Assembly (NCBI GenBank): GCA_963666315.2
Contig: CAXXHG010000010.1
Location: 64,001-128,000 of the forward strand
DNA length: 64,000 nt
Source: Candidatus Binatia bacterium
GTDB taxonomy: Bacteria; Desulfobacterota; Binatia; Bin18
Reading direction: 5' to 3'
Part shown: positions 1 through 64,000 of the stretch, piece after piece
How the letters are laid out: every line of letters begins with the position of its first letter
How positions within the stretch are numbered: the first letter of the stretch is position 1
Position numbers and translations under genes: made by a program
Notes under the pieces: generated by a model
Database searches by the model: none
What the model was told of the DNA's origin: nothing
The model's input: the letters and a program-made list of their open reading frames with translations, nothing else

Positions 1-515
1 TTCGGCTGGACGAACACGCCTAAACTGACGGCCGAAGGCAGCTGCTCAGAGGTCAGTAGATAGTGGGCAATATCCTGCCCAATTTCTCCCGAGACGATGG
101 GTAACACCGTGCGATAAGGCTCTTTATCCCAGCGTTGCCTGCGTATCACGGCCATCGTGCCTTGCCCCACAAGACCACCAACGTCAAGCTTGCCATTCCG
201 AACCGGAAGATGCGCGCGCGGCCGGTAGACAAATCCACGCACCTCGCCTTGCGCATTCGCGTCTATCACTAGCCCTCGCAACGGTCCATTACCCATAAAC
301 TGGATGGACAGTTGTCCATCTTCCTTCATCAGACTCCCCAGCAGGAGCCCGGCGGTCATCGTCCGTCCCAGTGCTGCGGTCGCCGTAGGGGCGGTATGGT
401 GACGTACGCGCGCTTCGTCGGCCACGCCGGTCGTTACCACAGCCAGCGCGCGGACCGTGTTTCCGGCCGCAGTCGCCTTTACGAGGGCGTCAGACGGCAT
501 CTCAGACGTAATCAT
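1..515 (-). CDS. hslO: Hsp33 redox-regulated chaperone (runs off window start)
   Basis: Hand translation from ATG 515 gives MITSEMPSDALVKATAAGNTVRALAV...HHTAPTATAALGRTMTAGLLLG...GNGPLRGLVIDANAQGEVRGFV...VSGEIGQDIAHYLLTSEQLPSAVSLGV, typical Hsp33 motifs. Not in the ORF track. Confidence 0.93.
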   Translation of the reverse strand, partial: MITSEMPSDALVKATAAGNTVRALAVVTTGVADEARVRHHTAPTATAALGRTMTAGLLLGSLMKEDGQLSIQFMGNGPLRGLVIDANAQGEVRGFVYRPRAHLPVRNGKLDVGGLVGQGTMAVIRRQRWDKEPYRTVLPIVSGEIGQDIAHYLLTSEQLPSAVSLGVFVQP

Positions 516-525
516 GGCGTGGGAA

Positions 526-1761
526 TTATGGCGAGGCACGCGTCTCAGCGATGCTCTTCTTTTGTGTAGCGGCAGGTCGCTTTCTCGAACCAAGGTTGAG
601 AGGAACGGTTTCAACCACCTCAAGCCCATAGCCGGGCAAGCTGACTAAGCGACGAGAAGAATTGGTCAATAAGCGCATTTTCCGGACTCCTAAGTCACGC
701 AAGATTTGCGCGCCGATTCCATAATCACGGAAATCGCGTAGCTGCGAGCCCGGGTTGGTACTCGTCTGAGCCGAGCCGTCGTCGGATCGTCTGCTGGCTC
801 GGCTTGTGTCCCGGAAGAGCTGCTCCCCTTGTCCACTCTGTCGGAGGTAGAGAATTACGCCCCGGCCTTCAGCGGCGATCATCATCATGGATTGCTGTAG
901 GAGCGCGCTCGTATTGCCGTATGTGTAGCCGAAGACATCCCCAGGCACATACTCAGCGTGGGGCCGGACGAGTACCGGCTCGTCCGGATTCATATCGCCT
1001 TTTACCAGGACAAAATGTTCGGCTTCGTCCACATCACTCGTGTAGACGTAGCCCGTAAAATCCCCACCGTATCGGGTCGGCAAACGCGCCTCGGCAACAC
1101 GATGTACCAGCGAATCATTCTGCAGTCGATAATGAACGAGGTCTGCGATGGTCGCAATTCTGATCCCATGCTCATCTGCAAATTCCTCTAAATCGGGCAG
1201 ACGAGCCATGGTTCCATCCTCGCGCATGATCTCGCAAATGATGCTGGACGGATCCAGTCCGGCCAGACGGGATAAATCAACCGACCCTTCGGTTTGCCCG
1301 GTGCGAACCAGCACTCCGCCACGCCGGGCGCGTAGCGGAAACACATGCCCAGGCACGACAAAGTCCTCGGGTCGGGCGTCATCTCGGGTGGCGGCCAAAA
1401 TGGTCCTCGCCCGATCTTCAGCAGAAATCCCACGTGTCACATCTTTTCGTGCATCAAAAGACACGGTAAACGCCGTCCCAAGTGGAGCCGTATTCTTGGC
1501 CACCATCATCGGTAGTCCCAGCGCGTCAATACGGTCTTCGGCCATGGGCATACAAATCAGTCCTCGCCCATATGTGGCCATGAAATTGATCGCCTCAGGC
1601 GTGGCCTTTTCGGCTGCCATGCAGAGATCACCCTCGTTCTCTCTGTCCTCATCGTCCATGAGAATAATCATCCGGCCAGCCCGAATTTCTTCAATCGCCT
1701 CTTTGATCGATGCGATATGACGGCTTTTATGGTCGGGGGCGCGCGAAGGTACGGTAAACAT
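526..1761 (-). CDS. ribB: 3,4-dihydroxy-2-butanone-4-phosphate synthase fused to a degenerate GTP cyclohydrolase II domain (RibBX-type)
   Basis: RibB motifs DDEDRENEGD, TAFTVS, PGHVFPL, GQTEGSVDL, CEIM. The C-terminal RibA-like part has DFRDYGIGAQIL and RLLTN but no Zn-binding cysteines. Start placed at 1761 (track 1851). Confidence 0.92.
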   Translation of the reverse strand: MFTVPSRAPDHKSRHIASIKEAIEEIRAGRMIILMDDEDRENEGDLCMAAEKATPEAINFMATYGRGLICMPMAEDRIDALGLPMMVAKNTAPLGTAFTVSFDARKDVTRGISAEDRARTILAATRDDARPEDFVVPGHVFPLRARRGGVLVRTGQTEGSVDLSRLAGLDPSSIICEIMREDGTMARLPDLEEFADEHGIRIATIADLVHYRLQNDSLVHRVAEARLPTRYGGDFTGYVYTSDVDEAEHFVLVKGDMNPDEPVLVRPHAEYVPGDVFGYTYGNTSALLQQSMMMIAAEGRGVILYLRQSGQGEQLFRDTSRASRRSDDGSAQTSTNPGSQLRDFRDYGIGAQILRDLGVRKMRLLTNSSRRLVSLPGYGLEVVETVPLNLGSRKRPAATQKKSIAETRASP

Positions 1762-2035
1762 GCTCTGCCTCTCTTTAAATACCTTTTGGTCCTCGTATAC
1801 GAGCATATAACTGGCACTCTGACAATCTGTAAAGTAGACCCTGCGGCTCATCTCCTTTTCTACAGCGAACGTTTCTTCCCGGTTAAGACTTGACCACCTT
1901 ACCGAGGCCAGGTAAATAACATATACGTACCGTCCGAAGTGGCAGGTAGCTCAGTCCTGTAAAACCGGGTTCTGGAACACAACAGGAAAGGGGAAACGCG
2001 CTTCCAGAAAAGGCTACGTAATAAGGAGAAGGCTT

Positions 2036-2449
2036 ATGCCACATGTGACGATCCAAGGGACAATTGATTTACGTCAAATCATTATTCGTCGGCCGGAGAT
2101 GTTCCTCCGCGATCCGGATGGGATCAAACGCGTCAGCGAATATTACATCAATACCGAGTGCACCAAACTATTGCTTGAAGCGCTGGTCATCGAACCGGGC
2201 AAAAAACAACAGTTTTTCTTACAGGTATGCAAAAAAGCGAATGGCGCGATGGTGCGCCTTGAACCGATCTGTCAGGTTGAAAAGACGGTGGGGGTCAAGC
2301 GCCTGATGGGACAAGTCGCGTTTGCTATTCGCTCTTTGTTCCCAGGTTCGCGCTACGCAAAGACCAACATTGCAGAGCATCTGCCCGATAATGGTGGGGT
2401 AACAAATTCCTCACGCGGAGGCGGCAAGAAACTGCGCGCCGTGGCGTAA
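2036..2449 (+). CDS. conserved hypothetical protein (137 aa)
   Basis: ORF with a good RBS (AAGGAG) and protein-like composition. Confidence 0.7.
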   Translation: MPHVTIQGTIDLRQIIIRRPEMFLRDPDGIKRVSEYYINTECTKLLLEALVIEPGKKQQFFLQVCKKANGAMVRLEPICQVEKTVGVKRLMGQVAFAIRSLFPGSRYAKTNIAEHLPDNGGVTNSSRGGGKKLRAVA

Positions 2450-2758
2450 GCCTTCAACTCAGCGGCTAAAAAAAGAGGGCATTCGGGTAGGACCATATCG
2501 GTCTGCAGTTTGTCCCTGTACGGAACATTCCCCTTCTACCAACCTGAGTCCGCCACTGGGACGTCGTGCGTCTCGCCGTAGACGTCGGCCTCATACTGGA
2601 GCCAGTCCGCAGTGGCGCGTACGGTACGCCCACCGTCCACTACCCACCAGTACATTCCACATCCTCCGATAAGAAATCCGCACAAAAAAGAGCGAAGCCG
2701 TTTTTTCCGCCTATCGTTTCTCTCTATCGGAAAAAACAGGCCAGTCTATATCACCCAC

Positions 2759-3736
2759 CTACGAGAAGGCGAGTTGTCCACGTCCCCACGCCGCCAACGC
2801 TAGGCCCAGCTTGCACGGCGTCGTCAGTGTGACCCGTTGCTGAAAGACATTAAATTTCTGTATTTCAATTTTTTTGAGCAGCCGGCGGTAAATAAGGCGC
2901 ATTGCTTCAGCAGCAACAAGGGAGCGGCGATCTTGCGGAGCTAAGAGGCTCACCGCCCGACGGTAGTAATCCTGGGCCCGTTCCGCTTCGAATGTCATCA
3001 GTCTCAAGAAGGCCTCATTATATACACCGTCCAAGAGCTCTTGTTCCGAGTATCGGAACCGGGCGAGGTCTTCGAGCGGTAAATAGATCCGAGCGCGTTG
3101 CGCGTCCTCGCCAACATCTCGAAGGATATTCGTCAGCTGGAAAGCAACACCGAGAGTGATTGCATACTCCCGCGTTTGCAGTGCCTCGTAACCAAAAATC
3201 TCTATGCACACCAAGCCGACTAAAGAGGCCACACGATAGCAGTACTCGTACAACTCGGAGAACGTTTGGTAGCGCGTACGACTCAGGTCCATTTCAACGC
3301 CGTCGATGATACCTGAAAGGTCTTCCTGTCGAATGGGAAAACGTCGCACAGTATCCGCTAGCGCCTGGGAAATGGGATGACGTGGCTGAGCCGTATAACA
3401 CCGATCAAGTTCTTCTCGCCAGGTGTTGAGTAATTGAGCAATCCGCTCTTTTTGTCCGTGAGGCTGCCTTTCGTCCGGCTGATCAGCTATGTCGTCAACA
3501 TATCGACAAAAAGCGTAGAAGGCGCACAGTGCATCATGACGGTCCCAAGGAAGCAGCCGGAAGGCGTAATAGAAATTTGAGGAGCTGCGCTGGGTAATCC
3601 GACGACAGTAGGCATAGGCCTCAGCAAGCGAAAGGGCTTCCGCAACAGACAAGAGCGCTTCCCCAGTAGGCGAACGTGCTTCCCCAGTAGGCGAAGCTAC
3701 AAACTGTGCTTGTTGGGCCCCCTTCTCTCCGCTCAC
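2759..3736 (-). CDS. hpnD: squalene/phytoene synthase family protein (HpnD/CrtB-like)
   Basis: SNFYYAFRLLP, YAFCRYVDDIAD, YCYRVASLVG, AFQLTNILRDVGED, RIYLP motifs. Confidence 0.8.
   Translation of the reverse strand: MSGEKGAQQAQFVASPTGEARSPTGEALLSVAEALSLAEAYAYCRRITQRSSSNFYYAFRLLPWDRHDALCAFYAFCRYVDDIADQPDERQPHGQKERIAQLLNTWREELDRCYTAQPRHPISQALADTVRRFPIRQEDLSGIIDGVEMDLSRTRYQTFSELYEYCYRVASLVGLVCIEIFGYEALQTREYAITLGVAFQLTNILRDVGEDAQRARIYLPLEDLARFRYSEQELLDGVYNEAFLRLMTFEAERAQDYYRRAVSLLAPQDRRSLVAAEAMRLIYRRLLKKIEIQKFNVFQQRVTLTTPCKLGLALAAWGRGQLAFS
3657..3695. repeat. 21-bp-period tandem duplication in the 5' end of hpnD
   Basis: GCTTCCCCAGTAGGCGAA at 3657 and 3678, encoding SPTGEA twice. Confidence 0.85.
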
Positions 3737-3792
3737 CCGGTCACCCCATCTTCAGACTGTGCTCCCACTTCCACTGCGCTACCGCCTTCACT

Positions 3793-4968
3793 CTAGGCCG
3801 CTACGTTCTGTCCGGCACTCCCTGCGGCTGCCTTCGCCTGTCCCCGTGCCCACTGGTCAGCCTCAAGGACGCTCTCCAGATCCGTCACCGGCTGATGTTC
3901 GTGAGCCTCGAGAACCCGCTCGTTCACCCCAGCTATGTCCAAAAAAGTAATCTGCCCGGACAGAAAGAGGGCCACGGACACTTCATTCGCCGCATTGAGT
4001 ACGGCGGGACACGTTCCCCCCTGTTGTAATGCCGTATAGGCGAGCCTCAGACAAGGAAATTTCTCAAAATCAGGTTCGCAAAACTCAAGGTGGGCGGCCT
4101 CAACAAGATTGAGTGAGGGCAAGTGATCCAGCGACAACCGATCCGGGTAGGCAAGAATGTATGAAATCGGGATTTTCATGTCCGGAATCCCCAGTTGGGC
4201 CAGGACCGATCCATCAATATACTCGACCATCGAGTGGACAATACTTTGCGGATGAACAATGACAGAGATCTGATCAGGCTGGAGGCCGAAGAGCCAGCGC
4301 GCCTCAATAACCTCCAGCCCTTTATTCATGAGGGTTGCCGAGTCTATGGTAATCTTATTGCCCATCTTCCAAGTCGGATGCTGGAGTGCCTCTTCCACGC
4401 TGACCGTTTTCAGCTCTTCGGCCGGACGATGAAGAAACGGCCCGCCCGACGCGGTCAACAGGATGCGCTTGACTTGCTCGCGCTTATGCCCCTGTAATAC
4501 CTGAAAAATCGCGTTATGCTCGCTATCTACGGGGAGGAGCTGAACCCCGTACTGCGCCGCCTCTCTCGTCATCAGCTCTCCGGAGACGACCAGAGCCTCT
4601 TTATTTGCTAACGCAATATCCTTCCCAGCCCGGATTGCAGCGAATGTCGGCGGCAGTCCGATTGCTCCGACAAGGGCGGCCATGACCATATCCGCCTCGG
4701 CATGCGTAGCAGTCGCAATCAAGCCCGCCTCCCCCCACACAATCTCCCCACGGAACTCAGGCAGATCGTCCCGCAACCGGGTTGCATCCGCTTCTTGAGC
4801 CACAGAAACAAGCAAAGGCTGGAAGACCCGAATTTGTTCAGTCAGTTTGGCCAAATTTCTTCCTGCTGCCAGGGCAACGACCCGAAATCGGTCAGGAAAA
4901 CGGCCGACGATGTCAAGGGTTGAGACCCCGATAGAACCGGTCGATCCAAGAATAGCCAGCTTTTTCAT
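3793..4968 (-). CDS. dxr: 1-deoxy-D-xylulose-5-phosphate reductoisomerase
   Basis: ILGSTGSIG, ALANKE, LPVDSEH, TASGGPF, HPTWKMGNKITIDSATLMNKGLE. Confidence 0.98.
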   Translation of the reverse strand: MKKLAILGSTGSIGVSTLDIVGRFPDRFRVVALAAGRNLAKLTEQIRVFQPLLVSVAQEADATRLRDDLPEFRGEIVWGEAGLIATATHAEADMVMAALVGAIGLPPTFAAIRAGKDIALANKEALVVSGELMTREAAQYGVQLLPVDSEHNAIFQVLQGHKREQVKRILLTASGGPFLHRPAEELKTVSVEEALQHPTWKMGNKITIDSATLMNKGLEVIEARWLFGLQPDQISVIVHPQSIVHSMVEYIDGSVLAQLGIPDMKIPISYILAYPDRLSLDHLPSLNLVEAAHLEFCEPDFEKFPCLRLAYTALQQGGTCPAVLNAANEVSVALFLSGQITFLDIAGVNERVLEAHEHQPVTDLESVLEADQWARGQAKAAAGSAGQNVAA

Positions 4969-5006
4969 CTTACACCCCTAGGTCGTTATACGCGCGCGGC
5001 CCCTTT

Positions 5007-5039
5007 ATACTGCCACAGCTTGCATACTGCCACGGCTTG
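5007..5039. repeat. 17-bp-period direct repeat in the dxr promoter region
   Basis: ATACTGCCACAGCTTG (5007-5022) and ATACTGCCACGGCTTG (5024-5039). Confidence 0.85.
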
Positions 5040-5286
5040 ATCCACCCACTTCTCAGAGCGGCGGCCTCTTCCCTGGACTGCATTCGTACCGAACAAAGTC
5101 GGGGGCCGTCAAGCTCGGCTAAGCCTGGTGGCCAAAACCGTCTTGCCAACTCGGAGCATGTCCGCGTCCCTCAATCCGCATTATCAGCCCCTCACTCTAC
5201 CAGACATGTATGCAGATAGGTATCAAAGAGAATTTTTATCGGATACTTCCTCTTGTTTGATTTCCCCTCGCCGGAAACTCTGGTAC

Positions 5287-5346
5287 CGTAGCCCATAAGC
5301 GCCTGTGCGTAGCCCATGGCCGTCTACGTGTGGCCCATGAGCGCTT
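5287..5346. repeat. three imperfect 21-bp tandem units upstream of the TolB-like gene
   Basis: CGTAGCCCAT at 5287 and 5308, TGTGGCCCAT at 5329. Confidence 0.7.
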
Positions 5347-5362
5347 CGAAGGATGAATCATT

Positions 5363-6643
5363 ATGGGACGGAAATACTCGTACACCTTTACCCTGCTCGC
5401 CTCCTGCCTGCTCCTCTTACCTTCCCTTCCGGTGTCTGCTGAACCCACGACCGGTCGTATTGCGTTTATTGATCGTGCCGGCGATCTCTATACCATACAC
5501 CCGAATGGCAGCAATCGGCGCAAGCTGGCTTCCGGAGAAATGCTTCAACAAGTCGCATTCTCTCTCCAGCCGGTGCAACAGGCACGTGACTTCTATAGTT
5601 GGCCGGCCTGGTCTCCAGACGGCCAGCGACTCGCCAGCTTTCGTTTCGAAATCAGCAATGGCCAACCAACAGACGGCTTATACATCTTCGATGTTCCGAC
5701 TTCCCGCGTTTTGCACGTCTATAAGGAATCCGGTCTCCAACCCATCTATGCCTATTGGGCTCCCAATAGCCGCCAACTCGGCCTTCTGTTCGGCGGGCGT
5801 GCGCTTTCCCTGGGTCTTTGGCCGACATCGGGCGGCCGGCGTCCGCAAACAGTCGCTCGTGGTGCGCCCCTTTATTTTAACTGGAGGTCTGACGGAAAGG
5901 CCGTTCTGGTCCATGCCGGGGGGGATCGTGAGAGCGAATCCGGTCATTCGGTCAGTGTGCTCAATATTGAAAGCGGGGAAAGACAGCTGCTATCAGGCTC
6001 TCCGTCTGCATTTGGACCCTCATCGTGGTCCTTTAACGGACGCTGGTTGGCGTATAGCAGCCAAAAAAAGGGCGAGGAAAAACCGTCACTTATGATCGCT
6101 GCAGGCGACGGCAGCCAACCCGAGTCGGTTGCCTTCGTACCTGACCGTATTGCCCTCGCATGGTCTCCCGCCCAACCGCTTTTGGCTATTGCGACTACAT
6201 CTTTTGTTGGGGACCCCTTGTTTGAAGAGATCCGGCTGTTTGATGTAGCATCCGGCTCAATGCGCACGCTTATCAAAGATGATTTTGCGGCCTTCTTCTG
6301 GTCTCCGGACGGGACGCGAATTTTGTACGCAAAACGGAACCTAGACCGTGCACATTGGGCATGGGCCGTGGTTGAGCTGAGCGACGCAAAACCCATTGAG
6401 GTGACGAACTTTACCCCGTCTCGCCCACAGACCTTGGTCTTTCAGTATTTTGACCAGTACGCGCTTTCACACCGTTTATGGTCTCCAGACAGCCGGCATT
6501 TTACCTTCAGCGGCAATGCCGGCCCACAGCCAGGAGCTGCTCGGGGATTTGGCTCCCCAGCAGTGTATGTCATTCAAGCGGTCGAGGGGGCTAGCGCTCA
6601 GCAGCTTTCGGATGGCCATATAGCCTTCTGGTCTCCACAATAA
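5363..6643 (+). CDS. secreted TolB-like / PD40 beta-propeller protein
   Basis: Signal peptide and repeated PAWSPDG/WSPDG/WAP motifs. Confidence 0.85.
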   Translation: MGRKYSYTFTLLASCLLLLPSLPVSAEPTTGRIAFIDRAGDLYTIHPNGSNRRKLASGEMLQQVAFSLQPVQQARDFYSWPAWSPDGQRLASFRFEISNGQPTDGLYIFDVPTSRVLHVYKESGLQPIYAYWAPNSRQLGLLFGGRALSLGLWPTSGGRRPQTVARGAPLYFNWRSDGKAVLVHAGGDRESESGHSVSVLNIESGERQLLSGSPSAFGPSSWSFNGRWLAYSSQKKGEEKPSLMIAAGDGSQPESVAFVPDRIALAWSPAQPLLAIATTSFVGDPLFEEIRLFDVASGSMRTLIKDDFAAFFWSPDGTRILYAKRNLDRAHWAWAVVELSDAKPIEVTNFTPSRPQTLVFQYFDQYALSHRLWSPDSRHFTFSGNAGPQPGAARGFGSPAVYVIQAVEGASAQQLSDGHIAFWSPQ

Positions 6644-6816
6644 AGAACTTCTTCAATGAATTTGCTCAAATAATATGCTCCTGCCGCCATTCTCCCTCGG
6701 GCAGTTTTTCACCAGTCTGCTGACGAAAACCTAGGCGTTGCCTAAAATCTAACCAGCACAAAATCATTTTTGAGCTGTATATCAGCAATGAGCCTAGGGA
6801 ATTGCAAAATCCTTGA

Positions 6817-6833
6817 ACGGCATCTTTTTTGCC
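6817..6833 (+). promoter_or_regulatory. putative sigma-54 (-24/-12) promoter for amtB
   Basis: acGGCATCTTTTTTGCc has GG 6819-6820 and GC 6831-6832 with exact GG-N10-GC spacing, about 100 bp upstream of amtB. Confidence 0.65.
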
Positions 6834-6928
6834 TATAGGTATGAATACCCTCACCATTACGTTGCCAATACGGGGCAATCGGCAACGGACAGTCGTACTG
6901 TCTCAGCGTGAGGAAGGAGGGATATACA

Positions 6929-8245
6929 ATGAAAAATTTGCTGCAGGCGTCAAGGTACGCCTTACTTGGACTGGGAGCACTCGCGCTCAATCTGCTCGCC
7001 ATGGCAACATCAGCCTGGGCAGAAGAAGCGGCAGCACTCGACAGCGGGGATACCGCCTGGATGCTCACCGCCACAGCGCTGGTGCTCTTCATGACCCTGC
7101 CCGGCCTGGCGTTATTCTATGGCGGTCTGGTCAGGACAAAAAACGTCCTGTCCGTCCTCGGCCAATGTTTTGCAATGGCCGGCGTTATGACCCTGCTCTG
7201 GATCATCTACGGCTATAGCTATGCCGCCACCGAGGGTGGCGCAATAATAGGAAACGCCTCCAAGCTCTTCCTCAAAGATCTGACTGTTGGCGCCCTCAGA
7301 GGCACCATACCCGAGTCGGTCTTCCTAACCTTCCAGATGACCTTTGCGATCATCACCCCGGCGCTCATCGTCGGCGCCTTTGCCGAGCGTATGAAGTTCA
7401 GCGCCATGTTGATCTTCATGATCATCTGGTTCACCTTCAGCTATGTACCGATCTGGCACATGGCCTGGGGCGGCGGCCTTTTCGCCGGCTGGGGAGTACT
7501 GGATTTTGCCGGGGGTACCGTTGTGCATATCAATGCCGGTATCGCCGCGCTGGTTATCTGCGTGATGATCGGCGCGCGCAAAGGTTACGCGGCAGAGCCC
7601 ATGAGACCCCACAGCCTCGTCCTAACCGTCGTCGGAGCCAGCATGCTTTGGGTTGGCTGGTTCGGCTTCAACGCCGGTAGCCAGCTCGCCGCAGACGGCA
7701 CCGCCGGCATGGCCCTGCTCGTCACTCAGATCTCCACCGCCACAGCTGTAGTTGTCTGGATGCTCATCGAGTGGTTAGGGCATGGCAAGCCGAGCATTCT
7801 CGGCATGGCCACCGCCGCGGTTGCGGGACTGGTCGCTATCACGCCGGCCAGCGGCACAGCGGGCCCCATGGGCGCGATGCTGATCGGCACCGCCTCAGCC
7901 GTCCTGTGCTACCTGGCTACCGCCAAGCTGAAGCAGAAGTTCAGCTATGATGACAGCCTCGACGTCTTCGGCGTGCACGGCATCGGAGGAATCGTCGGAT
8001 CGATTCTCACCGGTCTGTGCGCAGCCGAATTTATGGGCGGCGCGGGTTTCGAAGCTACCTCTGCTACGGCCCAGGTAATCCAGCAGGTAAAGAGCGTCGT
8101 CGTTACCGTCCTCTTGAGTGGCGGCGTCTCTGTTATAGCCTATATGATCGCTAACGCCCTCACTGGAGGCGCGCGCATCAGCGAAGAGGGTGAGCAGATG
8201 GGCCTCGACCTTGCTGACCACGACGAGAGCGGCTATATCTCCTGA
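6929..8245 (+). CDS. amtB: ammonium transporter
   Basis: DSGDTAWML, LALFYGGLVR, FQMTFAIITPAL, AFAER, DFAGGTVVHINAG, WFGFNAGS, DDSLDVFGVHG. RBS AGGAGG. Confidence 0.97.
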   Translation: MKNLLQASRYALLGLGALALNLLAMATSAWAEEAAALDSGDTAWMLTATALVLFMTLPGLALFYGGLVRTKNVLSVLGQCFAMAGVMTLLWIIYGYSYAATEGGAIIGNASKLFLKDLTVGALRGTIPESVFLTFQMTFAIITPALIVGAFAERMKFSAMLIFMIIWFTFSYVPIWHMAWGGGLFAGWGVLDFAGGTVVHINAGIAALVICVMIGARKGYAAEPMRPHSLVLTVVGASMLWVGWFGFNAGSQLAADGTAGMALLVTQISTATAVVVWMLIEWLGHGKPSILGMATAAVAGLVAITPASGTAGPMGAMLIGTASAVLCYLATAKLKQKFSYDDSLDVFGVHGIGGIVGSILTGLCAAEFMGGAGFEATSATAQVIQQVKSVVVTVLLSGGVSVIAYMIANALTGGARISEEGEQMGLDLADHDESGYIS

Positions 8246-8340
8246 GACGGCTGACGGCGTCTAGAGCTATATCCCTTTAGACAAGGACGGGTCCAAAGCT
8301 CGCCCGTGTTTCTTTGAGACACAATCTATCCGCCGACAAA

Positions 8341-9543
8341 TCAATTAATGACTCCGGCTACTCTGAGCTGCTGCAGGTCTGCAGCGCTTAGCCCTATTGC
8401 AGTCAGGACTTCGTCCGTATGCTGCCCCAGAGCGGGTGGTGGACTGTGGATTTCAGCCGGTGTATCCGCAAAATGCCACACCGGACCAATCGTACGGAAA
8501 CTGCCTCCGGCGGGCTGTTCGACCTCTTTGACGATGTCGAGTTCATCAATCTGGGGATGGGCGAATAAGGACGGATAGGTGTTAAACGCTACCGCATCAC
8601 CACGGAACTCATGGATCAGCTTGAGCACTTCTTCATTGCTGAGTTTTTGAAACGCCTGCTCCCAAATGGGCTTCACCTCAGGCGCATGGCGGCCTATGCT
8701 AGTTGCCTCACGTCCGAAACCTTCAAATCGCGGGTCGGCAATATACTCCTCCAGCCCGAGGCTCAGCATCAGCCGATCCCAGTCTTCACTACTGCCCCGA
8801 CGCAGGCCGAAATAGACATGGCCGTCTTTGGTTTTATACCCTTCATCCGGCGGCCGCGTGTAATGATCGAGGTGGAAGCCATACCACTCATCCGGATCGG
8901 TCATGGACGTCCACATAATGCCGCGCATGTGCAGCAGGGTGCCGAGCATACTGACCGCAATTCGCTGCCCCTCTCCGGTCCGTACACGGTGCAACAATCC
9001 AGCCGTTACTGCCTGCGAGGCCATAATGCCCGTATTCAGACTCGCAACATCGGCCCCCAACCGGACCGGGGCTGCGCCTATCTTTCCCAGCGAATGGGTG
9101 TAATCGGCCAGCGCCTGGACAACCAGCTCCGCACCGGGCAAGTCTCGCAGTGGTCCCTCTTCCCCGTAGGCACTAATCGCGCAGTAGACGAGTGCGGGAT
9201 TACTTTGAATGACATCACCGTAGCCGAGTCTCAGTTTTTCAGCCTCTCCAGGTCCAAGGTCTTCCAATATCACATCCGCCTGTGAGGCGAGCCGTCGAAT
9301 CAGCTCTTGGCCTTCGGCCTTCGCAAGATCCACCACGACGCTTTTTTTATTCCGATTGAGGCTCAAAAAGACGGCGCTTGCATCCTCAATAAACGGCGGA
9401 CCCATGGTCCGCGAGGCCTCACCAGTCAGCGGTTCGATCTTGATGATCTCCGCCCCGGCGTCGCCTAGCCGCATGGAGGCAAAAGGGCCACACAGTCCTT
9501 GCGTGAGGTCAATGATCCGAAATCCCTCCAGTGCACCCGGCAT
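8341..9543 (-). CDS. class III (CaiB/BaiF) CoA-transferase, probably a non-catalytic subunit
   Basis: GPFASMRLGDAGAEIIKIEP, NRNKKSV, PPALGQHTDEVL. Ser appears at the usual catalytic Asp position (GADVASLNTG). Confidence 0.88.
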   Translation of the reverse strand: MPGALEGFRIIDLTQGLCGPFASMRLGDAGAEIIKIEPLTGEASRTMGPPFIEDASAVFLSLNRNKKSVVVDLAKAEGQELIRRLASQADVILEDLGPGEAEKLRLGYGDVIQSNPALVYCAISAYGEEGPLRDLPGAELVVQALADYTHSLGKIGAAPVRLGADVASLNTGIMASQAVTAGLLHRVRTGEGQRIAVSMLGTLLHMRGIMWTSMTDPDEWYGFHLDHYTRPPDEGYKTKDGHVYFGLRRGSSEDWDRLMLSLGLEEYIADPRFEGFGREATSIGRHAPEVKPIWEQAFQKLSNEEVLKLIHEFRGDAVAFNTYPSLFAHPQIDELDIVKEVEQPAGGSFRTIGPVWHFADTPAEIHSPPPALGQHTDEVLTAIGLSAADLQQLRVAGVIN

Positions 9544-9551
9544 GCAATCTC

Positions 9552-10715
9552 CTAGTCGCCTGCAATACCGAACTCGCGCAGCACTTCCTGGGTCTGTTCC
9601 CCCTTGAGTCCACCCGGACGAATCGGGCCAGCCGGAGTCTTGCTAAACTTCCACGGCAGTCCGTCTACACTCGGCGTTCCCCAATGCGGGGTAGCAAGGT
9701 CAACAATATGCTGATTGTGCGTCACCTGAGGGTCATTGCGCAGGGCATGAAAATCTACGGTTCGGGACACACGCGTATTCGGCACCCGCTCTTGTGTCAA
9801 GCGCTGACTCCACCACGTGGTCGGTTTGGTCTGGAAGTGGTCCTCCAGCAGCGCAGTCAGTACGGCCCGATGCTCCACCCGTTTCGGATTGTCCTGGAAG
9901 CGCGCATCATCATACACATCTTCTCGCTGTATGGCACGGCAGAAACGCGGCCATTGGTCCGCACGCACCACTCCAACGGCCAGGTATTCCTGGTCTTGGC
10001 ACAGAAAGGCTTGATGCGGTACTGTGGTTGTTACCGCACTCCCCATGGGCTGCGGTTGCTCTCCCGTTGCAAAATACTCGGCCAAACGACTGGTCTGCAG
10101 CGACAGAGCAGTCGAGATCATATCAATCGTAATATGCTGACCCTTGCCCGAACGCTCGCGCGCCAAGAGCGCTTGCAACACGGCCTCAACAATCATGCTG
10201 CTGGTCGTAATATCCAGGTGGGCCAGATGGCGAAACATTTCGCCCTGTGAGCCCGGCGACCCAGTGATGCTGCACCAACCGGAAAACGCCTGAACGGTGG
10301 GATCAATGCCCGCCTCTTTTGCCATCGGTCCAGTACGACCATAGGCAGAAGCAGAGACATACACCATGCGCGCATTGAGCTGCGACACAACATCATAGCC
10401 CAGGCCCAGACGCTCTACCGTGCCGGGCCGCATGTTTTGAATGAACACATCACTCTTTTCGACCAGCTTGAGCGCAATAGTCCGATCCCGCTCGTTTTTA
10501 AGATCCAGGACAATATTACGTTTATTAAAATTGGCTGATATATACAGGACCGCAGTGCCTTTAATCGGCGGCGGGATGGCGTGCGACAGTTCCCCGGCCG
10601 GCGATTCGACCTTGATCACATCCGCCCCAAGCTCACCCAACAGCTTTGCCGCCCACGGCCCGACCGCGGCAATACTCAGATCAAAAACGCGAATACCGTC
10701 GAGGACTCCAGGCAT
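9552..10715 (-). CDS. class III (CaiB/BaiF) CoA-transferase
   Basis: [44 protein letters not shown] with Asp retained. Confidence 0.9.
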   Translation of the reverse strand: MPGVLDGIRVFDLSIAAVGPWAAKLLGELGADVIKVESPAGELSHAIPPPIKGTAVLYISANFNKRNIVLDLKNERDRTIALKLVEKSDVFIQNMRPGTVERLGLGYDVVSQLNARMVYVSASAYGRTGPMAKEAGIDPTVQAFSGWCSITGSPGSQGEMFRHLAHLDITTSSMIVEAVLQALLARERSGKGQHITIDMISTALSLQTSRLAEYFATGEQPQPMGSAVTTTVPHQAFLCQDQEYLAVGVVRADQWPRFCRAIQREDVYDDARFQDNPKRVEHRAVLTALLEDHFQTKPTTWWSQRLTQERVPNTRVSRTVDFHALRNDPQVTHNQHIVDLATPHWGTPSVDGLPWKFSKTPAGPIRPGGLKGEQTQEVLREFGIAGD

Positions 10716-10781
10716 ATTTCCTCCACTGCAAATTAGCTTAAGTCAGACACAGCCGGAGCATCGCGGACTATCAAACGGGCA

Positions 10782-11198
10782 CTACCCTTGCCGTACCGGT
10801 TTAAACTTCGCCAGCGTTACCTCAGCGGTCACATCCTCATACACGACTTCCACCGCCATGCCAATTCGGATCTCTTCGTTGCTCACCTCGACAAGATTAG
10901 TCAGCAACCGAGGTCCCTCTTCAAGTGCCACCTCAGCCACATTATACGGAACGTCGTCTTTCAGTGCAGAGAAATAGGCTTGATGAAAGACCACCCAGGA
11001 GTTCACCTTTCCGCGCCCGCTCAACTGCTGCCAGCTGAAGTCGGGCGACCAGCACGTGGGACAAAACCGTGTGGGCGGATACCAGACCTTGTTACACGGC
11101 TTGCATTTTGGCAGCACCATTTCTCGTTGTTTCAAACCATCCCAATAGGGCTGGTTCAGCGTCGAAATTGCCGGCAGCGGTTTGGTATATTCGGCCAT
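10782..11198 (-). CDS. Zn-ribbon/OB-fold DUF35 (ChsH2 C-terminal-like) protein
   Basis: CxxC...CxxC (CKPC, CPTC), SGRGKVNSWVV, EEGPRLLTNLV. Lies directly after a thiolase-like gene. Confidence 0.92.
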   Translation of the reverse strand: MAEYTKPLPAISTLNQPYWDGLKQREMVLPKCKPCNKVWYPPTRFCPTCWSPDFSWQQLSGRGKVNSWVVFHQAYFSALKDDVPYNVAEVALEEGPRLLTNLVEVSNEEIRIGMAVEVVYEDVTAEVTLAKFKPVRQG

Positions 11199-11201
11199 GC
11201 C

Positions 11202-12380
11202 CTACCCCTTTCGATACATGAGAGAATCCCCATACGCGTTCGCCCACTGTATGAGTTGGGCATGTGGAATTTGCCGTTCACCACACTCGCCACGCAATTG
11301 GCGTACGATCTCGACTTGGTGATTCCAGCCCATAATATGCCCCTCCGACATCAGCCCACCGTTAGTATTCATAGGCAGCTCACCGCCCAGCTCGATGCGC
11401 CCGTCTTGGGTAAAGGCAGCTGCTTCGCCCTGTTTGCAAAATCCAAATCGTTCCAACGCGGTCCAAGCCAGAATGGCAAAGGCGTCATACGTAAACAGGG
11501 CATCTACATCTTTTGCCTGGACGCCAGCCATTTCATATACCGGCTGCGGACCGGGTTCGTAGTCAAAGACTTCTTGCTGTGAAGTGCCAAAGCCTGGGTA
11601 GGTCCAAATAAATTCTTCTCTGCCCGCCGGCAGAGCCTGCATCCCGCTTATGCACACGGGTCGTTTGGCCATATCCCGCGCCCGTTCTTGCGTGGTGACA
11701 AGAACGCAGGCGGCGCCATCATTAATGAGACAATAATCCAAAAGATGTAGCGGCTCGCACACAAAACGTGAGTTTTGATGATCCTCTACCGTAATCGGCG
11801 TCTGCATAATGGCATTCGGATTCAGGGCCGCATGTTTGCGGAACGCCACGGCTACAGCGGCCAACTGCTCGCTCGTCGCGCCAAAGCGACCAAAATATTT
11901 CCGCGCCACGAGCGCTGCCCCGGCTCCAGGCGAGGTCATGCCGAACACCGGATCTTCGCCGTGCCCGCCGCCCGCCTCACGTCCGCCTTCAGCATCCCTT
12001 GCCCCGCCCATCATGGGTTTGCGAAAACCCGAAAAACTAATCGACGCCATGCAGGCCACGACATTGGCTAGACCTGCACTGACCAGCATGACCGCCCACT
12101 GAATACTGCTCGCCGTAAAGCGTCCGTGCGCCCAGGTTTGATTATAGGCACGGAGTTTGAGCCCCAACGCATACGCCAGCGTATCGGCGTCCGCCCCAAT
12201 AGGCGTACCGAAACTGACGATGAGGCCATCCAGATCGTCACGTCCTAGCCCCGCGTCATCGAGTGCGTTGCGAATCGCTTCCCCGCCAAGATCAATCTGG
12301 CTCCGATTCATCTTACGGCCGTATGCAGAATGACCCACACCACACACCGCCGCACTATCTTTGAGATCCCAAGTGGGCAT
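11202..12380 (-). CDS. SCP-x/Ltp2-type thiolase-like protein
   Basis: AALNPNA, PLHLLDYCLINDGA, YDAF, NTNGGLMSEGH. No N-terminal catalytic Cys is evident. Confidence 0.88.
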   Translation of the reverse strand: MPTWDLKDSAAVCGVGHSAYGRKMNRSQIDLGGEAIRNALDDAGLGRDDLDGLIVSFGTPIGADADTLAYALGLKLRAYNQTWAHGRFTASSIQWAVMLVSAGLANVVACMASISFSGFRKPMMGGARDAEGGREAGGGHGEDPVFGMTSPGAGAALVARKYFGRFGATSEQLAAVAVAFRKHAALNPNAIMQTPITVEDHQNSRFVCEPLHLLDYCLINDGAACVLVTTQERARDMAKRPVCISGMQALPAGREEFIWTYPGFGTSQQEVFDYEPGPQPVYEMAGVQAKDVDALFTYDAFAILAWTALERFGFCKQGEAAAFTQDGRIELGGELPMNTNGGLMSEGHIMGWNHQVEIVRQLRGECGERQIPHAQLIQWANAYGDSLMYRKG

Positions 12381-12577
12381 ATCCCACCCTCCTTAGGCAG
12401 AGATCATAAGTTGAGACAGCGCTATGGTCAAGGAAATACGCATTTTGCCCGCTCAGCGCTGCCACTTTGTGCCGGCAAGACACAAATTTGACAAACCCCC
12501 GCTTGCCTCATAGTAGTGGCCGGTCAGCAAGAAGCCCGTATGGAAAAGCAGAACCTTCTAGCGACAGTCAGCATAAA

Positions 12578-13355
12578 ATGACACCAACCGACCTTATTTT
12601 TATTCTCCTCAGTGGCCTGGCCGCAGGCTTTCTGAATGCGGTTTCCGGCGGCGGCGCCATGCTGACCGTTCCCGCTCTGATTCTGATCGGCCTGCCGCCA
12701 GGCGTTGCAAATGGCACTAACCGCTTGGCCGTCGTTATTCAGAGTCTGACCGCTTTGGCTGCCTACAAAAAATTGGACGTGACAGACAATCCTCTCGCCC
12801 TTTCCCTCCTCCTACCGGCCATGCTGGGCTCGATCTGTGGCGCCCTGGTCTCGGTTCGTCTCGACGATGCCGTCTTTCAGACCTTACTGGCCGTCATGAT
12901 GCTGGTGATGCTCATTCCCTTACTCTTTGAATCCACACTGCAGACGAGCTTACTCTCACAGCACAGCCCGGCTCGCCGTCGCCGGATTCTCCAAGGCGTT
13001 TTCTTCGGCATCGGCTTGTATGGCGGAATTACTCCAAATCGCGTCCGGTATTTTTGTCCTGGTCGCCCTCGGTTCCTTGGCTGGTCTCAATCTCGTGCTC
13101 GCAAACGGGGTTAAGGTGGTGATCGTCATGGGACTGACCGGCATTGCCTTAGTCGTCTTTATCTTTGACGGCAAGGTAGACTGGGGCGTGGGGCTGCTCC
13201 TTTCCGTGGCAACCAGCATAGGTTCCTGGTTCGGCGCACATTGGGGCGTACGTAAAGGTGAAGCCTGGATACGGCTCGTTGTGACCGGGACGGTAATCGC
13301 TATGGCCTTGCAGTTGTTGGGGGTGTGGGAGTTTGTGAAGGGGCTAATTGGGTAG
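12578..13355 (+). pseudogene. TauE/SafE (TSUP) membrane exporter, frameshifted near 13028
   Basis: AGFLNAVSGGGAMLTVP and ANGTNR lie in one frame and LLQIASG...ANGVKV...KVDWGVG in another. One extra base at TATGGCGGAATTACTC. Confidence 0.82.
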
Positions 13356-13470
13356 CGGGCTTTTTCAGATATAATCCTCACCCACAGTCGCTACGCTCCT
13401 GTTTCCCTGTCTCAAAGGATTTGACCTAATCGGCTGTGTTCCACCACCCGACAAACCCACCCACCTCCAC

Positions 13471-16400
13471 TTACGGTCGAAACTGCAACGCCCGAGGCAC
13501 CAGCCGCGACGGCTGAGACACGACCTTATAAGCAGTTTCCACCCACTCACAAATATACCGTCGCGTATCCCTGGGATCGATCATCTCTTCGATCTGGAAT
13601 TTGTTTAACGGACCGAGCGGCCCGCGTGCGCTCTCGATACGCGCATTGAGTTCTGCGCGCAAGGCGGCCGGATCTGGGGCTTCTGCCAACTGACGTTTAT
13701 AGGCGGCTTCGATGCCGCCTTCGGGTGGGATCCCGCCCACATCCGCGGCAGGCCACGTGACGCGTACGGAGGCCTTTGATCGCGGCGTGGCATAGTTGTT
13801 CCCGGCAACGCCAAAACTGCGCCGCATGAGGACGGTGAAGATGGGCACACCGACCTGAGCGAAGGCGACCATCCACTCCGCACCTTTGCGAATTGTACTG
13901 GCGATTTCGTGCTCCAAGCCGACCGCAGTGAGTGCGCCTCCATTGACATGTTTGCTATCAGAAGCAATCACGCCCAAGGGGTGGCCATTGAATCTCACGA
14001 ATCCGGTGACCTGGTCGGTACCCCACAATGGTCCGATCTCAAAAAAAGAGTCCTTGTCTGCCATCAACCTGATGGCCTGTCGAATATCAAATGTCGTGGT
14101 GCGTTTTCTGGCTATGAGGCCGGCGAGCTGCTCTTCACGCCGGGCTATCGGATCACTTGCCGCAAGCACGGGCGGTACTGCATACACACTGGCGGGCAGA
14201 TAGGACAGAAATTGCCTGGTCATTGCCATCGCTTCTTGTTCGGATTCCGCCAAGTTATCGACCGAGCCATTCGTACAGTGGATGCGCCAGCCGCCGAGTT
14301 CCTCCTTAGTAATGTCATAGCCCATGGCATGCGAGACGAGGGGCGGTCCGGCCACAAAGAGCTGCGCGATATCGCGCACCATAATCGAGAAATGACCCAA
14401 TACGGCCTTGGCCGCGCCTATGCCGACAACACTGCCCAGCAGCAGGTTGACCACGGGTATGGTTGATAGCTGTTCGGTGTACATAGACCTGCCCAGGTGT
14501 CCGGGTAGATACGATCCGCCGCCACCGCTTACCCTAGGCCGTCCAGCTTTGATAGCACCCGAGCTTTCTTTGGCGCTACTCTCGCCCTCTTTTTTCTGTG
14601 CCGGAACCATAGTAGCCACACTGCCACCACCGGACGATCCATCCAGCAACCGTAGCGAGGGCATGCACATTTCCGTGGCGAGCCGATCCAGATAGCCACT
14701 CTTGGCGGCAATCGCACCATCCGCATGACCGCCTCGGGAAGTGAAGTCATCCGCACACACGATGACGCTCCGCCGGTCTATTTTCCCCCATCCACCCACA
14801 CTGTTAGCGGGCGTGAAGCCCGTAATTGCGCCGTCTTCATCGTAGGACGCGAAACCCGCGACACTGCCGACTTCGCGAAAGGATCCTTCGTCCAGCAATA
14901 ACGCAATGCGCTCCCGGCACGTCAGCTTGCCACGCGATCTTTGGCGCACCACGCCGGGATCATCGGAGCCGGGCTCCAAGCGCTGCTTCGCAAAGTTTTG
15001 CAATACACGGACTTCTTCCAGCAGAGATTCCCAGGGCTGTTGGCTGTTTGTGTTTGACGACTGTTGAATGTCGCTCTGCGCAGGCGACACGACTGCCACC
15101 ACTTGTCCTGCAGCAACACTATCCCCGGCCTGCAGCGGCTGCAGTGCCGTTACGATGCCCGCACAGCTTGCCGTCAGCATGGTTTCCATCTTCATTGCGC
15201 TCACAACCAGCAGAATGTCACCTGGTGACACCCGGTCACCCTCATGGACACGTATCTCTACGACACAGCTCTCCACCGGACATGCCACAGCCGCCTGGCC
15301 CGGTGCCACCTCTAACGCTGGCATGTCTGTCGTGGCAGACGGCGAAGACCGCATTGATACTGGAGCCGCGCCGCCCATCTTTCCCATTCTGCCCAGCTGA
15401 GCGGCCTGTTGCTGCAACAAGGCGAGAGCGCTGCCTTCAGCAGCGGAGAAAGAAGCGGTATTGATCTCTGGAGCCTCGGCGAACAAGGACGTTCTGGCAT
15501 CACCGGCCTGAACAGACGGGTGGGATAATATCGCGTGCAGTTGGGGCAGGTTGGTTTGCAGACCACCAATGTGGAACTCAACGAGCGCATGCAGCGTGCG
15601 TTCAAGCGCTGCAGAGTACGTACGGGCCGTACAAATGAGTTTCGCCAGCAATGGATCGAACTGCGGCGGTGGGGCATAACCCAGATACCCACACGCGTCC
15701 ACCCGAATGCCCACTCCTGAGGGCTCCTTATACGCCGTAAGACTCCCAGTACTTATGGCGACGACACGTTCCTGCACGGCAAACCCACGCGGCGCGCCCA
15801 CCGCGTGCTGGTCACCGAGACCCAGAGAGGCCAGCGTCGCACCTGCGGCGATATGGAACTGCGCCTCGACCAGATCAATACCAGTGACCTGCTCAGTGAC
15901 CGTATGCTCAACCTGAATCCGCGGATTGCATTCAATAAAAAAATACTCACTAGTCTCAGGCGAGACTAGAAACTCGACTGTACCTGCGTTCACATACGAA
16001 GCAGCCTGCACTAGCGTGATAGCAGCGTTGAGCATCTTCTGCCGCAAATCGGCTTCCAAACCCGGAGCGGGGGCCACCTCAACCACCTTCTGGTGTCGCA
16101 ATTGCACCGAGCAGTCCCGTTCGTGCAGATGGATCACCTCGCCAGAGGAGTCAGCCAGAATTTGTACTTCGATATGTCTCGGTCGCGCGAGCAGCCTTTC
16201 GATAAAAACGGATCCATCACCGAATGCGGCCTGAGCCTCGCTGCGACAACGCTCAAAGGCCTCGGCCATCTGCTCAGCTCGTTCGACGACGCGCATGCCA
16301 CGCCCTCCGCCTCCCGCCGTTGCCTTGAGCATCACTGGATAGCCAAGATTGTTTGCCAGCTTCTCTGCTTCCAGCGCTGATCCCAAGGGATCAGCGCTCC

Positions 16401-16878
16401 CGGGTACGACGGGAATATCCAACGACTCCGCAAGAGCCCGAGCTCTGACTTTATTTCCGAATAATGACAGCGCCTCGGGCGGCGGACCAATGAACGTCAC
16501 CCCCTCGGCGGCACACAACTCAGCAAACGGGGCGTTCTCGGACAAGAAACCATAACCAGGATGCAGACAGTCACAGCCGCGTACTTTGGCGATCTGAATG
16601 AGCGCTTCCGCGTTCAAATACGCACCAACGGCGTCTTGGGCTGTACCGATCTCATGGCTTTCCGTCATAGAGCGCGTATGCAAGGAGAGCGCGTCGATAG
16701 CAGGATACACCCCTACGGATTCCATGCCCAAGGCGGTTGCAGATTTGGCAATCCGAATGGCGATCTCGCCACGGTTACTTATGAGTACGCGTTTATGGAC
16801 TGTGACGTCTTCCTCTCTCACTTGTTCGTGAGCCATTCTCACAGGTATGGCACGGCAGTTCTGCCTGGAATTCTCCAC
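13471..16878 (-). CDS. single-chain biotin carboxylase-BCCP-carboxyltransferase (acyl-CoA carboxylase), likely with an internal deletion in the CT domain
   Basis: NRGEIA, HPGYGFLSE, GGGGRGM, ERDCSVQ, ECNPRIQVEH, AMKM biotin site and CT motifs. True start probably nearer 16836 or 16806. Confidence 0.9.
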   Translation of the reverse strand: MENSRQNCRAIPVRMAHEQVREEDVTVHKRVLISNRGEIAIRIAKSATALGMESVGVYPAIDALSLHTRSMTESHEIGTAQDAVGAYLNAEALIQIAKVRGCDCLHPGYGFLSENAPFAELCAAEGVTFIGPPPEALSLFGNKVRARALAESLDIPVVPGSADPLGSALEAEKLANNLGYPVMLKATAGGGGRGMRVVERAEQMAEAFERCRSEAQAAFGDGSVFIERLLARPRHIEVQILADSSGEVIHLHERDCSVQLRHQKVVEVAPAPGLEADLRQKMLNAAITLVQAASYVNAGTVEFLVSPETSEYFFIECNPRIQVEHTVTEQVTGIDLVEAQFHIAAGATLASLGLGDQHAVGAPRGFAVQERVVAISTGSLTAYKEPSGVGIRVDACGYLGYAPPPQFDPLLAKLICTARTYSAALERTLHALVEFHIGGLQTNLPQLHAILSHPSVQAGDARTSLFAEAPEINTASFSAAEGSALALLQQQAAQLGRMGKMGGAAPVSMRSSPSATTDMPALEVAPGQAAVACPVESCVVEIRVHEGDRVSPGDILLVVSAMKMETMLTASCAGIVTALQPLQAGDSVAAGQVVAVVSPAQSDIQQSSNTNSQQPWESLLEEVRVLQNFAKQRLEPGSDDPGVVRQRSRGKLTCRERIALLLDEGSFREVGSVAGFASYDEDGAITGFTPANSVGGWGKIDRRSVIVCADDFTSRGGHADGAIAAKSGYLDRLATEMCMPSLRLLDGSSGGGSVATMVPAQKKEGESSAKESSGAIKAGRPRVSGGGGSYLPGHLGRSMYTEQLSTIPVVNLLLGSVVGIGAAKAVLGHFSIMVRDIAQLFVAGPPLVSHAMGYDITKEELGGWRIHCTNGSVDNLAESEQEAMAMTRQFLSYLPASVYAVPPVLAASDPIARREEQLAGLIARKRTTTFDIRQAIRLMADKDSFFEIGPLWGTDQVTGFVRFNGHPLGVIASDSKHVNGGALTAVGLEHEIASTIRKGAEWMVAFAQVGVPIFTVLMRRSFGVAGNNYATPRSKASVRVTWPAADVGGIPPEGGIEAAYKRQLAEAPDPAALRAELNARIESARGPLGPLNKFQIEEMIDPRDTRRYICEWVETAYKVVSQPSRLVPRALQFRP

Positions 16879-17155
16879 TAGCCTGCTGTGTATACTGAAA
16901 TTAGCAACTTTATAAGAGTTTTATAACTTCACTAACTTCGCTAACTTCGGTGCTAACGGAGTTCGTGAGCGGACGGATTGTCTCTCCTTGGCCTCACAAT
17001 GCTTCTCACACAAGTGAGACATTAGTTGACGGATCTCCGGTCAGACCAGATTCGCTCACATTCCTGTGCCTGTCGAACCTTGAAGAGAAAGTTTTTCTCA
17101 TCAATAGGGTCATAGTCGATAACGTGCAAGGCAACGATTTTGGGAGAGCAGGTAA

Positions 17156-17172
17156 GGGGTCAGGTCTTGCAA
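17156..17172. repeat. GGGGTCAGGTC-type short dispersed motif (second copy near 50799-50810)
   Basis: GGGGTCAGGTCTTGCAA here and GGGGTCAGGTCC near 50800. Confidence 0.35.
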
Positions 17173-17271
17173 GCAAGCACAAGGTTTGTAAAGGAGATGG
17201 GGGCAGACTGGTCGTTGCCAACCTAGCGTAGACCTGTTGGCACCCTTCGTCGAATTCGCTACCTTTCGCAA

Positions 17272-17556
17272 GTGAGCTACCAATTTGAGTCGGATCCCAC
17301 AAAGGCGACGACGAATCTGAGAGACCATAAAGTTGCTTTTTAAGAAGCATCGACGGTGTTCGGGGATCCATTGGCCCTGTTAATGGCAGACCCTGACCAT
17401 TCAGCAGAAGAGGAGCGGTATCTGGTGATCTGAATGTCCTCAAGGGGGAGATTGCTTGTTGTGAGCCATGCTGAGCGTCCCCCGCGAACGCGCTTGATTA
17501 GTGCGCGGAAAGCAACTCGACCCGAACGGAGACAATATGAAGAAGGTGAAGCCTAG
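17272..17556 (+). pseudogene. BrnT-family toxin pseudogene
   Basis: Hand translation: VSYQFESDPTKATTNLRDHKVAF*EASTVFGDPL...DPDHSAEEERYLVI*MSSRGRLLVVSHAER..RLISARKATRPERRQYEE. In-frame TAA 17341 and TGA 17431. Confidence 0.88.
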
Positions 17557-17791
17557 ACGAACAAGCGAAACGATACAGGACCAAGACACCATGCGTCCAG
17601 AATATGACTTCTCTGGGGCAGCGCGTGGCGTGACGGCAGCTCGTTATACCAAGGAACAAACATCGTGGTCCTGGATCCAGAGGTTCTTGATGTTTTCCCC
17701 GATTGGTGTGGCAGTCAGTGAAGCTCTGCGAGCTTTGGCCCCCATACTGAGACGCCGACAGTCCTCTCGCAAACGCAAGAAGGTGGCTTAA
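17537..17791 (+). pseudogene. BrnA-like antitoxin with two compensating frameshifts
   Basis: MRPEYDFSGAARG..RY, then an alternative frame reads GTNIVVLDPEVLDVFPD before returning to AVSEALRAL. Confidence 0.7.
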
Positions 17792-17823
17792 CAGTTCACT
17801 CCACCCGATCGCGTCCCGCTCAA

Positions 17824-17922
17824 AATGATTGAGGAGTGGGGGCCTGCCCTGGGCAAGCCCTATACCGCACCAATGGGAGAGGGGCTCTTGCAAAGAAGCG
17901 CATGAAGGAGATCAAAAGATGA
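17824..17922 (+). pseudogene. RelE/Gp49-like toxin remnant, internally deleted
   Basis: MIEEWGPALGKPYTAPMGEGL joins directly to a C-terminal LAKKRMKEIKR* overlapping the HTH gene start. Confidence 0.6.
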
Positions 17923-18221
17923 CACGACCAACACTGGCCGGCTTTAAGAAAAAGGCTCTGAAAAACCCAGAAGTCAGAGAAGAATATGAGTCACTCACCC
18001 CTGCCTATGACCTCCGGAGAAAGCTCATCGCCCTCCGTAAAGAAGCAGGCCTCACCCAAGAAGAGCTGGCGAAGCGACTTCATACGAAAAATAGTAATAT
18101 TTCTCGCCTAGAAAACGTGAATTCCTCGATCTCACCGACGCTAACAACAATTGAGGCGTATGCCGAAGCGGTAGGCTATCGAGTAGAGATAAATTTTCGG
18201 CCCGCCTCCCCTTCAACCTGA
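17919..18221 (+). CDS. XRE-family HTH antitoxin (HigA-like)
   Basis: ALKNPEVREEYE..LIALRKEAGLTQEELAKRL..ISRLE..PTLTTIEAYAEAVG. Confidence 0.88.
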   Translation: MTRPTLAGFKKKALKNPEVREEYESLTPAYDLRRKLIALRKEAGLTQEELAKRLHTKNSNISRLENVNSSISPTLTTIEAYAEAVGYRVEINFRPASPST

Positions 18222-18229
18222 CCTCCGCA

Positions 18230-18415
18230 GAAAGGTGATTCCACTCGACAATGGCTGCGGTCTGAATCCGGCTCTGGAACCGATCCGACCTCTCCGATGC
18301 CGGCAGGGTTGCCATCATGCATGGAGTCGGCTATCCCGTACCCTGCCGCTCTCACTTCCGCTGTATGGATATTTGGCACACGGCGGAGCCGATCACGGTC
18401 GGAGATCAGAGCTAG
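18230..18415 (+). pseudogene. DUF1501-family fragment
   Basis: Frame-switching translation gives [12 protein letters not shown] / [32 protein letters not shown], matching the GVGYP-RSHF-DIW motif. Confidence 0.7.
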
Positions 18416-18486
18416 ACGCCAAGCCTATGGTGAAGGGAACGTACGAAACGGTTGGCTGCTTCAACTGATCTGCTAGGAGATAGATT

Positions 18487-18859
18487 GTGGGAAACCATGG
18501 CGTCAAAAAGGTCATTCAGTTTTGTTATGGCCATCGTCTCCTTGACTATGATGGTAAATGCCGGAATCTACATGGCCGTAACGCTCAGTTGGAGATCGAG
18601 ATCGACTCCGGGGGACTGGATCGACTCGAGATGGTCATCGATTTTGGGGAGATCAAGGACATAGCCAAGGGGTGGGTCGATGACCATCTTGATCATAAGA
18701 TGTTACTGCACCGTGACGACCCCATTGCTAAAGTGTTGCCCAACCGCCGAAAATATCACCAAGCTAATCTTCCATACATTGTCCAAGTTGGGACTACACG
18801 TCTCCCGTGTGAGCCTGGGGGAAACACCCAGCATCTGCGCGACCCATAGCGAGGATTAA
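18487..18859 (+). pseudogene. queD: QueD/6-pyruvoyl-tetrahydropterin synthase family, with deletion and frameshift near 18738
   Basis: FCYGHRLLDYDGKCRNLHG, MVIDFGEIK, LDH. The C-terminal PTAENITKLIF...GETP lies in a different frame ending at TAA 18859. Confidence 0.85.
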
Positions 18860-18863
18860 TCCT

Positions 18864-19511
18864 GTGACCAGAGTTGCCGTTTTAGCCAGTGGTGGACTCG
18901 ACAGCAGTGTCTTACTGTACGATCTGGCCAGCACATACGATGTCGCCCCGCTCTATATCGAGAAAGGCTTGGCCTGGGAAACCGAAGAGCGTCGGGCGCT
19001 GAAGCGCTTCGTAGATAGGCTCGATCATCCACGAGTCAGCGCACCCGTGACCTTGCCACTCCTGGTCGATGGGCTGTACGGCAAACACTGGAGTGTCACG
19101 GGTGAGGGCGTACCGGCAGCGGATGAGCCTGACGAAAATGTCTTTCTGCCGGCTCGCAACATTTTGCTCTTTACGGCTGCTGCTATTTGGTGCCTAGCCA
19201 ATGGGGTGCATCGCATCGCAGTGGGCTCGCTGGAGGGCAATCCCTTTCCGGATGCGACGGATGAATTTTTTGCCGATCTGGCGCGGTTGCTGAGTACCGC
19301 GCTGAGTCATGAAATCACCATCGTGGCCCCATACCGGCATTTGACTAAGAAAGCCGTCATCAAGCAATTCCAGCATTTGCCCTTGGCGCTGACCCTGACG
19401 TGCAACGCCCCGCATAGCGGTCTGCATTGCGGCGGGTGCAACAAATGTTACGAGCGGCAGCAGGCATTCATCAAGGCCAAGGTTCAGGACCAGACGCCCT
19501 ATGCGCAATAA
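18864..19511 (+). CDS. queC: QueC-family (7-cyano-7-deazaguanine synthase-like) PP-loop protein
   Basis: LASGGLDS, FLPARN, PFPDA, TC...HCGGCNKC.ER Zn motif. Confidence 0.85.
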   Translation: MTRVAVLASGGLDSSVLLYDLASTYDVAPLYIEKGLAWETEERRALKRFVDRLDHPRVSAPVTLPLLVDGLYGKHWSVTGEGVPAADEPDENVFLPARNILLFTAAAIWCLANGVHRIAVGSLEGNPFPDATDEFFADLARLLSTALSHEITIVAPYRHLTKKAVIKQFQHLPLALTLTCNAPHSGLHCGGCNKCYERQQAFIKAKVQDQTPYAQ

Positions 19512-19562
19512 GACGAGACCGTCGGTAAGCCCCCAACTTTGCTAGCAGGCAAGGAAGAGAAG

Positions 19563-22088
19563 ATGAGTACCCCACTTCGCCTCCACCCCCAAGAACAGAT
19601 TCAGCAGTATCTCGATCCTGACTCGTTACCGGCACAGCCGCCACCCCTCATATTCTTGTCGATGCCGTTCGGGCTGCCGTATATGCCGTCGCTGGGTCTG
19701 TCGTTATTGAAGGCCGGTTTGGCGACGCGGGGCATTGCCGCCGATATCCGCTACCTAGGGATGACATTTGCCCAAACCATCGGCTACCCGTTTTATCAGC
19801 GCTTGGCGCATGGCGGCTCGAGCGATCTGGGAGATTGGATTTTTTACCGGGCACTCTACGGACCGCCATCGGCTTCGCAAATCGAGCGGTTTTGGCAACT
19901 GCAATTTGCAGACGGGTCGCCGCGCGGCATGGCAACCAGCTTTGAAGCCTTGCAGGAGCGCGTGGCCCAGGCGCAAGTGCGCGCCTGCGAGTTTATCGAC
20001 CACTGCCTGCACGAGATCGATTGGGCGCAGTATCGCATGGTCGGATTCACCACCATGTTCCAACAGAACCTAGCCTCACTGGCCCTGGCCGGGCGCATCA
20101 AAGAGATGCATCCTGACGTCCAGATCTTGTTCGGCGGACCGAATGCCGAGGGCGACATGGGTGCCGGTCTCATGGCATGCTTTCCGTTCATTGACTTTGC
20201 CTTTTCGGGAGAATCGGACGACCGCTTCCCGGCCTTTGTGGAAGCGATCTTAGCCGCTGAGCCCATCCCCTTAACGGGTGTGATCTCGCGCCATACACCC
20301 GGCGGCGCCGTACGCCTGCCCACCAATTGGGGCGGCCCCATTCATGACATGGATGCCCTGCCGTATCCAAACTTCGATGATTTCTACGCTCAGTTCAACG
20401 CGGCTTTCCCCGAGTTGCAACCGCACCTGAACTACGAAACCGCACGCGGCTGCTGGTGGGGAGCGAAGAGTCACTGCACCTTTTGTGGTTTGAACGGCTT
20501 GACGATGGCCTTTCGCAGCAAATCGCCGGACCGGGCCATTGACGAGATCAGTTTTCTGCACCAGCGATATATGGACCCGAACCGGGTCGTGCTCATGCAG
20601 CCGGCCGATCAGATCTTGGATTTACGGTATTTTGACTCGATGATTCCGCGCCTGCCCACCGCAGCGCCCGGCATTCCGACCTTCTTCGAGATCAAGGCCA
20701 ACTTGAGCCGCGACCAGGTCGCAGCCCTGGCCACAGCGCATGTGCACATTGTGCAACCGGGCATCGAGAGTCTCAGTAGCCAGGTGCTCAAATTAATGCG
20801 CAAAGGTTGTACCTTGTTGCAGAATATCCAGCTCTTAAAATGGTGCGCGGAGTTCGGCTTGCACGCCATCTGGAACTTGCTGTATGGATTTCCCGGAGAG
20901 TGTGAGGCAGATTATCAGCAGACCTCCGAGGCGGTGCCGCTGATCGCTCATCTGCAGCCGCCGAAGAAGTTCTTTGCCATTGAGCTCGATCGCTTTAGCC
21001 CCTATTTCACATCGCCCCAAGAGCTAGGCGTGAAAAATATCCGCCCGCCAGAAATTTTTTCGATCCTCTACCCGTTCGATGCCCAGCATCAATACGATAT
21101 TTGCTATACGTTCGATTTTGACTATATCGAATCCCGCGAGGCCACCACCTATCTGGGCTCCTCCCTGGACCGGGTTGCGCGATTATGGATGCGGACGCGG
21201 CAACGGGGCGCCTTGGTGGGGTTTTACGATGCAGAACGCCTGTTGATCTGGGACAGCCGTATCGGCGCCGTTAATGCCTGGGTCGAAATCCATGGGCCGT
21301 ATCGCGAGGCGTTGCTGCAAGCTGACCGTATTCTGGTAGAGAACCGGTTGAGAGATGTCTTTGCCGATGCGATCGGTGCAGCAGACGCGCAGACGACGCT
21401 GGATGATTTTTTGGCGTGCATGCAGCACCGTGGATTCGTGTTGCGTGAGGATGGACGGCTGCTGTCCTTAGTTGTGCTCAACGCCGTCTCGGATCACCTC
21501 CCCGCTGTATCCGAGGATCAAGTCGTCCACATCGCGCCTCGCCTCAACGACATGCCGGACGCTGGCATCGTCGCATTTGGTGGTGCGGCCATCGACGACG
21601 TGCTTGCCCGTCCACCGGATGACAGCGACCGGTATCAAGTCGTCCTGACCGGGCAGATCCTCCGCATATCGCGCATATCGCGCATGTCGACGGATGATAC
21701 TCAAGGCATTGACGGCGTGTGTGTGGTGGAATCGTTTTGGGGCGTCTCAGCATTTCGTTTGAGCGGTACGGTGCAGATGGCTCAGGGTAAGCCTACACGG
21801 CTTGCTCTGACTGCGGAGCGGGTCAGCGGCTTTGAGGCCGGACCATGGACCCTGGAGTTCGAGTCCGGCGATCACGGCTCGATCGACGCCGCCGGGGCCC
21901 GCCTCAGCGGCGATGCCCACTACCATGATGCGGTCAATCCATCTCTGCCGCTGCGTATGGCAGTCGAGGCTCTCACCGCGCCGGACGGATCGCGCCAGAT
22001 GCGCTTCAGCGCCACCGGAGAGGGCTTTTACTACGCCAGTTTTCTGGCCGCCGGTGAGAGTGTCGGCGGGGCTGAATCCGTTTTTTAA
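19563..22088 (+). CDS. RiPP-maturation-type cobalamin-binding radical SAM enzyme (TIGR03975-like) with a long C-terminal extension
   Basis: MPF..PSLGLSLLKA, VGFTTMFQQNLASLALA, GGPN, ETARGCWWGAKSHCTFCGLN (CX7CX2C), FEIKANL, QPGIESLS, WNLLYGFPGE, HLQPP, DRFSPYF. Confidence 0.9.
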   Translation: MSTPLRLHPQEQIQQYLDPDSLPAQPPPLIFLSMPFGLPYMPSLGLSLLKAGLATRGIAADIRYLGMTFAQTIGYPFYQRLAHGGSSDLGDWIFYRALYGPPSASQIERFWQLQFADGSPRGMATSFEALQERVAQAQVRACEFIDHCLHEIDWAQYRMVGFTTMFQQNLASLALAGRIKEMHPDVQILFGGPNAEGDMGAGLMACFPFIDFAFSGESDDRFPAFVEAILAAEPIPLTGVISRHTPGGAVRLPTNWGGPIHDMDALPYPNFDDFYAQFNAAFPELQPHLNYETARGCWWGAKSHCTFCGLNGLTMAFRSKSPDRAIDEISFLHQRYMDPNRVVLMQPADQILDLRYFDSMIPRLPTAAPGIPTFFEIKANLSRDQVAALATAHVHIVQPGIESLSSQVLKLMRKGCTLLQNIQLLKWCAEFGLHAIWNLLYGFPGECEADYQQTSEAVPLIAHLQPPKKFFAIELDRFSPYFTSPQELGVKNIRPPEIFSILYPFDAQHQYDICYTFDFDYIESREATTYLGSSLDRVARLWMRTRQRGALVGFYDAERLLIWDSRIGAVNAWVEIHGPYREALLQADRILVENRLRDVFADAIGAADAQTTLDDFLACMQHRGFVLREDGRLLSLVVLNAVSDHLPAVSEDQVVHIAPRLNDMPDAGIVAFGGAAIDDVLARPPDDSDRYQVVLTGQILRISRISRMSTDDTQGIDGVCVVESFWGVSAFRLSGTVQMAQGKPTRLALTAERVSGFEAGPWTLEFESGDHGSIDAAGARLSGDAHYHDAVNPSLPLRMAVEALTAPDGSRQMRFSATGEGFYYASFLAAGESVGGAESVF

Positions 22089-22180
22089 GACACCCGATCG
22101 GTACCTTTGGCGGCTTCGACGTACAGGCTTTCGCTTTGCCGCCGCGCCAACACTCGTCCCTCATCATCGTTTAACATCGC

Positions 22181-23497
22181 TTAACGTGCGTCAAGTTTTG
22201 CTACATAGTCCCAGAATGACGGATTGCCAGGAGAAACGCGAGCCAAGGTTAGCGGCCATTCGTCATTTTCATCAGAGCCATCTCCGTCGCCTGGGGGTGA
22301 GTCGACGTGAAGTGGCCGTTGATCCGAAAACTCAAAGCCCTCGGGTAACGAATGATCTTGCCGATTGCCCAGTGACCCAACGGGCTGAGGCAGGTGCAAT
22401 ATCGACTGAAAGATGCGATTCCATACTGCGCATGAGTGGTCAATAGCATACCAGTCGCGAACCATATGCGAGGCATGACTGACGAGCCGTTGGTATAGGT
22501 CAGGACCCGCCCAGAGCCGCATCAAACAATCAGCCGCGGCTGACGCATCGCCGATGGGAAACAGCATACCGGTTTCTTCGTGGCGCAGCGCCCGTTCCAG
22601 CCCCGACCCGTAGTATCTTGACGACACAACCGCCACATTCCTGGCCATGGCTTCATACACGACAAAAGGGCCGGTATCCGTCCACGAGGTCAGCAGCAGC
22701 ACATCACGGCCCGGGTGCATATGCGTCCAAGTGTCTTCCGGTGCCAACCGGCCCAGCAACCGTGCCGAGCCATTGTGTATCCAGGGCTGTATACGCCGCC
22801 GGAATTCGGCTTCGTCCGGCCCCAATCCTATGACCGTGAGTTCGAAGGGTACGGATCGCGCGTCCAGTGCATCGAGAATCAGGGGAATGTCATGCACGCG
22901 TTTGTCCGGCCAGTCGATCCGCCCAACGTAAAAGATGCTTAGGCGGTCGGCGCGATGTCTGGGTGGTGCAACCTGACGGGCAGAAACGCCGTAAGGTCCA
23001 TAACAGACGCGCTCGGGCGCCATCCCGCCCAAGGTGATGACAAGCTGCCTGGTGAGCTCATTGGTGCAGATCACTGCGTCGAGAACGTGAGCCCAATCCG
23101 CAATGTCTTTCAACAATCCCTCATCAATCATCTGGGCGGACATGGCAATCCTCGGCATGGATAGACCCGCTGACCGACACTCGCCCACCACCACCACTGC
23201 ATCCGTGACATTCAGAGTAATCACGAGGTCGGGCTGGATCGATTGGATCGCCCGGCGCAGTGCGTCGCGCCGGCCCTCAGGGGTGCCCGTCGTGCAGGAA
23301 ATCCGCACCCATTCCTGGTGCGGATGCTGCTCCAGGTAGCGTTCCGGACGGTGAAATTGCCTCCCCTGCAGTAATCCGATGCTGACCCGCCAGCCGCCAT
23401 TGCGCAGTCCCGGCTCGATGTAGTCAAGCCAAGTGGCGGCGCCACCGAGCGTATGAGCAGTCCGGTTGAGAAACAGGATGTGTGGTTGCATACGCAC
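22181..23497 (-). CDS. GT4-family glycosyltransferase
   Basis: GG near the N-terminus, YVGRI..DKRV, LLLTSWTDTGPFVVYEAMA, GMLFPIGD. Confidence 0.85.
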   Translation of the reverse strand: MRMQPHILFLNRTAHTLGGAATWLDYIEPGLRNGGWRVSIGLLQGRQFHRPERYLEQHPHQEWVRISCTTGTPEGRRDALRRAIQSIQPDLVITLNVTDAVVVVGECRSAGLSMPRIAMSAQMIDEGLLKDIADWAHVLDAVICTNELTRQLVITLGGMAPERVCYGPYGVSARQVAPPRHRADRLSIFYVGRIDWPDKRVHDIPLILDALDARSVPFELTVIGLGPDEAEFRRRIQPWIHNGSARLLGRLAPEDTWTHMHPGRDVLLLTSWTDTGPFVVYEAMARNVAVVSSRYYGSGLERALRHEETGMLFPIGDASAAADCLMRLWAGPDLYQRLVSHASHMVRDWYAIDHSCAVWNRIFQSILHLPQPVGSLGNRQDHSLPEGFEFSDQRPLHVDSPPGDGDGSDENDEWPLTLARVSPGNPSFWDYVAKLDAR

Positions 23498-23530
23498 GGC
23501 TACCGAGCAAAGCGGGTGAGAGACGCGTAC

Positions 23531-24148
23531 TCAGTGCAAGGCAGGACCGTGCACCCAACCGGCCAATACAATCCGGGTACCACCCGTGAGGGGGGAAACC
23601 GTATGGATTTCGTGGGCGGGAAAGAAGACCGCATCCCCTTGCTGCATGGTAATCGTATCTATTTCGGCCACGGTTAACACACCACCCGAAAAATCGTCTG
23701 ACGGAACCAGTTGCATGATACAGCTCAACTTACTTGAGTCCGGTAGGCGGTAGTCGCGATCCACGTGCGGCCGTGTCCAGTATCCATCTACGTATCTCAG
23801 GACTCGAAAGGTTTCGGCAATACCCGTCAGTGACAACTGCCAATATTCCTGATTCAACTCGGCAGCGGTTGTCGCCATCTTTGCGTAGACAAATTCCGCT
23901 TCCGCCGGCGTCACTTCACAGGTCTCAACCTGTACCGCGCCCGTTTCGCCATAACGGGAGTGGTCGAAATGCCGATACCCTTTATGTGCCGCAATCGCCA
24001 CCAGCCGCTCACATTCACTCTGAGATAACAGCCCCGTGCGGCACACATGGGAGGGCATTCTCCGAGAGAAGAGTGGGATCGGGTACAGAATTGACTGTGA
24101 TACGTCCGTCGTGCTGACACCTTTTCCGCAATAGATAGGGTTCGGCAA
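23531..24148 (-). CDS. 2OG-Fe(II) oxygenase (prolyl-hydroxylase-like)
   Basis: LRY..GY..PHVD, KLS, DFSGG.L, FFPAHEIHTVSPLTGGTRIVL.GW (HxD...H...R). Start uncertain. Confidence 0.88.
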   Translation of the reverse strand: MPNPIYCGKGVSTTDVSQSILYPIPLFSRRMPSHVCRTGLLSQSECERLVAIAAHKGYRHFDHSRYGETGAVQVETCEVTPAEAEFVYAKMATTAAELNQEYWQLSLTGIAETFRVLRYVDGYWTRPHVDRDYRLPDSSKLSCIMQLVPSDDFSGGVLTVAEIDTITMQQGDAVFFPAHEIHTVSPLTGGTRIVLAGWVHGPALH

Positions 24149-24405
24149 CGAAGTTATGGCCCAGCCATGATGGTGTCAAGGCTTTTGTAAGGAAGCCGGG
24201 ATCGACCACCTTACGGTTGGAGCCAAGCTGGTTCTACGCCATAAATGAGACACGGACACAAGGCGGACTCGGGCCGATAATGAAATCCTCGGCGGTCAAA
24301 ATCTCCCGCGACTGAGCCTATAGGCCATTTCGACATGCACACGATAATGATCAATACTCGTGAGCCGAATCGAAGGTCGATAGTAACTTACCAGGAGGCG
24401 ATGAT

Positions 24406-25755
24406 ATGGATGCCAACGCAGTGAGGCAGCACATTGAAAAGGAGCCGATCAATCAATGGGCACAAAGGCTGGGCGTAACTGCCACCACAGGCCATGATCA
24501 GCTCATCGGACAGACTCTACGGATTCATGGCAAGGGAGCTTTCGAGGTCAACCGTATTGAGGGCAGTGAAATCTACCTCAATGGTAAAGAGAGACCCATA
24601 CCCATCAGTGTGTTAACCGATGAGAACGGGGAATATTCGGCTTGGAAGGCAGACGGGAGTCGATTTGCCGCAAGAGTCAATGTCGTGACCGGTAACAGCG
24701 GTGCCCGCTCGCAAGAAGATCGACAGCACAGCCGCAAGCCGAGACAGTCCACGTCATCCAAGCGACAGCTGGAGCAGCTAGAGCAGCTGAACAAGGCGGG
24801 GGCGGAGATTCCGGCGACCGATGTCAAAGAAATCAACCACATGTTCTTAGTGCGGAATCCAGATGCGCTACACCGTACCGATCCATTGAACGTTGTCTTT
24901 GGCTTTGAGATGGCCAAAATCACCTATGTGGACCCGATTGGAAAAGTCCCAAAAGCCCTTGAACAGCCAGGGATTGGATTCAAAGAGGTTCGCGCCTTCG
25001 ATTCCAAGAACACGGACACGCAGGCATTCATCGCGGTAACGCCGGATGAAAAGGGCATTGTGATTGCGTTCCACGGTACGACGCCGGGCAAGGACATCTT
25101 GACCGATCTCAGCGTATCCTTTGACGATTTCGCGCTTGGTGGACAGGCGCATGAGGGCTTCCAAGACTACGTTCGTGGCGTGAAGGAGCTCATATACGAA
25201 CACCTTGAGAAGGTTATGCGGCGATACCCTGACGCCAAGATTTTTGGCGCGGGCCATAGCCTGGGTGCCGCCGCTATTGTTAACTTCATTGGTACAGCGT
25301 TGGGGGAAGGTGTCATCGAAGCCGCCCAGGTAGGCAGGGTGGTGCTGGCAGGTTCTCCAAGAGGGTTCGATAGGGAAGCCGCCCGGCTCTTCAACAAACT
25401 CATCCGAGCAAGAGTCGACCGATGCGTGAACGCCTCAGACATTGTGACCAAGCTGCCGGCGCTTCTTGCCTCAGTGGTTGCCAGTCTCTTGGCCTTGTTT
25501 CAGTCGGACGCTCATCCCGGCTTCTACAAGCATATCGGTACCTTTGCTCCGAACGTCTTCTTCGACGACAAGAGGAGAGAGACGTCGGAGCGGTCATGGG
25601 TCTATCGGATTTGGGAGCGGATACGCAGCCTGAAGGGCCAAGCGACGGACCATTTCTTGGATAACTACCTGAAGTGCGGTCACCGCTGGTTGGAGGAAAA
25701 GGGTCAGCTGCCGGATGAGAACGTGAGTCAACGCTTGGCCTCTGGAGCCTATTGA
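24406..25755 (+). CDS. class 3 lipase (Lipase_3) with an uncharacterised N-terminal region
   Basis: IAFHGT, AHEGF, GHSLGAA, GSPR, DIVTKLP, H.G, DHFLDNY. RBS AGGAGG. Confidence 0.85.
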   Translation: MDANAVRQHIEKEPINQWAQRLGVTATTGHDQLIGQTLRIHGKGAFEVNRIEGSEIYLNGKERPIPISVLTDENGEYSAWKADGSRFAARVNVVTGNSGARSQEDRQHSRKPRQSTSSKRQLEQLEQLNKAGAEIPATDVKEINHMFLVRNPDALHRTDPLNVVFGFEMAKITYVDPIGKVPKALEQPGIGFKEVRAFDSKNTDTQAFIAVTPDEKGIVIAFHGTTPGKDILTDLSVSFDDFALGGQAHEGFQDYVRGVKELIYEHLEKVMRRYPDAKIFGAGHSLGAAAIVNFIGTALGEGVIEAAQVGRVVLAGSPRGFDREAARLFNKLIRARVDRCVNASDIVTKLPALLASVVASLLALFQSDAHPGFYKHIGTFAPNVFFDDKRRETSERSWVYRIWERIRSLKGQATDHFLDNYLKCGHRWLEEKGQLPDENVSQRLASGAY

Positions 25756-26032
25756 GTAGCGCAAGATTCGTCCTCCGACCGAGTTTACTTTCCCGTACGC
25801 ACGCGCGCTCCTTAATCACGCCTGCTCCAAGTGCCCGGCCGCTTTTGAGTGTGGCGGCGCATTCTGCGACCTGCGCCATTTCGTCATACTGGTATGAGTC
25901 GACGGCTATCCGATCGGGGATTTGCGAGCCGAACAGCTGTCCCCCCTTCTTGCATCAGGGATCAGACGATATACAAATAACTGCGCAATGGACCCCTCGT
26001 AGGGAGCCCCTTGTGTGGCCAGGAGGAAAACC

Positions 26033-27274
26033 ATGCAGAGAGCTTTGAGCGGCATCCGTATCCTAGACATGACCCACGTCCAGATGGGGCCGTCCTGCAC
26101 CCAGATTCTAGCCTGGCTCGGTGCCGACGTCATCAAGGTCGAATTGCCGGGCCGGGGTGATATCACCCGCCAGCAGCTGCGCGACCTGCCTGACGTCGAC
26201 AGTCTGTATTTCACCATGCTCAACTGTAATAAGCGCAGTATCACCATTAACACCAAGACCACCAAGGGTCAGGAAATCTTTCGCAAACTCATCGAGGTGT
26301 GCGACCTACTCGTCGAAAATTTCGCGCCCGGCGCCCTGGACAGACAGGGGTTCAGCTGGGACGTTATCCACAAGATTAATCCTCGCATGATCTATGCCTC
26401 CGGCAAGGGGTTTGGCCCGGGTCCGTTCGTGGACTTCAAGGCGTACGAGACCGTCGCCCAGGCCATGGGCGGTGCCATGAGCACCACCGGCTGGGAGGAT
26501 GGCCCGCCGACCAGTACGGGCGCCCAGATCGGGGATTCCGGGACCGGCATACATCTCGTCTCGGCTATTCTGGCCGCACTCTTTCAGCGCGAGAAAACCG
26601 GACGCGGTCAGCGGGTCGAGGTCGCCATGCAGGATGCGGTGCTGAATCTGTGCCGGGTCAAGCTGCGCGACCAGCAGCGGCTTGCGCACGGTCCCTTGAA
26701 AGAATACCCCCAATATCTCACCAACACCTTCGGCGACGCGGTGCCGCGTTCCGGCAACGCGTCTGGGGGTGGCCATCCCGGTAGAGCGCTCAAATGTGAG
26801 CCCGGCGGCCCCAACGACTACATCTATGTGATCATCCAGGCCCAAGTCTGGCAGTCGCTGATGAAGCTCGTCGGACGTGAGGATCTCGGCGGCCATCCGG
26901 ATTACGCAACACCGGACGTCCGCCTGCCGCACCTGGATGAGTGTTTCAAAATTGTCGAAGCATGGACGCAGCAGCGTACGAAGTATGAAGCCATGAAACT
27001 CCTCAACGAGGTCAACATTCCCTGCGGCCCGATCCTCGACATGAAAGAGTTGCTGGAGGATGAGTCGCTGGCCGCGCAGGGCATTATAGTCGAGATCGAG
27101 CATCCCGAACGCGGGACATTCAAGACTATCGGCTGCCCGCTCAAGCTTTCGGATTCACCCGTTAAGGTGAAGACCTCGCCTCGACTCGGAGAGCATACCG
27201 AGGAAATCCTGAGGGAGCTTGTCGGTTACGGGGATAAGGATGTCGAGGCGGCGCGGGCCGAAGGCGCGATCTGA
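26033..27274 (+). CDS. frc: formyl-CoA transferase
   Basis: [66 protein letters not shown]. Confidence 0.93.
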
Positions 27275-27373
27275 AGCCGGCGAGCCATCGATTTTGGCCG
27301 GGCTGTCTCGCCTCGGGGAGATATAATGAGGGACGTTGGGTGGGAAGAGTGACATCTTTATCCAGGGAGGATT

Positions 27374-27955
27374 ATGGCTAGACGGGTAAGTTCCTGGTGG
27401 GTCTTGGGAATGGTGCTCTGTACCCTATTCGTTGCACGGGGTGGCACTGCTGACGGCCATACCAAACAGGTGACAGCAGATAGGCTTTCCTTTCGAGTCC
27501 CTGCTGACTGGATTCAGCAGACTCCGGCGAGCTCGATGCGGAAAGCGCAGTTCGAGATCCCCGCCAAGAATGACGACAAGGAAGCAGCCTCTCTGGTAGT
27601 GTACTACTTTGGTCCGAATCAGGGCGGGTCGGTCGAGGCGAACCTCAAAAGGTGGGAGCAGCAGTTCGAAGTGCCCGAAGGTACGTCACTCGCAGAGGTC
27701 AAAAAAATGGAAGAGAAGCGGCTCGCCGGGCTAAACGTGACCATTCTGGAGCTCGCCGGGACCTATGTGGCTCCTCTCTCCCCCCGAAATCCTAACGTAC
27801 GCCACAATAAGCCCAACTTCCGATTGTTTGCCGCGGTGGTAGAGACTGTCGACGGCCCCTTCTTCTTCAAAATTATAGGGCCGGCGCAAACCATGGACCA
27901 GCAGCGTGGGCAGTACATGCAGCTCATTGATTCGCTCAGCTTCCAGGCGAAATAG
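27374..27955 (+). CDS. secreted conserved hypothetical protein
   Basis: Signal peptide. SSMRKAQF, GGSVEANLKRW..QF and GP.FFKIIGP are motifs of a widespread uncharacterised family. Confidence 0.75.
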   Translation: MARRVSSWWVLGMVLCTLFVARGGTADGHTKQVTADRLSFRVPADWIQQTPASSMRKAQFEIPAKNDDKEAASLVVYYFGPNQGGSVEANLKRWEQQFEVPEGTSLAEVKKMEEKRLAGLNVTILELAGTYVAPLSPRNPNVRHNKPNFRLFAAVVETVDGPFFFKIIGPAQTMDQQRGQYMQLIDSLSFQAK

Positions 27956-27959
27956 ACGC

Positions 27960-29537
27960 ATGTCGCTCATTACCTGGTCCTGGCTCTTTCTCATCATCTA
28001 TATCGGCGCGATGCTCGCCATAGGCGTCGTGGGGCAAAGGCGGGTCAAACACGCAGATGACTTCGCGACGGCGCGCGGCTCGTACGGACCCATCTTCTTG
28101 GCCTTTGCCTTTGCGGCCACAACGGCCAGCGGTGCGACTTTTCTCGGCAGACCTGCACTTGGCTACGAGTGGGGTCTACCTACGATCTGGGGGACCTTCC
28201 TATACCCGATCGGGGTGTATTTTGGCGTCCTGATATCGATGCGGCTGATTGCGACGTCGGGTAACCGGTTTGGGAATCGATCCATACCGGAATACCTCGG
28301 AGACCGCTACCAATCCGAGGGCATTCGGGTGCTGGTCGCGGTGTTTTCCTTGGTGTTGTTTTTCTATCTCGCCGGCCAATTGGTCTCCGGGCTGGTGATG
28401 TTCGAGATTATGCTCGGCTTGTCCCCGCTGTGGGCGCTGCTCATCACGACGACCGTGTTGTCGATTTACGTCGTGCTCGGCGGCGCTCATGCCGATATCC
28501 TCACCGATGGGGTTCAGGGATGCATGATGCTGCTGGTTGCCGTCGTGGTCATCGTGCTGTTTGTGACGGGCTACGGCGTCGCAGGTGGCACAGGTGGACT
28601 AAACGGTCTGCTAAGCCTCGTCGACAACTTGGCCCAGCAGGATGAAAACTTGGTCGGTGTGCTCAATACTGAAACAGCCCTGTATCATTCCTGGTGGTCA
28701 ATTGTCGCAATTTTCATTTCCCACATCCCGCTCGGCCTGCTACCGCACATCGGCAATAAACTCTGGGCACTGAAAGACACGAGTCAGCAGAAAACCTTCA
28801 TCAAACTCGCTTTTACGTTTGGGCTGACCTTGGGCATGCTGGGTTTGGCGGGTCCGCTTGCCCGTGCGGTGTTGGGCGATGCATTATACGCTGCCGGTGC
28901 GAACCCGAATCAGGCGCTGCCGCTGCTCTTCATCGAGTTGTTTCCCACCTGGCTGGCGGCGTTGGTTGGCGTCGGCGTTCTTGCGGCGATCATGTCGACC
29001 GCAGACGGGCTGGTCGTGTCCTCATCCCAAGTGATTGCGAATGATCTCTACCGGCGGACTATCATCCCCAGACTGAAAAACGCTCCAAGTGGCGAACACC
29101 TCGATCGGCAGATTTTGTTCATCAGTCGGGTGTCTACAGTCGTAGTGCTGGTGCTATGTATGGCCCTGGCGTGGGCGTTGGTCGAGACCAACATCGCGCT
29201 CATTATATGGATCGGGAACGGTGGCATGATGGCCGCTTTTGCCGGTCCTTTAGTGGTCGGTGCGCTGTGGCGCGGGGTGACACGCAAAGGGGCGTATGCC
29301 GGCCTTGTCAGCGGCTTCGTCACCTTCCTCGTTCTGCATACCCAAATGCTTGATCCCGTTTGGTTTGGACCCGGTGCAGTACACGATGTCGTCGTATGGC
29401 TCCATACCGAAGGCCCCAGTCCGTTCTCCTGTGCGGCTATGGGAGAAATCATGTCGGTCGCCTGCACCTATGGCGTATCTAAATCGACCCAGCCGCTGCC
29501 TGAATCGCATATGAAGGCGTTGCTTGAAGGCGCATAG
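27960..29537 (+). CDS. sodium:solute symporter family (PanF/PutP-like)
   Basis: Many TM helices, ATTASGATFLG, EYLGDRY, YVVLGG..ADILTD.VQG, AAIMSTADG. Confidence 0.9.
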   Translation: MSLITWSWLFLIIYIGAMLAIGVVGQRRVKHADDFATARGSYGPIFLAFAFAATTASGATFLGRPALGYEWGLPTIWGTFLYPIGVYFGVLISMRLIATSGNRFGNRSIPEYLGDRYQSEGIRVLVAVFSLVLFFYLAGQLVSGLVMFEIMLGLSPLWALLITTTVLSIYVVLGGAHADILTDGVQGCMMLLVAVVVIVLFVTGYGVAGGTGGLNGLLSLVDNLAQQDENLVGVLNTETALYHSWWSIVAIFISHIPLGLLPHIGNKLWALKDTSQQKTFIKLAFTFGLTLGMLGLAGPLARAVLGDALYAAGANPNQALPLLFIELFPTWLAALVGVGVLAAIMSTADGLVVSSSQVIANDLYRRTIIPRLKNAPSGEHLDRQILFISRVSTVVVLVLCMALAWALVETNIALIIWIGNGGMMAAFAGPLVVGALWRGVTRKGAYAGLVSGFVTFLVLHTQMLDPVWFGPGAVHDVVVWLHTEGPSPFSCAAMGEIMSVACTYGVSKSTQPLPESHMKALLEGA

Positions 29538-29640
29538 AGCCGCGCAGGGCAACATAAGCAAATCCTCTAGACCGTAGTAACAGGTATGGCCTCCCGCGGA
29601 GGCATTTGCAAAATAGTAAGGCCGGGCGAGGTCAAGACTT

Positions 29641-29667
29641 GTCATTCTGAGCGAAGCAAAAAATCTC
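29641..29667. repeat. REP-like GTCATTCTGAGCGAAGC element
   Basis: GTCATTCTGAGCGAAGCAAAAAATCTC resembles a widespread dispersed palindromic repeat. Single copy in the window. Confidence 0.4.
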
Positions 29668-29928
29668 TCAACCGTAATCCCCCCACCCTGATTCGCCCAT
29701 AAGAGGCAGACACATGGAATGGGGCTGGCAATGGGTATTCCCAGCTTCGCGGATCGGGACAGATCCCGGTCAGGAGTCTAGTGGTAGAAACATCGGCTCG
29801 CAGTATAATTAGAGTTGGGCGGCTTGCGCTCTCGAGAGCCGGTACGGCATCGAAACAGAACAAGCGCTCCAGCGACACGCTAGTATTGAAACTGGTGCAC
29901 TCAACCACCAGATCTGGGGAACTCGTAG

Positions 29929-30477
29929 ATGGATGAGAACGTTCGGAGCTATTTGGAAGAGATCAGGAAGCTATCCTTCTTCGCCGGCGCCGACCAGCAG
30001 GAAAGTCTGAAGTGGAACGTCAAGTGGTACCGAGAGAAGGCATCTCGGTCGCACAGAATTTTTCGATTTGCGGGGTCCTTGACAGTGTTCCTGAGCGTGA
30101 GTCTGCCCTTCGCACTCACGATCTAGCCCGACTCCACGACCAAGACGATAGCGGTGGAAGGAAGCAAGGAACCTATCACCGTCACGGAGAACCCGTGGTT
30201 TCTGTCGCCAAAGGACCTGACCGCTACGTTGTCATGGATGATTGCACTGGCGGGTGGAGCGAGCGGGCTCTTTCAGTGGGGTCGAACGTGGCAGTCACGA
30301 ACTGAAGCCTACATGCGCCTGGAGCGGCTCCTCATGGAGTGGGAGGTCGCAGTCCAGCGAGTGGGCGCGAGCGTCGACAACGTCTCAACTGCTACCCAGA
30401 AGCTGGTCGTCGAGGCGCGAGAGACGATCAAGGGAATTTACGTCATCTATCTTGCTGGTTCTTTTTTTACGGATTAG
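29929..30477 (+). pseudogene. DUF4231/SLATT-like 2TM protein with an in-frame TAG at 30124-30126
   Basis: WY..KA....R.F + TM1, then TM2 + FQWGRTW..R. The two track ORFs (29929, 30154) share a frame. Confidence 0.65.
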
Positions 30478-30483
30478 CTTGAG

Positions 30484-31228
30484 TTGATTGGAACAATCGA
30501 AGCTCCTCTGATCATCAGTGTTATGACTCAAAACTTGTTATTTGGCGCCGTTGACCGAGAGGTAGGACTTCTGACTCACTTTCAAGAATCCGGAGCAGAG
30601 ATATTTGCTTTGACTGAGGCAAACAATCAGGTGTGGGCCGATGGGCTAGGGTTCTTTGCTGTTGCAAACGCAAACTTCGTAGCTGGTAGCGCGACCACTT
30701 CCATTATCTCATAGCCCAACATAGAATAGGAGTTCTATCAATTTTGACAAGCTCAAGCGCTCCGCCATCATCACGGAGTTACAAGTGACTCTTGAGCAAA
30801 CTATTATTGTTGCCGGTATACATCTGTTTGCCCTGAAGGGTGATATACAATTTCAAATAGACGACTTGACTCAAGTGCTGGATGAAATAGAACAGCATCG
30901 TAATAATGGAGCTCCCATTATATTGGTGGGAGATTTCAACGCAAACTCACAACATGACGTAGGTGTTCCTCTTCCTGACACGGTTCAGGTGATGCAACTC
31001 GCTGAAGCCTGGGGCCTTGCGGATGCCTGCCGAGAAATTTTCCCAGCCGCTGCGGCAAATCCGGGCATTACCGATCGTGAGCATGGCACTGGTCGTATTG
31101 ATCATATTTTGTACACGCCGAATTTACTTACTCCCATTTTCTGCGAAGTAACCGGCGACGATGAAGGTGATCCGCCGTTGTCTGATCATTGCTCAGTTCT
31201 TTGTGACTTTGAACTCATCAGTCCCTAA
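30484..31228 (+). pseudogene. endonuclease/exonuclease/phosphatase (EEP) family, split
   Basis: VMTQNL, ALTEAN, LVGDFNA, RIDHILY, SDH across two ORFs separated by stops and a frame change. Confidence 0.8.
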
Positions 31229-31339
31229 AAAATGAAAAAAGGGGTCGGTGACAAATGGGAATTATTCTCATGTGACACCACCCCCATTTCTCTGGACTCT
31301 ATCTTTCCAACTATAGTTCATCCCAGATGAATTAAAGTG

Positions 31340-32040
31340 GTTGGTGCCGAATACTCACATAACGCATTGTGATAAGGTGCGTTATCCATTACAGTCAACG
31401 ACTGATCGGGAATATTGGGAAGGAGCTTTTCAGTGAACCACTTGAAGAACAATTCCTTATTCATTTGCCCGAGATAGTCGCCTGTTTTCCGGGTACTTTT
31501 GAAAACAAGTTTTGCATGGGGAGTCTACCCGGACTGGCTAATCGCGTTAATAATAATGAGGCGTTCGCCTTTGCCAGTCCGCTTCTGGGCCCAGGGCTCG
31601 ACTTCATCGGAGTACCAAACAAAGTCATCACTATGATTCTTGTTGACGTATGATTCGTCTAAGTACACTTCGGGACGAAGAGATGCTAAGGTGGTTCCAG
31701 GCAAACGGTTTTCTCGCTTGATTCGCAAGTAACGTCGTCGCGCAGCGATGACATGAACTTTCTCTTTAAGGTGTTGTGAGCGAGTTCCTTTGCCGAATTC
31801 GAAACCCCAGCCGTCAAGAGTTCTCGCTAGGGTCGCGAGGTAAAATGACTCGTCGGCACGATTGTCACGAAGAAAATTTCGGATTGTCTCGGGCGTGATA
31901 TACTCGCCGCCTCGATTTGCTTCTCTAACAAATTGACGTACTTGCTCTTGATGGGAACGGTCAACAGCGAAACCCGGACGCCTCTTGAAATTGGCGATCG
32001 ATCAAGCAATGAGTGTACTTGGGAAGATCAGTTCTTGAAT
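31340..32040 (-). mobile_element. IS630/Tc1-type transposase remnant
   Basis: RTLDGWGFEFGKG.RS.HLKEK, PEVYLDESYVNKNHS, TGKGERLIII, MN..LF.KWF.EKLLPNIP, VMDNAPYH. Internal stop, C-terminus truncated. Confidence 0.85.
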
Positions 32041-32214
32041 TACGAGAATAACTCGGCGGTAGGAGCGAGACGAAAACCTTGCAGAACAGAAGCTTCAGCT
32101 GTACCGTCCAGAGGAGAGACCCGCACAATGATTTCAGAACGCGGAACATGCAGAGTAAGAACAATTTCATGGCGATATAGGGTGTTGGCGTCCACGCGCA
32201 GAACGCAGCGCCTG

Positions 32215-32766
32215 ATGGGCCGCGCACTCCTGGTGATGGGCTTGCTCATGCTGGCCGCCTTGAGTCGGTCGGCGGACGCCGCAAGTGGAGGCCAGACGCA
32301 GTTCAAGCGCATTCCGACGCAGTTCATCGCGGCGTTGGGTGATCCCGGAGCGACATCCGGGAGCGGGGCAGAGTCGTGGGGTCTGTGGCGTCTCGATCGT
32401 GGTCCGAGGGGAGTGTGGCTGAAAAACTATGAGCAATTAAAGGCCGCAGGCGCGGTCGCCGCCGCCCAGTGGAAATTCGACAGCACGGACTGGTGGTTGG
32501 AGGAGCACGGCTTGATTATGGAGTAATCGGACTTCCCCGTCCCGCCTGGCAAGTACGTGATGACAGTGCTCACTGTACATCCCGCGGACAAGGACGGCGA
32601 GAGGCACTGGGAGCTGGACGACGGCGCGACGCTGTACGATGTGACCCACCTGCCCTGTCGCTCCCCCCGCTATACACTGGCGACGAGTGCGAGGTCGTGT
32701 TCGCCTGCGAAAGCGCAGCAGGCTGCATTTCCCGTTATTCCAAGGGGGGCCGATGCCCCCGGTTGA
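32215..32766 (+). pseudogene. secreted conserved hypothetical protein with an in-frame TAA at 32524
   Basis: Signal peptide and QFIAALGDP..WGLW..DWWLEEHGLIME* continue in frame to LYDVTHLPCRS. Confidence 0.65.
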
Positions 32767-33086
32767 GGGGTGCAATAAGCAAGACTACGCGCTTCTCTTC
32801 GTGATCGCTGTGGCCGTGGACAACTGATTTCCGATGACACCGGGGAGGGGTTGCGAAGACAATGGCACTTCTGCTCGACAGGGAGCGTTTGCGAGTGTCT
32901 GCATCTGACCGATTTCCGACACTTGTCGAGCTTATAGATAAGGGAAACGTCGCAATCTTATTCACCTTATTGGAGGAAACGCCTCCTATACATCTTCTCA
33001 AGATGGGTACAAGACCTAGAACCAATCGGCCGTAATATATACGATGCGACTGACGAGAAGAATTTTCCTCCTTACCCTGAGAGTGA

Positions 33087-33166
33087 ATGAGTCAAACGTT
33101 TCAGAAGATTTTGGAGTTGGTTGCCCGTCGCGACGTGCTCGTCTCGAATCAAGGAGAAAACAATGA
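33087..33166 (+). pseudogene. DUF4258-like toxin remnant, mostly deleted
   Basis: MSQTFQKILELVARRDVLVS joins almost immediately to RRKQ*, overlapping the next start. Confidence 0.45.
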
Positions 33167-33378
33167 GTGGCCGTCTTCACACCAGACTGATTCACGAAGG
33201 ACAATATGCAGCTGAAGTTGAGGTTTCCTTGATCGAGACGGACGAGGGCTGGTCCCCGTATCTATCGCTTGAGGAGACGCAGAAATTAGATACAGTGTGA
33301 CTAGCCCTACGTCGAGGGGACCTCAAACAAGCAAGCAAAATGGCGCGAGTGTTTCAGCTTACCCCGGTACATGCCTAA
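33163..33378 (+). pseudogene. small antitoxin-like protein with an in-frame TGA at 33298
   Basis: MSGRLHTRLIHEGQYAAEVEVSLIETDEGWSPYLSLEETQKLDTV*LALRRGDLKQASKMARVFQLTPV. Confidence 0.65.
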
Positions 33379-33422
33379 GCGTGTACAGCTCTAATGATTC
33401 GAACTGAGACAAGGAATCAGAC

Positions 33423-34265
33423 ATGACCTCGACCCATAAACCAGTTGCCGTTGTGATAGGGGCGACATCCAAGTGGCAGTCAGATGGCCGCAATACCAAA
33501 CTGGCGCACGGTAAGGTGCTCGACGACAGAAACATACCCGTCGGCGCGCGTTGGGGCATCGGCGGTGCCGTAGCCCAAAAGTTTGCACAGGAGGGCTTCT
33601 TCGTCGTGCTGACGACCCGGAATGCCGCCAATGCATCTACGTTGGAGGAAGCTATTCAAGAGCAAGGCGGCGAAAGTATGATTGTCGAGCTGGACCTGGT
33701 GTCGAGCGAATCCATATCACACGCGTTCGCCCAGATTCGAGAGCAAGCCGGGGACGCGAATGTCTTAGTCTACAACGCGGGCTATCTGGAGGGGCGTGAC
33801 CTGCCGCCAGAGAAAGAATTGCTTGAACACATTCCAGTCGAACTGTTCGACACCGCGCACCATATCTCCAGCCGTGGGCCGTTCTTGGTCGCCAAGGAAG
33901 TGTTGCCCGCCATGCGAGCGCGCGGCGCCGGCTCTTTCCTCATTTCTAATAACGCGATGTCCTTGCGCGGGCGCAAGCGACTGACGGGACAGTCGTTGTA
34001 CTATCCGCGAGTGATGATGCGCACCCTGGCACAGGTGCTGACGGAGGAATATTCCGAGCATGGCGTGCACGTCGCCAACATCGTGATAGACGGCCTCATC
34101 GACTCTCCAGGCACCCGCGCCCTGCCGATAGCCCAGCAGCGGCCTGAAGTAGTGATGAATCCCGTGAAGATCGCTGAGGCGTACTATTATCTCCACACCC
34201 AAGACAAATCCTGTTGGACGCACGAACTCCAATTGACTCCATTTCCGACCAAGCCGAGCTTTTAA
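33423..34265 (+). CDS. atypical SDR-family oxidoreductase
   Basis: RWGIGGAVA, VYNAGY, GVHVANIVIDGLIDSPG. YYPR in place of YxxxK. Confidence 0.85.
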   Translation: MTSTHKPVAVVIGATSKWQSDGRNTKLAHGKVLDDRNIPVGARWGIGGAVAQKFAQEGFFVVLTTRNAANASTLEEAIQEQGGESMIVELDLVSSESISHAFAQIREQAGDANVLVYNAGYLEGRDLPPEKELLEHIPVELFDTAHHISSRGPFLVAKEVLPAMRARGAGSFLISNNAMSLRGRKRLTGQSLYYPRVMMRTLAQVLTEEYSEHGVHVANIVIDGLIDSPGTRALPIAQQRPEVVMNPVKIAEAYYYLHTQDKSCWTHELQLTPFPTKPSF

Positions 34266-34438
34266 GGGCGAGGGGACGACAAAAGGGACGTTGCGGCTTT
34301 AGAGGCTTATCCGTAACTGTCGCACAGGTGCCGAATCTGTGGGCTGGTCAACGGCATTCCCCGAGAGGCATTGCTGCAGAGTCAGCTAACCGTGTAGTAA
34401 GAACAAAATCAGCAGTCCAACCAAGAGGAGAGCCCACT

Positions 34439-34876
34439 ATGGATGATATGGCCGCACTGCAAAACCGCATCACCCGGCTCGAAGACATTGAAGCGATAAA
34501 ACAGCTCAAAGCCCGCTACTGCGAAATCTGTGACGATATGCATAACCCCGACAGAGTCGCTTCGGTATTCGCTGAAGATGCCATCTGGGAAAGTGACGAT
34601 TTCGGCAAAGCCGAGGGCCATGAGGCGATTCGCCAATTATTTCGCAACTTCCAAAGAATGTTCAGCTTTTCTCAGCACAACATCATGAACCCCATAATCG
34701 AAGTCAATGGAGATCGCGCCACCGGCAGTTGGTACATCATGGGTCCGTGGACATATACCGAAAACGACGAGGAGAAGTGGTTGGCTCTGCAATATGACGA
34801 CGATTACGTGAAGGTAAACGGTGAGTGGAAGTACCAACATTTGCGGGTCGCCCTGCGGATGACTGCCGATCGATAA
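34439..34876 (+). CDS. SnoaL-like/NTF2 family protein
   Basis: LEDIEAIKQLKARYC..D, F.EDA.W, H...NP.IEV.GDRATG.WY, YDDDYVK.NG.W. Confidence 0.9.
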   Translation: MDDMAALQNRITRLEDIEAIKQLKARYCEICDDMHNPDRVASVFAEDAIWESDDFGKAEGHEAIRQLFRNFQRMFSFSQHNIMNPIIEVNGDRATGSWYIMGPWTYTENDEEKWLALQYDDDYVKVNGEWKYQHLRVALRMTADR

Positions 34877-35054
34877 GGGCACTACATCAATACGCGTCGA
34901 AAATATACTGGTGTGTGAGGTTCTACAATCAGCAGGTGGAACCTGCGCCCCTCTTCCAGCAGGCATCCTGGGACACTTGAACCCACACGGAGATCTACTG
35001 CGCTTTCCCTCAGTTGCTCGCCACGTTCTTTCGCATCTGGTCATTCATGTACGA

Positions 35055-35320
35055 TTATTCTGATTCGAACCTGAGCCAAGCGCCGGGTTGGGGCATACGC
35101 CATTGGGTATCTTGAGGCAACCTGTTGAAAAATACAGTGGGGTCCGTCCCTCCGGGAACGACTTTCAAATCTCTCGAGTCTCCGGTCCTCGGTCTGAAAA
35201 AACTCTCCCAATGCGCTAAAACAACGAAGCGCGGTCGCATCTTCTGGATAAGCTCCTCGGGATAGTTCTCCACCTCGTTGAACCCTGGCACACAAAGTAT
35301 CGTCACATCGACGCGCTTTT
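35055..35320 (-). pseudogene. C-terminal fragment of an MBL-fold hydrolase-like protein
   Basis: VDVTILCVPGF..V.NYPE.L...RPRFVVLAHWESFF, with no N-terminus. Confidence 0.5.
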
Positions 35321-35782
35321 TATCTCCAGGATCAACAAACGGGGGAGGGAAACCCCGTGGTGGGTTGCTTGCTGCGCCTGGGGCGCGTCTTGGGATTTTA
35401 CCAACAGATCGAGATCGCCCACCGGACGCAAGGCTGGATCGGGATAGAGGATGTGACGCAGCGCCCCGCCTTTGAGAAGAAACAGGTCTATCTTTGACTC
35501 CTGGTATGCAAGCAGAACGTCGCGGAGCACGGCCGTCCAGACCTGGCTCCTCCGTCGGTGGCGCAGGTACTGGAGCTTGAGCGTAATGCGGGCTGATTCA
35601 GGAAGCTCGGGAAGTCCAGTGCGACATAGATGGTGGTATAGGAGAGACGAGAGTCCATGCGCTTCGGCCGCTTCAAGCAAGCGGCTCCAGTCGCAACAAT
35701 GGGTTACGGCCTTCTCGAACTGGGTGGGTATGCTGTCCTCCCAAGACAGACGAGCGCACAGTGTTAAGAGGGAGTCTATCAC
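35303..35782 (-). pseudogene. nucleotidyltransferase family (NTP_transf_5-like), C-terminally truncated
   Basis: DW..LLEAAEAHGLS.LLY, LLKGGAL...LYPDPALRPVGDLDLLV. Confidence 0.8.
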
Positions 35783-35839
35783 CGACGTTCAGCGCTAACG
35801 CGAAATCCGGCGACTTTCAAGACAGGGCCGCTCTTGTTG

Positions 35840-37281
35840 TCAGAGCGTGAAATGCTCGCGATAGACCGGATCTTCCTGGGGAAGTAGGGGCGGCTGTGAC
35901 GCAACAACTGGGGCGCTCAGATAACGCTGATCAATTCTCTGCAAGTATTGATCAATGGCGGCATGCGTGCTGATCCACGGGTTCATCTCCTCGGTGTCGT
36001 GCGGCACGTCGTCCAGTATGCGCTGATATACCGAATGATTGTAGGCGACCGCATGAGCACATGTCAGGGCGACGCATGGACTTTCGAGAAAGGAACAACC
36101 CGGCGCTTGGGGGAATTGCTGGCCCCATTTGTGTCCACCAAGATGAAACACATTCCACGCTTGCGTTTTCAGCTCACAGAAACTCTTTTCCAAGTGGGTC
36201 AGGGTATCTTCGAGGAAGACCGCGTCGTCTTCAAAGATAAACACGTTGCGGAGCTGTTGCTTGTGCGCCTGTTCGACGATGTGACGATGTGAGAGCGTGC
36301 AACCGATATGCTGTGATTCCGGAGTTTCGATTGCGGGAAAACGACGTACCCGATGTAAAATGCCGAGCTTTTTAAACCGTTCTTGCATGGCTTTCCAGCG
36401 ATCTTGTGCAGCGTCTAAATTAATGCAATAGTTCGCATCAAAATAGAAAAACGGGTTGGCCAGTTCTGCGTCCACTTGGCTCTGGGCACGCGTAAACACT
36501 TCTGTACCCAAGTGCTCCTTAAAATGAGTCTCCAGCGAGGTCGTATCCAGGCCAAGCTCTGTCCAGCCGATCCAATAATTCCGAATCCGCTCTTCCCATA
36601 TATTCGGATAACGCGTGCCAAACGGCCGCGCAAAGCGATGCAGCCAGCGTAAGAAAGGCAGACATAAGGTGCGCCGACCCGCCTGTCTAAATTTCTCGTG
36701 AATATACCCTTCCTCCCCCCCCCACCGGGAAAACGGGGGTTAAACCCAAGCCAGGCGTCTTTACGACAAGCAAACAGACCCAGCCCTTGCATCGGGATCT
36801 CGAATGGCTCATGGTCCGGGTCTTTCCCTCGTTCGTCAGTTTTCCATACCCCATACATGCCACTTGACCACACGGGCTCAAAATGGGTTGAGACGCTCTT
36901 GAGGTCGTCGTAGACCAGTGCTCCTTGCAGCAAGTCGTGGCAGTCGGGATGCGTATCAAAATAGTCAATTAACTGTTTGAACGCGCCAGGCACGGGCAAG
37001 ACGTGCGAGTCCATACACATGACGTATGGGGCCTGTGCTTCACGAAACACCCTATCCCGTGAGGCCTTTCCCCGGGCGTCGCGATTCAGCAGATAACGAT
37101 CGCCGGGGATCCAGTCTGCCAGCTTCCGTAACGAATCGCCACAGGGACCGTCCGGATTATTATCAACGACAAGAATCTCGGTTTCCTCAGTAACCTCGGG
37201 ATGGTAGAGGCGAACCGCTTGCACAGTGAAATACACCCCGTCGTAGTCATCATACGTCGCCATACCAATCGTCAGTTTCAT
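35840..37281 (-). pseudogene. GT2 + GT25-like fused glycosyltransferase, out of frame at a G9 tract (36715-36723)
   Basis: MKLTIGMATYDDYDGVYF..VVDN..CMDSH. After the G run the shifted frame reads GEEGYIHEKFRQAG... and runs into YCINLD..DRW, GCTLSH, IFEDD. Confidence 0.82.
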
Positions 37282-37399
37282 TGATCTCGTCCCACTGTCC
37301 CGAACCGTCTTATTCCCCTGCTCTGGACCTGATCGGTCTTCTGAACCGTCTTCTGGGGTGCTATGAAATAGAACCTCTACAAGCGGGCGCATACGTTGT

Positions 37400-38040
37400 G
37401 CGGCTTATACCGCATTGGCAGACCATTGTTACCAAACAACGGTGCGGCTTACGCATAGGTGTCCCAATCAACATACAGGCTCCATAAAGGTAGGTCGGAC
37501 TGCCGAGCGGTTATCTGAGCCGGTTCTGACTGTCCCCAGAAGGCGTAATCACACTCGTCCAGATTCGGGGATGGTTTTCATTCGAGAAGCAGACCTTGGG
37601 GGTTCGCGTACGATCAACTTGGGCATGATCAAAGCCTGCAGATGGAAAGGTGGAATAAAAAACAAAGTCCGCCTCGTCTTGTTGCGCGTCCACCAGCAAG
37701 ACGTCGAATTTGTCCAATAACATCCAGGCAAAGAAATTATCTTGCCGGTTGAAACTAGGCCAAAAATTGCAAAGCCCGACCCGTACGAATGGCCTGACCG
37801 GCCGCAGACCATCGGTAGTCTCAACCAAGCCACGTGCTTGGAGGTCTGCCAGTATCTCCGGCACGTCGTCCTCGATGCGGGCAGCCGAATCGGGGTAGAG
37901 CTGTTTGACTCGCTCTTGGATTGTCCTGACGGCAAGTTGACCGTCACACAAGAACTAAATCGAAGCAGCCGAGCGATTCCGCTCAAGCTTGAGCTGGTCC
38001 CGTTTTGACCACACTGATAAGTGGTCCTCAGCCCATGTCA
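37400..38040 (-). pseudogene. PqqD/RRE domain fused to an alpha-1,3-fucosyltransferase N-terminal-like domain, broken
   Basis: NRSAASI*FLCDGQ..V..I...YP....IEDDV..ILADLQARGLV, then VGLCNFWPSF..DNFF..AD.VFYS and ENH/PNLDECDYAF..LPLW. Confidence 0.7.
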
Positions 38041-38044
38041 TCAA

Positions 38045-39819
38045 CAGACCGGGCCGACGCATGAGAGTGACGACAATCTCGGGGTCGTTCTGCCCGGCCT
38101 CCCGCCGAGCGGGCCTCTGCCCACGACGCCGTGCGGTCCGGGTTCGACCCTCACGTTTGGCGGAACCACACTCTCGTTGTAGGACGGAGAAGTCCCGGCG
38201 AACGCCATGTGCACGTACAGGGTCACCTTGCTGGTGCCAGGGGGCTCGCTGGACGGGATCTATCCCAATGCCACGACCTTCAACTCCGCCCTCATCGGCA
38301 CCACCCCAGCCTTCCTGCCTCCGGCGACGGACCAGCTGACCGTCACTTCCGATCTGCTGGCGCTCAGCAAGGAGTTTGCCGACGATCCTGTCATCGCCGG
38401 CGGCACGGTGACTCTGGAGTTCACCCTCACGAATCTCGATGCCGTCAATGCGGCCACAGATATCGACTTCACTGACGAACTCGGCGACGCCCTCGCGGGT
38501 CTGACCTTCAACAGCCTGCTGTTCAACAACTGTGGCGCGGCCGTCAGCGGCACCGGTACCACGACAATCACCCTCGACGACGCCTCCCTCGGCGCCGGGG
38601 GGACATGCACCATCAGGGTCTCGCTCTTGGTTCCCGGCGCCGCCGCCAGCGACGACCTGGAAGTCGTCCAGCTGCTGCTCTTCAGCAAATCCTTCGACGG
38701 GGCGACCACCCCCACTGGCACCCCGAAGCTGACCTTCGCCATCACCAACCCAGACCCGGACACCGCCACCGGCATCACTTTTTCGGACAATGTCGACGAC
38801 GTGATCACGAACCTGATCGAGACCAACCTACCGCTCTTCGACATCTGCGGCCTGGGATCTTCGCTCACCAGTACGTCGAGCTCGCTTCTCGCCCTGCTGG
38901 TGCCGGGGCAAAGCTTAACTTACACGGTCACCGTCTCCAATGCCGGGCCCTCGGACGCTCAGAATCTGGTGTCCGCCGACACCTTGCCTGCCGGCCTGAC
39001 CTTTGTGTCCTCGGCCTCCAGTTGCACGGAAGCGGGCGGCACGGTGACCTGCCCCTTCGGTGTCTTGCCTGTCGGCAACAGCGTCGCCGGTGGTCCTGGT
39101 GGATCCCGGGCAGCCGGGTAGTATCACCAACACCGCCACGGTAGCAGGCAACGAAACCGACCCAGATGTTGATAACGGCAGCTCCAGCCATACGACCCCA
39201 CTGCTGCCAAACGCAATCACCGTGATCAAAGAAGCCAGCCCCGAAGGCCCAGCCAACTTCTTTTTCACCACCAGTGGGACCGGTCTGTCGGACTTCTCCC
39301 TGATTGATGATGGCAGCGGCACCAATCTACAAACGTTTAGTGACCTATCGCCGGGGACGTTTGCGATCAGAGAGACGGTCCCATCCGGGTGGGTGCTAGA
39401 AACCCTAGCGTGTACGAGCAGCGGCACCGGGACGAGTGCGGCGGTCGATATGGTGCATGCCCCAGCCACGATCACACTGGCCACCGGTGGGACGGTGACG
39501 TGTGTGTTCACCCGTCATGGTGATACCGACACTGCCGCAATGGGGCCTGCTGCTCTTAACCTTGTCCTTACTGACCCTGGCTACCTGGCCGTTAGTCGGA
39601 CAGCCAACGCGGCTCGGGCAAACGAGCACGGGCGCAGCAATCCTGCTCTCAACCTCGTCGTACTGGCCGAGTTCGCTCTTGCTGGGCCAAGGGCTGGCCG
39701 CCGCCGGCCTGCTCCTGTATGCGCTCCTTAGTCCGCTCGTCCCGCATGACGGGGTAGGCGTACTGCCGGCGGGGCTGCTCATTGGGGTGATGATTGAGTT
39801 GTACTGTCGCAGCGAATGA
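38045..39819 (+). pseudogene. fragmented DUF11-repeat surface protein ending in an IPTL-CTERM sorting domain
   Basis: LSKEF.DDPV..GGTVTLEFTLTN, LTYTVTVSNAGPSDA, ITNTATV...E.DP and IPTLPQWGLLLLTLSLL, spread over three ORF pieces. 5' end missing. Confidence 0.78.
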
Positions 39820-40144
39820 GGGGCGCAAGCTGGGGCCGGGAAAGGGGCCGGTGTTGGACGGTGTTGAATCGGTGAAAGAGCGTGCCGATTTCGCGCTCCG
39901 CCGACCCGTCGTGCAGTGTCCACCCTCACAACTAATACGGCACACGAACGCCCGGATGATCTCTTAGGAAGTCACGAGTATTTCGTTACTTCCAAATACT
40001 TCCATACTATTCTTCCCTGAATAAATTCACCGAGAGCTGACCTTGACATTCGGCATAAGAGCCGGCAAAAGGGCACTGCCGACATGACTGGGGTATGCTC
40101 AGTCCGCCCGAGACATGCCGAGCACCATGTAAACGACAACGGCT

Positions 40145-41194
40145 GTGGTCCAGATTTATTTTTCAACACCGCCTGAGCGCATTCTGATCGTCCTGTTTGG
40201 GGCGATTGGAGATGTGACCCGCGCGCTGCCATTACTCACGCGCCTGCGGCGCGGATATCCACACGCCTCTATTGCCTGGGCGGTTGAACCAGCGGCAGCC
40301 ACGCTGCTCGCCTCCCACCCGGCTCTCGACCAGGTGCTGCTGTATGAGCGTGCGCAAGGCGTGCAGCAGTTCTGGCCCTTTTTGCAAAGCATTCGCCGGA
40401 AAAAATTCGACCTTGTGCTGGACCTCCAGCGGCACGCCAAGAGCGGCCTCGTCAGCGTGTGGTCGCGGGCTCCGATCCGACTCGGATTTCACCGACACAA
40501 CACCAAAGAAGGCAACTGGCTCTTCAACACGCATGCGATTACACCGGTACCCGATTTTTCGCTTAAGCTCCAGCAATACCTCAAATTTTCTGACGCCCTC
40601 GGCTTGCCCGATGATGGGGTGCATTTCGATTTGCGCCTCCGCGCGGAAGAAGAACCGCAGGTAGAGACCCTCCTGGCTGATACGCCCCGGTCTTTTGCCG
40701 CATTTTTTCTGGGCTCACGCTGGCCGAGCCGGTTTTGGTTTCCTGACGCAACCGCCCAGGTGGCACAAAACCTCCAGCGAGAGTATGGTATGGGCACGGT
40801 ATTGATAGGAGGGCCGGGTGAGGTAGAATTTGCCGCAGACGTCACCGCGGTACTTGAAACAACTGAAACAACCGCCACAAATCTGAGCGGTAGAACGAGC
40901 TTACGCGATCTGATTGGTATTTTTTCACGGGCCCGAATTGCGATCGGGCCGGATTCGGGTCCGATGCATATTGCAGCGGCGGTTGGCACGCCGGTGATCT
41001 CGTTTTGGGGGGCAACCAGCCCGCTGCGCTCTGCCCCGTGGGGGTCAGAGGACTTTGTGCACTGCGGGCCGGCCGCCTGTAGCCCGTGTTATGTCGGACA
41101 ATGCAGAATCAATCGGGCCTGCATGCAACGTATTACACCAACCCAAGTGCTTGCGACTGCGCAGCAGATATTGAATCACAAAGAAACCGTGTAG
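40145..41194 (+). CDS. GT9 LPS heptosyltransferase (WaaC/WaaF family)
   Basis: GAIGDV, FDLVLDLQ, DSGPMHIAAAVGTP, CSPC. Confidence 0.92.
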   Translation: MVQIYFSTPPERILIVLFGAIGDVTRALPLLTRLRRGYPHASIAWAVEPAAATLLASHPALDQVLLYERAQGVQQFWPFLQSIRRKKFDLVLDLQRHAKSGLVSVWSRAPIRLGFHRHNTKEGNWLFNTHAITPVPDFSLKLQQYLKFSDALGLPDDGVHFDLRLRAEEEPQVETLLADTPRSFAAFFLGSRWPSRFWFPDATAQVAQNLQREYGMGTVLIGGPGEVEFAADVTAVLETTETTATNLSGRTSLRDLIGIFSRARIAIGPDSGPMHIAAAVGTPVISFWGATSPLRSAPWGSEDFVHCGPAACSPCYVGQCRINRACMQRITPTQVLATAQQILNHKETV

Positions 41195-41209
41195 CTTCAG
41201 CGTACCGCC

Positions 41210-42499
41210 ATGTCTCGTCCGAATATTCTTTTCCTGCTGATTGATTGTCTGCGCGCAGATGCCGTACTGGGCCGAGACCGGGGAGCCCATACACCCACAT
41301 TAGATCGTCTTGTCCGCTCCGGCGTGGCCTGTACCCAAGCCATTTCTTCTGCCTCATCGACCACACCCTGCGTGGCGAGTCTGCTGACCGGCACCTACTC
41401 TTTTGTGCATGGCCTGCGTTCCATCTTTGGCTTAAAGTTGAACCCCCACATCCCCTCTTTAGTCGAAGCTTTTCGCGACCACGGCTATTACACAGCCGCC
41501 GAGGTGAGTGGACCGCTTTTCCCGGAAACCAATCTCAATCGCGGATTCGACACCTATCACTTCCGTGAAGGAGCTGCGTATCTGTCTACTCCTTGGGGCG
41601 CCGACTTTCGTCAGCGTTTGCAGAGCGAAGAGTTTCGGCACCCCTGGTTTCTCTTTTTGCATCTGTGGGAGCTCCACCACCATCGTCATATCCTGCCGGC
41701 CTTTCGGAGTCGTAGATTTGGCCACAACCGGTACGAGCGAGCACTCTCCTCTCTCGATGCTGAATTGGCCAGGCTCCTGGCCGTTTTGCCGGACAATACG
41801 CTCGTGGTCATTCACGGCGATCATGGCGAACATGTGGTGAAAACCGACTTTCAATACCGGCTGTATCGCCTCATCCGAGATCTGGCCGGCCGCAAGACGC
41901 TTAAACGTGAAGGCCATGAAATGGACGTGTCAGAAGACCTGGTACGCGTTCCGCTAGTCTTTAGCATGCTGGGAAATGGACAGAACGGACAGGATCGACA
42001 GAGTGGGCAGAATGAACGGGACGCGCAGGCTGCCCTGTCCTTACCGGCGGGAAAGCAGATTTCCCAACTGGCACGACAGATTGATGCCTTACCCACGGCG
42101 TTAGATCTTGTCGGCATTCCGGTTCCGAGTCAGATTCACGCCCAGAGCCTCAAACCTGCGTTGTTGGATGATACCCCGCTTGGACTAGAGGCGTATGTGG
42201 AGGCGTTTTTACGGATACGCTCAGATCAGCGCGACCAACGAATCGGCTGGCGTACGTCCGAGTGGAAGTATATTTATGCGCCCCACAACCCTCACCTACC
42301 GGCAGAACTCTATTACTTGCCGGACGACCCTGCGGAACAGCGCAACCTCGCCACCCAGCATCCGGAGGTCGCGCAGATGCTGCAGCGTCGGATTGAGGAC
42401 ATCCAGAACGGCCCGCTGGCTGCCACTCCAGGGCTGGTCATGACCGAGGCGGAAAAAGCAAATGTCGAAAAACGCTTGACCGAGCTTGGGTATATGTAA
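41210..42499 (+). CDS. sulfatase-like / alkaline-phosphatase-superfamily enzyme
   Basis: RPNILFLLIDCLRAD, TTPCVASLLTG, HLWELH, GDHGE, ELYYL.DDP.E..NL. Confidence 0.85.
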   Translation: MSRPNILFLLIDCLRADAVLGRDRGAHTPTLDRLVRSGVACTQAISSASSTTPCVASLLTGTYSFVHGLRSIFGLKLNPHIPSLVEAFRDHGYYTAAEVSGPLFPETNLNRGFDTYHFREGAAYLSTPWGADFRQRLQSEEFRHPWFLFLHLWELHHHRHILPAFRSRRFGHNRYERALSSLDAELARLLAVLPDNTLVVIHGDHGEHVVKTDFQYRLYRLIRDLAGRKTLKREGHEMDVSEDLVRVPLVFSMLGNGQNGQDRQSGQNERDAQAALSLPAGKQISQLARQIDALPTALDLVGIPVPSQIHAQSLKPALLDDTPLGLEAYVEAFLRIRSDQRDQRIGWRTSEWKYIYAPHNPHLPAELYYLPDDPAEQRNLATQHPEVAQMLQRRIEDIQNGPLAATPGLVMTEAEKANVEKRLTELGYM

Positions 42500-44160
42500 T
42501 GGAGCAATCTGTCGTGAGTGCATCCATGCCAACTATTGTGCATTCCAGCCTGGATACCCAGCTCGTAGCAGATCTTGTTTCTCAGGAACCGAGACTCTGG
42601 CACATGTCTCGTATTCTCAAAAAAGATGCCGGCACAACCGTCACCGTGATGTCTCATGACACACACTCGGTGGTCGTCAAACACCACCGGATGAACCGCT
42701 GGCGGCGTCGGGCGGATACGATTATGCACGGTTCTCCCGCTCGCCGGTCCTGGCGCGGGGCACGGTTACTGCAGGCATACGGTTTTTCCGTTCCACAGCC
42801 ACTCGCCGTTGTCGAAAAGCGCACGGCGGGCATGGTGCAGGAAAGTCTCTACGTGAGTGAGGCATTGCCGTACCCACCACTTTCAACATACTGGCGGGAG
42901 CAGTCTGTCGGCTGGTCGGCCCAACAACGACGTACGTTTCTTGGCAGCCTGGCCGACTTCGTCCAGTCTTTCCACGCTGCCGGACTGTATAGCGGCGACC
43001 TGCGAGATGCCAATCTCTTAGTCGAAGAAAGCACTGATCACACCTGGCGCTTTTGTCTGGTTGATCTGGACCGCGTCAAGCACGAAGTAAATATCACTCA
43101 GCGCCGCCGCATCAAAAATCTCGTCCAGCTTGACCGCACCCTAGGTCAGCGCGCCATGCTGACTGAACGTCTCTCCTTCCTGTACCGCTATCTGGGCTCG
43201 CCTCTTCCCTCCCCTCCCCAGCGACGACGCTTGATAAAAAAAATCCTGGCTCTGGGCGATCAGAAAGACCGCGAATATGCCAAACGGCGGGCAAAGCAGC
43301 GACCGGCCGTTTCCGCGCTCTCTCCAGCCGGGCTGACAGCCGCCCAGCAGGCGGTTGCCTCTCAAAACGGAGGACTGGATCGCCGTCCCATCTCGTGCTG
43401 CATTATCTGTTTTAACGAAGAGCGCAATATGCGCCGCTGTCTTGAAAGTGTGAAGTGGTGCGATGAGATTATTGTCGTAGACTCCTTTTCTACGGATAAG
43501 ACGGTCCAGATCTGCCGTAGCTATCCCACACGGATCATTCAGCGTCCGTGGCCGGGTTATGTTGAACAAAAACGCTTTGCCTTATCCCAGGCGAGTCACG
43601 AGTGGGTGTTAAACGTTGATGCCGACGAAGAGGTCACCCCGGCCCTCCAACACGAGATCCAAGCCGTCTTACAACGAGACGACCCTGCGGTGGATGGATT
43701 CTACGTACCGCGCCTGGTGCGCTATTTGGGGCGTTGGTGGTGGCGAGGCTGGTATCCCGGCTATCGACTGCGATTGTTTCGTAAGACCAAGGTCCGCTGG
43801 GGAGGCATCAATCCGCATGAGAAGGTCTTGCTGCGAGGCCACGCAGATCGACTCCGCAGCAATCTGCATCATTACACGTATGATGACATGAGGGATCATC
43901 TGCGGACAATTAACGGCCTGACCGAGGTCTCGGCCCGTGAGCTCGCTCTACGCAAACGTCAGAGACGGCTCATCGACTTACTGTTACGTCCACTCTGGCG
44001 CTTCGTAAGTTTTTACTTTCTGCGCGGCTGCCTGCGCGATGGCATTCCCGGTCTTTTTGTTTCCGTGACATCGGCTTTCTACGTCTTCCTCAAATATGCC
44101 AAGCTGAGGGAGCAGACTGCGAGTTCCAGTGACACGTCGGCTGCGTATTCTCCACATTGA
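42499..44160 (+). CDS. LPS kinase (Kdo/WaaP/InaA-like) fused to a GT2 (WaaE/KdtX-like) glycosyltransferase
   Basis: N-terminal SGDLRDANLL and LVDLD. C-terminal FNEE..MRRCLESV, VVDSFSTD.T, WVLNVDADE, LKYAKL. Confidence 0.88.
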   Translation: MEQSVVSASMPTIVHSSLDTQLVADLVSQEPRLWHMSRILKKDAGTTVTVMSHDTHSVVVKHHRMNRWRRRADTIMHGSPARRSWRGARLLQAYGFSVPQPLAVVEKRTAGMVQESLYVSEALPYPPLSTYWREQSVGWSAQQRRTFLGSLADFVQSFHAAGLYSGDLRDANLLVEESTDHTWRFCLVDLDRVKHEVNITQRRRIKNLVQLDRTLGQRAMLTERLSFLYRYLGSPLPSPPQRRRLIKKILALGDQKDREYAKRRAKQRPAVSALSPAGLTAAQQAVASQNGGLDRRPISCCIICFNEERNMRRCLESVKWCDEIIVVDSFSTDKTVQICRSYPTRIIQRPWPGYVEQKRFALSQASHEWVLNVDADEEVTPALQHEIQAVLQRDDPAVDGFYVPRLVRYLGRWWWRGWYPGYRLRLFRKTKVRWGGINPHEKVLLRGHADRLRSNLHHYTYDDMRDHLRTINGLTEVSARELALRKRQRRLIDLLLRPLWRFVSFYFLRGCLRDGIPGLFVSVTSAFYVFLKYAKLREQTASSSDTSAAYSPH

Positions 44161-45235
44161 TCCGGAACGACAGTGGGGCGGGGGCGAGGTCCAGGTCTTG
44201 GGGCTCACCCAGTATCTCGATGAGGCTGGACATGTCTCCCACGTTGCCGTTCACCCGCACGGCGTCTTAGGCCAGCGTCTGCACGCAGCAGGGCTCGCAA
44301 CCAGACCCCTCTCAATCCGTAATCACCTTGATGGTATGGCTGGCTGGCGGTTGCGGCGCATGGTCCGGCAGGAGCGCTACGACCTGGTCCATTTTCATAC
44401 CGCCAGGGCCCACGCGCTCAGCCCCTGGGTACGCGGCCTGCCGATAAAACGTGTCGTGACCCGGCGAATGGATTATCCCATTAGGCCAGGCTGGCTGAGT
44501 CACCTCCTGTATATACAAAGTGTTGACATGGTCGTCGCTATTTCTTCCGGTCTCCGCGCTGCCCTACGGGCAGCAAACATCCTCGATACGCATATGCGGC
44601 TAATTCCCAGTGGTATCGATAGCAAACAGTTTGTGCCGAATGCCGACCGGCGTGCCCGCATCCGTCGGCAGTACGGTCTGACCGAGGATGCTCTACTGGT
44701 GCTGGCTGTGGGAGCCCTGGTCGAGCGCAAATCGCATCGGACCCTCATCGACGCAGCAGCACGGCTCACGCAAAACGGGATACTGCTGCACTATCTCATC
44801 TGTGGCGCTGGTCCGCTCCGCTCAGCGCTGGAGACCCAGACACGTGCGCTTGGTCTCAATTCCTGCGTACACTTCGCCGGATTTTGTCAGGACCTCCCGG
44901 CCCATCTCGCAGCAGCAGACTTCTTCGTGCATACCCCGCTGCGGGAAGGATTAGGGATAGCCGTCCTAGAAGCCCTGGCGGCGGGACTCCCGGTTGTGGC
45001 CAGCCGAGTAGGCGGCATTCCTGAACTGATTACCGATCAGGTTACGGGCCTGCTCATCCCGCCCCAGGACCCTGCGGCACTAGAGACAGCGCTCACACAG
45101 TATGTGCACAACCCTGACTGGGCCAAAGCCCTGGGACAGGCTGGCCGGGCGGCAACACACGCCCGCTTTGATATTCGCGCGACTGCCCAGGCGAATGAGG
45201 CCCTGTATTATGAGTTACTTACCGGCGCGCGGTAA
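44129..45235 (+). CDS. GT4 glycosyltransferase
   Basis: WGGGEVQV, VHFHT, EGLGIAVLEALAAGLPVVASRVGGIPE. Confidence 0.92.
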   Translation: MTRRLRILHIDPERQWGGGEVQVLGLTQYLDEAGHVSHVAVHPHGVLGQRLHAAGLATRPLSIRNHLDGMAGWRLRRMVRQERYDLVHFHTARAHALSPWVRGLPIKRVVTRRMDYPIRPGWLSHLLYIQSVDMVVAISSGLRAALRAANILDTHMRLIPSGIDSKQFVPNADRRARIRRQYGLTEDALLVLAVGALVERKSHRTLIDAAARLTQNGILLHYLICGAGPLRSALETQTRALGLNSCVHFAGFCQDLPAHLAAADFFVHTPLREGLGIAVLEALAAGLPVVASRVGGIPELITDQVTGLLIPPQDPAALETALTQYVHNPDWAKALGQAGRAATHARFDIRATAQANEALYYELLTGAR

Positions 45236-45244
45236 AGGACCAGC

Positions 45245-46258
45245 GTGAAGCGCGCTTCTTCTCGTCAGCAGATTTCCGCGCGTATAATCACGCCCCTGCT
45301 TGCCCGCTTCGCCCAGGTGCGCGTACTCGTCATCGGCGATCTCATGCTTGATCGTTATATTTGGGGCCAGGTCAATCGCATCTCGCCCGAAGCACCCGTC
45401 CCGGTTGTCCGTGTTACTCACGAGAGCCTGCACGCTGGAGGAGCAGGCAATGTTATTGCGAATATCCGCGCTCTGGGTGGACGGGCGACGGTCTGTGGCG
45501 TTGTCGGTCAAGATCAAGCCGGACAGCGCTTACGCACGGAGTTGCGGTCATCTGGGGCACACGTCGACGGCATTGTCACCAGCAAACCGTACGAGACCAT
45601 TAGCAAGACACGCATCATTGCCCATAGTCAACAAGTCGTCCGCCTGGATCGGGATCCTATAGAAAATCTCACCCCACATACCCGGTCTCGGCTGCGGACG
45701 TTTATCCAACGCCACGTGTCCGACTTTGACGTCTGTGTGGTATCAGACTATGGCAAAGGACTCATTGATGCAGACCTCCTCCAGCTCTTGGCCGCGCTGC
45801 GGGCTCAGCACGGCTTCGTGTACGTAATTGATCCAAAACGCCAGAACTTCCTCCACTACCACGGAGCCAGCTTGGTCAAACCGAATACAGACGAAGCCGG
45901 ACAGGCAACCCAAATCGAGATCAGAACTGCCGCCGACCTGCGGAATGCTGGTCTACGCCTGCTCGACCTGTGGCAGACGGAGGCCGTTCTCGTCTCGCGT
46001 GGAGAAGAAGGCATGAGCTTATTCCAGCCAGGCCAGCGGACGGCCCATTTTCCGACCACGGCTCACGAGGTGTTTGATGTGACGGGCGCAGGCGACACCG
46101 TCATTGCCGTATGCGCTTTAGCCCTAGGCGCCGGGGCGTCACTCGAACTAGCAACTATGCTGGCAAATCACGCCGCAGGGATCGTAGTCGGCAAGGTCGG
46201 GACAGCGACAGTCGGCCCCAAAGAACTCAAAACTATCCTGAGGACACACAGCCAATGA
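45245..46258 (+). CDS. rfaE1: D-glycero-beta-D-manno-heptose-7-phosphate kinase (RfaE domain I)
   Basis: GDLMLDRY.WG.V.RISPEAPVPV, SDYGKG, DVTGAGDTV. Confidence 0.95.
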   Translation: MKRASSRQQISARIITPLLARFAQVRVLVIGDLMLDRYIWGQVNRISPEAPVPVVRVTHESLHAGGAGNVIANIRALGGRATVCGVVGQDQAGQRLRTELRSSGAHVDGIVTSKPYETISKTRIIAHSQQVVRLDRDPIENLTPHTRSRLRTFIQRHVSDFDVCVVSDYGKGLIDADLLQLLAALRAQHGFVYVIDPKRQNFLHYHGASLVKPNTDEAGQATQIEIRTAADLRNAGLRLLDLWQTEAVLVSRGEEGMSLFQPGQRTAHFPTTAHEVFDVTGAGDTVIAVCALALGAGASLELATMLANHAAGIVVGKVGTATVGPKELKTILRTHSQ

Positions 46259-47130
46259 GAAGCATGACCGGTTTTGGCAACGGTAGTAGCGCCTTACCGG
46301 GTGGGCGCGTGGCGGTCGATATTCGTGCAGTGAACCATCGTTTCCTCGAAGTGAAGCTCCACCTGCCCCGCGGGTTTTTGCCCTGGGAGGACGAGTTCCG
46401 TGCCCTTATTGCTGCTCAGCTCAAACGGGGGCGGATCGAGGTTTTTCTCTCGCTCTCGGGGCGTGCCTCTCGCTCCTATACGGTTCATCTCAATATGGAG
46501 CTTGCCCGTGCCTATGCCCAGGCGGTCAGCCGCTTGCAAAATGAGCTGGGGGTCAGCGGTGAACTCGATCTTCAATTTTTCGCTACTCGACCGGAGCTTT
46601 TCCAAGTGGCGGAATCTCAGCAGCCTTCTCCAGTCGAGGTCAGCACGTCGAAGAAGGCACTCCAGCGGGCGCTGACGGCTCTCGTACGTCAACGCCGCCG
46701 CGAAGGCAGATTTCTCCAGCGTGATCTACGCGGGCGTATTTCTGCGCTCGAAAAATTGCGTCGTAGCGTGCAGCGCCGGACCGGACAAAGCCGACAGCTT
46801 ATGCACCAGAAGTTGACGGACAGGATCATGCCGCTTTTACCTCACCTCGAAACTGACCGCAGTCGCGTCTTGCAGGAAGTAGCCAGCCTGGTACAGAAAA
46901 GTGATATCACGGAAGAGCTAGTACGGTTGCAGAGCCACCTGCACGCATTTTCCGATCTCTTCCAACTTGAGGAGTCGGTCGGCAAACGGATGGATTTCCT
47001 GCTGCAGGAGATGCAACGGGAAGTCAACACGATGGGGGCAAAGGCGGATGATGCGTCCATTCGACATCTGGTGGTACAGGCGAAAGAAGAGGTGGAAAAA
47101 ATACGCGAACAAGTGCACAATATAGAATAA
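46255..47130 (+). CDS. yicC: YicC/YloC family endoribonuclease
   Basis: MRSMTGFG, VNHRFLE, DITEELVRL.SH, GKRMDFLLQEM.REVNT.G.K. Confidence 0.95.
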   Translation: MRSMTGFGNGSSALPGGRVAVDIRAVNHRFLEVKLHLPRGFLPWEDEFRALIAAQLKRGRIEVFLSLSGRASRSYTVHLNMELARAYAQAVSRLQNELGVSGELDLQFFATRPELFQVAESQQPSPVEVSTSKKALQRALTALVRQRRREGRFLQRDLRGRISALEKLRRSVQRRTGQSRQLMHQKLTDRIMPLLPHLETDRSRVLQEVASLVQKSDITEELVRLQSHLHAFSDLFQLEESVGKRMDFLLQEMQREVNTMGAKADDASIRHLVVQAKEEVEKIREQVHNIE

Positions 47131-47133
47131 CGT

Positions 47134-47805
47134 ATGTCAGACGACGATCACCGCTTCATTTTTCCCCGTCGTGGGATTCTCCTCATATTGTCGGCCCCGT
47201 CCGGAGCCGGGAAAACTACGCTGGCGCGTCAACTCATCGCCAAGAATGACAACCTACGCTGGTCGATCTCACACACGACTCGTGCGTGTCGCGCAGGAGA
47301 AGTCGAGGGGCACGATTATCACTTTGTGAGCGAAGAGATTTTTCTGACGCTCCGCAAGAATAACGCATTCGCAGAATGGGCAAAAGTTCATAGCGCCTAC
47401 TACGGGACTGCCCGCGCCACGATCGATGCCGCCCTCACCAGCGGACAGGACCTCCTGCTTGATATCGATGTCCAAGGCGCTGCCCAGCTCAAGGTCGCGT
47501 ATCCAGAGGCCGTGTCTGCTTTTATCCTGCCGCCCTCTTGGCGGGAGTTAGAATCGCGCTTACGTGGACGCGGCACTGACCACGAAGGGGAGATTACACA
47601 ACGTATCCGTCGTGCACGGGAAGAGGTACGAGAATTATCCCGCTACGACTATTGTGTCATCAATGACGAAGTCAAATCCGGCGTCGCGTCCTTACAGGCT
47701 ATTCTCAGCGCTGAGCGAACACGCCTCTCACGTCTGGATGTGTCACAAGCGCAGTGCTGGGGTTCTTCTCAACACGTAAGGGCAAAAACAGGAAGCTGCT
47801 CATGA
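47134..47805 (+). CDS. gmk: guanylate kinase
   Basis: SAPSGAGKTT, SHTTR, YYGT, DIDVQGA, RLRGRGTD. Confidence 0.97.
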   Translation: MSDDDHRFIFPRRGILLILSAPSGAGKTTLARQLIAKNDNLRWSISHTTRACRAGEVEGHDYHFVSEEIFLTLRKNNAFAEWAKVHSAYYGTARATIDAALTSGQDLLLDIDVQGAAQLKVAYPEAVSAFILPPSWRELESRLRGRGTDHEGEITQRIRRAREEVRELSRYDYCVINDEVKSGVASLQAILSAERTRLSRLDVSQAQCWGSSQHVRAKTGSCS

Positions 47806-49943
47806 ACCTGGATCAGCTTGTTTCCAGAATTCAGTCCTATCATCCTGAGGCCAATACCGACCTCATCATCAATGCGTATGCGTTCTCAGAGCGGGTCCAC
47901 CAGGGCCAAAAACGCCGCTCAGGAGAGCCCTATTTTATCCACCCGGTTGGAGTCGCTGAAATTATTACCGACATGAAGTTGGATGTCCCGAGTGTGGTCA
48001 CCAGCTTACTGCATGACACGGTTGAAGACACCTTAACCACGCTGGATCAAATTACGCAGCACTTTGGCGAGGAAGTCGCCGCTCTGGTCGACGGGGTCAC
48101 CAAGATCAGTCAGATCAATTTCACCACGCGTGAAGAGCACCAGGCTGAAAATTTCCGCAAAATGATTTTCGCTATGGCCCGAGACATCCGTGTTATTCTG
48201 GTCAAGTTAGCGGATCGCGCCCATAACATGCGGACGCTGTCCCATCTGAGTGAGGATAAACAGCGTGAGATTGCGTCTGAGACCTTGGAAATCTATGCAC
48301 CTCTCGCCCATCGCCTGGGCATCTACTGGATGAAAAGCGAGTTAGAAGATAACTCGCTGCGCTATCTCTATCCCAAGGTGTATTCCAGTCTGAAACGTAA
48401 TATTGCCAAGAAAAAGAGTGAGCGAAAAAATTATATTGCCGCAGTAATCGGCATCCTCCAAAAAATATTTATCGAGGCAGACATTTCAGCCCAGGTATCT
48501 GGCCGGCCCAAACATTTCTACTCGATTTACCAAAAGATGCAGTCACAAAATCTGGTCTTCGGCCAGATCTATGACTTGGTCGGCTTTCGCATCGTCGTTC
48601 CGTCTGTACGAGAATGCTATCAAGCCCTCGGCAGCATCCACAGTCACTGGCGGCCCATACCCGGCCGGTTTAAGGACTATATCGCCCTGCCCAAGGCGAA
48701 TATGTACCAGTCACTACACACGACAGTGATTGGGCCGCATGGGGAGCGCATCGAGATACAGATCCGGACCCGGGAGATGCACGTTGTTGCCGAAGAAGGC
48801 GTGGCCGCGCACTGGTCGTATAAAGAAGGTCAAGGCAAGGAAGAGGCGCAGCGTTTCACCTGGCTGCGTCAACTCGTCGAATTACAACAACAAATCCAAG
48901 ACCCGAAAGAATTCCTACACACGATTAAAGAAGACCTCTTTACCGAAGAAGTCTACGCCTTCACCCCCCAAGGCGATCTGAATCGTTTTCCGCGTGGGGC
49001 ATCAGTGATCGATTTTGCCTACCGGGTGCATTCTGAAGTCGGCAATCACTGTACTGGAGCACGGGTGAATGGGCGCCAAGTTCCGCTACGCTATCAGCTC
49101 AAAAATGGAGATGTCATTGAAATCATCACGACCAAGCAGCAGTCGCCGAGCAAAGACTGGCTGAAAATCGTCAAAACTCCTAAAGCCAAAGCCCGCGTCC
49201 GCCACTGGCTCAAAGAAGAACAGCGCGAGCGTAGCGTAGCGTTAGGACAAGAGCTGCTTGGACGTGAGTTGGCTCGCTCTCACGCGACCCTGTCCTCCCT
49301 GCGCAAGCAGCACAAAATCGCCTCCGTCCTTGAAGCGCTCGGGTTTGACGATGAAGAAACCCTCTTTGCCGCTGTGGGCTACGGCCAGGTGACTCTGGGC
49401 CAGGTCCTTGCCCATCTGGTTCCACAGCCCGCCGAAATTCCGGGCCTCACCCCGGATGAAATCGAGCTGGAAAAAATTCGCCATGAGCCGCCAGAGGGAG
49501 ACTCAAGCGGCGTTAAGGTTGGCGGGATAGGGAACGTGCTGATTCGGTTTGGCCGCTGTTGTAACCCCTTGCCGGGAGAACGCATTCTCGGAGTGATTAC
49601 CCGAGGGAAAGGTGTCACCGTGCATACAATTGCCTGCCAGCGCCTGCATGAGAGCGATCCTCAGCGGCATACCGCTGTCAGTTGGGATGCGGCAACGGAC
49701 TACACCCGTCCGGTCAAAATTGAGGTTCTCTCCGAAGACCGCCCCGGTCTCCTGGCCAGTATGAGCAAGGCCATCAGCACCACAGGGCTCAATATCGCCA
49801 GCGCTAATGTTCGGACCTTAACCGACGAACGTGCCCTCAATATGTTTGAAATTTTAGTCTCCAGCTCCGACGATCTGCAGCGCGTCATGCGCAACCTGGA
49901 GCGCGTCCGCGGCGTGGTGAAAGTGTCGAGGATGAAGCACTGA
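47802..49943 (+). CDS. spoT: bifunctional (p)ppGpp synthetase/hydrolase RelA/SpoT
   Basis: HQGQKRRSGEPY, LHDTVED, KLADR.HNMRTL, GRPKH.YSI, YQSLHT, TGS, CC and ACT domains. Confidence 0.96.
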   Translation: MNLDQLVSRIQSYHPEANTDLIINAYAFSERVHQGQKRRSGEPYFIHPVGVAEIITDMKLDVPSVVTSLLHDTVEDTLTTLDQITQHFGEEVAALVDGVTKISQINFTTREEHQAENFRKMIFAMARDIRVILVKLADRAHNMRTLSHLSEDKQREIASETLEIYAPLAHRLGIYWMKSELEDNSLRYLYPKVYSSLKRNIAKKKSERKNYIAAVIGILQKIFIEADISAQVSGRPKHFYSIYQKMQSQNLVFGQIYDLVGFRIVVPSVRECYQALGSIHSHWRPIPGRFKDYIALPKANMYQSLHTTVIGPHGERIEIQIRTREMHVVAEEGVAAHWSYKEGQGKEEAQRFTWLRQLVELQQQIQDPKEFLHTIKEDLFTEEVYAFTPQGDLNRFPRGASVIDFAYRVHSEVGNHCTGARVNGRQVPLRYQLKNGDVIEIITTKQQSPSKDWLKIVKTPKAKARVRHWLKEEQRERSVALGQELLGRELARSHATLSSLRKQHKIASVLEALGFDDEETLFAAVGYGQVTLGQVLAHLVPQPAEIPGLTPDEIELEKIRHEPPEGDSSGVKVGGIGNVLIRFGRCCNPLPGERILGVITRGKGVTVHTIACQRLHESDPQRHTAVSWDAATDYTRPVKIEVLSEDRPGLLASMSKAISTTGLNIASANVRTLTDERALNMFEILVSSSDDLQRVMRNLERVRGVVKVSRMKH

Positions 49944-50009
49944 AGGGATCGTTGCACTCCGGACAGCTCTCGCAGGGGTAGGCTGGGGCCAGGGGTGACC
50001 GCCTGCGCT

Positions 50010-50201
50010 TCACGCCGCCTTGACTATTTTGCCCGAACGGATACAGCGCGTGCAGACACGCAGACGCCGAACCGTTCCATCCACCTTGGCTTTCACCCGT
50101 TGCAGGTTGGGCAACCAACGGCGCCGGGTCTTATTGTTGGCGTGACTGACATTATTGCCCACGGACGGGCCTTTTCCACAAATTTCACATCTTTTGGCCA
50201 C
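50010..50201 (-). CDS. rpmB: 50S ribosomal protein L28
   Basis: [32 protein letters not shown]. Confidence 0.97.
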
Positions 50202-50295
50202 GAAACTCCTCCATCACTCTTGCCCTCTTGCACTCTGGGAAACCCCTGTGTGTACCACAGGCTGTGAACTGCTGCAACACGGCCAAACCGTACAT

Positions 50296-50775
50296 TTATT
50301 CTTGAGATATTGCGATGATACGTTCAATCAGATCTGTGCTTGAAAAGCCGTCCTGGTAGCGCACGGCAACGACCCGTCCACCGTTTTTTTCAACGATCTC
50401 TCTTCCAATTATAGTCTCGGGACCCCAATCTCCGCCTTTGACTAAGATATGCGGCTGCAGGGCGCGAATCAATGTCAACGGTGTTTCTTCGTCAAAGGTT
50501 GTTACGTAATCAACGGCCTCCAAAGCGGCGAGCAGGGTTAAACGGCTCGCTTGATCAAGAATCGGGCGTTTCTCACCCTTTAGCCGTTTCACCGAAGCAT
50601 CGCTATTGATCCCTACCACAAGGATATCGCCAAAGGTTTTTGCTTGGGTCAGGGTATATATGTGACCAGGATGCAGCAGGTCAAAGCAGCCGTTGGTGAA
50701 TACGATCCGTTTTCCCTGACGGCGCAATCGCGACAGTTGTGCTGTAAGATCTTTCGCAGCAAGGGTCTTTTGCAT
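50296..50775 (-). CDS. rfaE2: heptose-1-phosphate adenylyltransferase (RfaE domain II)
   Basis: FTNGCFDLLHPGH, NSDASVKRLKG..RP, LVKGGDW. Confidence 0.95.
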   Translation of the reverse strand: MQKTLAAKDLTAQLSRLRRQGKRIVFTNGCFDLLHPGHIYTLTQAKTFGDILVVGINSDASVKRLKGEKRPILDQASRLTLLAALEAVDYVTTFDEETPLTLIRALQPHILVKGGDWGPETIIGREIVEKNGGRVVAVRYQDGFSSTDLIERIIAISQE

Positions 50776-50877
50776 GACTATCCGTTTCCCAGAATACCAG
50801 GGGTCAGGTCCAGAACCGAAAGGGTCGTTGGTCCGACCTCTGCTGACGCACTTCGAGAGTACCTCAGGGGCAGTGCA

Positions 50878-53097
50878 TTAAAATGCATTTTTCCCCGCTG
50901 AGGTAATGCCGATGAGCGATAAGGACAAACGAAACTCCACCTCGCTCGGGTTGACTTTATCCACGATACCAAAATCAAACGCCCAACACTTTTGCGGTGA
51001 GAGGAACCGAAGGAAATAGCGGCTCCCGATAAATAAATCATCATTCAGGTCGTAGCGCGTAAAATAGGCCGCAGTCAGATATTCGTTAAAGCGAAAGATG
51101 AGACTTCCATTGACCTCTTTGAGCAGGCGGTCGGCAATGGTGCGATACGAGACACGGATGCTGGTCCGCCGCTGTAGATGACGCACCAAGGGACTAACTT
51201 CGGGCAATGGTCGCGGGTCGCGGAGAAACCCACCTATGCGCGCGGCAATCACATCCCCACGCTCAAAGTCATAGGTCGTATATGCAGAAAGGGTGAAAAA
51301 AGGAAGTGGTCGAAACTGCGCATGAAGATCAACATCTGAAAAATGTTGCTCTTTTTCGCTGTCGGCACCAGGCGGGGCACCTGAGTTGAGCCCAAACTCT
51401 TCTCCTCCTTCCCGCAAGCCACGGCTTGGATCATAGGCATGTGTAATAGACAAACGTGCCAGTTCGCGGATAGTTGTCCCCTGGTTCGAGGTGCCAGGGA
51501 CAGGGGAGAATTTTCCGAGCAGACGATTGGATACGCCATAGGCGAAAAGGCTACGTTTATTAATCCGATCCAAAGCATCATACAGAGGCAGGTCGTCTTG
51601 ATCGACCGGCGGCACATAGGAAAATGAAGCATGCGGCTCAACCACATGTTGTAGTTTCAGCAGTCCTCCCCAGCCGACATCATACACCCGCGATAAGCGT
51701 GTCTCGATTTCAGCCTGGAGCTGGATGAGTTCTCGTGCCTGGTTCCGGCGCAGACGGCCTGAGCCAGGCAGAGCCCGCCTGCCCGGTGCCCGGGAACTCA
51801 TATGGTAGACAGTCTCCCGCGCCGTCACTTTGACTGAACCAAAAAAATACCTCCCCAGCGAGAATGGTACGGATATCCATGGGGCCAGATCGAACCGCTG
51901 TCCGTAGTAGCCACGGTTCCGAAAGAAATGGCTGCCTTCTACGGTAATCCCGGCTTCAAGGCGGTCGTGCCAAAAACGCTGATGGCCTTGGAAATGTATC
52001 TGCGGCAGCACCTGGAAAGCATTATCCTGGTCGCCGCGGAGATCTTGATAATAGCGTGCCTCCGAACGCAGTTGCGCCTGCTTCCAGGTCTTGACTGTCC
52101 CTACTCGTGAGTCGGTGAACCGCCGCGAGCGTAGCTCGCGGTCCTCTAGCCTGGGATGAAATGACATATTTATCTCGCGTAAAAAGAAGTCATCACTGAC
52201 AAGAAACAAATCACTATACAGATCGATGTCATCCGCTAGACCTTGTCGGTGCACCCCGGTTACACTCCAGCGATCGATGGGAGAGGTTGTCGAGGCTGGG
52301 CCACGGATCCGTTCATTAAAGTACGAGGCAGAGAATTCTCCCTCTGTCCGCTCGTTGGGAGCATAGCGGTACTCGCCTAAGAGTCCGATGCGGGCGGACG
52401 TTTCCACGTCTGCCGTCAGCGTCAGATCCTGGCTCTTACTCATTGCCCAGTAGAAGGGCTGCTGCCACTGGAAACCACGCTTACTCGAAAAGCTGTATTG
52501 GGGCGCAAGCAGACCAGTCTGTCGTTCCTTGCGAACGGGAATGAGTGCATACGGCACATACAACACCGGGACATCGCGTATGCGAAACAACCCGCCTCGA
52601 ATTTTACCAGTTCCGCCTACGGTGAGATCGAAATCTCCCGCACCGATACTCCAGTCTGCATCCTCCATCGTGTCACATTCACACGTAGTTATCGACCCGT
52701 CTTCGATATGGTAACTTTGACCATAGAATTTCTGGAGCTTTTTCCCGGTTATGGTGTATTGATTACGCCGGAGATGAACCGTCCCGTTCTGGATCTCACC
52801 GGTTTCGTCCGTCAACTCCAGCTGCATCGCCTCAGCCTGAACATCGCCCTGCGGGTCTGTTAATACAACATGGCCGCGCGCCATCAATTCATTCTTGGTT
52901 CGCCTGACCGTGACGGTATCTGCGGTCAGTGTGGTTTGTCCCTTGGTGACGACGACATTGCCTTCGGCAGTCACCGTCTCGCCTTGCTCCTCATAGGTCA
53001 ACGTGTCGGCCAGCACCCGCATCTCCTCTTGCTCCTGGGCCGACACGCACGGCACGTTCACTAAGCAGAGAAAGTAAAAGAAAAGACTGTGCCGCAT
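50878..53097 (-). CDS. lptD: LPS assembly protein LptD
   Basis: Signal peptide, OstA-like AEGNVV, TTC.C, ERQTGLLAP, PFYWA and a beta-barrel C-terminus. Confidence 0.9.
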   Translation of the reverse strand: MRHSLFFYFLCLVNVPCVSAQEQEEMRVLADTLTYEEQGETVTAEGNVVVTKGQTTLTADTVTVRRTKNELMARGHVVLTDPQGDVQAEAMQLELTDETGEIQNGTVHLRRNQYTITGKKLQKFYGQSYHIEDGSITTCECDTMEDADWSIGAGDFDLTVGGTGKIRGGLFRIRDVPVLYVPYALIPVRKERQTGLLAPQYSFSSKRGFQWQQPFYWAMSKSQDLTLTADVETSARIGLLGEYRYAPNERTEGEFSASYFNERIRGPASTTSPIDRWSVTGVHRQGLADDIDLYSDLFLVSDDFFLREINMSFHPRLEDRELRSRRFTDSRVGTVKTWKQAQLRSEARYYQDLRGDQDNAFQVLPQIHFQGHQRFWHDRLEAGITVEGSHFFRNRGYYGQRFDLAPWISVPFSLGRYFFGSVKVTARETVYHMSSRAPGRRALPGSGRLRRNQARELIQLQAEIETRLSRVYDVGWGGLLKLQHVVEPHASFSYVPPVDQDDLPLYDALDRINKRSLFAYGVSNRLLGKFSPVPGTSNQGTTIRELARLSITHAYDPSRGLREGGEEFGLNSGAPPGADSEKEQHFSDVDLHAQFRPLPFFTLSAYTTYDFERGDVIAARIGGFLRDPRPLPEVSPLVRHLQRRTSIRVSYRTIADRLLKEVNGSLIFRFNEYLTAAYFTRYDLNDDLFIGSRYFLRFLSPQKCWAFDFGIVDKVNPSEVEFRLSLSLIGITSAGKNAF

Positions 53098-53113
53098 GAC
53101 CCACGCTGCTTTC

Positions 53114-54427
53114 TCAGATGGTTCCGGACGAGTCTTGAGCCGCTTGTTGCGCTCGGGCTAGGGGAGGGTCAGAAAAAAGCGGCAAGACTTCGCCAGCCAA
53201 GAAGAGTGATCCACACACAACAATCACATCGTGCGGTCCGGCTTCAGCCAGCAGTTGTCGGCAGGCCGTCTGCGCCCCGGTCACAACCCGAACCGGGCAA
53301 TGAGAGGAAAAAGCCGCGTGGACCGTATATGGATCTTCCGCGCGGGGTTGTGCAACGGCCGTCACCACGACCTGGGAGGCGATCCGCCCCAGAATAGGCA
53401 CCATCGCCCGCCAATCCTTGTCTCGCATAACTCCGAATAAAAAGATCACGCGTTTATCTGGGGCAAGAAGACGGAGTTCAGCCATCAACGTTTCCATGGC
53501 CTGCATATTATGCGCGCCATCGACAATCACAAAAGGGCGAGCAGAGACGATATCCAGCCGGCCCGGCCAGGTGACCGATTGGAGCCCGATAGAAATCTGG
53601 GCCGTCGTAACCGGGAAGACTGCCTGGATACATCCTAGGGCAGCACATGCCACAGCCGCATTCCGCCTCTGAAACTTTCCGTGCAAAGAGACCGGCAGAT
53701 CATCCAACCGCCACGGCTGGCCCCGATATCGGCTGCGGCCTGACGCGTCTTCCTGAAGCGTAAAGTCCTGACCATATATGAGAGTCGGACTCTGGCGGTC
53801 TTGGGCGGCGCGGCGTAAAATCGACAGACTCTCGGATTCCAGCCTGCCTATGACCACTGGCACCCCAGGCTTGATTATCCCGCCTTTCTCGCGTGCGATA
53901 TCAGACAGCGTTGGACCAAGATACTGTTGGTGATCCAGCCCAATACTCGTAATCACAGACACAAGTGGAGAGAGCACATTTGTGGCATCCAGCCGCCCGC
54001 CTAAACCAACTTCTACCACCGCGAGGTCAACCCGCGTTTGGGCAAAGGCGCGAAAAGCCAGCACCGTCATCATTTCAAACGGAGTCAGTCGCAGCGCAGA
54101 AGGTGCTATGCACGCCCGAATTGCCGCCACGCCATCCACCACTTCTTGCTCGGTGATGTATCGCCGTCCCAGCCGAATCCGCTCACAAAAGTCAATCAGA
54201 TGTGGAGAAGTAAACAAGCCCACCCGGTAGCCTGCTGCGCTCAGGACGGCATGCAGCATTGCCGCAGTTGATCCTTTCCCGTTTGTTCCGGCAATGTGGA
54301 TAGCAGGGAACTGGGCATGCGGCTCGCGACACAGGCGCAGCGCGTGAGTCGTACGGTCAAGTTTGAGGTCCATACGCTCGACCTCAAGGCCATACAACCA
54401 GGCCAGCGTATCAGAGTAGTGCGGCAT
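53114..54427 (-). CDS. folC: folylpolyglutamate/dihydrofolate synthase
   Basis: HIAGTNGKGST, FTSPHL, EVGLGGRLDATN, WPGR, DGAHN, CGSLFLAG. Start placed at MPHY. Confidence 0.96.
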   Translation of the reverse strand: MPHYSDTLAWLYGLEVERMDLKLDRTTHALRLCREPHAQFPAIHIAGTNGKGSTAAMLHAVLSAAGYRVGLFTSPHLIDFCERIRLGRRYITEQEVVDGVAAIRACIAPSALRLTPFEMMTVLAFRAFAQTRVDLAVVEVGLGGRLDATNVLSPLVSVITSIGLDHQQYLGPTLSDIAREKGGIIKPGVPVVIGRLESESLSILRRAAQDRQSPTLIYGQDFTLQEDASGRSRYRGQPWRLDDLPVSLHGKFQRRNAAVACAALGCIQAVFPVTTAQISIGLQSVTWPGRLDIVSARPFVIVDGAHNMQAMETLMAELRLLAPDKRVIFLFGVMRDKDWRAMVPILGRIASQVVVTAVAQPRAEDPYTVHAAFSSHCPVRVVTGAQTACRQLLAEAGPHDVIVVCGSLFLAGEVLPLFSDPPLARAQQAAQDSSGTI

Positions 54428-54476
54428 CCCTTCCTTCTGAGGTACAGACTGAGATACAGATTTCGGGGATATCGCG

Positions 54477-55343
54477 CTAGGCGGACAGATCCGACTCCGC
54501 CGACTGAGAATCGGCACGCTGTACAGGGTCGCACAGCATCCCCAGCAGTTGGTGTATGACTCGACGCAAATCTTTGCGCTCAACAATCAGGTCAACCATG
54601 CCATGCTTGAGGAGGAACTCTGCCCGCTGAAAACCAGGCGGGAGCTTCTCCCGTATGGTCTGCTCAATGACACGTGGACCGGCAAAACCAATCAAAGCAC
54701 CTGGTTCAGCAATATTAATATCACCCAGCATACCCAGCGACGCCGCCACCCCACCTGTGGTGGGATCGGTCAACACCGACAGATAGGGAAGATGCGCCGC
54801 ACGCAAACGACCCAGCGCCATAGTCACCTTTGCCATCTGCATCAGAGACAAGACCCCTTCTTGCATACGGGCCCCACCAGAGGCAGAGAAAAAAATCACG
54901 GGGAGCTTATCCACAAGGGCGTATTCAACGATGCGGGTCAACTTTTCTCCAACCACCGTCCCCATACTGCCGCCAAGAAATGTAAAATCAAAACAACCCA
55001 ACGCGATACGACGGCCCTCAATGGTCGCGACACCACACACGACGGCTTCTTCTCGTCCAGACCCTCTACGGGCGCTCTCCAATCGACTGAGATAGGGTTT
55101 TTTGTCAGTAAACGTGAGCGGGTCGTTTGAATTCAGCCCCCGTTCGCGTTCGATGAATGAGCCGCGATCAACGATGGTGAGTAGCCGTTGTTCAACTGTC
55201 AGACGAAGATGCGCCCCGCATTTAGGACAGATAAAGAGCCGCCGCTCAACTTCCTTGCGGAAAAGAATTTCTTGACAGGTAGAGCACTTGAGCCAAATGG
55301 CTTCTGTCTCCGCTTGCCCTGGTTTCTGTTTTTGCCCCGTCAT
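54477..55343 (-). CDS. accD: acetyl-CoA carboxylase carboxyltransferase beta
   Basis: W.KC..C...CPKC Zn finger, GGSMG.VVGEK, SGGARMQEG, PTTGGV.AS, GFAGPRVIEQT. Confidence 0.97.
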   Translation of the reverse strand: MTGQKQKPGQAETEAIWLKCSTCQEILFRKEVERRLFICPKCGAHLRLTVEQRLLTIVDRGSFIERERGLNSNDPLTFTDKKPYLSRLESARRGSGREEAVVCGVATIEGRRIALGCFDFTFLGGSMGTVVGEKLTRIVEYALVDKLPVIFFSASGGARMQEGVLSLMQMAKVTMALGRLRAAHLPYLSVLTDPTTGGVAASLGMLGDINIAEPGALIGFAGPRVIEQTIREKLPPGFQRAEFLLKHGMVDLIVERKDLRRVIHQLLGMLCDPVQRADSQSAESDLSA

Positions 55344-55360
55344 GCCTCGCTCTCCGTAGA

Positions 55361-56212
55361 CTAGGATTGTGGTGACGACACCGCCTGTCTATCGCCACGC
55401 AGAGAGATTGTTGCCACACCGCGCAAAGCGGATTTAAGTTGGGCAACAAACGCCCCGACGCGCTCAACCATATCAGCTTGCCCCAGGGATTGCTCAATAA
55501 TCTGCGAGATCGCACTCCCAACAATCGCCGCATCCGCAACTCCCGCGACCTGGGCTGCCTGCTCAGGAGAGGAAATACCAAATCCTACCCCGACCGGCAC
55601 AGGCGATATGGCGCGGATGCGGCGGACCATATCACCCAAGTCCGCCGGTAATGTCGTCCGTGCTCCCGTCACCCCGGTCACCGCAACATAGTAGATAAAT
55701 CCTCGGGCACGAGTCAGTACGGCTTGCGCTCGGGCCAGAGAACTTGTTGGCGCAAGCAGAAAAATCATGTCCAGATCATGCAGGTCGGTTGCCCGCTTCA
55801 GCTCATCGGCTTCTTCGGGTGGCAGATCCACACACAAGACCCCATCGACCCCAGCCCGGCGAGCATCCTCGGCAAACCGCTCTCCGCCGTACCGAAAAAT
55901 CGGATTGTAATATCCCATAAGAAGAATAGGGACCGAGAGCGACTGCCGCAGTCGGCTCACTAAACCGAGGATATGCGACAGAGAAGTCCCATTTCGCACG
56001 GCACGTTCCGCCGCCCGCTGCAGCGTCGGGCCGTCAGCCATCGGATCGGAAAAGGGTACCCCAAGCTCGATTATATCTGCGCCCTGACGCACCATCTCCT
56101 GGACGAGCGCAAAGGTCGTTTGAATATCCGGATCACCGGCAGTAATGAAAGGGATAAGCGCCACCTCACCACGTGCCCGTAAAGCGCTAAAGGTCTGAGA
56201 AATTCTCGTCAT
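55361..56212 (-). CDS. trpA: tryptophan synthase alpha
   Basis: [35 protein letters not shown]. Confidence 0.98.
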
Positions 56213-57399
56213 ACGCCGGATTCCCCGAGGAAGTGGGCTACGCTTTGCAAATCCTTATCACCGCGGCCAGAAATATTGATCACCACAATAGTATCCGAGG
56301 GTAGTTGAGGCACGAGGGTCACCGCATACGTCACGGCATGGGCACTTTCTAGAGCAGGAATAATCCCCTCGGTCTCAGCCAAAAGCTGCATGCCTTCAAC
56401 CGCCTGCGTATCTTGGACCGCGACATACTGAATCCGCTGTTGGTCGTTCCAATAGCTCAGTTCCGGCCCGACGCCGGGGTAGTCCAACCCAGGGGCAAGA
56501 GAGTGGGTTGCCGCAATAAGTCCCGTCTCATCCTGCAGTAGATACGTCTTACTGCCGTGCAGGACACCGATCTGACCATTGGTGATCGACGCCGCGTTTT
56601 GTCCTTCTCCCAATCCTCCGCCTTCTACACCTATCATCCGTACCGTTGGGTCCGTCAAAAACGGGCTAAACAAGCCCATCGCGTTACTGCCCCCACCAAC
56701 ACACGCGATAAGATAGTCAGGAAGACGTCCTTCCTTTTGCCGGATTTGCCTTTTTGCCTCGTGGCCGATGACAGATTGGAAGTCTCGTACAAGCATCGGA
56801 TAGGGGTGAGGGCCGGCCACTGTTCCAATAACGTAGAAAGTATCCTGGACCTGGGTGATCCAGTCACGCAATGCCTCATTCATGGCATCTTTCAGAGTCT
56901 GACTGCCACTTTTTACCTCGCGCAGTGTTGCCCCTAACAACCGCATCCGAAAGACGTTCGGCGCTTGACGAACGATATCTTCACTGCCCATAAAGACTTC
57001 GCACTCAAACCCGAGCAGCGCAGCAACAGTCGCCGTTGCTACTCCGTGCTGCCCAGCCCCAGTTTCAGCGATCAAGCGGTGTTTCCCCATACGTTTTGCT
57101 AAGAGCGCTTGGCCTATCGTGTTATTGATCTTATGCGCTCCGGTGTGGCACAAATCTTCGCGTTTTAAATAGACCTTTGCTCCGCCAAGACGTTCGGTCA
57201 GTCGTACGGCATACGTGAGCGGGGTCGGTCGGCCTACATACTCATGTTGCAAGTCTCGCAACGCGCGTCTAAAGACAGGATCCCGCCGGCATTGCCGATA
57301 GACCTCTTCGAGCTCGATCAAGGCTGGCATAAGGGTTTCCGCAACATAGCGGCCCCCATATGCCCCAAAATGTCCGTGTTTATCCGGCAGTCTTGGCAT
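56209..57399 (-). CDS. trpB: tryptophan synthase beta
   Basis: [49 protein letters not shown]. Confidence 0.98.
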
Positions 57400-58015
57400 T
57401 GTGGATGAAAGTATGTAGTTTTTCTATGTCTTTGCGCCCTGGTGCAAATTCAACACCGCTGGCAACATCGATCGCCCACGGCCTCACAGTTCGGACCGCC
57501 TCAGCAACATTCTCGGGCGTTAATCCACCTGCTAGAATTATGCGCTCAAGAAATGGGACGGGCAAAGATGCCGCCTGTTCCCAGGCAAACGTTTTGCCCG
57601 TTCCTCCGTATCGGCCCGGTCTATACGTGTCAAGCAGGACATAGTCCGCCTGAGAGCGTGCCACACGTTCTAAAAGTCCGGCCAGTGACTCATGCTGCGG
57701 TACACGCACGGCCTGGATAGTCTGTACGGACCATCCCTCCAGGGCAGTCGTATCCTCATCGCCGTGAAACTGGATGGCGTCCAGCTCCAGGGATTCGACG
57801 AGAGCGGCAATCTGTGTACGCGCGGCGTTTACAAAAACGCCAACGCACAGCACATGACCGGGCAGGGCAGCTCGAATCTCTTGGGCTGTCGTCTCAGCAA
57901 CTGCACGCGGACTCCGCGGATAGAAATTCAGTCCAATGAGGTCGGCCCCAGCCTGGACGGCGTACTGGGCATCAGCGACGCTGGTCACGCCACATATTTT
58001 CACGCGTATGGACAT
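57380..58015 (-). CDS. trpF: phosphoribosylanthranilate isomerase
   Basis: [37 protein letters not shown]. Confidence 0.97.
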
Positions 58016-58022
58016 GGCGCAT

Positions 58023-58805
58023 TTAGGAGACCCGGCCCAACAAGCTCCGCAGTGGGACTCCAGGATCCGGGGCAGCCATGAAGGTCTCACCAATGAGAAA
58101 AGCCCGGACGCCCTGTGCCTCTAGCCGATCTAATTGGTCTGTGGTTGAAAGCCCACTCTCGGAAACAACACACACATCTGGCGGCAGTCCCCTGACTAGT
58201 CGTTCGCTCGTTTCAATAGTCGTGCGAAACGTCCACAAGTCACGATTATTGATACCGAGCAACTGCACCCCACAGGCGAGCGCTCGTGCCAACTCTTGCT
58301 CGTCATGCACTTCCACCAGACAATCAAGATCGAGTGTTTTTGCGAGGCCGCTCAATTCTTGTATCTGGGCATTTTCGAGTATGGCCACAATGAGCAGTAT
58401 CGCACTCGCCCCAAACGCGCGCGCTTCATAGACTTGGTAGTCATCAAACACAAAGTCTTTTCGGAGCAACGGCAACGTCACGTGCTGGCGGATCTTTTGG
58501 AGGGACTCGAGGCTGCCCTGGAAAAACTTCTTTTCCGTGAGAACCGAGATCGCCGCTGCGCCTGACGCGGCATATATTTTCGCCAGGGCAAGCGGGTCAA
58601 AATCTTCGCGGATGACACCTTTGGAGGGAGATGCCTTTTTCACCTCAGCAATAATCGCACGACCAGAGCAGGATTGCAGTGCGCTCAGAAAGCCTGGAAC
58701 AGGCGCATGGAACAGTGCCAGATCCTGCAGTTGGGCACGTGATAGCGTTTTTTTTTGGACGGCGACTTCTTCTCGCTTAGCAGCAACAATATCGTCAAGA
58801 ATCAT
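58023..58805 (-). CDS. trpC: indole-3-glycerol phosphate synthase
   Basis: IAEVKKASPSKG, SVLTE, LRKDF, VEVH, GINNRDL, VSESG. Confidence 0.98.
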   Translation of the reverse strand: MILDDIVAAKREEVAVQKKTLSRAQLQDLALFHAPVPGFLSALQSCSGRAIIAEVKKASPSKGVIREDFDPLALAKIYAASGAAAISVLTEKKFFQGSLESLQKIRQHVTLPLLRKDFVFDDYQVYEARAFGASAILLIVAILENAQIQELSGLAKTLDLDCLVEVHDEQELARALACGVQLLGINNRDLWTFRTTIETSERLVRGLPPDVCVVSESGLSTTDQLDRLEAQGVRAFLIGETFMAAPDPGVPLRSLLGRVS

Positions 58806-59824
58806 ACTGTTTCCGCATGCGTTAACGGAATCAAGCGTTCCAGCGTCCGCGCAGCAGCTCCGCTATCAACCGTTTTCTCAGCAAGTTGCACTCCCGCCAG
58901 CAATGACTCTACAGCGTCTCCAGCGTAGAGAGCTGCTCCAGCATTGAGCAGAACGATGTCCCGGTGAGGCCCCGGCGCTCCCGCTAATACGGATCGAATG
59001 ATGTCAGCCGACTCCTGAGCACTCGAGACCTGCAACTCTGACAACTGGCAGCGCGGGAAGCCAAAGTCTTCCGGATCGACGCTGAACGACTGAACTCCTT
59101 GAGGGCCCCACTCCGCAATGGCGGTTGGGCCGGTAAGAGAAATTTCGTCTAGCCCGTCCTCCCCATGGACCACCAAGGCATGCGTGCTTCCCAATCGACC
59201 CAGCGCTTCAGCCAACGGCTGCACCCAGCGCTGGTCAAATACCCCGACGAGTTGATAGCGCGCCCCAGCCGGATTCGTCAGCGGTCCAAGAATATTGAAC
59301 ACCGTCCGTATTCCGATTTCCCGACGCGGCCCAACCGCATGGCGCATAGCCCGATGAAAAGCCGGTGCGAATAAGAATCCGAACCCAATCTCGCGCATGC
59401 AGTGTTCCACCCGCTCTGGAGACAGCTCGATGCGCGCCCCGAGCGTTTCCAGAACATCCGCTCCTCCGACGCTCCCAGACATCGCCCGATTGCCATGCTT
59501 AGCCACACACAGACCCGCTGCGGCAACAACAAAGGCGGAACAGGTCGAAATATTAAACGTGTGACAGCCATCACCACCAGTGCCACAGGTATCGACTACT
59601 GCCCGTCCCGGACGAACTCGTGTCGCCATCGATCGCATGGCAAGGGCTGCTCCAGAGATCTCAGCAACCGTTTCGCCTTTGATATGCAGCGCAGTCAACA
59701 AAGACCCAATCTGAGCTGGCGTCGCTTGTCCGTCCATCAGATCTGCAATGGTCTGATGCATCTCTTCTTCGGTGAGATCAAGACCAGCTGTCACGCGAAT
59801 AATGGCATCTTTGAAGGTCATCAC
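58802..59824 (-). CDS. trpD: anthranilate phosphoribosyltransferase
   Basis: DTCGTGGDG, FNIST, KHGNR, RT.FNILGPL.NP, DGLDE. Confidence 0.98.
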   Translation of the reverse strand: MMTFKDAIIRVTAGLDLTEEEMHQTIADLMDGQATPAQIGSLLTALHIKGETVAEISGAALAMRSMATRVRPGRAVVDTCGTGGDGCHTFNISTCSAFVVAAAGLCVAKHGNRAMSGSVGGADVLETLGARIELSPERVEHCMREIGFGFLFAPAFHRAMRHAVGPRREIGIRTVFNILGPLTNPAGARYQLVGVFDQRWVQPLAEALGRLGSTHALVVHGEDGLDEISLTGPTAIAEWGPQGVQSFSVDPEDFGFPRCQLSELQVSSAQESADIIRSVLAGAPGPHRDIVLLNAGAALYAGDAVESLLAGVQLAEKTVDSGAAARTLERLIPLTHAETV

Positions 59825-59839
59825 TGTACCAACCGTATC

Positions 59840-60478
59840 TTAATCTGAGACGAGAAATGCCTGAGTGAATTTTCCTTCTCGTCGGAAGCGAGATGCCACA
59901 AGCTGCGCCTCTGTTTGCGTGAATGTCCCCACGCGTATGCGATACCAGACTTCGCCATTGCGGGTAATCGTGTTCACTGCTGCCGCGTGTCCTTGTCTGC
60001 GCAGCTCGGCTGCCATATATTGAGCCGTGTGCCGCTTTTTCGTGACGTGGACCTGGATGCTCCAGCTTCCCGAGCCCGGTCCCTGTGCTTTCCGAATCTC
60101 CGGTTTGGCCGTACTCTTGGATACCACAGGCTGCGTGGCCGCAGGTGCGTTCTCTCTCAGCCGAGTTGCTGGGGAGGCCGTCGGCGCAGGGACAGGATGC
60201 GGAGAGAGGCCGTGTGGCGGGGATGCCCGCTGTAAGAGGTGTTCCTCGACAAGAGGGAGAGATGGTGGGGAAGCGCGGGTCCGAGCTACATCTTCAGAAG
60301 CGTGGATGGGAAAACGGACCGTACGCGTCTCCTGCGCAGTCTTGTACGCTTGCACTTCTTTTCCAATGTATACCCCAAAAGCAAAAACAAGGAAGAAACT
60401 GGTCAGGGCACTCAGGAACAAGATACATCCTTCGGAGAGATTAAAATGGAAGGCGTAGTGTTGCTCTGGCATAGCCAT
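59840..60478 (-). CDS. membrane-anchored SPOR-domain protein
   Basis: N-terminal TM, Pro-rich linker, WSIQV...WYRIRVG.F. Confidence 0.85.
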   Translation of the reverse strand: MAMPEQHYAFHFNLSEGCILFLSALTSFFLVFAFGVYIGKEVQAYKTAQETRTVRFPIHASEDVARTRASPPSLPLVEEHLLQRASPPHGLSPHPVPAPTASPATRLRENAPAATQPVVSKSTAKPEIRKAQGPGSGSWSIQVHVTKKRHTAQYMAAELRRQGHAAAVNTITRNGEVWYRIRVGTFTQTEAQLVASRFRREGKFTQAFLVSD

Positions 60479-60501
60479 CCTCCCTGTCTATTCCTCATAT
60501 G

Positions 60502-60530
60502 ACAAAGGGGGAGCGATGCTCCCCCTTTGT
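60502..60530. terminator. Rho-independent terminator after rplQ
   Basis: Perfect 13-bp stem ACAAAGGGGGAGC-gat-GCTCCCCCTTTGT. Confidence 0.8.
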
Positions 60531-60590
60531 TTTCCAATCCGAATTGATTCCTGCCGTTTTCCTTGCTACCGCCAGACGCCACTGCCACGC

Positions 60591-60989
60591 CTATGAGTTC
60601 GCAGCACGTCCCGCCACAGTCGATGGGTCGGCCTTACGTTCGGTAAATTCAACAAGAGAAATAGGAGCGGCATCCCCTCGACGTGGCCCTATCTTGAGTA
60701 CACGCGTATACCCTCCAGAACGACTCTGAAAGCGAGGAGCCACCTCGTCAAACAAGCGCTGGACGAGCCGGCGGCTCCCGAGATACGAAAAGGCCAAACG
60801 CCGCGCATGGACAGAATTCTTTTTGCCTAAGGTCACCATGCGGTCTGCCCATCTGCGCAGCTCTTTCGCTTTCGCATCAGTCGTCTGGATTTGTTCACGC
60901 AGCAGCAGTGCTTTAACTAAATTGCGCATGAGAGCTTTTCTATGTGCCGCTGTCCGGTTCAGTTTCCGCCCTGTTTTGAGATGTCGCAT
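60591..60989 (-). CDS. rplQ: 50S ribosomal protein L17
   Basis: MRH.K.GRKLNRT..HRKA, GGYTR.LK.G.RRGD.A. Confidence 0.98.
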   Translation of the reverse strand: MRHLKTGRKLNRTAAHRKALMRNLVKALLLREQIQTTDAKAKELRRWADRMVTLGKKNSVHARRLAFSYLGSRRLVQRLFDEVAPRFQSRSGGYTRVLKIGPRRGDAAPISLVEFTERKADPSTVAGRAANS

Positions 60990-61018
60990 GTCCCACTTCC
61001 CCTTGTTTCGTCCCTTAT

Positions 61019-62068
61019 TTATGCCGGATTCCCCTCACGGGAGGCTCGCATTCTGTCCAGCTCCTCGCGAGTGGGAGGTTCGTCCAGATGCATGCCAAGC
61101 TCCAGCTCCATCTCGTGCAAGAGGTCCTTAATCTCGTTCAGAGATTTTCGGCCGAAATTCTTCGTCTTCAGCAATTCTGGTTCAGTCTTGACAATGAGTT
61201 CTCCGATGTAACGCAGGTCAGCGCTTTGTAAACAGTTGGCAGAACGGACCGAGAGATTGAGATCTTCGATGGGACGAAACAGATTTTCATTCGGCAGGGG
61301 CTGTTCTTCTTGCCTGTCCCGATCCTCAGAGCCTTCCCCTTCTTCTGCTGGACCCGAAAAGATCGTTAGCTGATCCTGGACAATTCGGGCAGCAGAAGCG
61401 ACGGCCTCTTTAGGACCTATGCTCCCATCGGTCCACACCTCTAGCGAAAGATGCTCAAAATCGGTCCGTTGTCCTACACGTGCACTGGTCACCGTCACAT
61501 TGACCTTACGGACAGGAGAAAATGCCGCATCTAGTGGGATCGTTCCAATGGGATCCTCTTCAGATTTATGCCGCTCAGCGATGACATATCCGCGACCTGT
61601 ACTCACCTCTGCTTCGAGGTCAAGTTGCGCATCTTTCCCCAGCTGGGCAACATGGGCTTCGGGGTTGATAATATCGACCTGGGGGCCGACAGAGAAGTCG
61701 CCGGCAGAAACACTCTTGGCCCCACGGACCTTGAGGGTCGCCGTTGCCGTATCGCCGTCGTGGAACCGAAATCGGATTTCTTTCAGGTTGAGTAACAGGT
61801 CGGTGACATCTTCTGTCATTCCAGGAATGGTAGAAAATTCATGGACGACATCTTGAATGCGCACCTTGGTAATGGCCGCCCCGGATAGCGAGGATAACAA
61901 GACCCGCCGCAACGTATTGCCTAAAGTCAAGCCGAATCCCCGCTCAAAGGGTTCCCCAATGAAACGGCCGTATGTTGAAGTCAAGGTTTTTTCTTCAACA
62001 TCGAGTATCTTGGGCTTCACGAGGTCACGCCAACTCTCCTGCATGCTGCTCCCTCTTTCGTCTTGCAT
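61019..62068 (-). CDS. rpoA: RNA polymerase alpha subunit
   Basis: EPFERGFG.TLGN.LRRVLLSS, HEFSTIPG, LSVRSANCL, NFGRKSL.EIK. Start may be 62044. Confidence 0.98.
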   Translation of the reverse strand: MQDERGSSMQESWRDLVKPKILDVEEKTLTSTYGRFIGEPFERGFGLTLGNTLRRVLLSSLSGAAITKVRIQDVVHEFSTIPGMTEDVTDLLLNLKEIRFRFHDGDTATATLKVRGAKSVSAGDFSVGPQVDIINPEAHVAQLGKDAQLDLEAEVSTGRGYVIAERHKSEEDPIGTIPLDAAFSPVRKVNVTVTSARVGQRTDFEHLSLEVWTDGSIGPKEAVASAARIVQDQLTIFSGPAEEGEGSEDRDRQEEQPLPNENLFRPIEDLNLSVRSANCLQSADLRYIGELIVKTEPELLKTKNFGRKSLNEIKDLLHEMELELGMHLDEPPTREELDRMRASREGNPA

Positions 62069-62105
62069 CCGTACCCCACCCTGCTCTACACGTCGCTTTG
62101 CTACG

Positions 62106-62738
62106 TTAGACTTTTGAGTACAACTCTACGATCAATTGTTCATTGATAGGCAAAGTAATTTCGGACCGTTCGGGCAACGCACGGACACGTCCAGAAAACG
62201 AGTCCATTTGGACCTCAAGCCATTCCGGAACTCCACGCCGCTGCGCGAGTTCAGCGGATTCTTGGATCCGAGCAATTTTTCGACTCGCCTCACGGACCTG
62301 GATCTCATCTCCGGCTTTCACAGAGTACGAGGGGATCGTCACCCGTCGTCCGTTAACAAGGAAATGACCATGTCGGACAAGCTGGCGAGCTTCTGAACGT
62401 GAGGTAGCGAATCCCATACGATATACCATATTATCAAGCCGACTCTCTAGAAGCACGAGAAGATTTTCACCGGTGATCCCGCGTCCACGCTCCGCACGCG
62501 CAAAGAGTCGACGGAAGGGGCCTTCGAGAGTACCGTACATACGCTTCAGTTTTTGCTTTTCTCGTAACTGGACATGATACTCTGTCGGCTTCCGGCCCCG
62601 TGCCTGACCATGCTGTCCAGGCGGATAGCCCCGTCTCTCGATCCCACATTTATCGGTATAACACCGTTCGCCTTTGAGGAAGAGTTTGAGTCCCTCCCGG
62701 CGGCACAGGCGACAAGCCGGCCCTCTATATCGTGCCAC
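62106..62738 (-). CDS. rpsD: 30S ribosomal protein S4
   Basis: [36 protein letters not shown]. Confidence 0.98.
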
Positions 62739-62791
62739 AAAAACCTCCAGATCCTTGCATTGGTCTGATGACCTCCACTCCCTCTCCTCTG

Positions 62792-63190
62792 TTAAACACG
62801 ACGACGCTTTGGAGGTCGACAGCCATTATGAGGGATGGGCGTCACATCTCGAATGAGGCTGACCGCAAATCCAGCTGATTGGAGGGCACGCAGGGCAGAT
62901 TCTCTCCCTGCTCCAGGCCCCTTCACATGCACCTGAACCGAGCGCATACCTGAATCGACAGCCTTACGTGCCGCGCTTTCTGCTGCCATTTGTGCTGCAA
63001 ATGGCGTCCCTTTGCGTGACCCTTTAAATCCAACACTACCCGCACTGGCCCACGCAACAACATTTCCTTTCGGGTCAGCAATCGTCACGATCGTATTATT
63101 GAAAGTCGAATGAATATTCACGACACCTTCGGGGACGTTCCTTCGAATCTTTTTCTTCCGCGCTGTAGCGCGGTCAGCAGCTCTTGCCAT
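62792..63190 (-). CDS. rpsK: 30S ribosomal protein S11
   Basis: [39 protein letters not shown]. Confidence 0.98.
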
Positions 63191-63216
63191 GCGTCTCTCC
63201 TCAGCTCTGCCACGAA

Positions 63217-63600
63217 CTACTTCGGTGTAGGTGCGACCTTCCTCACCACGGCTGTGCGGCGAGGCCCTTTCCTGGTTCGGGAGTTGTTTTTTGTCTTCTG
63301 GCCTCGGACTGGCAGGTTGCGTCGATGCCGCAATCCCCGGTACGCACCAACCTCAATATAGTGCTTAATGTGACCAGCCACCTCCCGCCGCAGGTCACCT
63401 TCGACCCGATACCCCTGGTCGATCGCACGCCGTATGTCTGCGATCTCATCGTCGGCCAGCACATCCGAATTGGTGTCTTCGCCCACTCCAGCTTCCGCTA
63501 AAATTTTGAGAGCAGTCAGCCTCCCAATCCCATAGATATAGGTAAGGCCGATACCAATCTTCTTATTGCGCGGCAATTCTATCCCGGCAATACGCGCCAT
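63217..63600 (-). CDS. rpsM: 30S ribosomal protein S13
   Basis: [35 protein letters not shown]. Confidence 0.98.
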
Positions 63601-63643
63601 ACTATTTCTCCGTCTTCTTCACTCAGTTTGGGAGGGCTTACCT

Positions 63644-63757
63644 TTAGCCCTGCCGCTGTTTATGACGAGGGTTTTCGCAAATGATACGAATAATCCCCTT
63701 GCGCCGAATGATTTTACACTTCCGACACATCGTTTTCACTGAAGCGCGAACTTTCAT
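63644..63757 (-). CDS. rpmJ: 50S ribosomal protein L36
   Basis: Hand translation [37 protein letters not shown]. Below the ORF-track cutoff. Confidence 0.97.
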
Positions 63758-63812
63758 AGGAACCTCATTCTCTTTCTCGACCAGCAATCCCGCACTGTCA
63801 TGACCTGCAGCC

Positions 63813-64000
63813 CTAAATCCGACTTAAAACGGCTGGGCCGTCAGCAGTAATGGCAACCGAGTGTTCAAAATGGGCGGAGATGCTGCCATCTTTTGTTACG
63901 GCAGTCCATCCATCATCTAACATCGCAACCTCTGCCCCGCCCATATTGACCATAGGTTCAATGGCGATAACCATTCCTTCGCGGAGGCGGACTCCACGAT
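63813..64000 (-). CDS. map: type I methionine aminopeptidase (C-terminal part; runs off window end)
   Basis: [38 protein letters not shown]. Confidence 0.95.

Follow-up and report, generated by a model that had tools for sequence, protein, structure and literature searches.

Gene clusters for 7-deazapurine natural products of the toyocamycin and huimycin type encode a QueE homologue of their own together with QueC and QueD. Among pterins, methylation by B12 radical SAM enzymes is known from methanopterin biosynthesis, and pteridine glycosides are made by group-1 glycosyltransferases; neither of these pathways is known to involve a QueC-like enzyme. The B12 radical SAM C-methyltransferases PoyB and PoyC, which we take to be proteusin-type members of the TIGR03975 family, act in RiPP maturation. 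In canonical preQ0 operons (queD-queE-queC, with a QueC of "Cluster 1" of PMC13329287), a PTPS-I QueD gene lies directly upstream of the gene for a PF06508 protein. The same paper describes Cap9 (type IV CBASS) and QatC (Qat defence) as ligases of the QueC fold by which CDG is joined to the N-terminus of a protein.

The stretch of DNA analysed here (64 kb, referred to as the window) contains a block of genes that resembles each of these systems in part. As in the canonical operons, a queD of PTPS-I type precedes a PF06508 gene; the encoded QueC-like protein shares with canonical QueC (TIGR00364) the SGGxDS and P-x-R-N motifs, the Cx8CxxCxxC zinc site and, probably, the chemistry of ATP-dependent carboxylate activation. 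Unlike those operons, the block lacks queE, its QueC-like protein scores 67.1 bits with TIGR00364 (below the curated equivalog cut-off of 150.3), the YxQxHxxE, YPDC and Y189 signatures are changed, and the protein subfamily occurs in genomes without detectable QueE or Tgt and, in two genomes, beside a canonical QueC. Cap9 and QatC provide a precedent for use of the QueC scaffold outside tRNA modification, and the subfamily profile is equally distant from Cap9 and Bacillus subtilis QueC (47 bits each). However, CD-NTase, Cap10 and QatA/B/D neighbours are missing, the 215-aa protein has neither the extensions of QatC nor the truncation of Cap9, and the subfamily lacks both Y/FxQ..E and YxDC, which Cap9 keeps. 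The radical SAM enzyme matches TIGR03975 RiPP-maturation enzymes over their full length, including the CX7CX2C motif, and its N-terminal region is putatively B12-binding; it differs in an additional C-terminal region of about 200 aa with a predicted beta-barrel. It is accompanied by QueD and a QueC-like protein rather than by a leader-peptide system, and no precursor gene was found beside it. In contrast to toyocamycin- and huimycin-type clusters, the block and the related loci L148 and L150 gave no QueE-like match to Pfam or NCBIfam models.

The reading that we favour, at a probability of about 0.45, is that the cassette encodes a small-molecule pathway tailoring a QueD-derived pterin carboxylate; the product would probably be a modified small molecule, not tRNA queuosine.

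Gene Content and Organization

All five genes described in an earlier, sequence-only reading of this DNA were found at their positions in the window (Table 1). The co-orientation of queD, the queC-like gene and the radical SAM gene was confirmed, as was their convergence with the other two; the GT4 gene converges on the radical SAM gene, and the oxygenase gene is the first of the minus-strand pair. The intergenic gaps, previously put at about 4 and 50 bp, measure 4 nt (queD TAA stop, 18857-18859, to the queC GTG at 18864) and 51 nt (queC stop to the radical SAM ATG at 19563).

Table 1. Features of the cassette and its upstream neighbor (positions in the window)
Feature	Position	Strand	Evidence
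HTH_3 (Xre-type) regulator, upstream of queD	17829..18221	+	PF01381, 42 bits
queD-like ORF	18487-18849	+	PF01242, 68 bits, profile positions 3-77 of 121 only
queD (PTPS-I type, 6-carboxytetrahydropterin synthase) pseudogene	18487..18859	+	Two PF01242 matches in different frames
QueC-like PP-loop ATPase with Zn site, 215 aa	18864..19511	+	PF06508, 95 bits
Long-form B12-binding radical SAM enzyme, TIGR03975	19563..22088	+	TIGR03975, 571 bits
Fused C-terminal domain of the radical SAM enzyme, about residues 700-849	21636..22088	+	Alignment A5, structure models
GT4-family glycosyltransferase, 438 aa	22181..23497	-	PF00534, 58 bits; PF13692, 57 bits
2OG-Fe(II) oxygenase, 205 aa	23531..24148	-	PF13640, 46.6 bits

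The reported absence of queE, queF, folE and tgt from the window was borne out by profile and query searches: neither queE nor tgt was detected there, a FolE query gave no match in the window, and the single PF14489 (QueF) match was sub-threshold and lay outside it. Of a separate que pathway, for which a check had been proposed, the genome carries QueE on contig C43 (356 bits, cut-off 240) and Tgt on contig C15, with no second QueC; the queC-like gene is the genome's only PF06508 copy. No Rfam match was found between window positions 16500 and 25000 at E <= 0.1, and nine related loci gave none that reached the gathering score. Counts from promoter and terminator scans did not exceed those in shuffled sequence, the block resembles the remainder of the window in GC content, and at most 0.07 of sampled words were present in RNA runs. 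The HTH_3 regulator, which has a tblastn match only in a near-identical metagenome contig (L145), lies outside the conserved block.

The window copy of queD is a pseudogene, and the damage suspected in the sequence-only reading is real. Its N-terminal part (18487-18738) and C-terminal part (18740-18859) lie in different frames because 38 nt are absent after position 18738, as judged by alignment with the intact 136-aa queD of L145; in addition, its zinc-ligand motif reads CRNLHGR, with HGR where relatives have HGH. The motif CxxxHGH, given for PTPS-I type QueD in PMC5041015, is present in the intact queD of L145, L148 and L150 and in five non-cassette QueDs; the window copy has neither this motif nor a complete frame. 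Among Logan contigs, the deletion was seen in the probable source run (X1, at a depth of only 2.9), and three other marine metagenome runs (X2, X3 and X4) have 37 extra letters at 18739 and carry the cassette with an intact queD. The cassette in the window would therefore either be in decay or rely on a different PTPS paralogue (contig C24).

Conservation and Mobility of the Block

The queD, queC-like, long-form radical SAM and convergent oxygenase genes recur as a block in three lineages (the window with L145; L148, identical to L015; and L150), in the same order, at 52-83% protein identity and between differing flanks. Homology to L148 by tblastx is confined to window positions 18473-24158, and this interval is, on the comparative evidence, an accessory, horizontally acquired cassette. 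The oxygenase, whose PF13640 score compares with a gathering cut-off of 27 and whose iron triad (H128-x-D130 ... H182) is invariant in alignment A3, is kept in L148 (70%) and L150 (63%). The GT4 gene is found in two of the three lineages, being 61% identical to a gene in the equal position of L148 and absent from L150. No cassette in any of the three contains queE. Complete genomes of the same genus (G110 and G422) have QueE and no QueC, so that an orphan QueE is normal in the genus; G110 has no match to the radical SAM enzyme, and a DNA search of it with window positions 16000-27900 gave nothing beyond one short stray match. The QueC-like protein of L150 is identical to an NCBI protein assigned to Teredinibacter purpureus.

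It had been cautioned that the region is a patchwork and the adjacency could be accidental; unrelated genes with no shared function would then have been brought together by rearrangement. Varying flanks, the broken queD, the absence of GT4 from L150, and two loci (L146 and L147) where a long-form radical SAM gene stands without queC or queD among transposases would all fit such an origin, which we nevertheless judge highly improbable: the gene order is repeated in three lineages at the identities above with the block alone conserved, the cassette QueC-like proteins are monophyletic, and the clusters of long-form radical SAM and cassette-clade QueC proteins match in longest-contig sizes (7629, 5402061 and 9786). 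Long-form homologues do co-occur with queC and queD, in keeping with the coupling first proposed. The solitary radical SAM genes of L146 and L147 also weigh against the pterin carboxylate reading.

The QueC-like Protein and Its Subfamily

The QueC-like protein has intact SGGLDS (residues 9-14) and C180-x8-C189-xx-C192-xx-C195 motifs, both invariant in alignment A1. It belongs to a subfamily with 2326 database matches, marked in the same alignment by the motifs GLxWE, NPFPDA and CNAP; members at other loci score 51-82 bits with TIGR00364. Residues were mapped onto the Escherichia coli enzyme by HMM alignment to PDB chain 2pg3 together with alignment A1. According to PMC13329287, E. coli QueC carries the signature YxQxHxxE, YPDC and Y189; its Y35A, Y131A and Y189A mutants are inactive, and Y131F retains partial activity. 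In the subfamily YxQxHxxE becomes xGLxWE (the Y35 position is variable, Q37 is replaced by an invariant leucine and H39 by an invariant tryptophan), YPDC becomes FPDA with phenylalanine at the equivalent of Y131, and Y189 becomes an invariant proline; SGGxDS, the zinc motif and, from VPxRN, P-x-R-N alone are kept. By this mapping, three motif positions needed by canonical QueC are altered, one of them conservatively.

In the phylogenetic tree a long branch lies between the subfamily and YGQRH-type QueC, and the cassette proteins form a single clade within the subfamily (support 99/97). The QatC model NF041925 (cut-off 280) gives 25 bits, and the PADLOC models for QatC and for CBASS QueC give 21 and 70 bits; run on the cassette proteins, PADLOC found no CD-NTase or Qat partner and otherwise returned one generic 2OG match. 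These scores, with the absence of defence partners, tell against the earlier suggestion of a Cap9- or QatC-type QueC, and as far as profiles and motifs can tell the protein is neither a canonical preQ0 synthase nor Cap9 nor QatC. The sequence-only reading would have been contradicted by long-form homologues that never co-occur with queC and queD and by a QueC that is both the sole copy in its genome and a member of the housekeeping preQ0 synthases; this QueC is the sole copy, but it does not cluster with those synthases, and neither half of that test applies cleanly. The queC genes of the window and L145 differ by 22 nt changes that produce only 2 amino-acid changes, a ratio that marks queC as being under purifying selection. 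Literature searches turned up no description of the subfamily or cassette; the supplementary tables of PMC13329287 may place such sequences in its Cluster 1.

Over 80 genome loci of the subfamily, the genes beside the QueC-like gene include those for a class I methyltransferase (57 loci), QueD (33), a pteridine-reductase-like SDR (29), a BMP binding protein (27) and FolE (9), and 79 of the loci lack a radical SAM enzyme of the cassette kind. These neighbors point to pterin or purine-like metabolism. Methyltransferases at L148 were considered as counterparts of the subfamily's usual methyltransferase and set aside (a 27% match over just 75 residues), as was a B12 radical SAM enzyme near QueC-like genes in Binatia loci, which is HpnJ of hopanoid synthesis (718 bits) and there by coincidence. 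No QueE was found among the neighbors scanned in 16 QueC-like loci. Of 15 Dehalococcoidia genomes with the subfamily, 2 have a QueE-like match (13 have none) and 7 have Tgt (8 have none); counted over genomes carrying it, QueE-like genes were found in 5 of 14 and in 1 of another 5, in searches with two models at E <= 1e-5, which could miss a new type of QueE. The subfamily thus does not appear, from its distribution, to depend on QueE.

In the biosynthesis of preQ0 glycosides such as huimycin, que genes are clustered with a glycosyltransferase gene, and the cassette could likewise consist of genuine preQ0 genes: QueD and a divergent, functional QueC would make preQ0 with the host QueE. This preQ0 would either restore queuosine in a QueC-less lineage or become the core of a 7-deazapurine glycoside, with the radical SAM enzyme, the oxygenase and GT4 as its tailoring enzymes. 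The queC-like gene is indeed the only one of its family in a genome with QueE and Tgt, two Binatia-type genomes (G440 and G441) with QueE and Tgt likewise have it as their sole PF06508 member, and PGAP and JGI label subfamily proteins 7-cyano-7-deazaguanine synthase; the ATP-loop, P-x-R-N and zinc motifs are kept, and the phenylalanine at Y131 corresponds to the partly active E. coli mutant. We consider this reading quite unlikely, since tyrosine is absent at the positions of Y35 and Y189, neither of which E. coli QueC can do without (PMC13329287), most Dehalococcoidia genomes with the subfamily have no QueE-like match and about half no Tgt, G562 and G438 carry a canonical QueC together with the subfamily copy, no cassette includes queE, and same-genus genomes have QueE without any QueC. 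In the genome that holds L015, one of these two, the canonical QueC scores 235 bits and the cassette copy 92 bits. Two observations count against the pterin carboxylate reading as well: the QueC-like protein of G440 and G441 could be a working preQ0 synthase, and the window genome's sole QueC occurs alongside core QueE and Tgt.

The Radical SAM Enzyme and Its Fused Domain

The radical SAM protein scores 570.9 bits with TIGR03975 (cut-off 281.85; residues 39-646, model positions 3-606), and its cluster motif is C305-x7-C313-x2-C316. A PF02310 (B12-binding) match of 25.4 bits is below the gathering value of 32.1, and its region is covered by the TIGR03975 match. The protein is, by profile, a full TIGR03975 member. 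Its ORF (19539-22088) is open from a TTG at 19539; the ATG at 19563 is the likely start, giving 841 aa, the same as database cluster P0124, among long-form homologues of 833-872 aa.

The C-terminal domain is predicted to fold into an antiparallel beta-barrel of eight strands, with a conserved Gly-rich tail (GES[LV]GGAE..) after it, in models with a pLDDT of about 60-82 in the strands and low overall (means of 51 and 54). In VIA-align the barrel matches the Diels-Alderase Cyc15 (Z 10.0, rmsd 3.2, 114 residues), modestly above the typical best background Z of 7-8, and also other calycin- or avidin-like barrels; the modelled extension looks like the ligand-binding barrels of natural-product enzymes. 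The low confidence of these models and the modest Z are a further point against the pterin carboxylate reading. The domain is found in 15 protein clusters, every one fused to such a radical SAM enzyme, and in 3 further short matches, of which two lie on contigs shorter than 1.6 kb; it has no Pfam match and no usable Atlas match. The full-length model falls under a pLDDT of 50 at residues 400-555 and, because this catalytic core is poorly modelled, is silent on docking of the tail into the active site.

Short-form relatives of the enzyme (36-45% identical) belong to operons with an S8 peptidase, a protein of about 134 aa ending in SPPPDFGPxN[FYW] and a 2OG-like gene (57 and 34 of 74 loci). The C-terminal domain of the long form has no BLAST similarity to these 134-aa tail proteins, and in hhalign the cassette oxygenase aligned with the 2OG-like genes in its iron-binding core only (probability 0.3), which indicates no specific kinship. 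The operons of the short-form relatives and the curation of TIGR03975 as a RiPP maturase both speak for peptides as the substrates of the family, and both count against the pterin carboxylate reading.

It is conceivable, if unlikely, that the radical SAM enzyme and oxygenase act on a ribosomal peptide or on the tail of a protein, perhaps the radical SAM enzyme's own conserved C-terminal tail, that the QueC-like protein ligates a QueD-derived carboxylate (6-carboxytetrahydropterin, or CDG via the host QueE) to a peptide amine as Cap9 and QatC do with CDG, and that GT4 glycosylates the product. The full-length TIGR03975 match, the operons of the short-form relatives and the conserved, low-confidence Gly-rich tail of the long form agree with such a role, as do the protein N-terminal ligases Cap9 and QatC described in PMC13329287 and the equal nearness of the subfamily profile to Cap9 and B. 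subtilis QueC. Against it, tblastx among the three cassettes revealed no conserved small ORF, and 0/150 small ORFs lying on the same strand and no more than 1.5 kb from the radical SAM gene at the loci of 30 relatives matched an NCBIfam precursor family, in searches that could miss short, distant or elsewhere-encoded precursors. The subfamily, moreover, lives almost everywhere without such a radical SAM enzyme and beside small-molecule enzymes, the QatC score is far below its cut-off with no defence partner, and one study discarded the clusters called by the TIGR03975 rule of antiSMASH, regarding them as probable false positives (PMC9426513).

A Proposed Pathway

Pterin-carboxylate small-molecule chemistry fits better than a deazaguanine-linked peptide with the absence of queE from the cassettes, the occurrence of the subfamily mostly without QueE, the failure to find a precursor and the predicted barrel; the substrate, the product and the sequence of reactions are inferred. 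In the proposed pathway, FolE encoded elsewhere in the genome would supply dihydroneopterin triphosphate, from which QueD would form 6-carboxy-tetrahydropterin. The QueC-like protein, with its intact ATP loop and zinc site and a putatively remodelled substrate pocket, would use ATP to activate the carboxylate or a close derivative and would turn it into an amide or a nitrile, or join it to an amine, with no ring contraction by QueE. The long B12 radical SAM enzyme may bind the product within its fused beta-barrel for C-methylation, after which the oxygenase could hydroxylate and GT4 glycosylate it. For radical C-methylation and for glycosylation of GTP-derived pterins, methanopterin biosynthesis and the pteridine glycosides offer precedents. 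The sequence-only reading is thus supported in part: the co-located genes are a conserved unit, a likeness to Cap9 or QatC is not borne out, no precursor peptide was found, and a deazaguanine link is not supported. All three cassettes are without queE, and the subfamily is mostly found in genomes without detectable QueE.

More tentatively, and with less confidence than in the pathway itself, the subfamily may represent an unrecognised QueE-independent, GTP-derived branch in which 6-carboxytetrahydropterin is amidated or nitrilated and then methylated, giving a so far undescribed pterin metabolite or cofactor that would be widespread among Dehalococcoidia, Binatia, Planctomycetota and Acidimicrobiia. 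The cassette might then be a mobile natural-product offshoot in which the barrel-fused B12 radical SAM enzyme replaces the class I methyltransferase.

If a culturable strain of Teredinibacter purpureus carries the cassette, the question is testable at the bench. The apparent use of a "RiPP-type" B12 radical SAM enzyme with a ligand-type barrel in small-molecule chemistry bears on the trust placed in TIGR03975-based RiPP predictions. The default name for QueC homologues is 7-cyano-7-deazaguanine synthase, and it is applied to this subfamily too, which is without residues that canonical QueC requires and occurs in genomes where neither QueE nor Tgt is detectable. Should the subfamily act on a pterin carboxylate, a widespread annotation would be corrected and a new branch of pterin metabolism recognised.

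A Conserved Accessory Gene Block

All five genes named by the sequence-only reading were found in the window (see table): a queD-like ORF, a QueC-like gene, a B12-type radical SAM (rSAM) gene, a GT4 glycosyltransferase, and a 2OG-Fe(II) oxygenase. The same reading had cautioned that their adjacency could be accidental. When 80 genome loci encoding QueC-like relatives were searched by tblastn with the window proteins, a true rSAM homolog was present in only one (L015), the GT4 and the 2OG oxygenase in one each, and the lipase, HTH regulator, and other flanking genes in none; eleven weak rSAM matches (21–23%) were rejected, being HpnJ where scanned. The reverse sample, 80 metagenome loci encoding rSAM relatives, contains queD plus queC in three: L145 (near-identical to the window), L148 (the L015 contig), and L150. 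The oxygenase occurs in L148 and L150 and the GT4 in L148; L145 stops within the rSAM gene, so that its downstream genes are out of view.

The long form of the rSAM enzyme, with a fused C-terminal extension, is restricted to six of these metagenome loci (L145 to L150). queD-queC lies directly upstream of it in L145, L148, and L150, while L147 and its near-twin L146 carry transposase, integrase, and HNH genes in that place, and L149 starts within the rSAM gene. By tblastx, the window and L148 are homologous only over 18473–24158 and have no other segment in common. In L148, two additional methyltransferase-like ORFs separate the rSAM gene from the GT4, and the oxygenase is preceded by a ferritin-like gene (PF12902); L150 lacks the GT4 and has a 305-aa ORF of unknown kind ahead of the oxygenase. 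The recurrence of the block in three loci, and the end of window/L148 homology at its borders, make chance adjacency very improbable. Four members make up the cassette core: QueD, the QueC-like enzyme, the rSAM enzyme fused to a predicted barrel, and the 2OG oxygenase. The GT4 frequently joins them.

Features of the cassette and the syntenic core queE genes of the genus
Feature	Location	Strand	Remarks
queD-like ORF	window 18487–18849	+	
QueC-like gene	window 18864–19511	+	
B12-type radical SAM gene	window 19539/19563–22088	+	
GT4 glycosyltransferase	window 22181–23497	-	converges on plus-strand genes
2OG-Fe(II) oxygenase	window 23531–24148	-	PF13640; converges on plus-strand genes
Syntenic core QueE	G110:C1:2729496–2730125		TIGR04508, 353–360 bits across the three genomes
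Syntenic core QueE	G422:C1:284478–285110		TIGR04508, 353–360 bits across the three genomes
Syntenic core QueE	G000 (window genome):C43:78903–79472		TIGR04508, 353–360 bits across the three genomes

The block is accessory. At E ≤ 1e-30, an rSAM relative was detected in 56 of 401 same-phylum genomes sampled; the top match is 40% identical and ends near residue 650. At this threshold none was found in the sample's same-genus genome or in any of its 12 same-class genomes. The QueC-like gene is absent from both complete genomes of the same genus (G110 and G422), in which the only PF06508 signals are P-loop matches of 23–25 bits. A DNA search with window 12000–30000 left 16000–27900 unmatched in G110, bar one short match elsewhere. 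GC content does not set the block apart.

In the regions L146:3090–10120 and L147:323–1381, a long-form rSAM gene, 67% identical, is surrounded only by DDE and Mu-type transposases, IstB, a serine recombinase, and HNH genes, which is consistent with carriage by mobile elements. Two genes from the cassette in L150 is a 943-aa ORF (11974–14805, minus strand) that combines an eCIS-core domain with an ADP-ribosyltransferase exoenzyme domain at its C-terminus, followed by a GH11 xylanase with CBM domains. In the window, a single 1135-aa ORF (13471–16878, minus strand) fuses biotin carboxylase, biotinyl carrier, and carboxyltransferase domains.

The QueC-Like Subfamily

The QueC-like protein retains SGGLDS and Cx8CxxCxxC and scores 67 bits on the QueC equivalog model TIGR00364 (cut-off 150). 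The subfamily around it is large (2326 database matches, mostly about 215 aa). The 36-row maximum-likelihood tree contains 31 rows from the subfamily and 5 canonical or Cap9-like QueC rows from genomes; a long, fully supported branch parts the two sets, and the cassette proteins of the window, L148, and L150 form one clade with database clusters P0005–P0026 (support 99/97). P0026, whose sequence matches the L150 protein exactly, is assigned by NCBI to Teredinibacter purpureus. The sequence-only reading had pointed to Cap9 and QatC as precedents among QueC homologs; the tree bears out a distinct subfamily and cassette clade, set apart from the canonical and Cap9-like rows. The QatC model gives 25 bits against a cut-off of 280, so the protein is not QatC, and PADLOC identified no defence partners.

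The canonical QueC signature, as described from E. coli mutants in a 2026 survey of PF06508, comprises SGGxDS, YxQxHxxE, VPxRN, YPDC, Y189, and the zinc motif (PMC13329287). Relative to that description the subfamily retains the P-loop, P-x-R-N, and the zinc motif, but has xGLxWE and FPDA, and an invariant proline at the Y189 position; no such group is among the ten clusters in the Results of that survey.

The genomic company of the subfamily is also distinctive. By tblastn, its neighbors in the 80 genome loci include a conserved class I methyltransferase (57 loci), QueD (33), an SDR whose best scores are on pteridine-reductase models (29), a BMP-family binding protein (27), and FolE (9). NCBIfam scans of 70 neighbor ORFs from 16 loci confirmed these names and identified no QueE. 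All QueD neighbors aligned have CxxxHGH, given as the PTPS-I motif in PMC5041015.

The Radical SAM Enzyme and Its Short Relatives

The rSAM enzyme matches TIGR03975 over residues 39–646 (571 bits, cut-off 282), with the motif C305-x7-C313-x2-C316, and extends about 200 residues past the model. Its C-terminal 210 residues match only 15 of 5.8 billion protein clusters, all carrying the rSAM domain (506–872 aa, 12 of them 833–872 aa), and, besides these, three short sequences, two on contigs under 1.6 kb. Three extension matches and cassette-clade QueC clusters have the same longest-contig values (7629, 5402061, and 9786). VVESFWG, RxSGF, and GxGFxYAxFLAxGE..GGAE are conserved in the extension. 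Two AlphaFold models are poor overall (mean pLDDT 51 and 54), and both contain eight antiparallel strands at pLDDT of about 60–82. The top VIA-align hit among 48,161 chains is the Diels-Alderase Cyc15 (Z 10.0, rmsd 3.2, 114 residues; best Z values of 7–8 are common for unrelated models), followed by outer-membrane barrels, more Diels-Alderases, DUF3224, pyocyanin demethylase, allene oxide cyclase, dirigent proteins, and avidins. These matches are a lead only: the extension may be a ligand-binding barrel.

The 74 loci with short-form relatives lacking the extension (L151–L224; rSAM identity 36–45%; e.g., L160:1719–6785 and L169:3312–8508) have an operon in common: an S8 subtilase of about 630 aa, the rSAM enzyme, a protein of about 134 aa ending in SPPPDFGPxN[FYW], and a 2OG-like protein of about 220 aa. 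Of these loci, 57 contain the peptidase and tail-protein cluster, and 34 contain the 2OG-like cluster. This looks like an undescribed peptide-tail or protein-tail modification system, and it keeps alive a peptide-linked variant of the cassette product, which we consider rather unlikely. One paper cites the TIGR03975 family as typically RiPP-related (PMC12350317); another left out antiSMASH clusters called by its rule as likely false positives (PMC9426513). The 2OG-like gene in these operons implies that the pairing of this rSAM family with 2OG proteins is older than the cassette; the cassette oxygenase shows no specific kinship with the short-form group.

Relation to Queuosine Synthesis

In a first set of 14 genomes carrying the subfamily, its member is the sole PF06508 gene in 10; a QueE-like gene is present in five, the same five by two different models, and Tgt in eight. 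A separate sample of 121 Dehalococcoidia-class genomes yielded the subfamily in six, the starting genome included; among the five additional genomes, a weak QueE-like match occurs in one and Tgt in three. For the combined Dehalococcoidia genomes with the subfamily, no QueE-like gene was detected in 13 of 15, and no Tgt in 8 of 15. Two genomes hold canonical QueC together with the QueC-like gene (G438, 221 and 98 bits; G562, which holds L015, 235 and 92 bits).

A genuine route to preQ0 or a 7-deazapurine is unlikely in our judgment. Against a pathway that tailors a QueD-derived pterin carboxylate, and so on the side of this alternative, QueE and Tgt coexist with a QueC-like protein as the sole QueC in two genomes (G440 and G441), and the window genome likewise encodes Tgt and a core QueE (356 bits) but no second QueC. 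Same-genus genomes, however, retain that QueE in the same neighborhood (ptsI, IHF, queE, Xer-like recombinase, Hsp20) without any QueC, so an orphan QueE is the normal state in the genus.

In G110 and G422, the orphan QueE without a PF06508 QueC leaves no obvious way to preQ0. In a Dehalococcoidia genome without Tgt (G435:C1:706281–708674), a 184-aa Cap9-like QueC of the YGQ..E type and a QueE-like gene are about 1.2 kb apart; this pair may be a separate deazaguanine system.

Decay of queD in the Window Strain

queD is a pseudogene in the window strain. Its two PF01242 matches are in different frames, alignment to L145 shows 38 nt missing after 18738, and its HGR stands where L145 and each of the eight further QueD sequences in the comparison have HGH. 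Over 18200–24300, the window was compared with Logan contigs from four runs: the deletion is present in X1, the probable source (depth only 2.9), while contigs from three other marine or seawater metagenome runs (three studies) have 37 extra letters at 18739, including a 19.8-kb contig covering the whole block to 24300.

The rSAM and QueC proteins of the window are 99.7% and 99% identical to those of L145. In queC, 22 nucleotide differences result in only 2 amino-acid changes, whereas 15 in the first 84 codons of queD result in 7; purifying selection therefore acts on queC and not on queD. Identity to L145 over window 18200–21857 is mosaic (rSAM 99.7%, queC 96.6%, queD 94%, upstream 93%), a pattern that points to either recombination inside the cassette or strongly uneven constraint. 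Just upstream of queD, a stretch of about 40 nt (18346–18392, inside a 77-aa ORF at 18235–18468) is matched by many unrelated contigs at much greater depth in all four runs, and resembles part of a multicopy gene or motif.

A Proposed Role for the Cassette

The QueD/QueC-like pair has been borrowed, as a module, from a wider QueE-independent pathway, in which its companions are the methyltransferase, SDR, FolE, and binding protein; the slot beside queC is filled in the cassette by an enzyme of the radical methyltransferase type. In the simplest chemistry that fits all the data, the QueC-like enzyme would activate the 6-carboxylate of the QueD product, and tailoring would come after this activation. 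We hold this reading tentatively, at a probability of roughly 45%; the cassette may thus serve a small-molecule pathway that tailors a QueD-derived pterin carboxylate.
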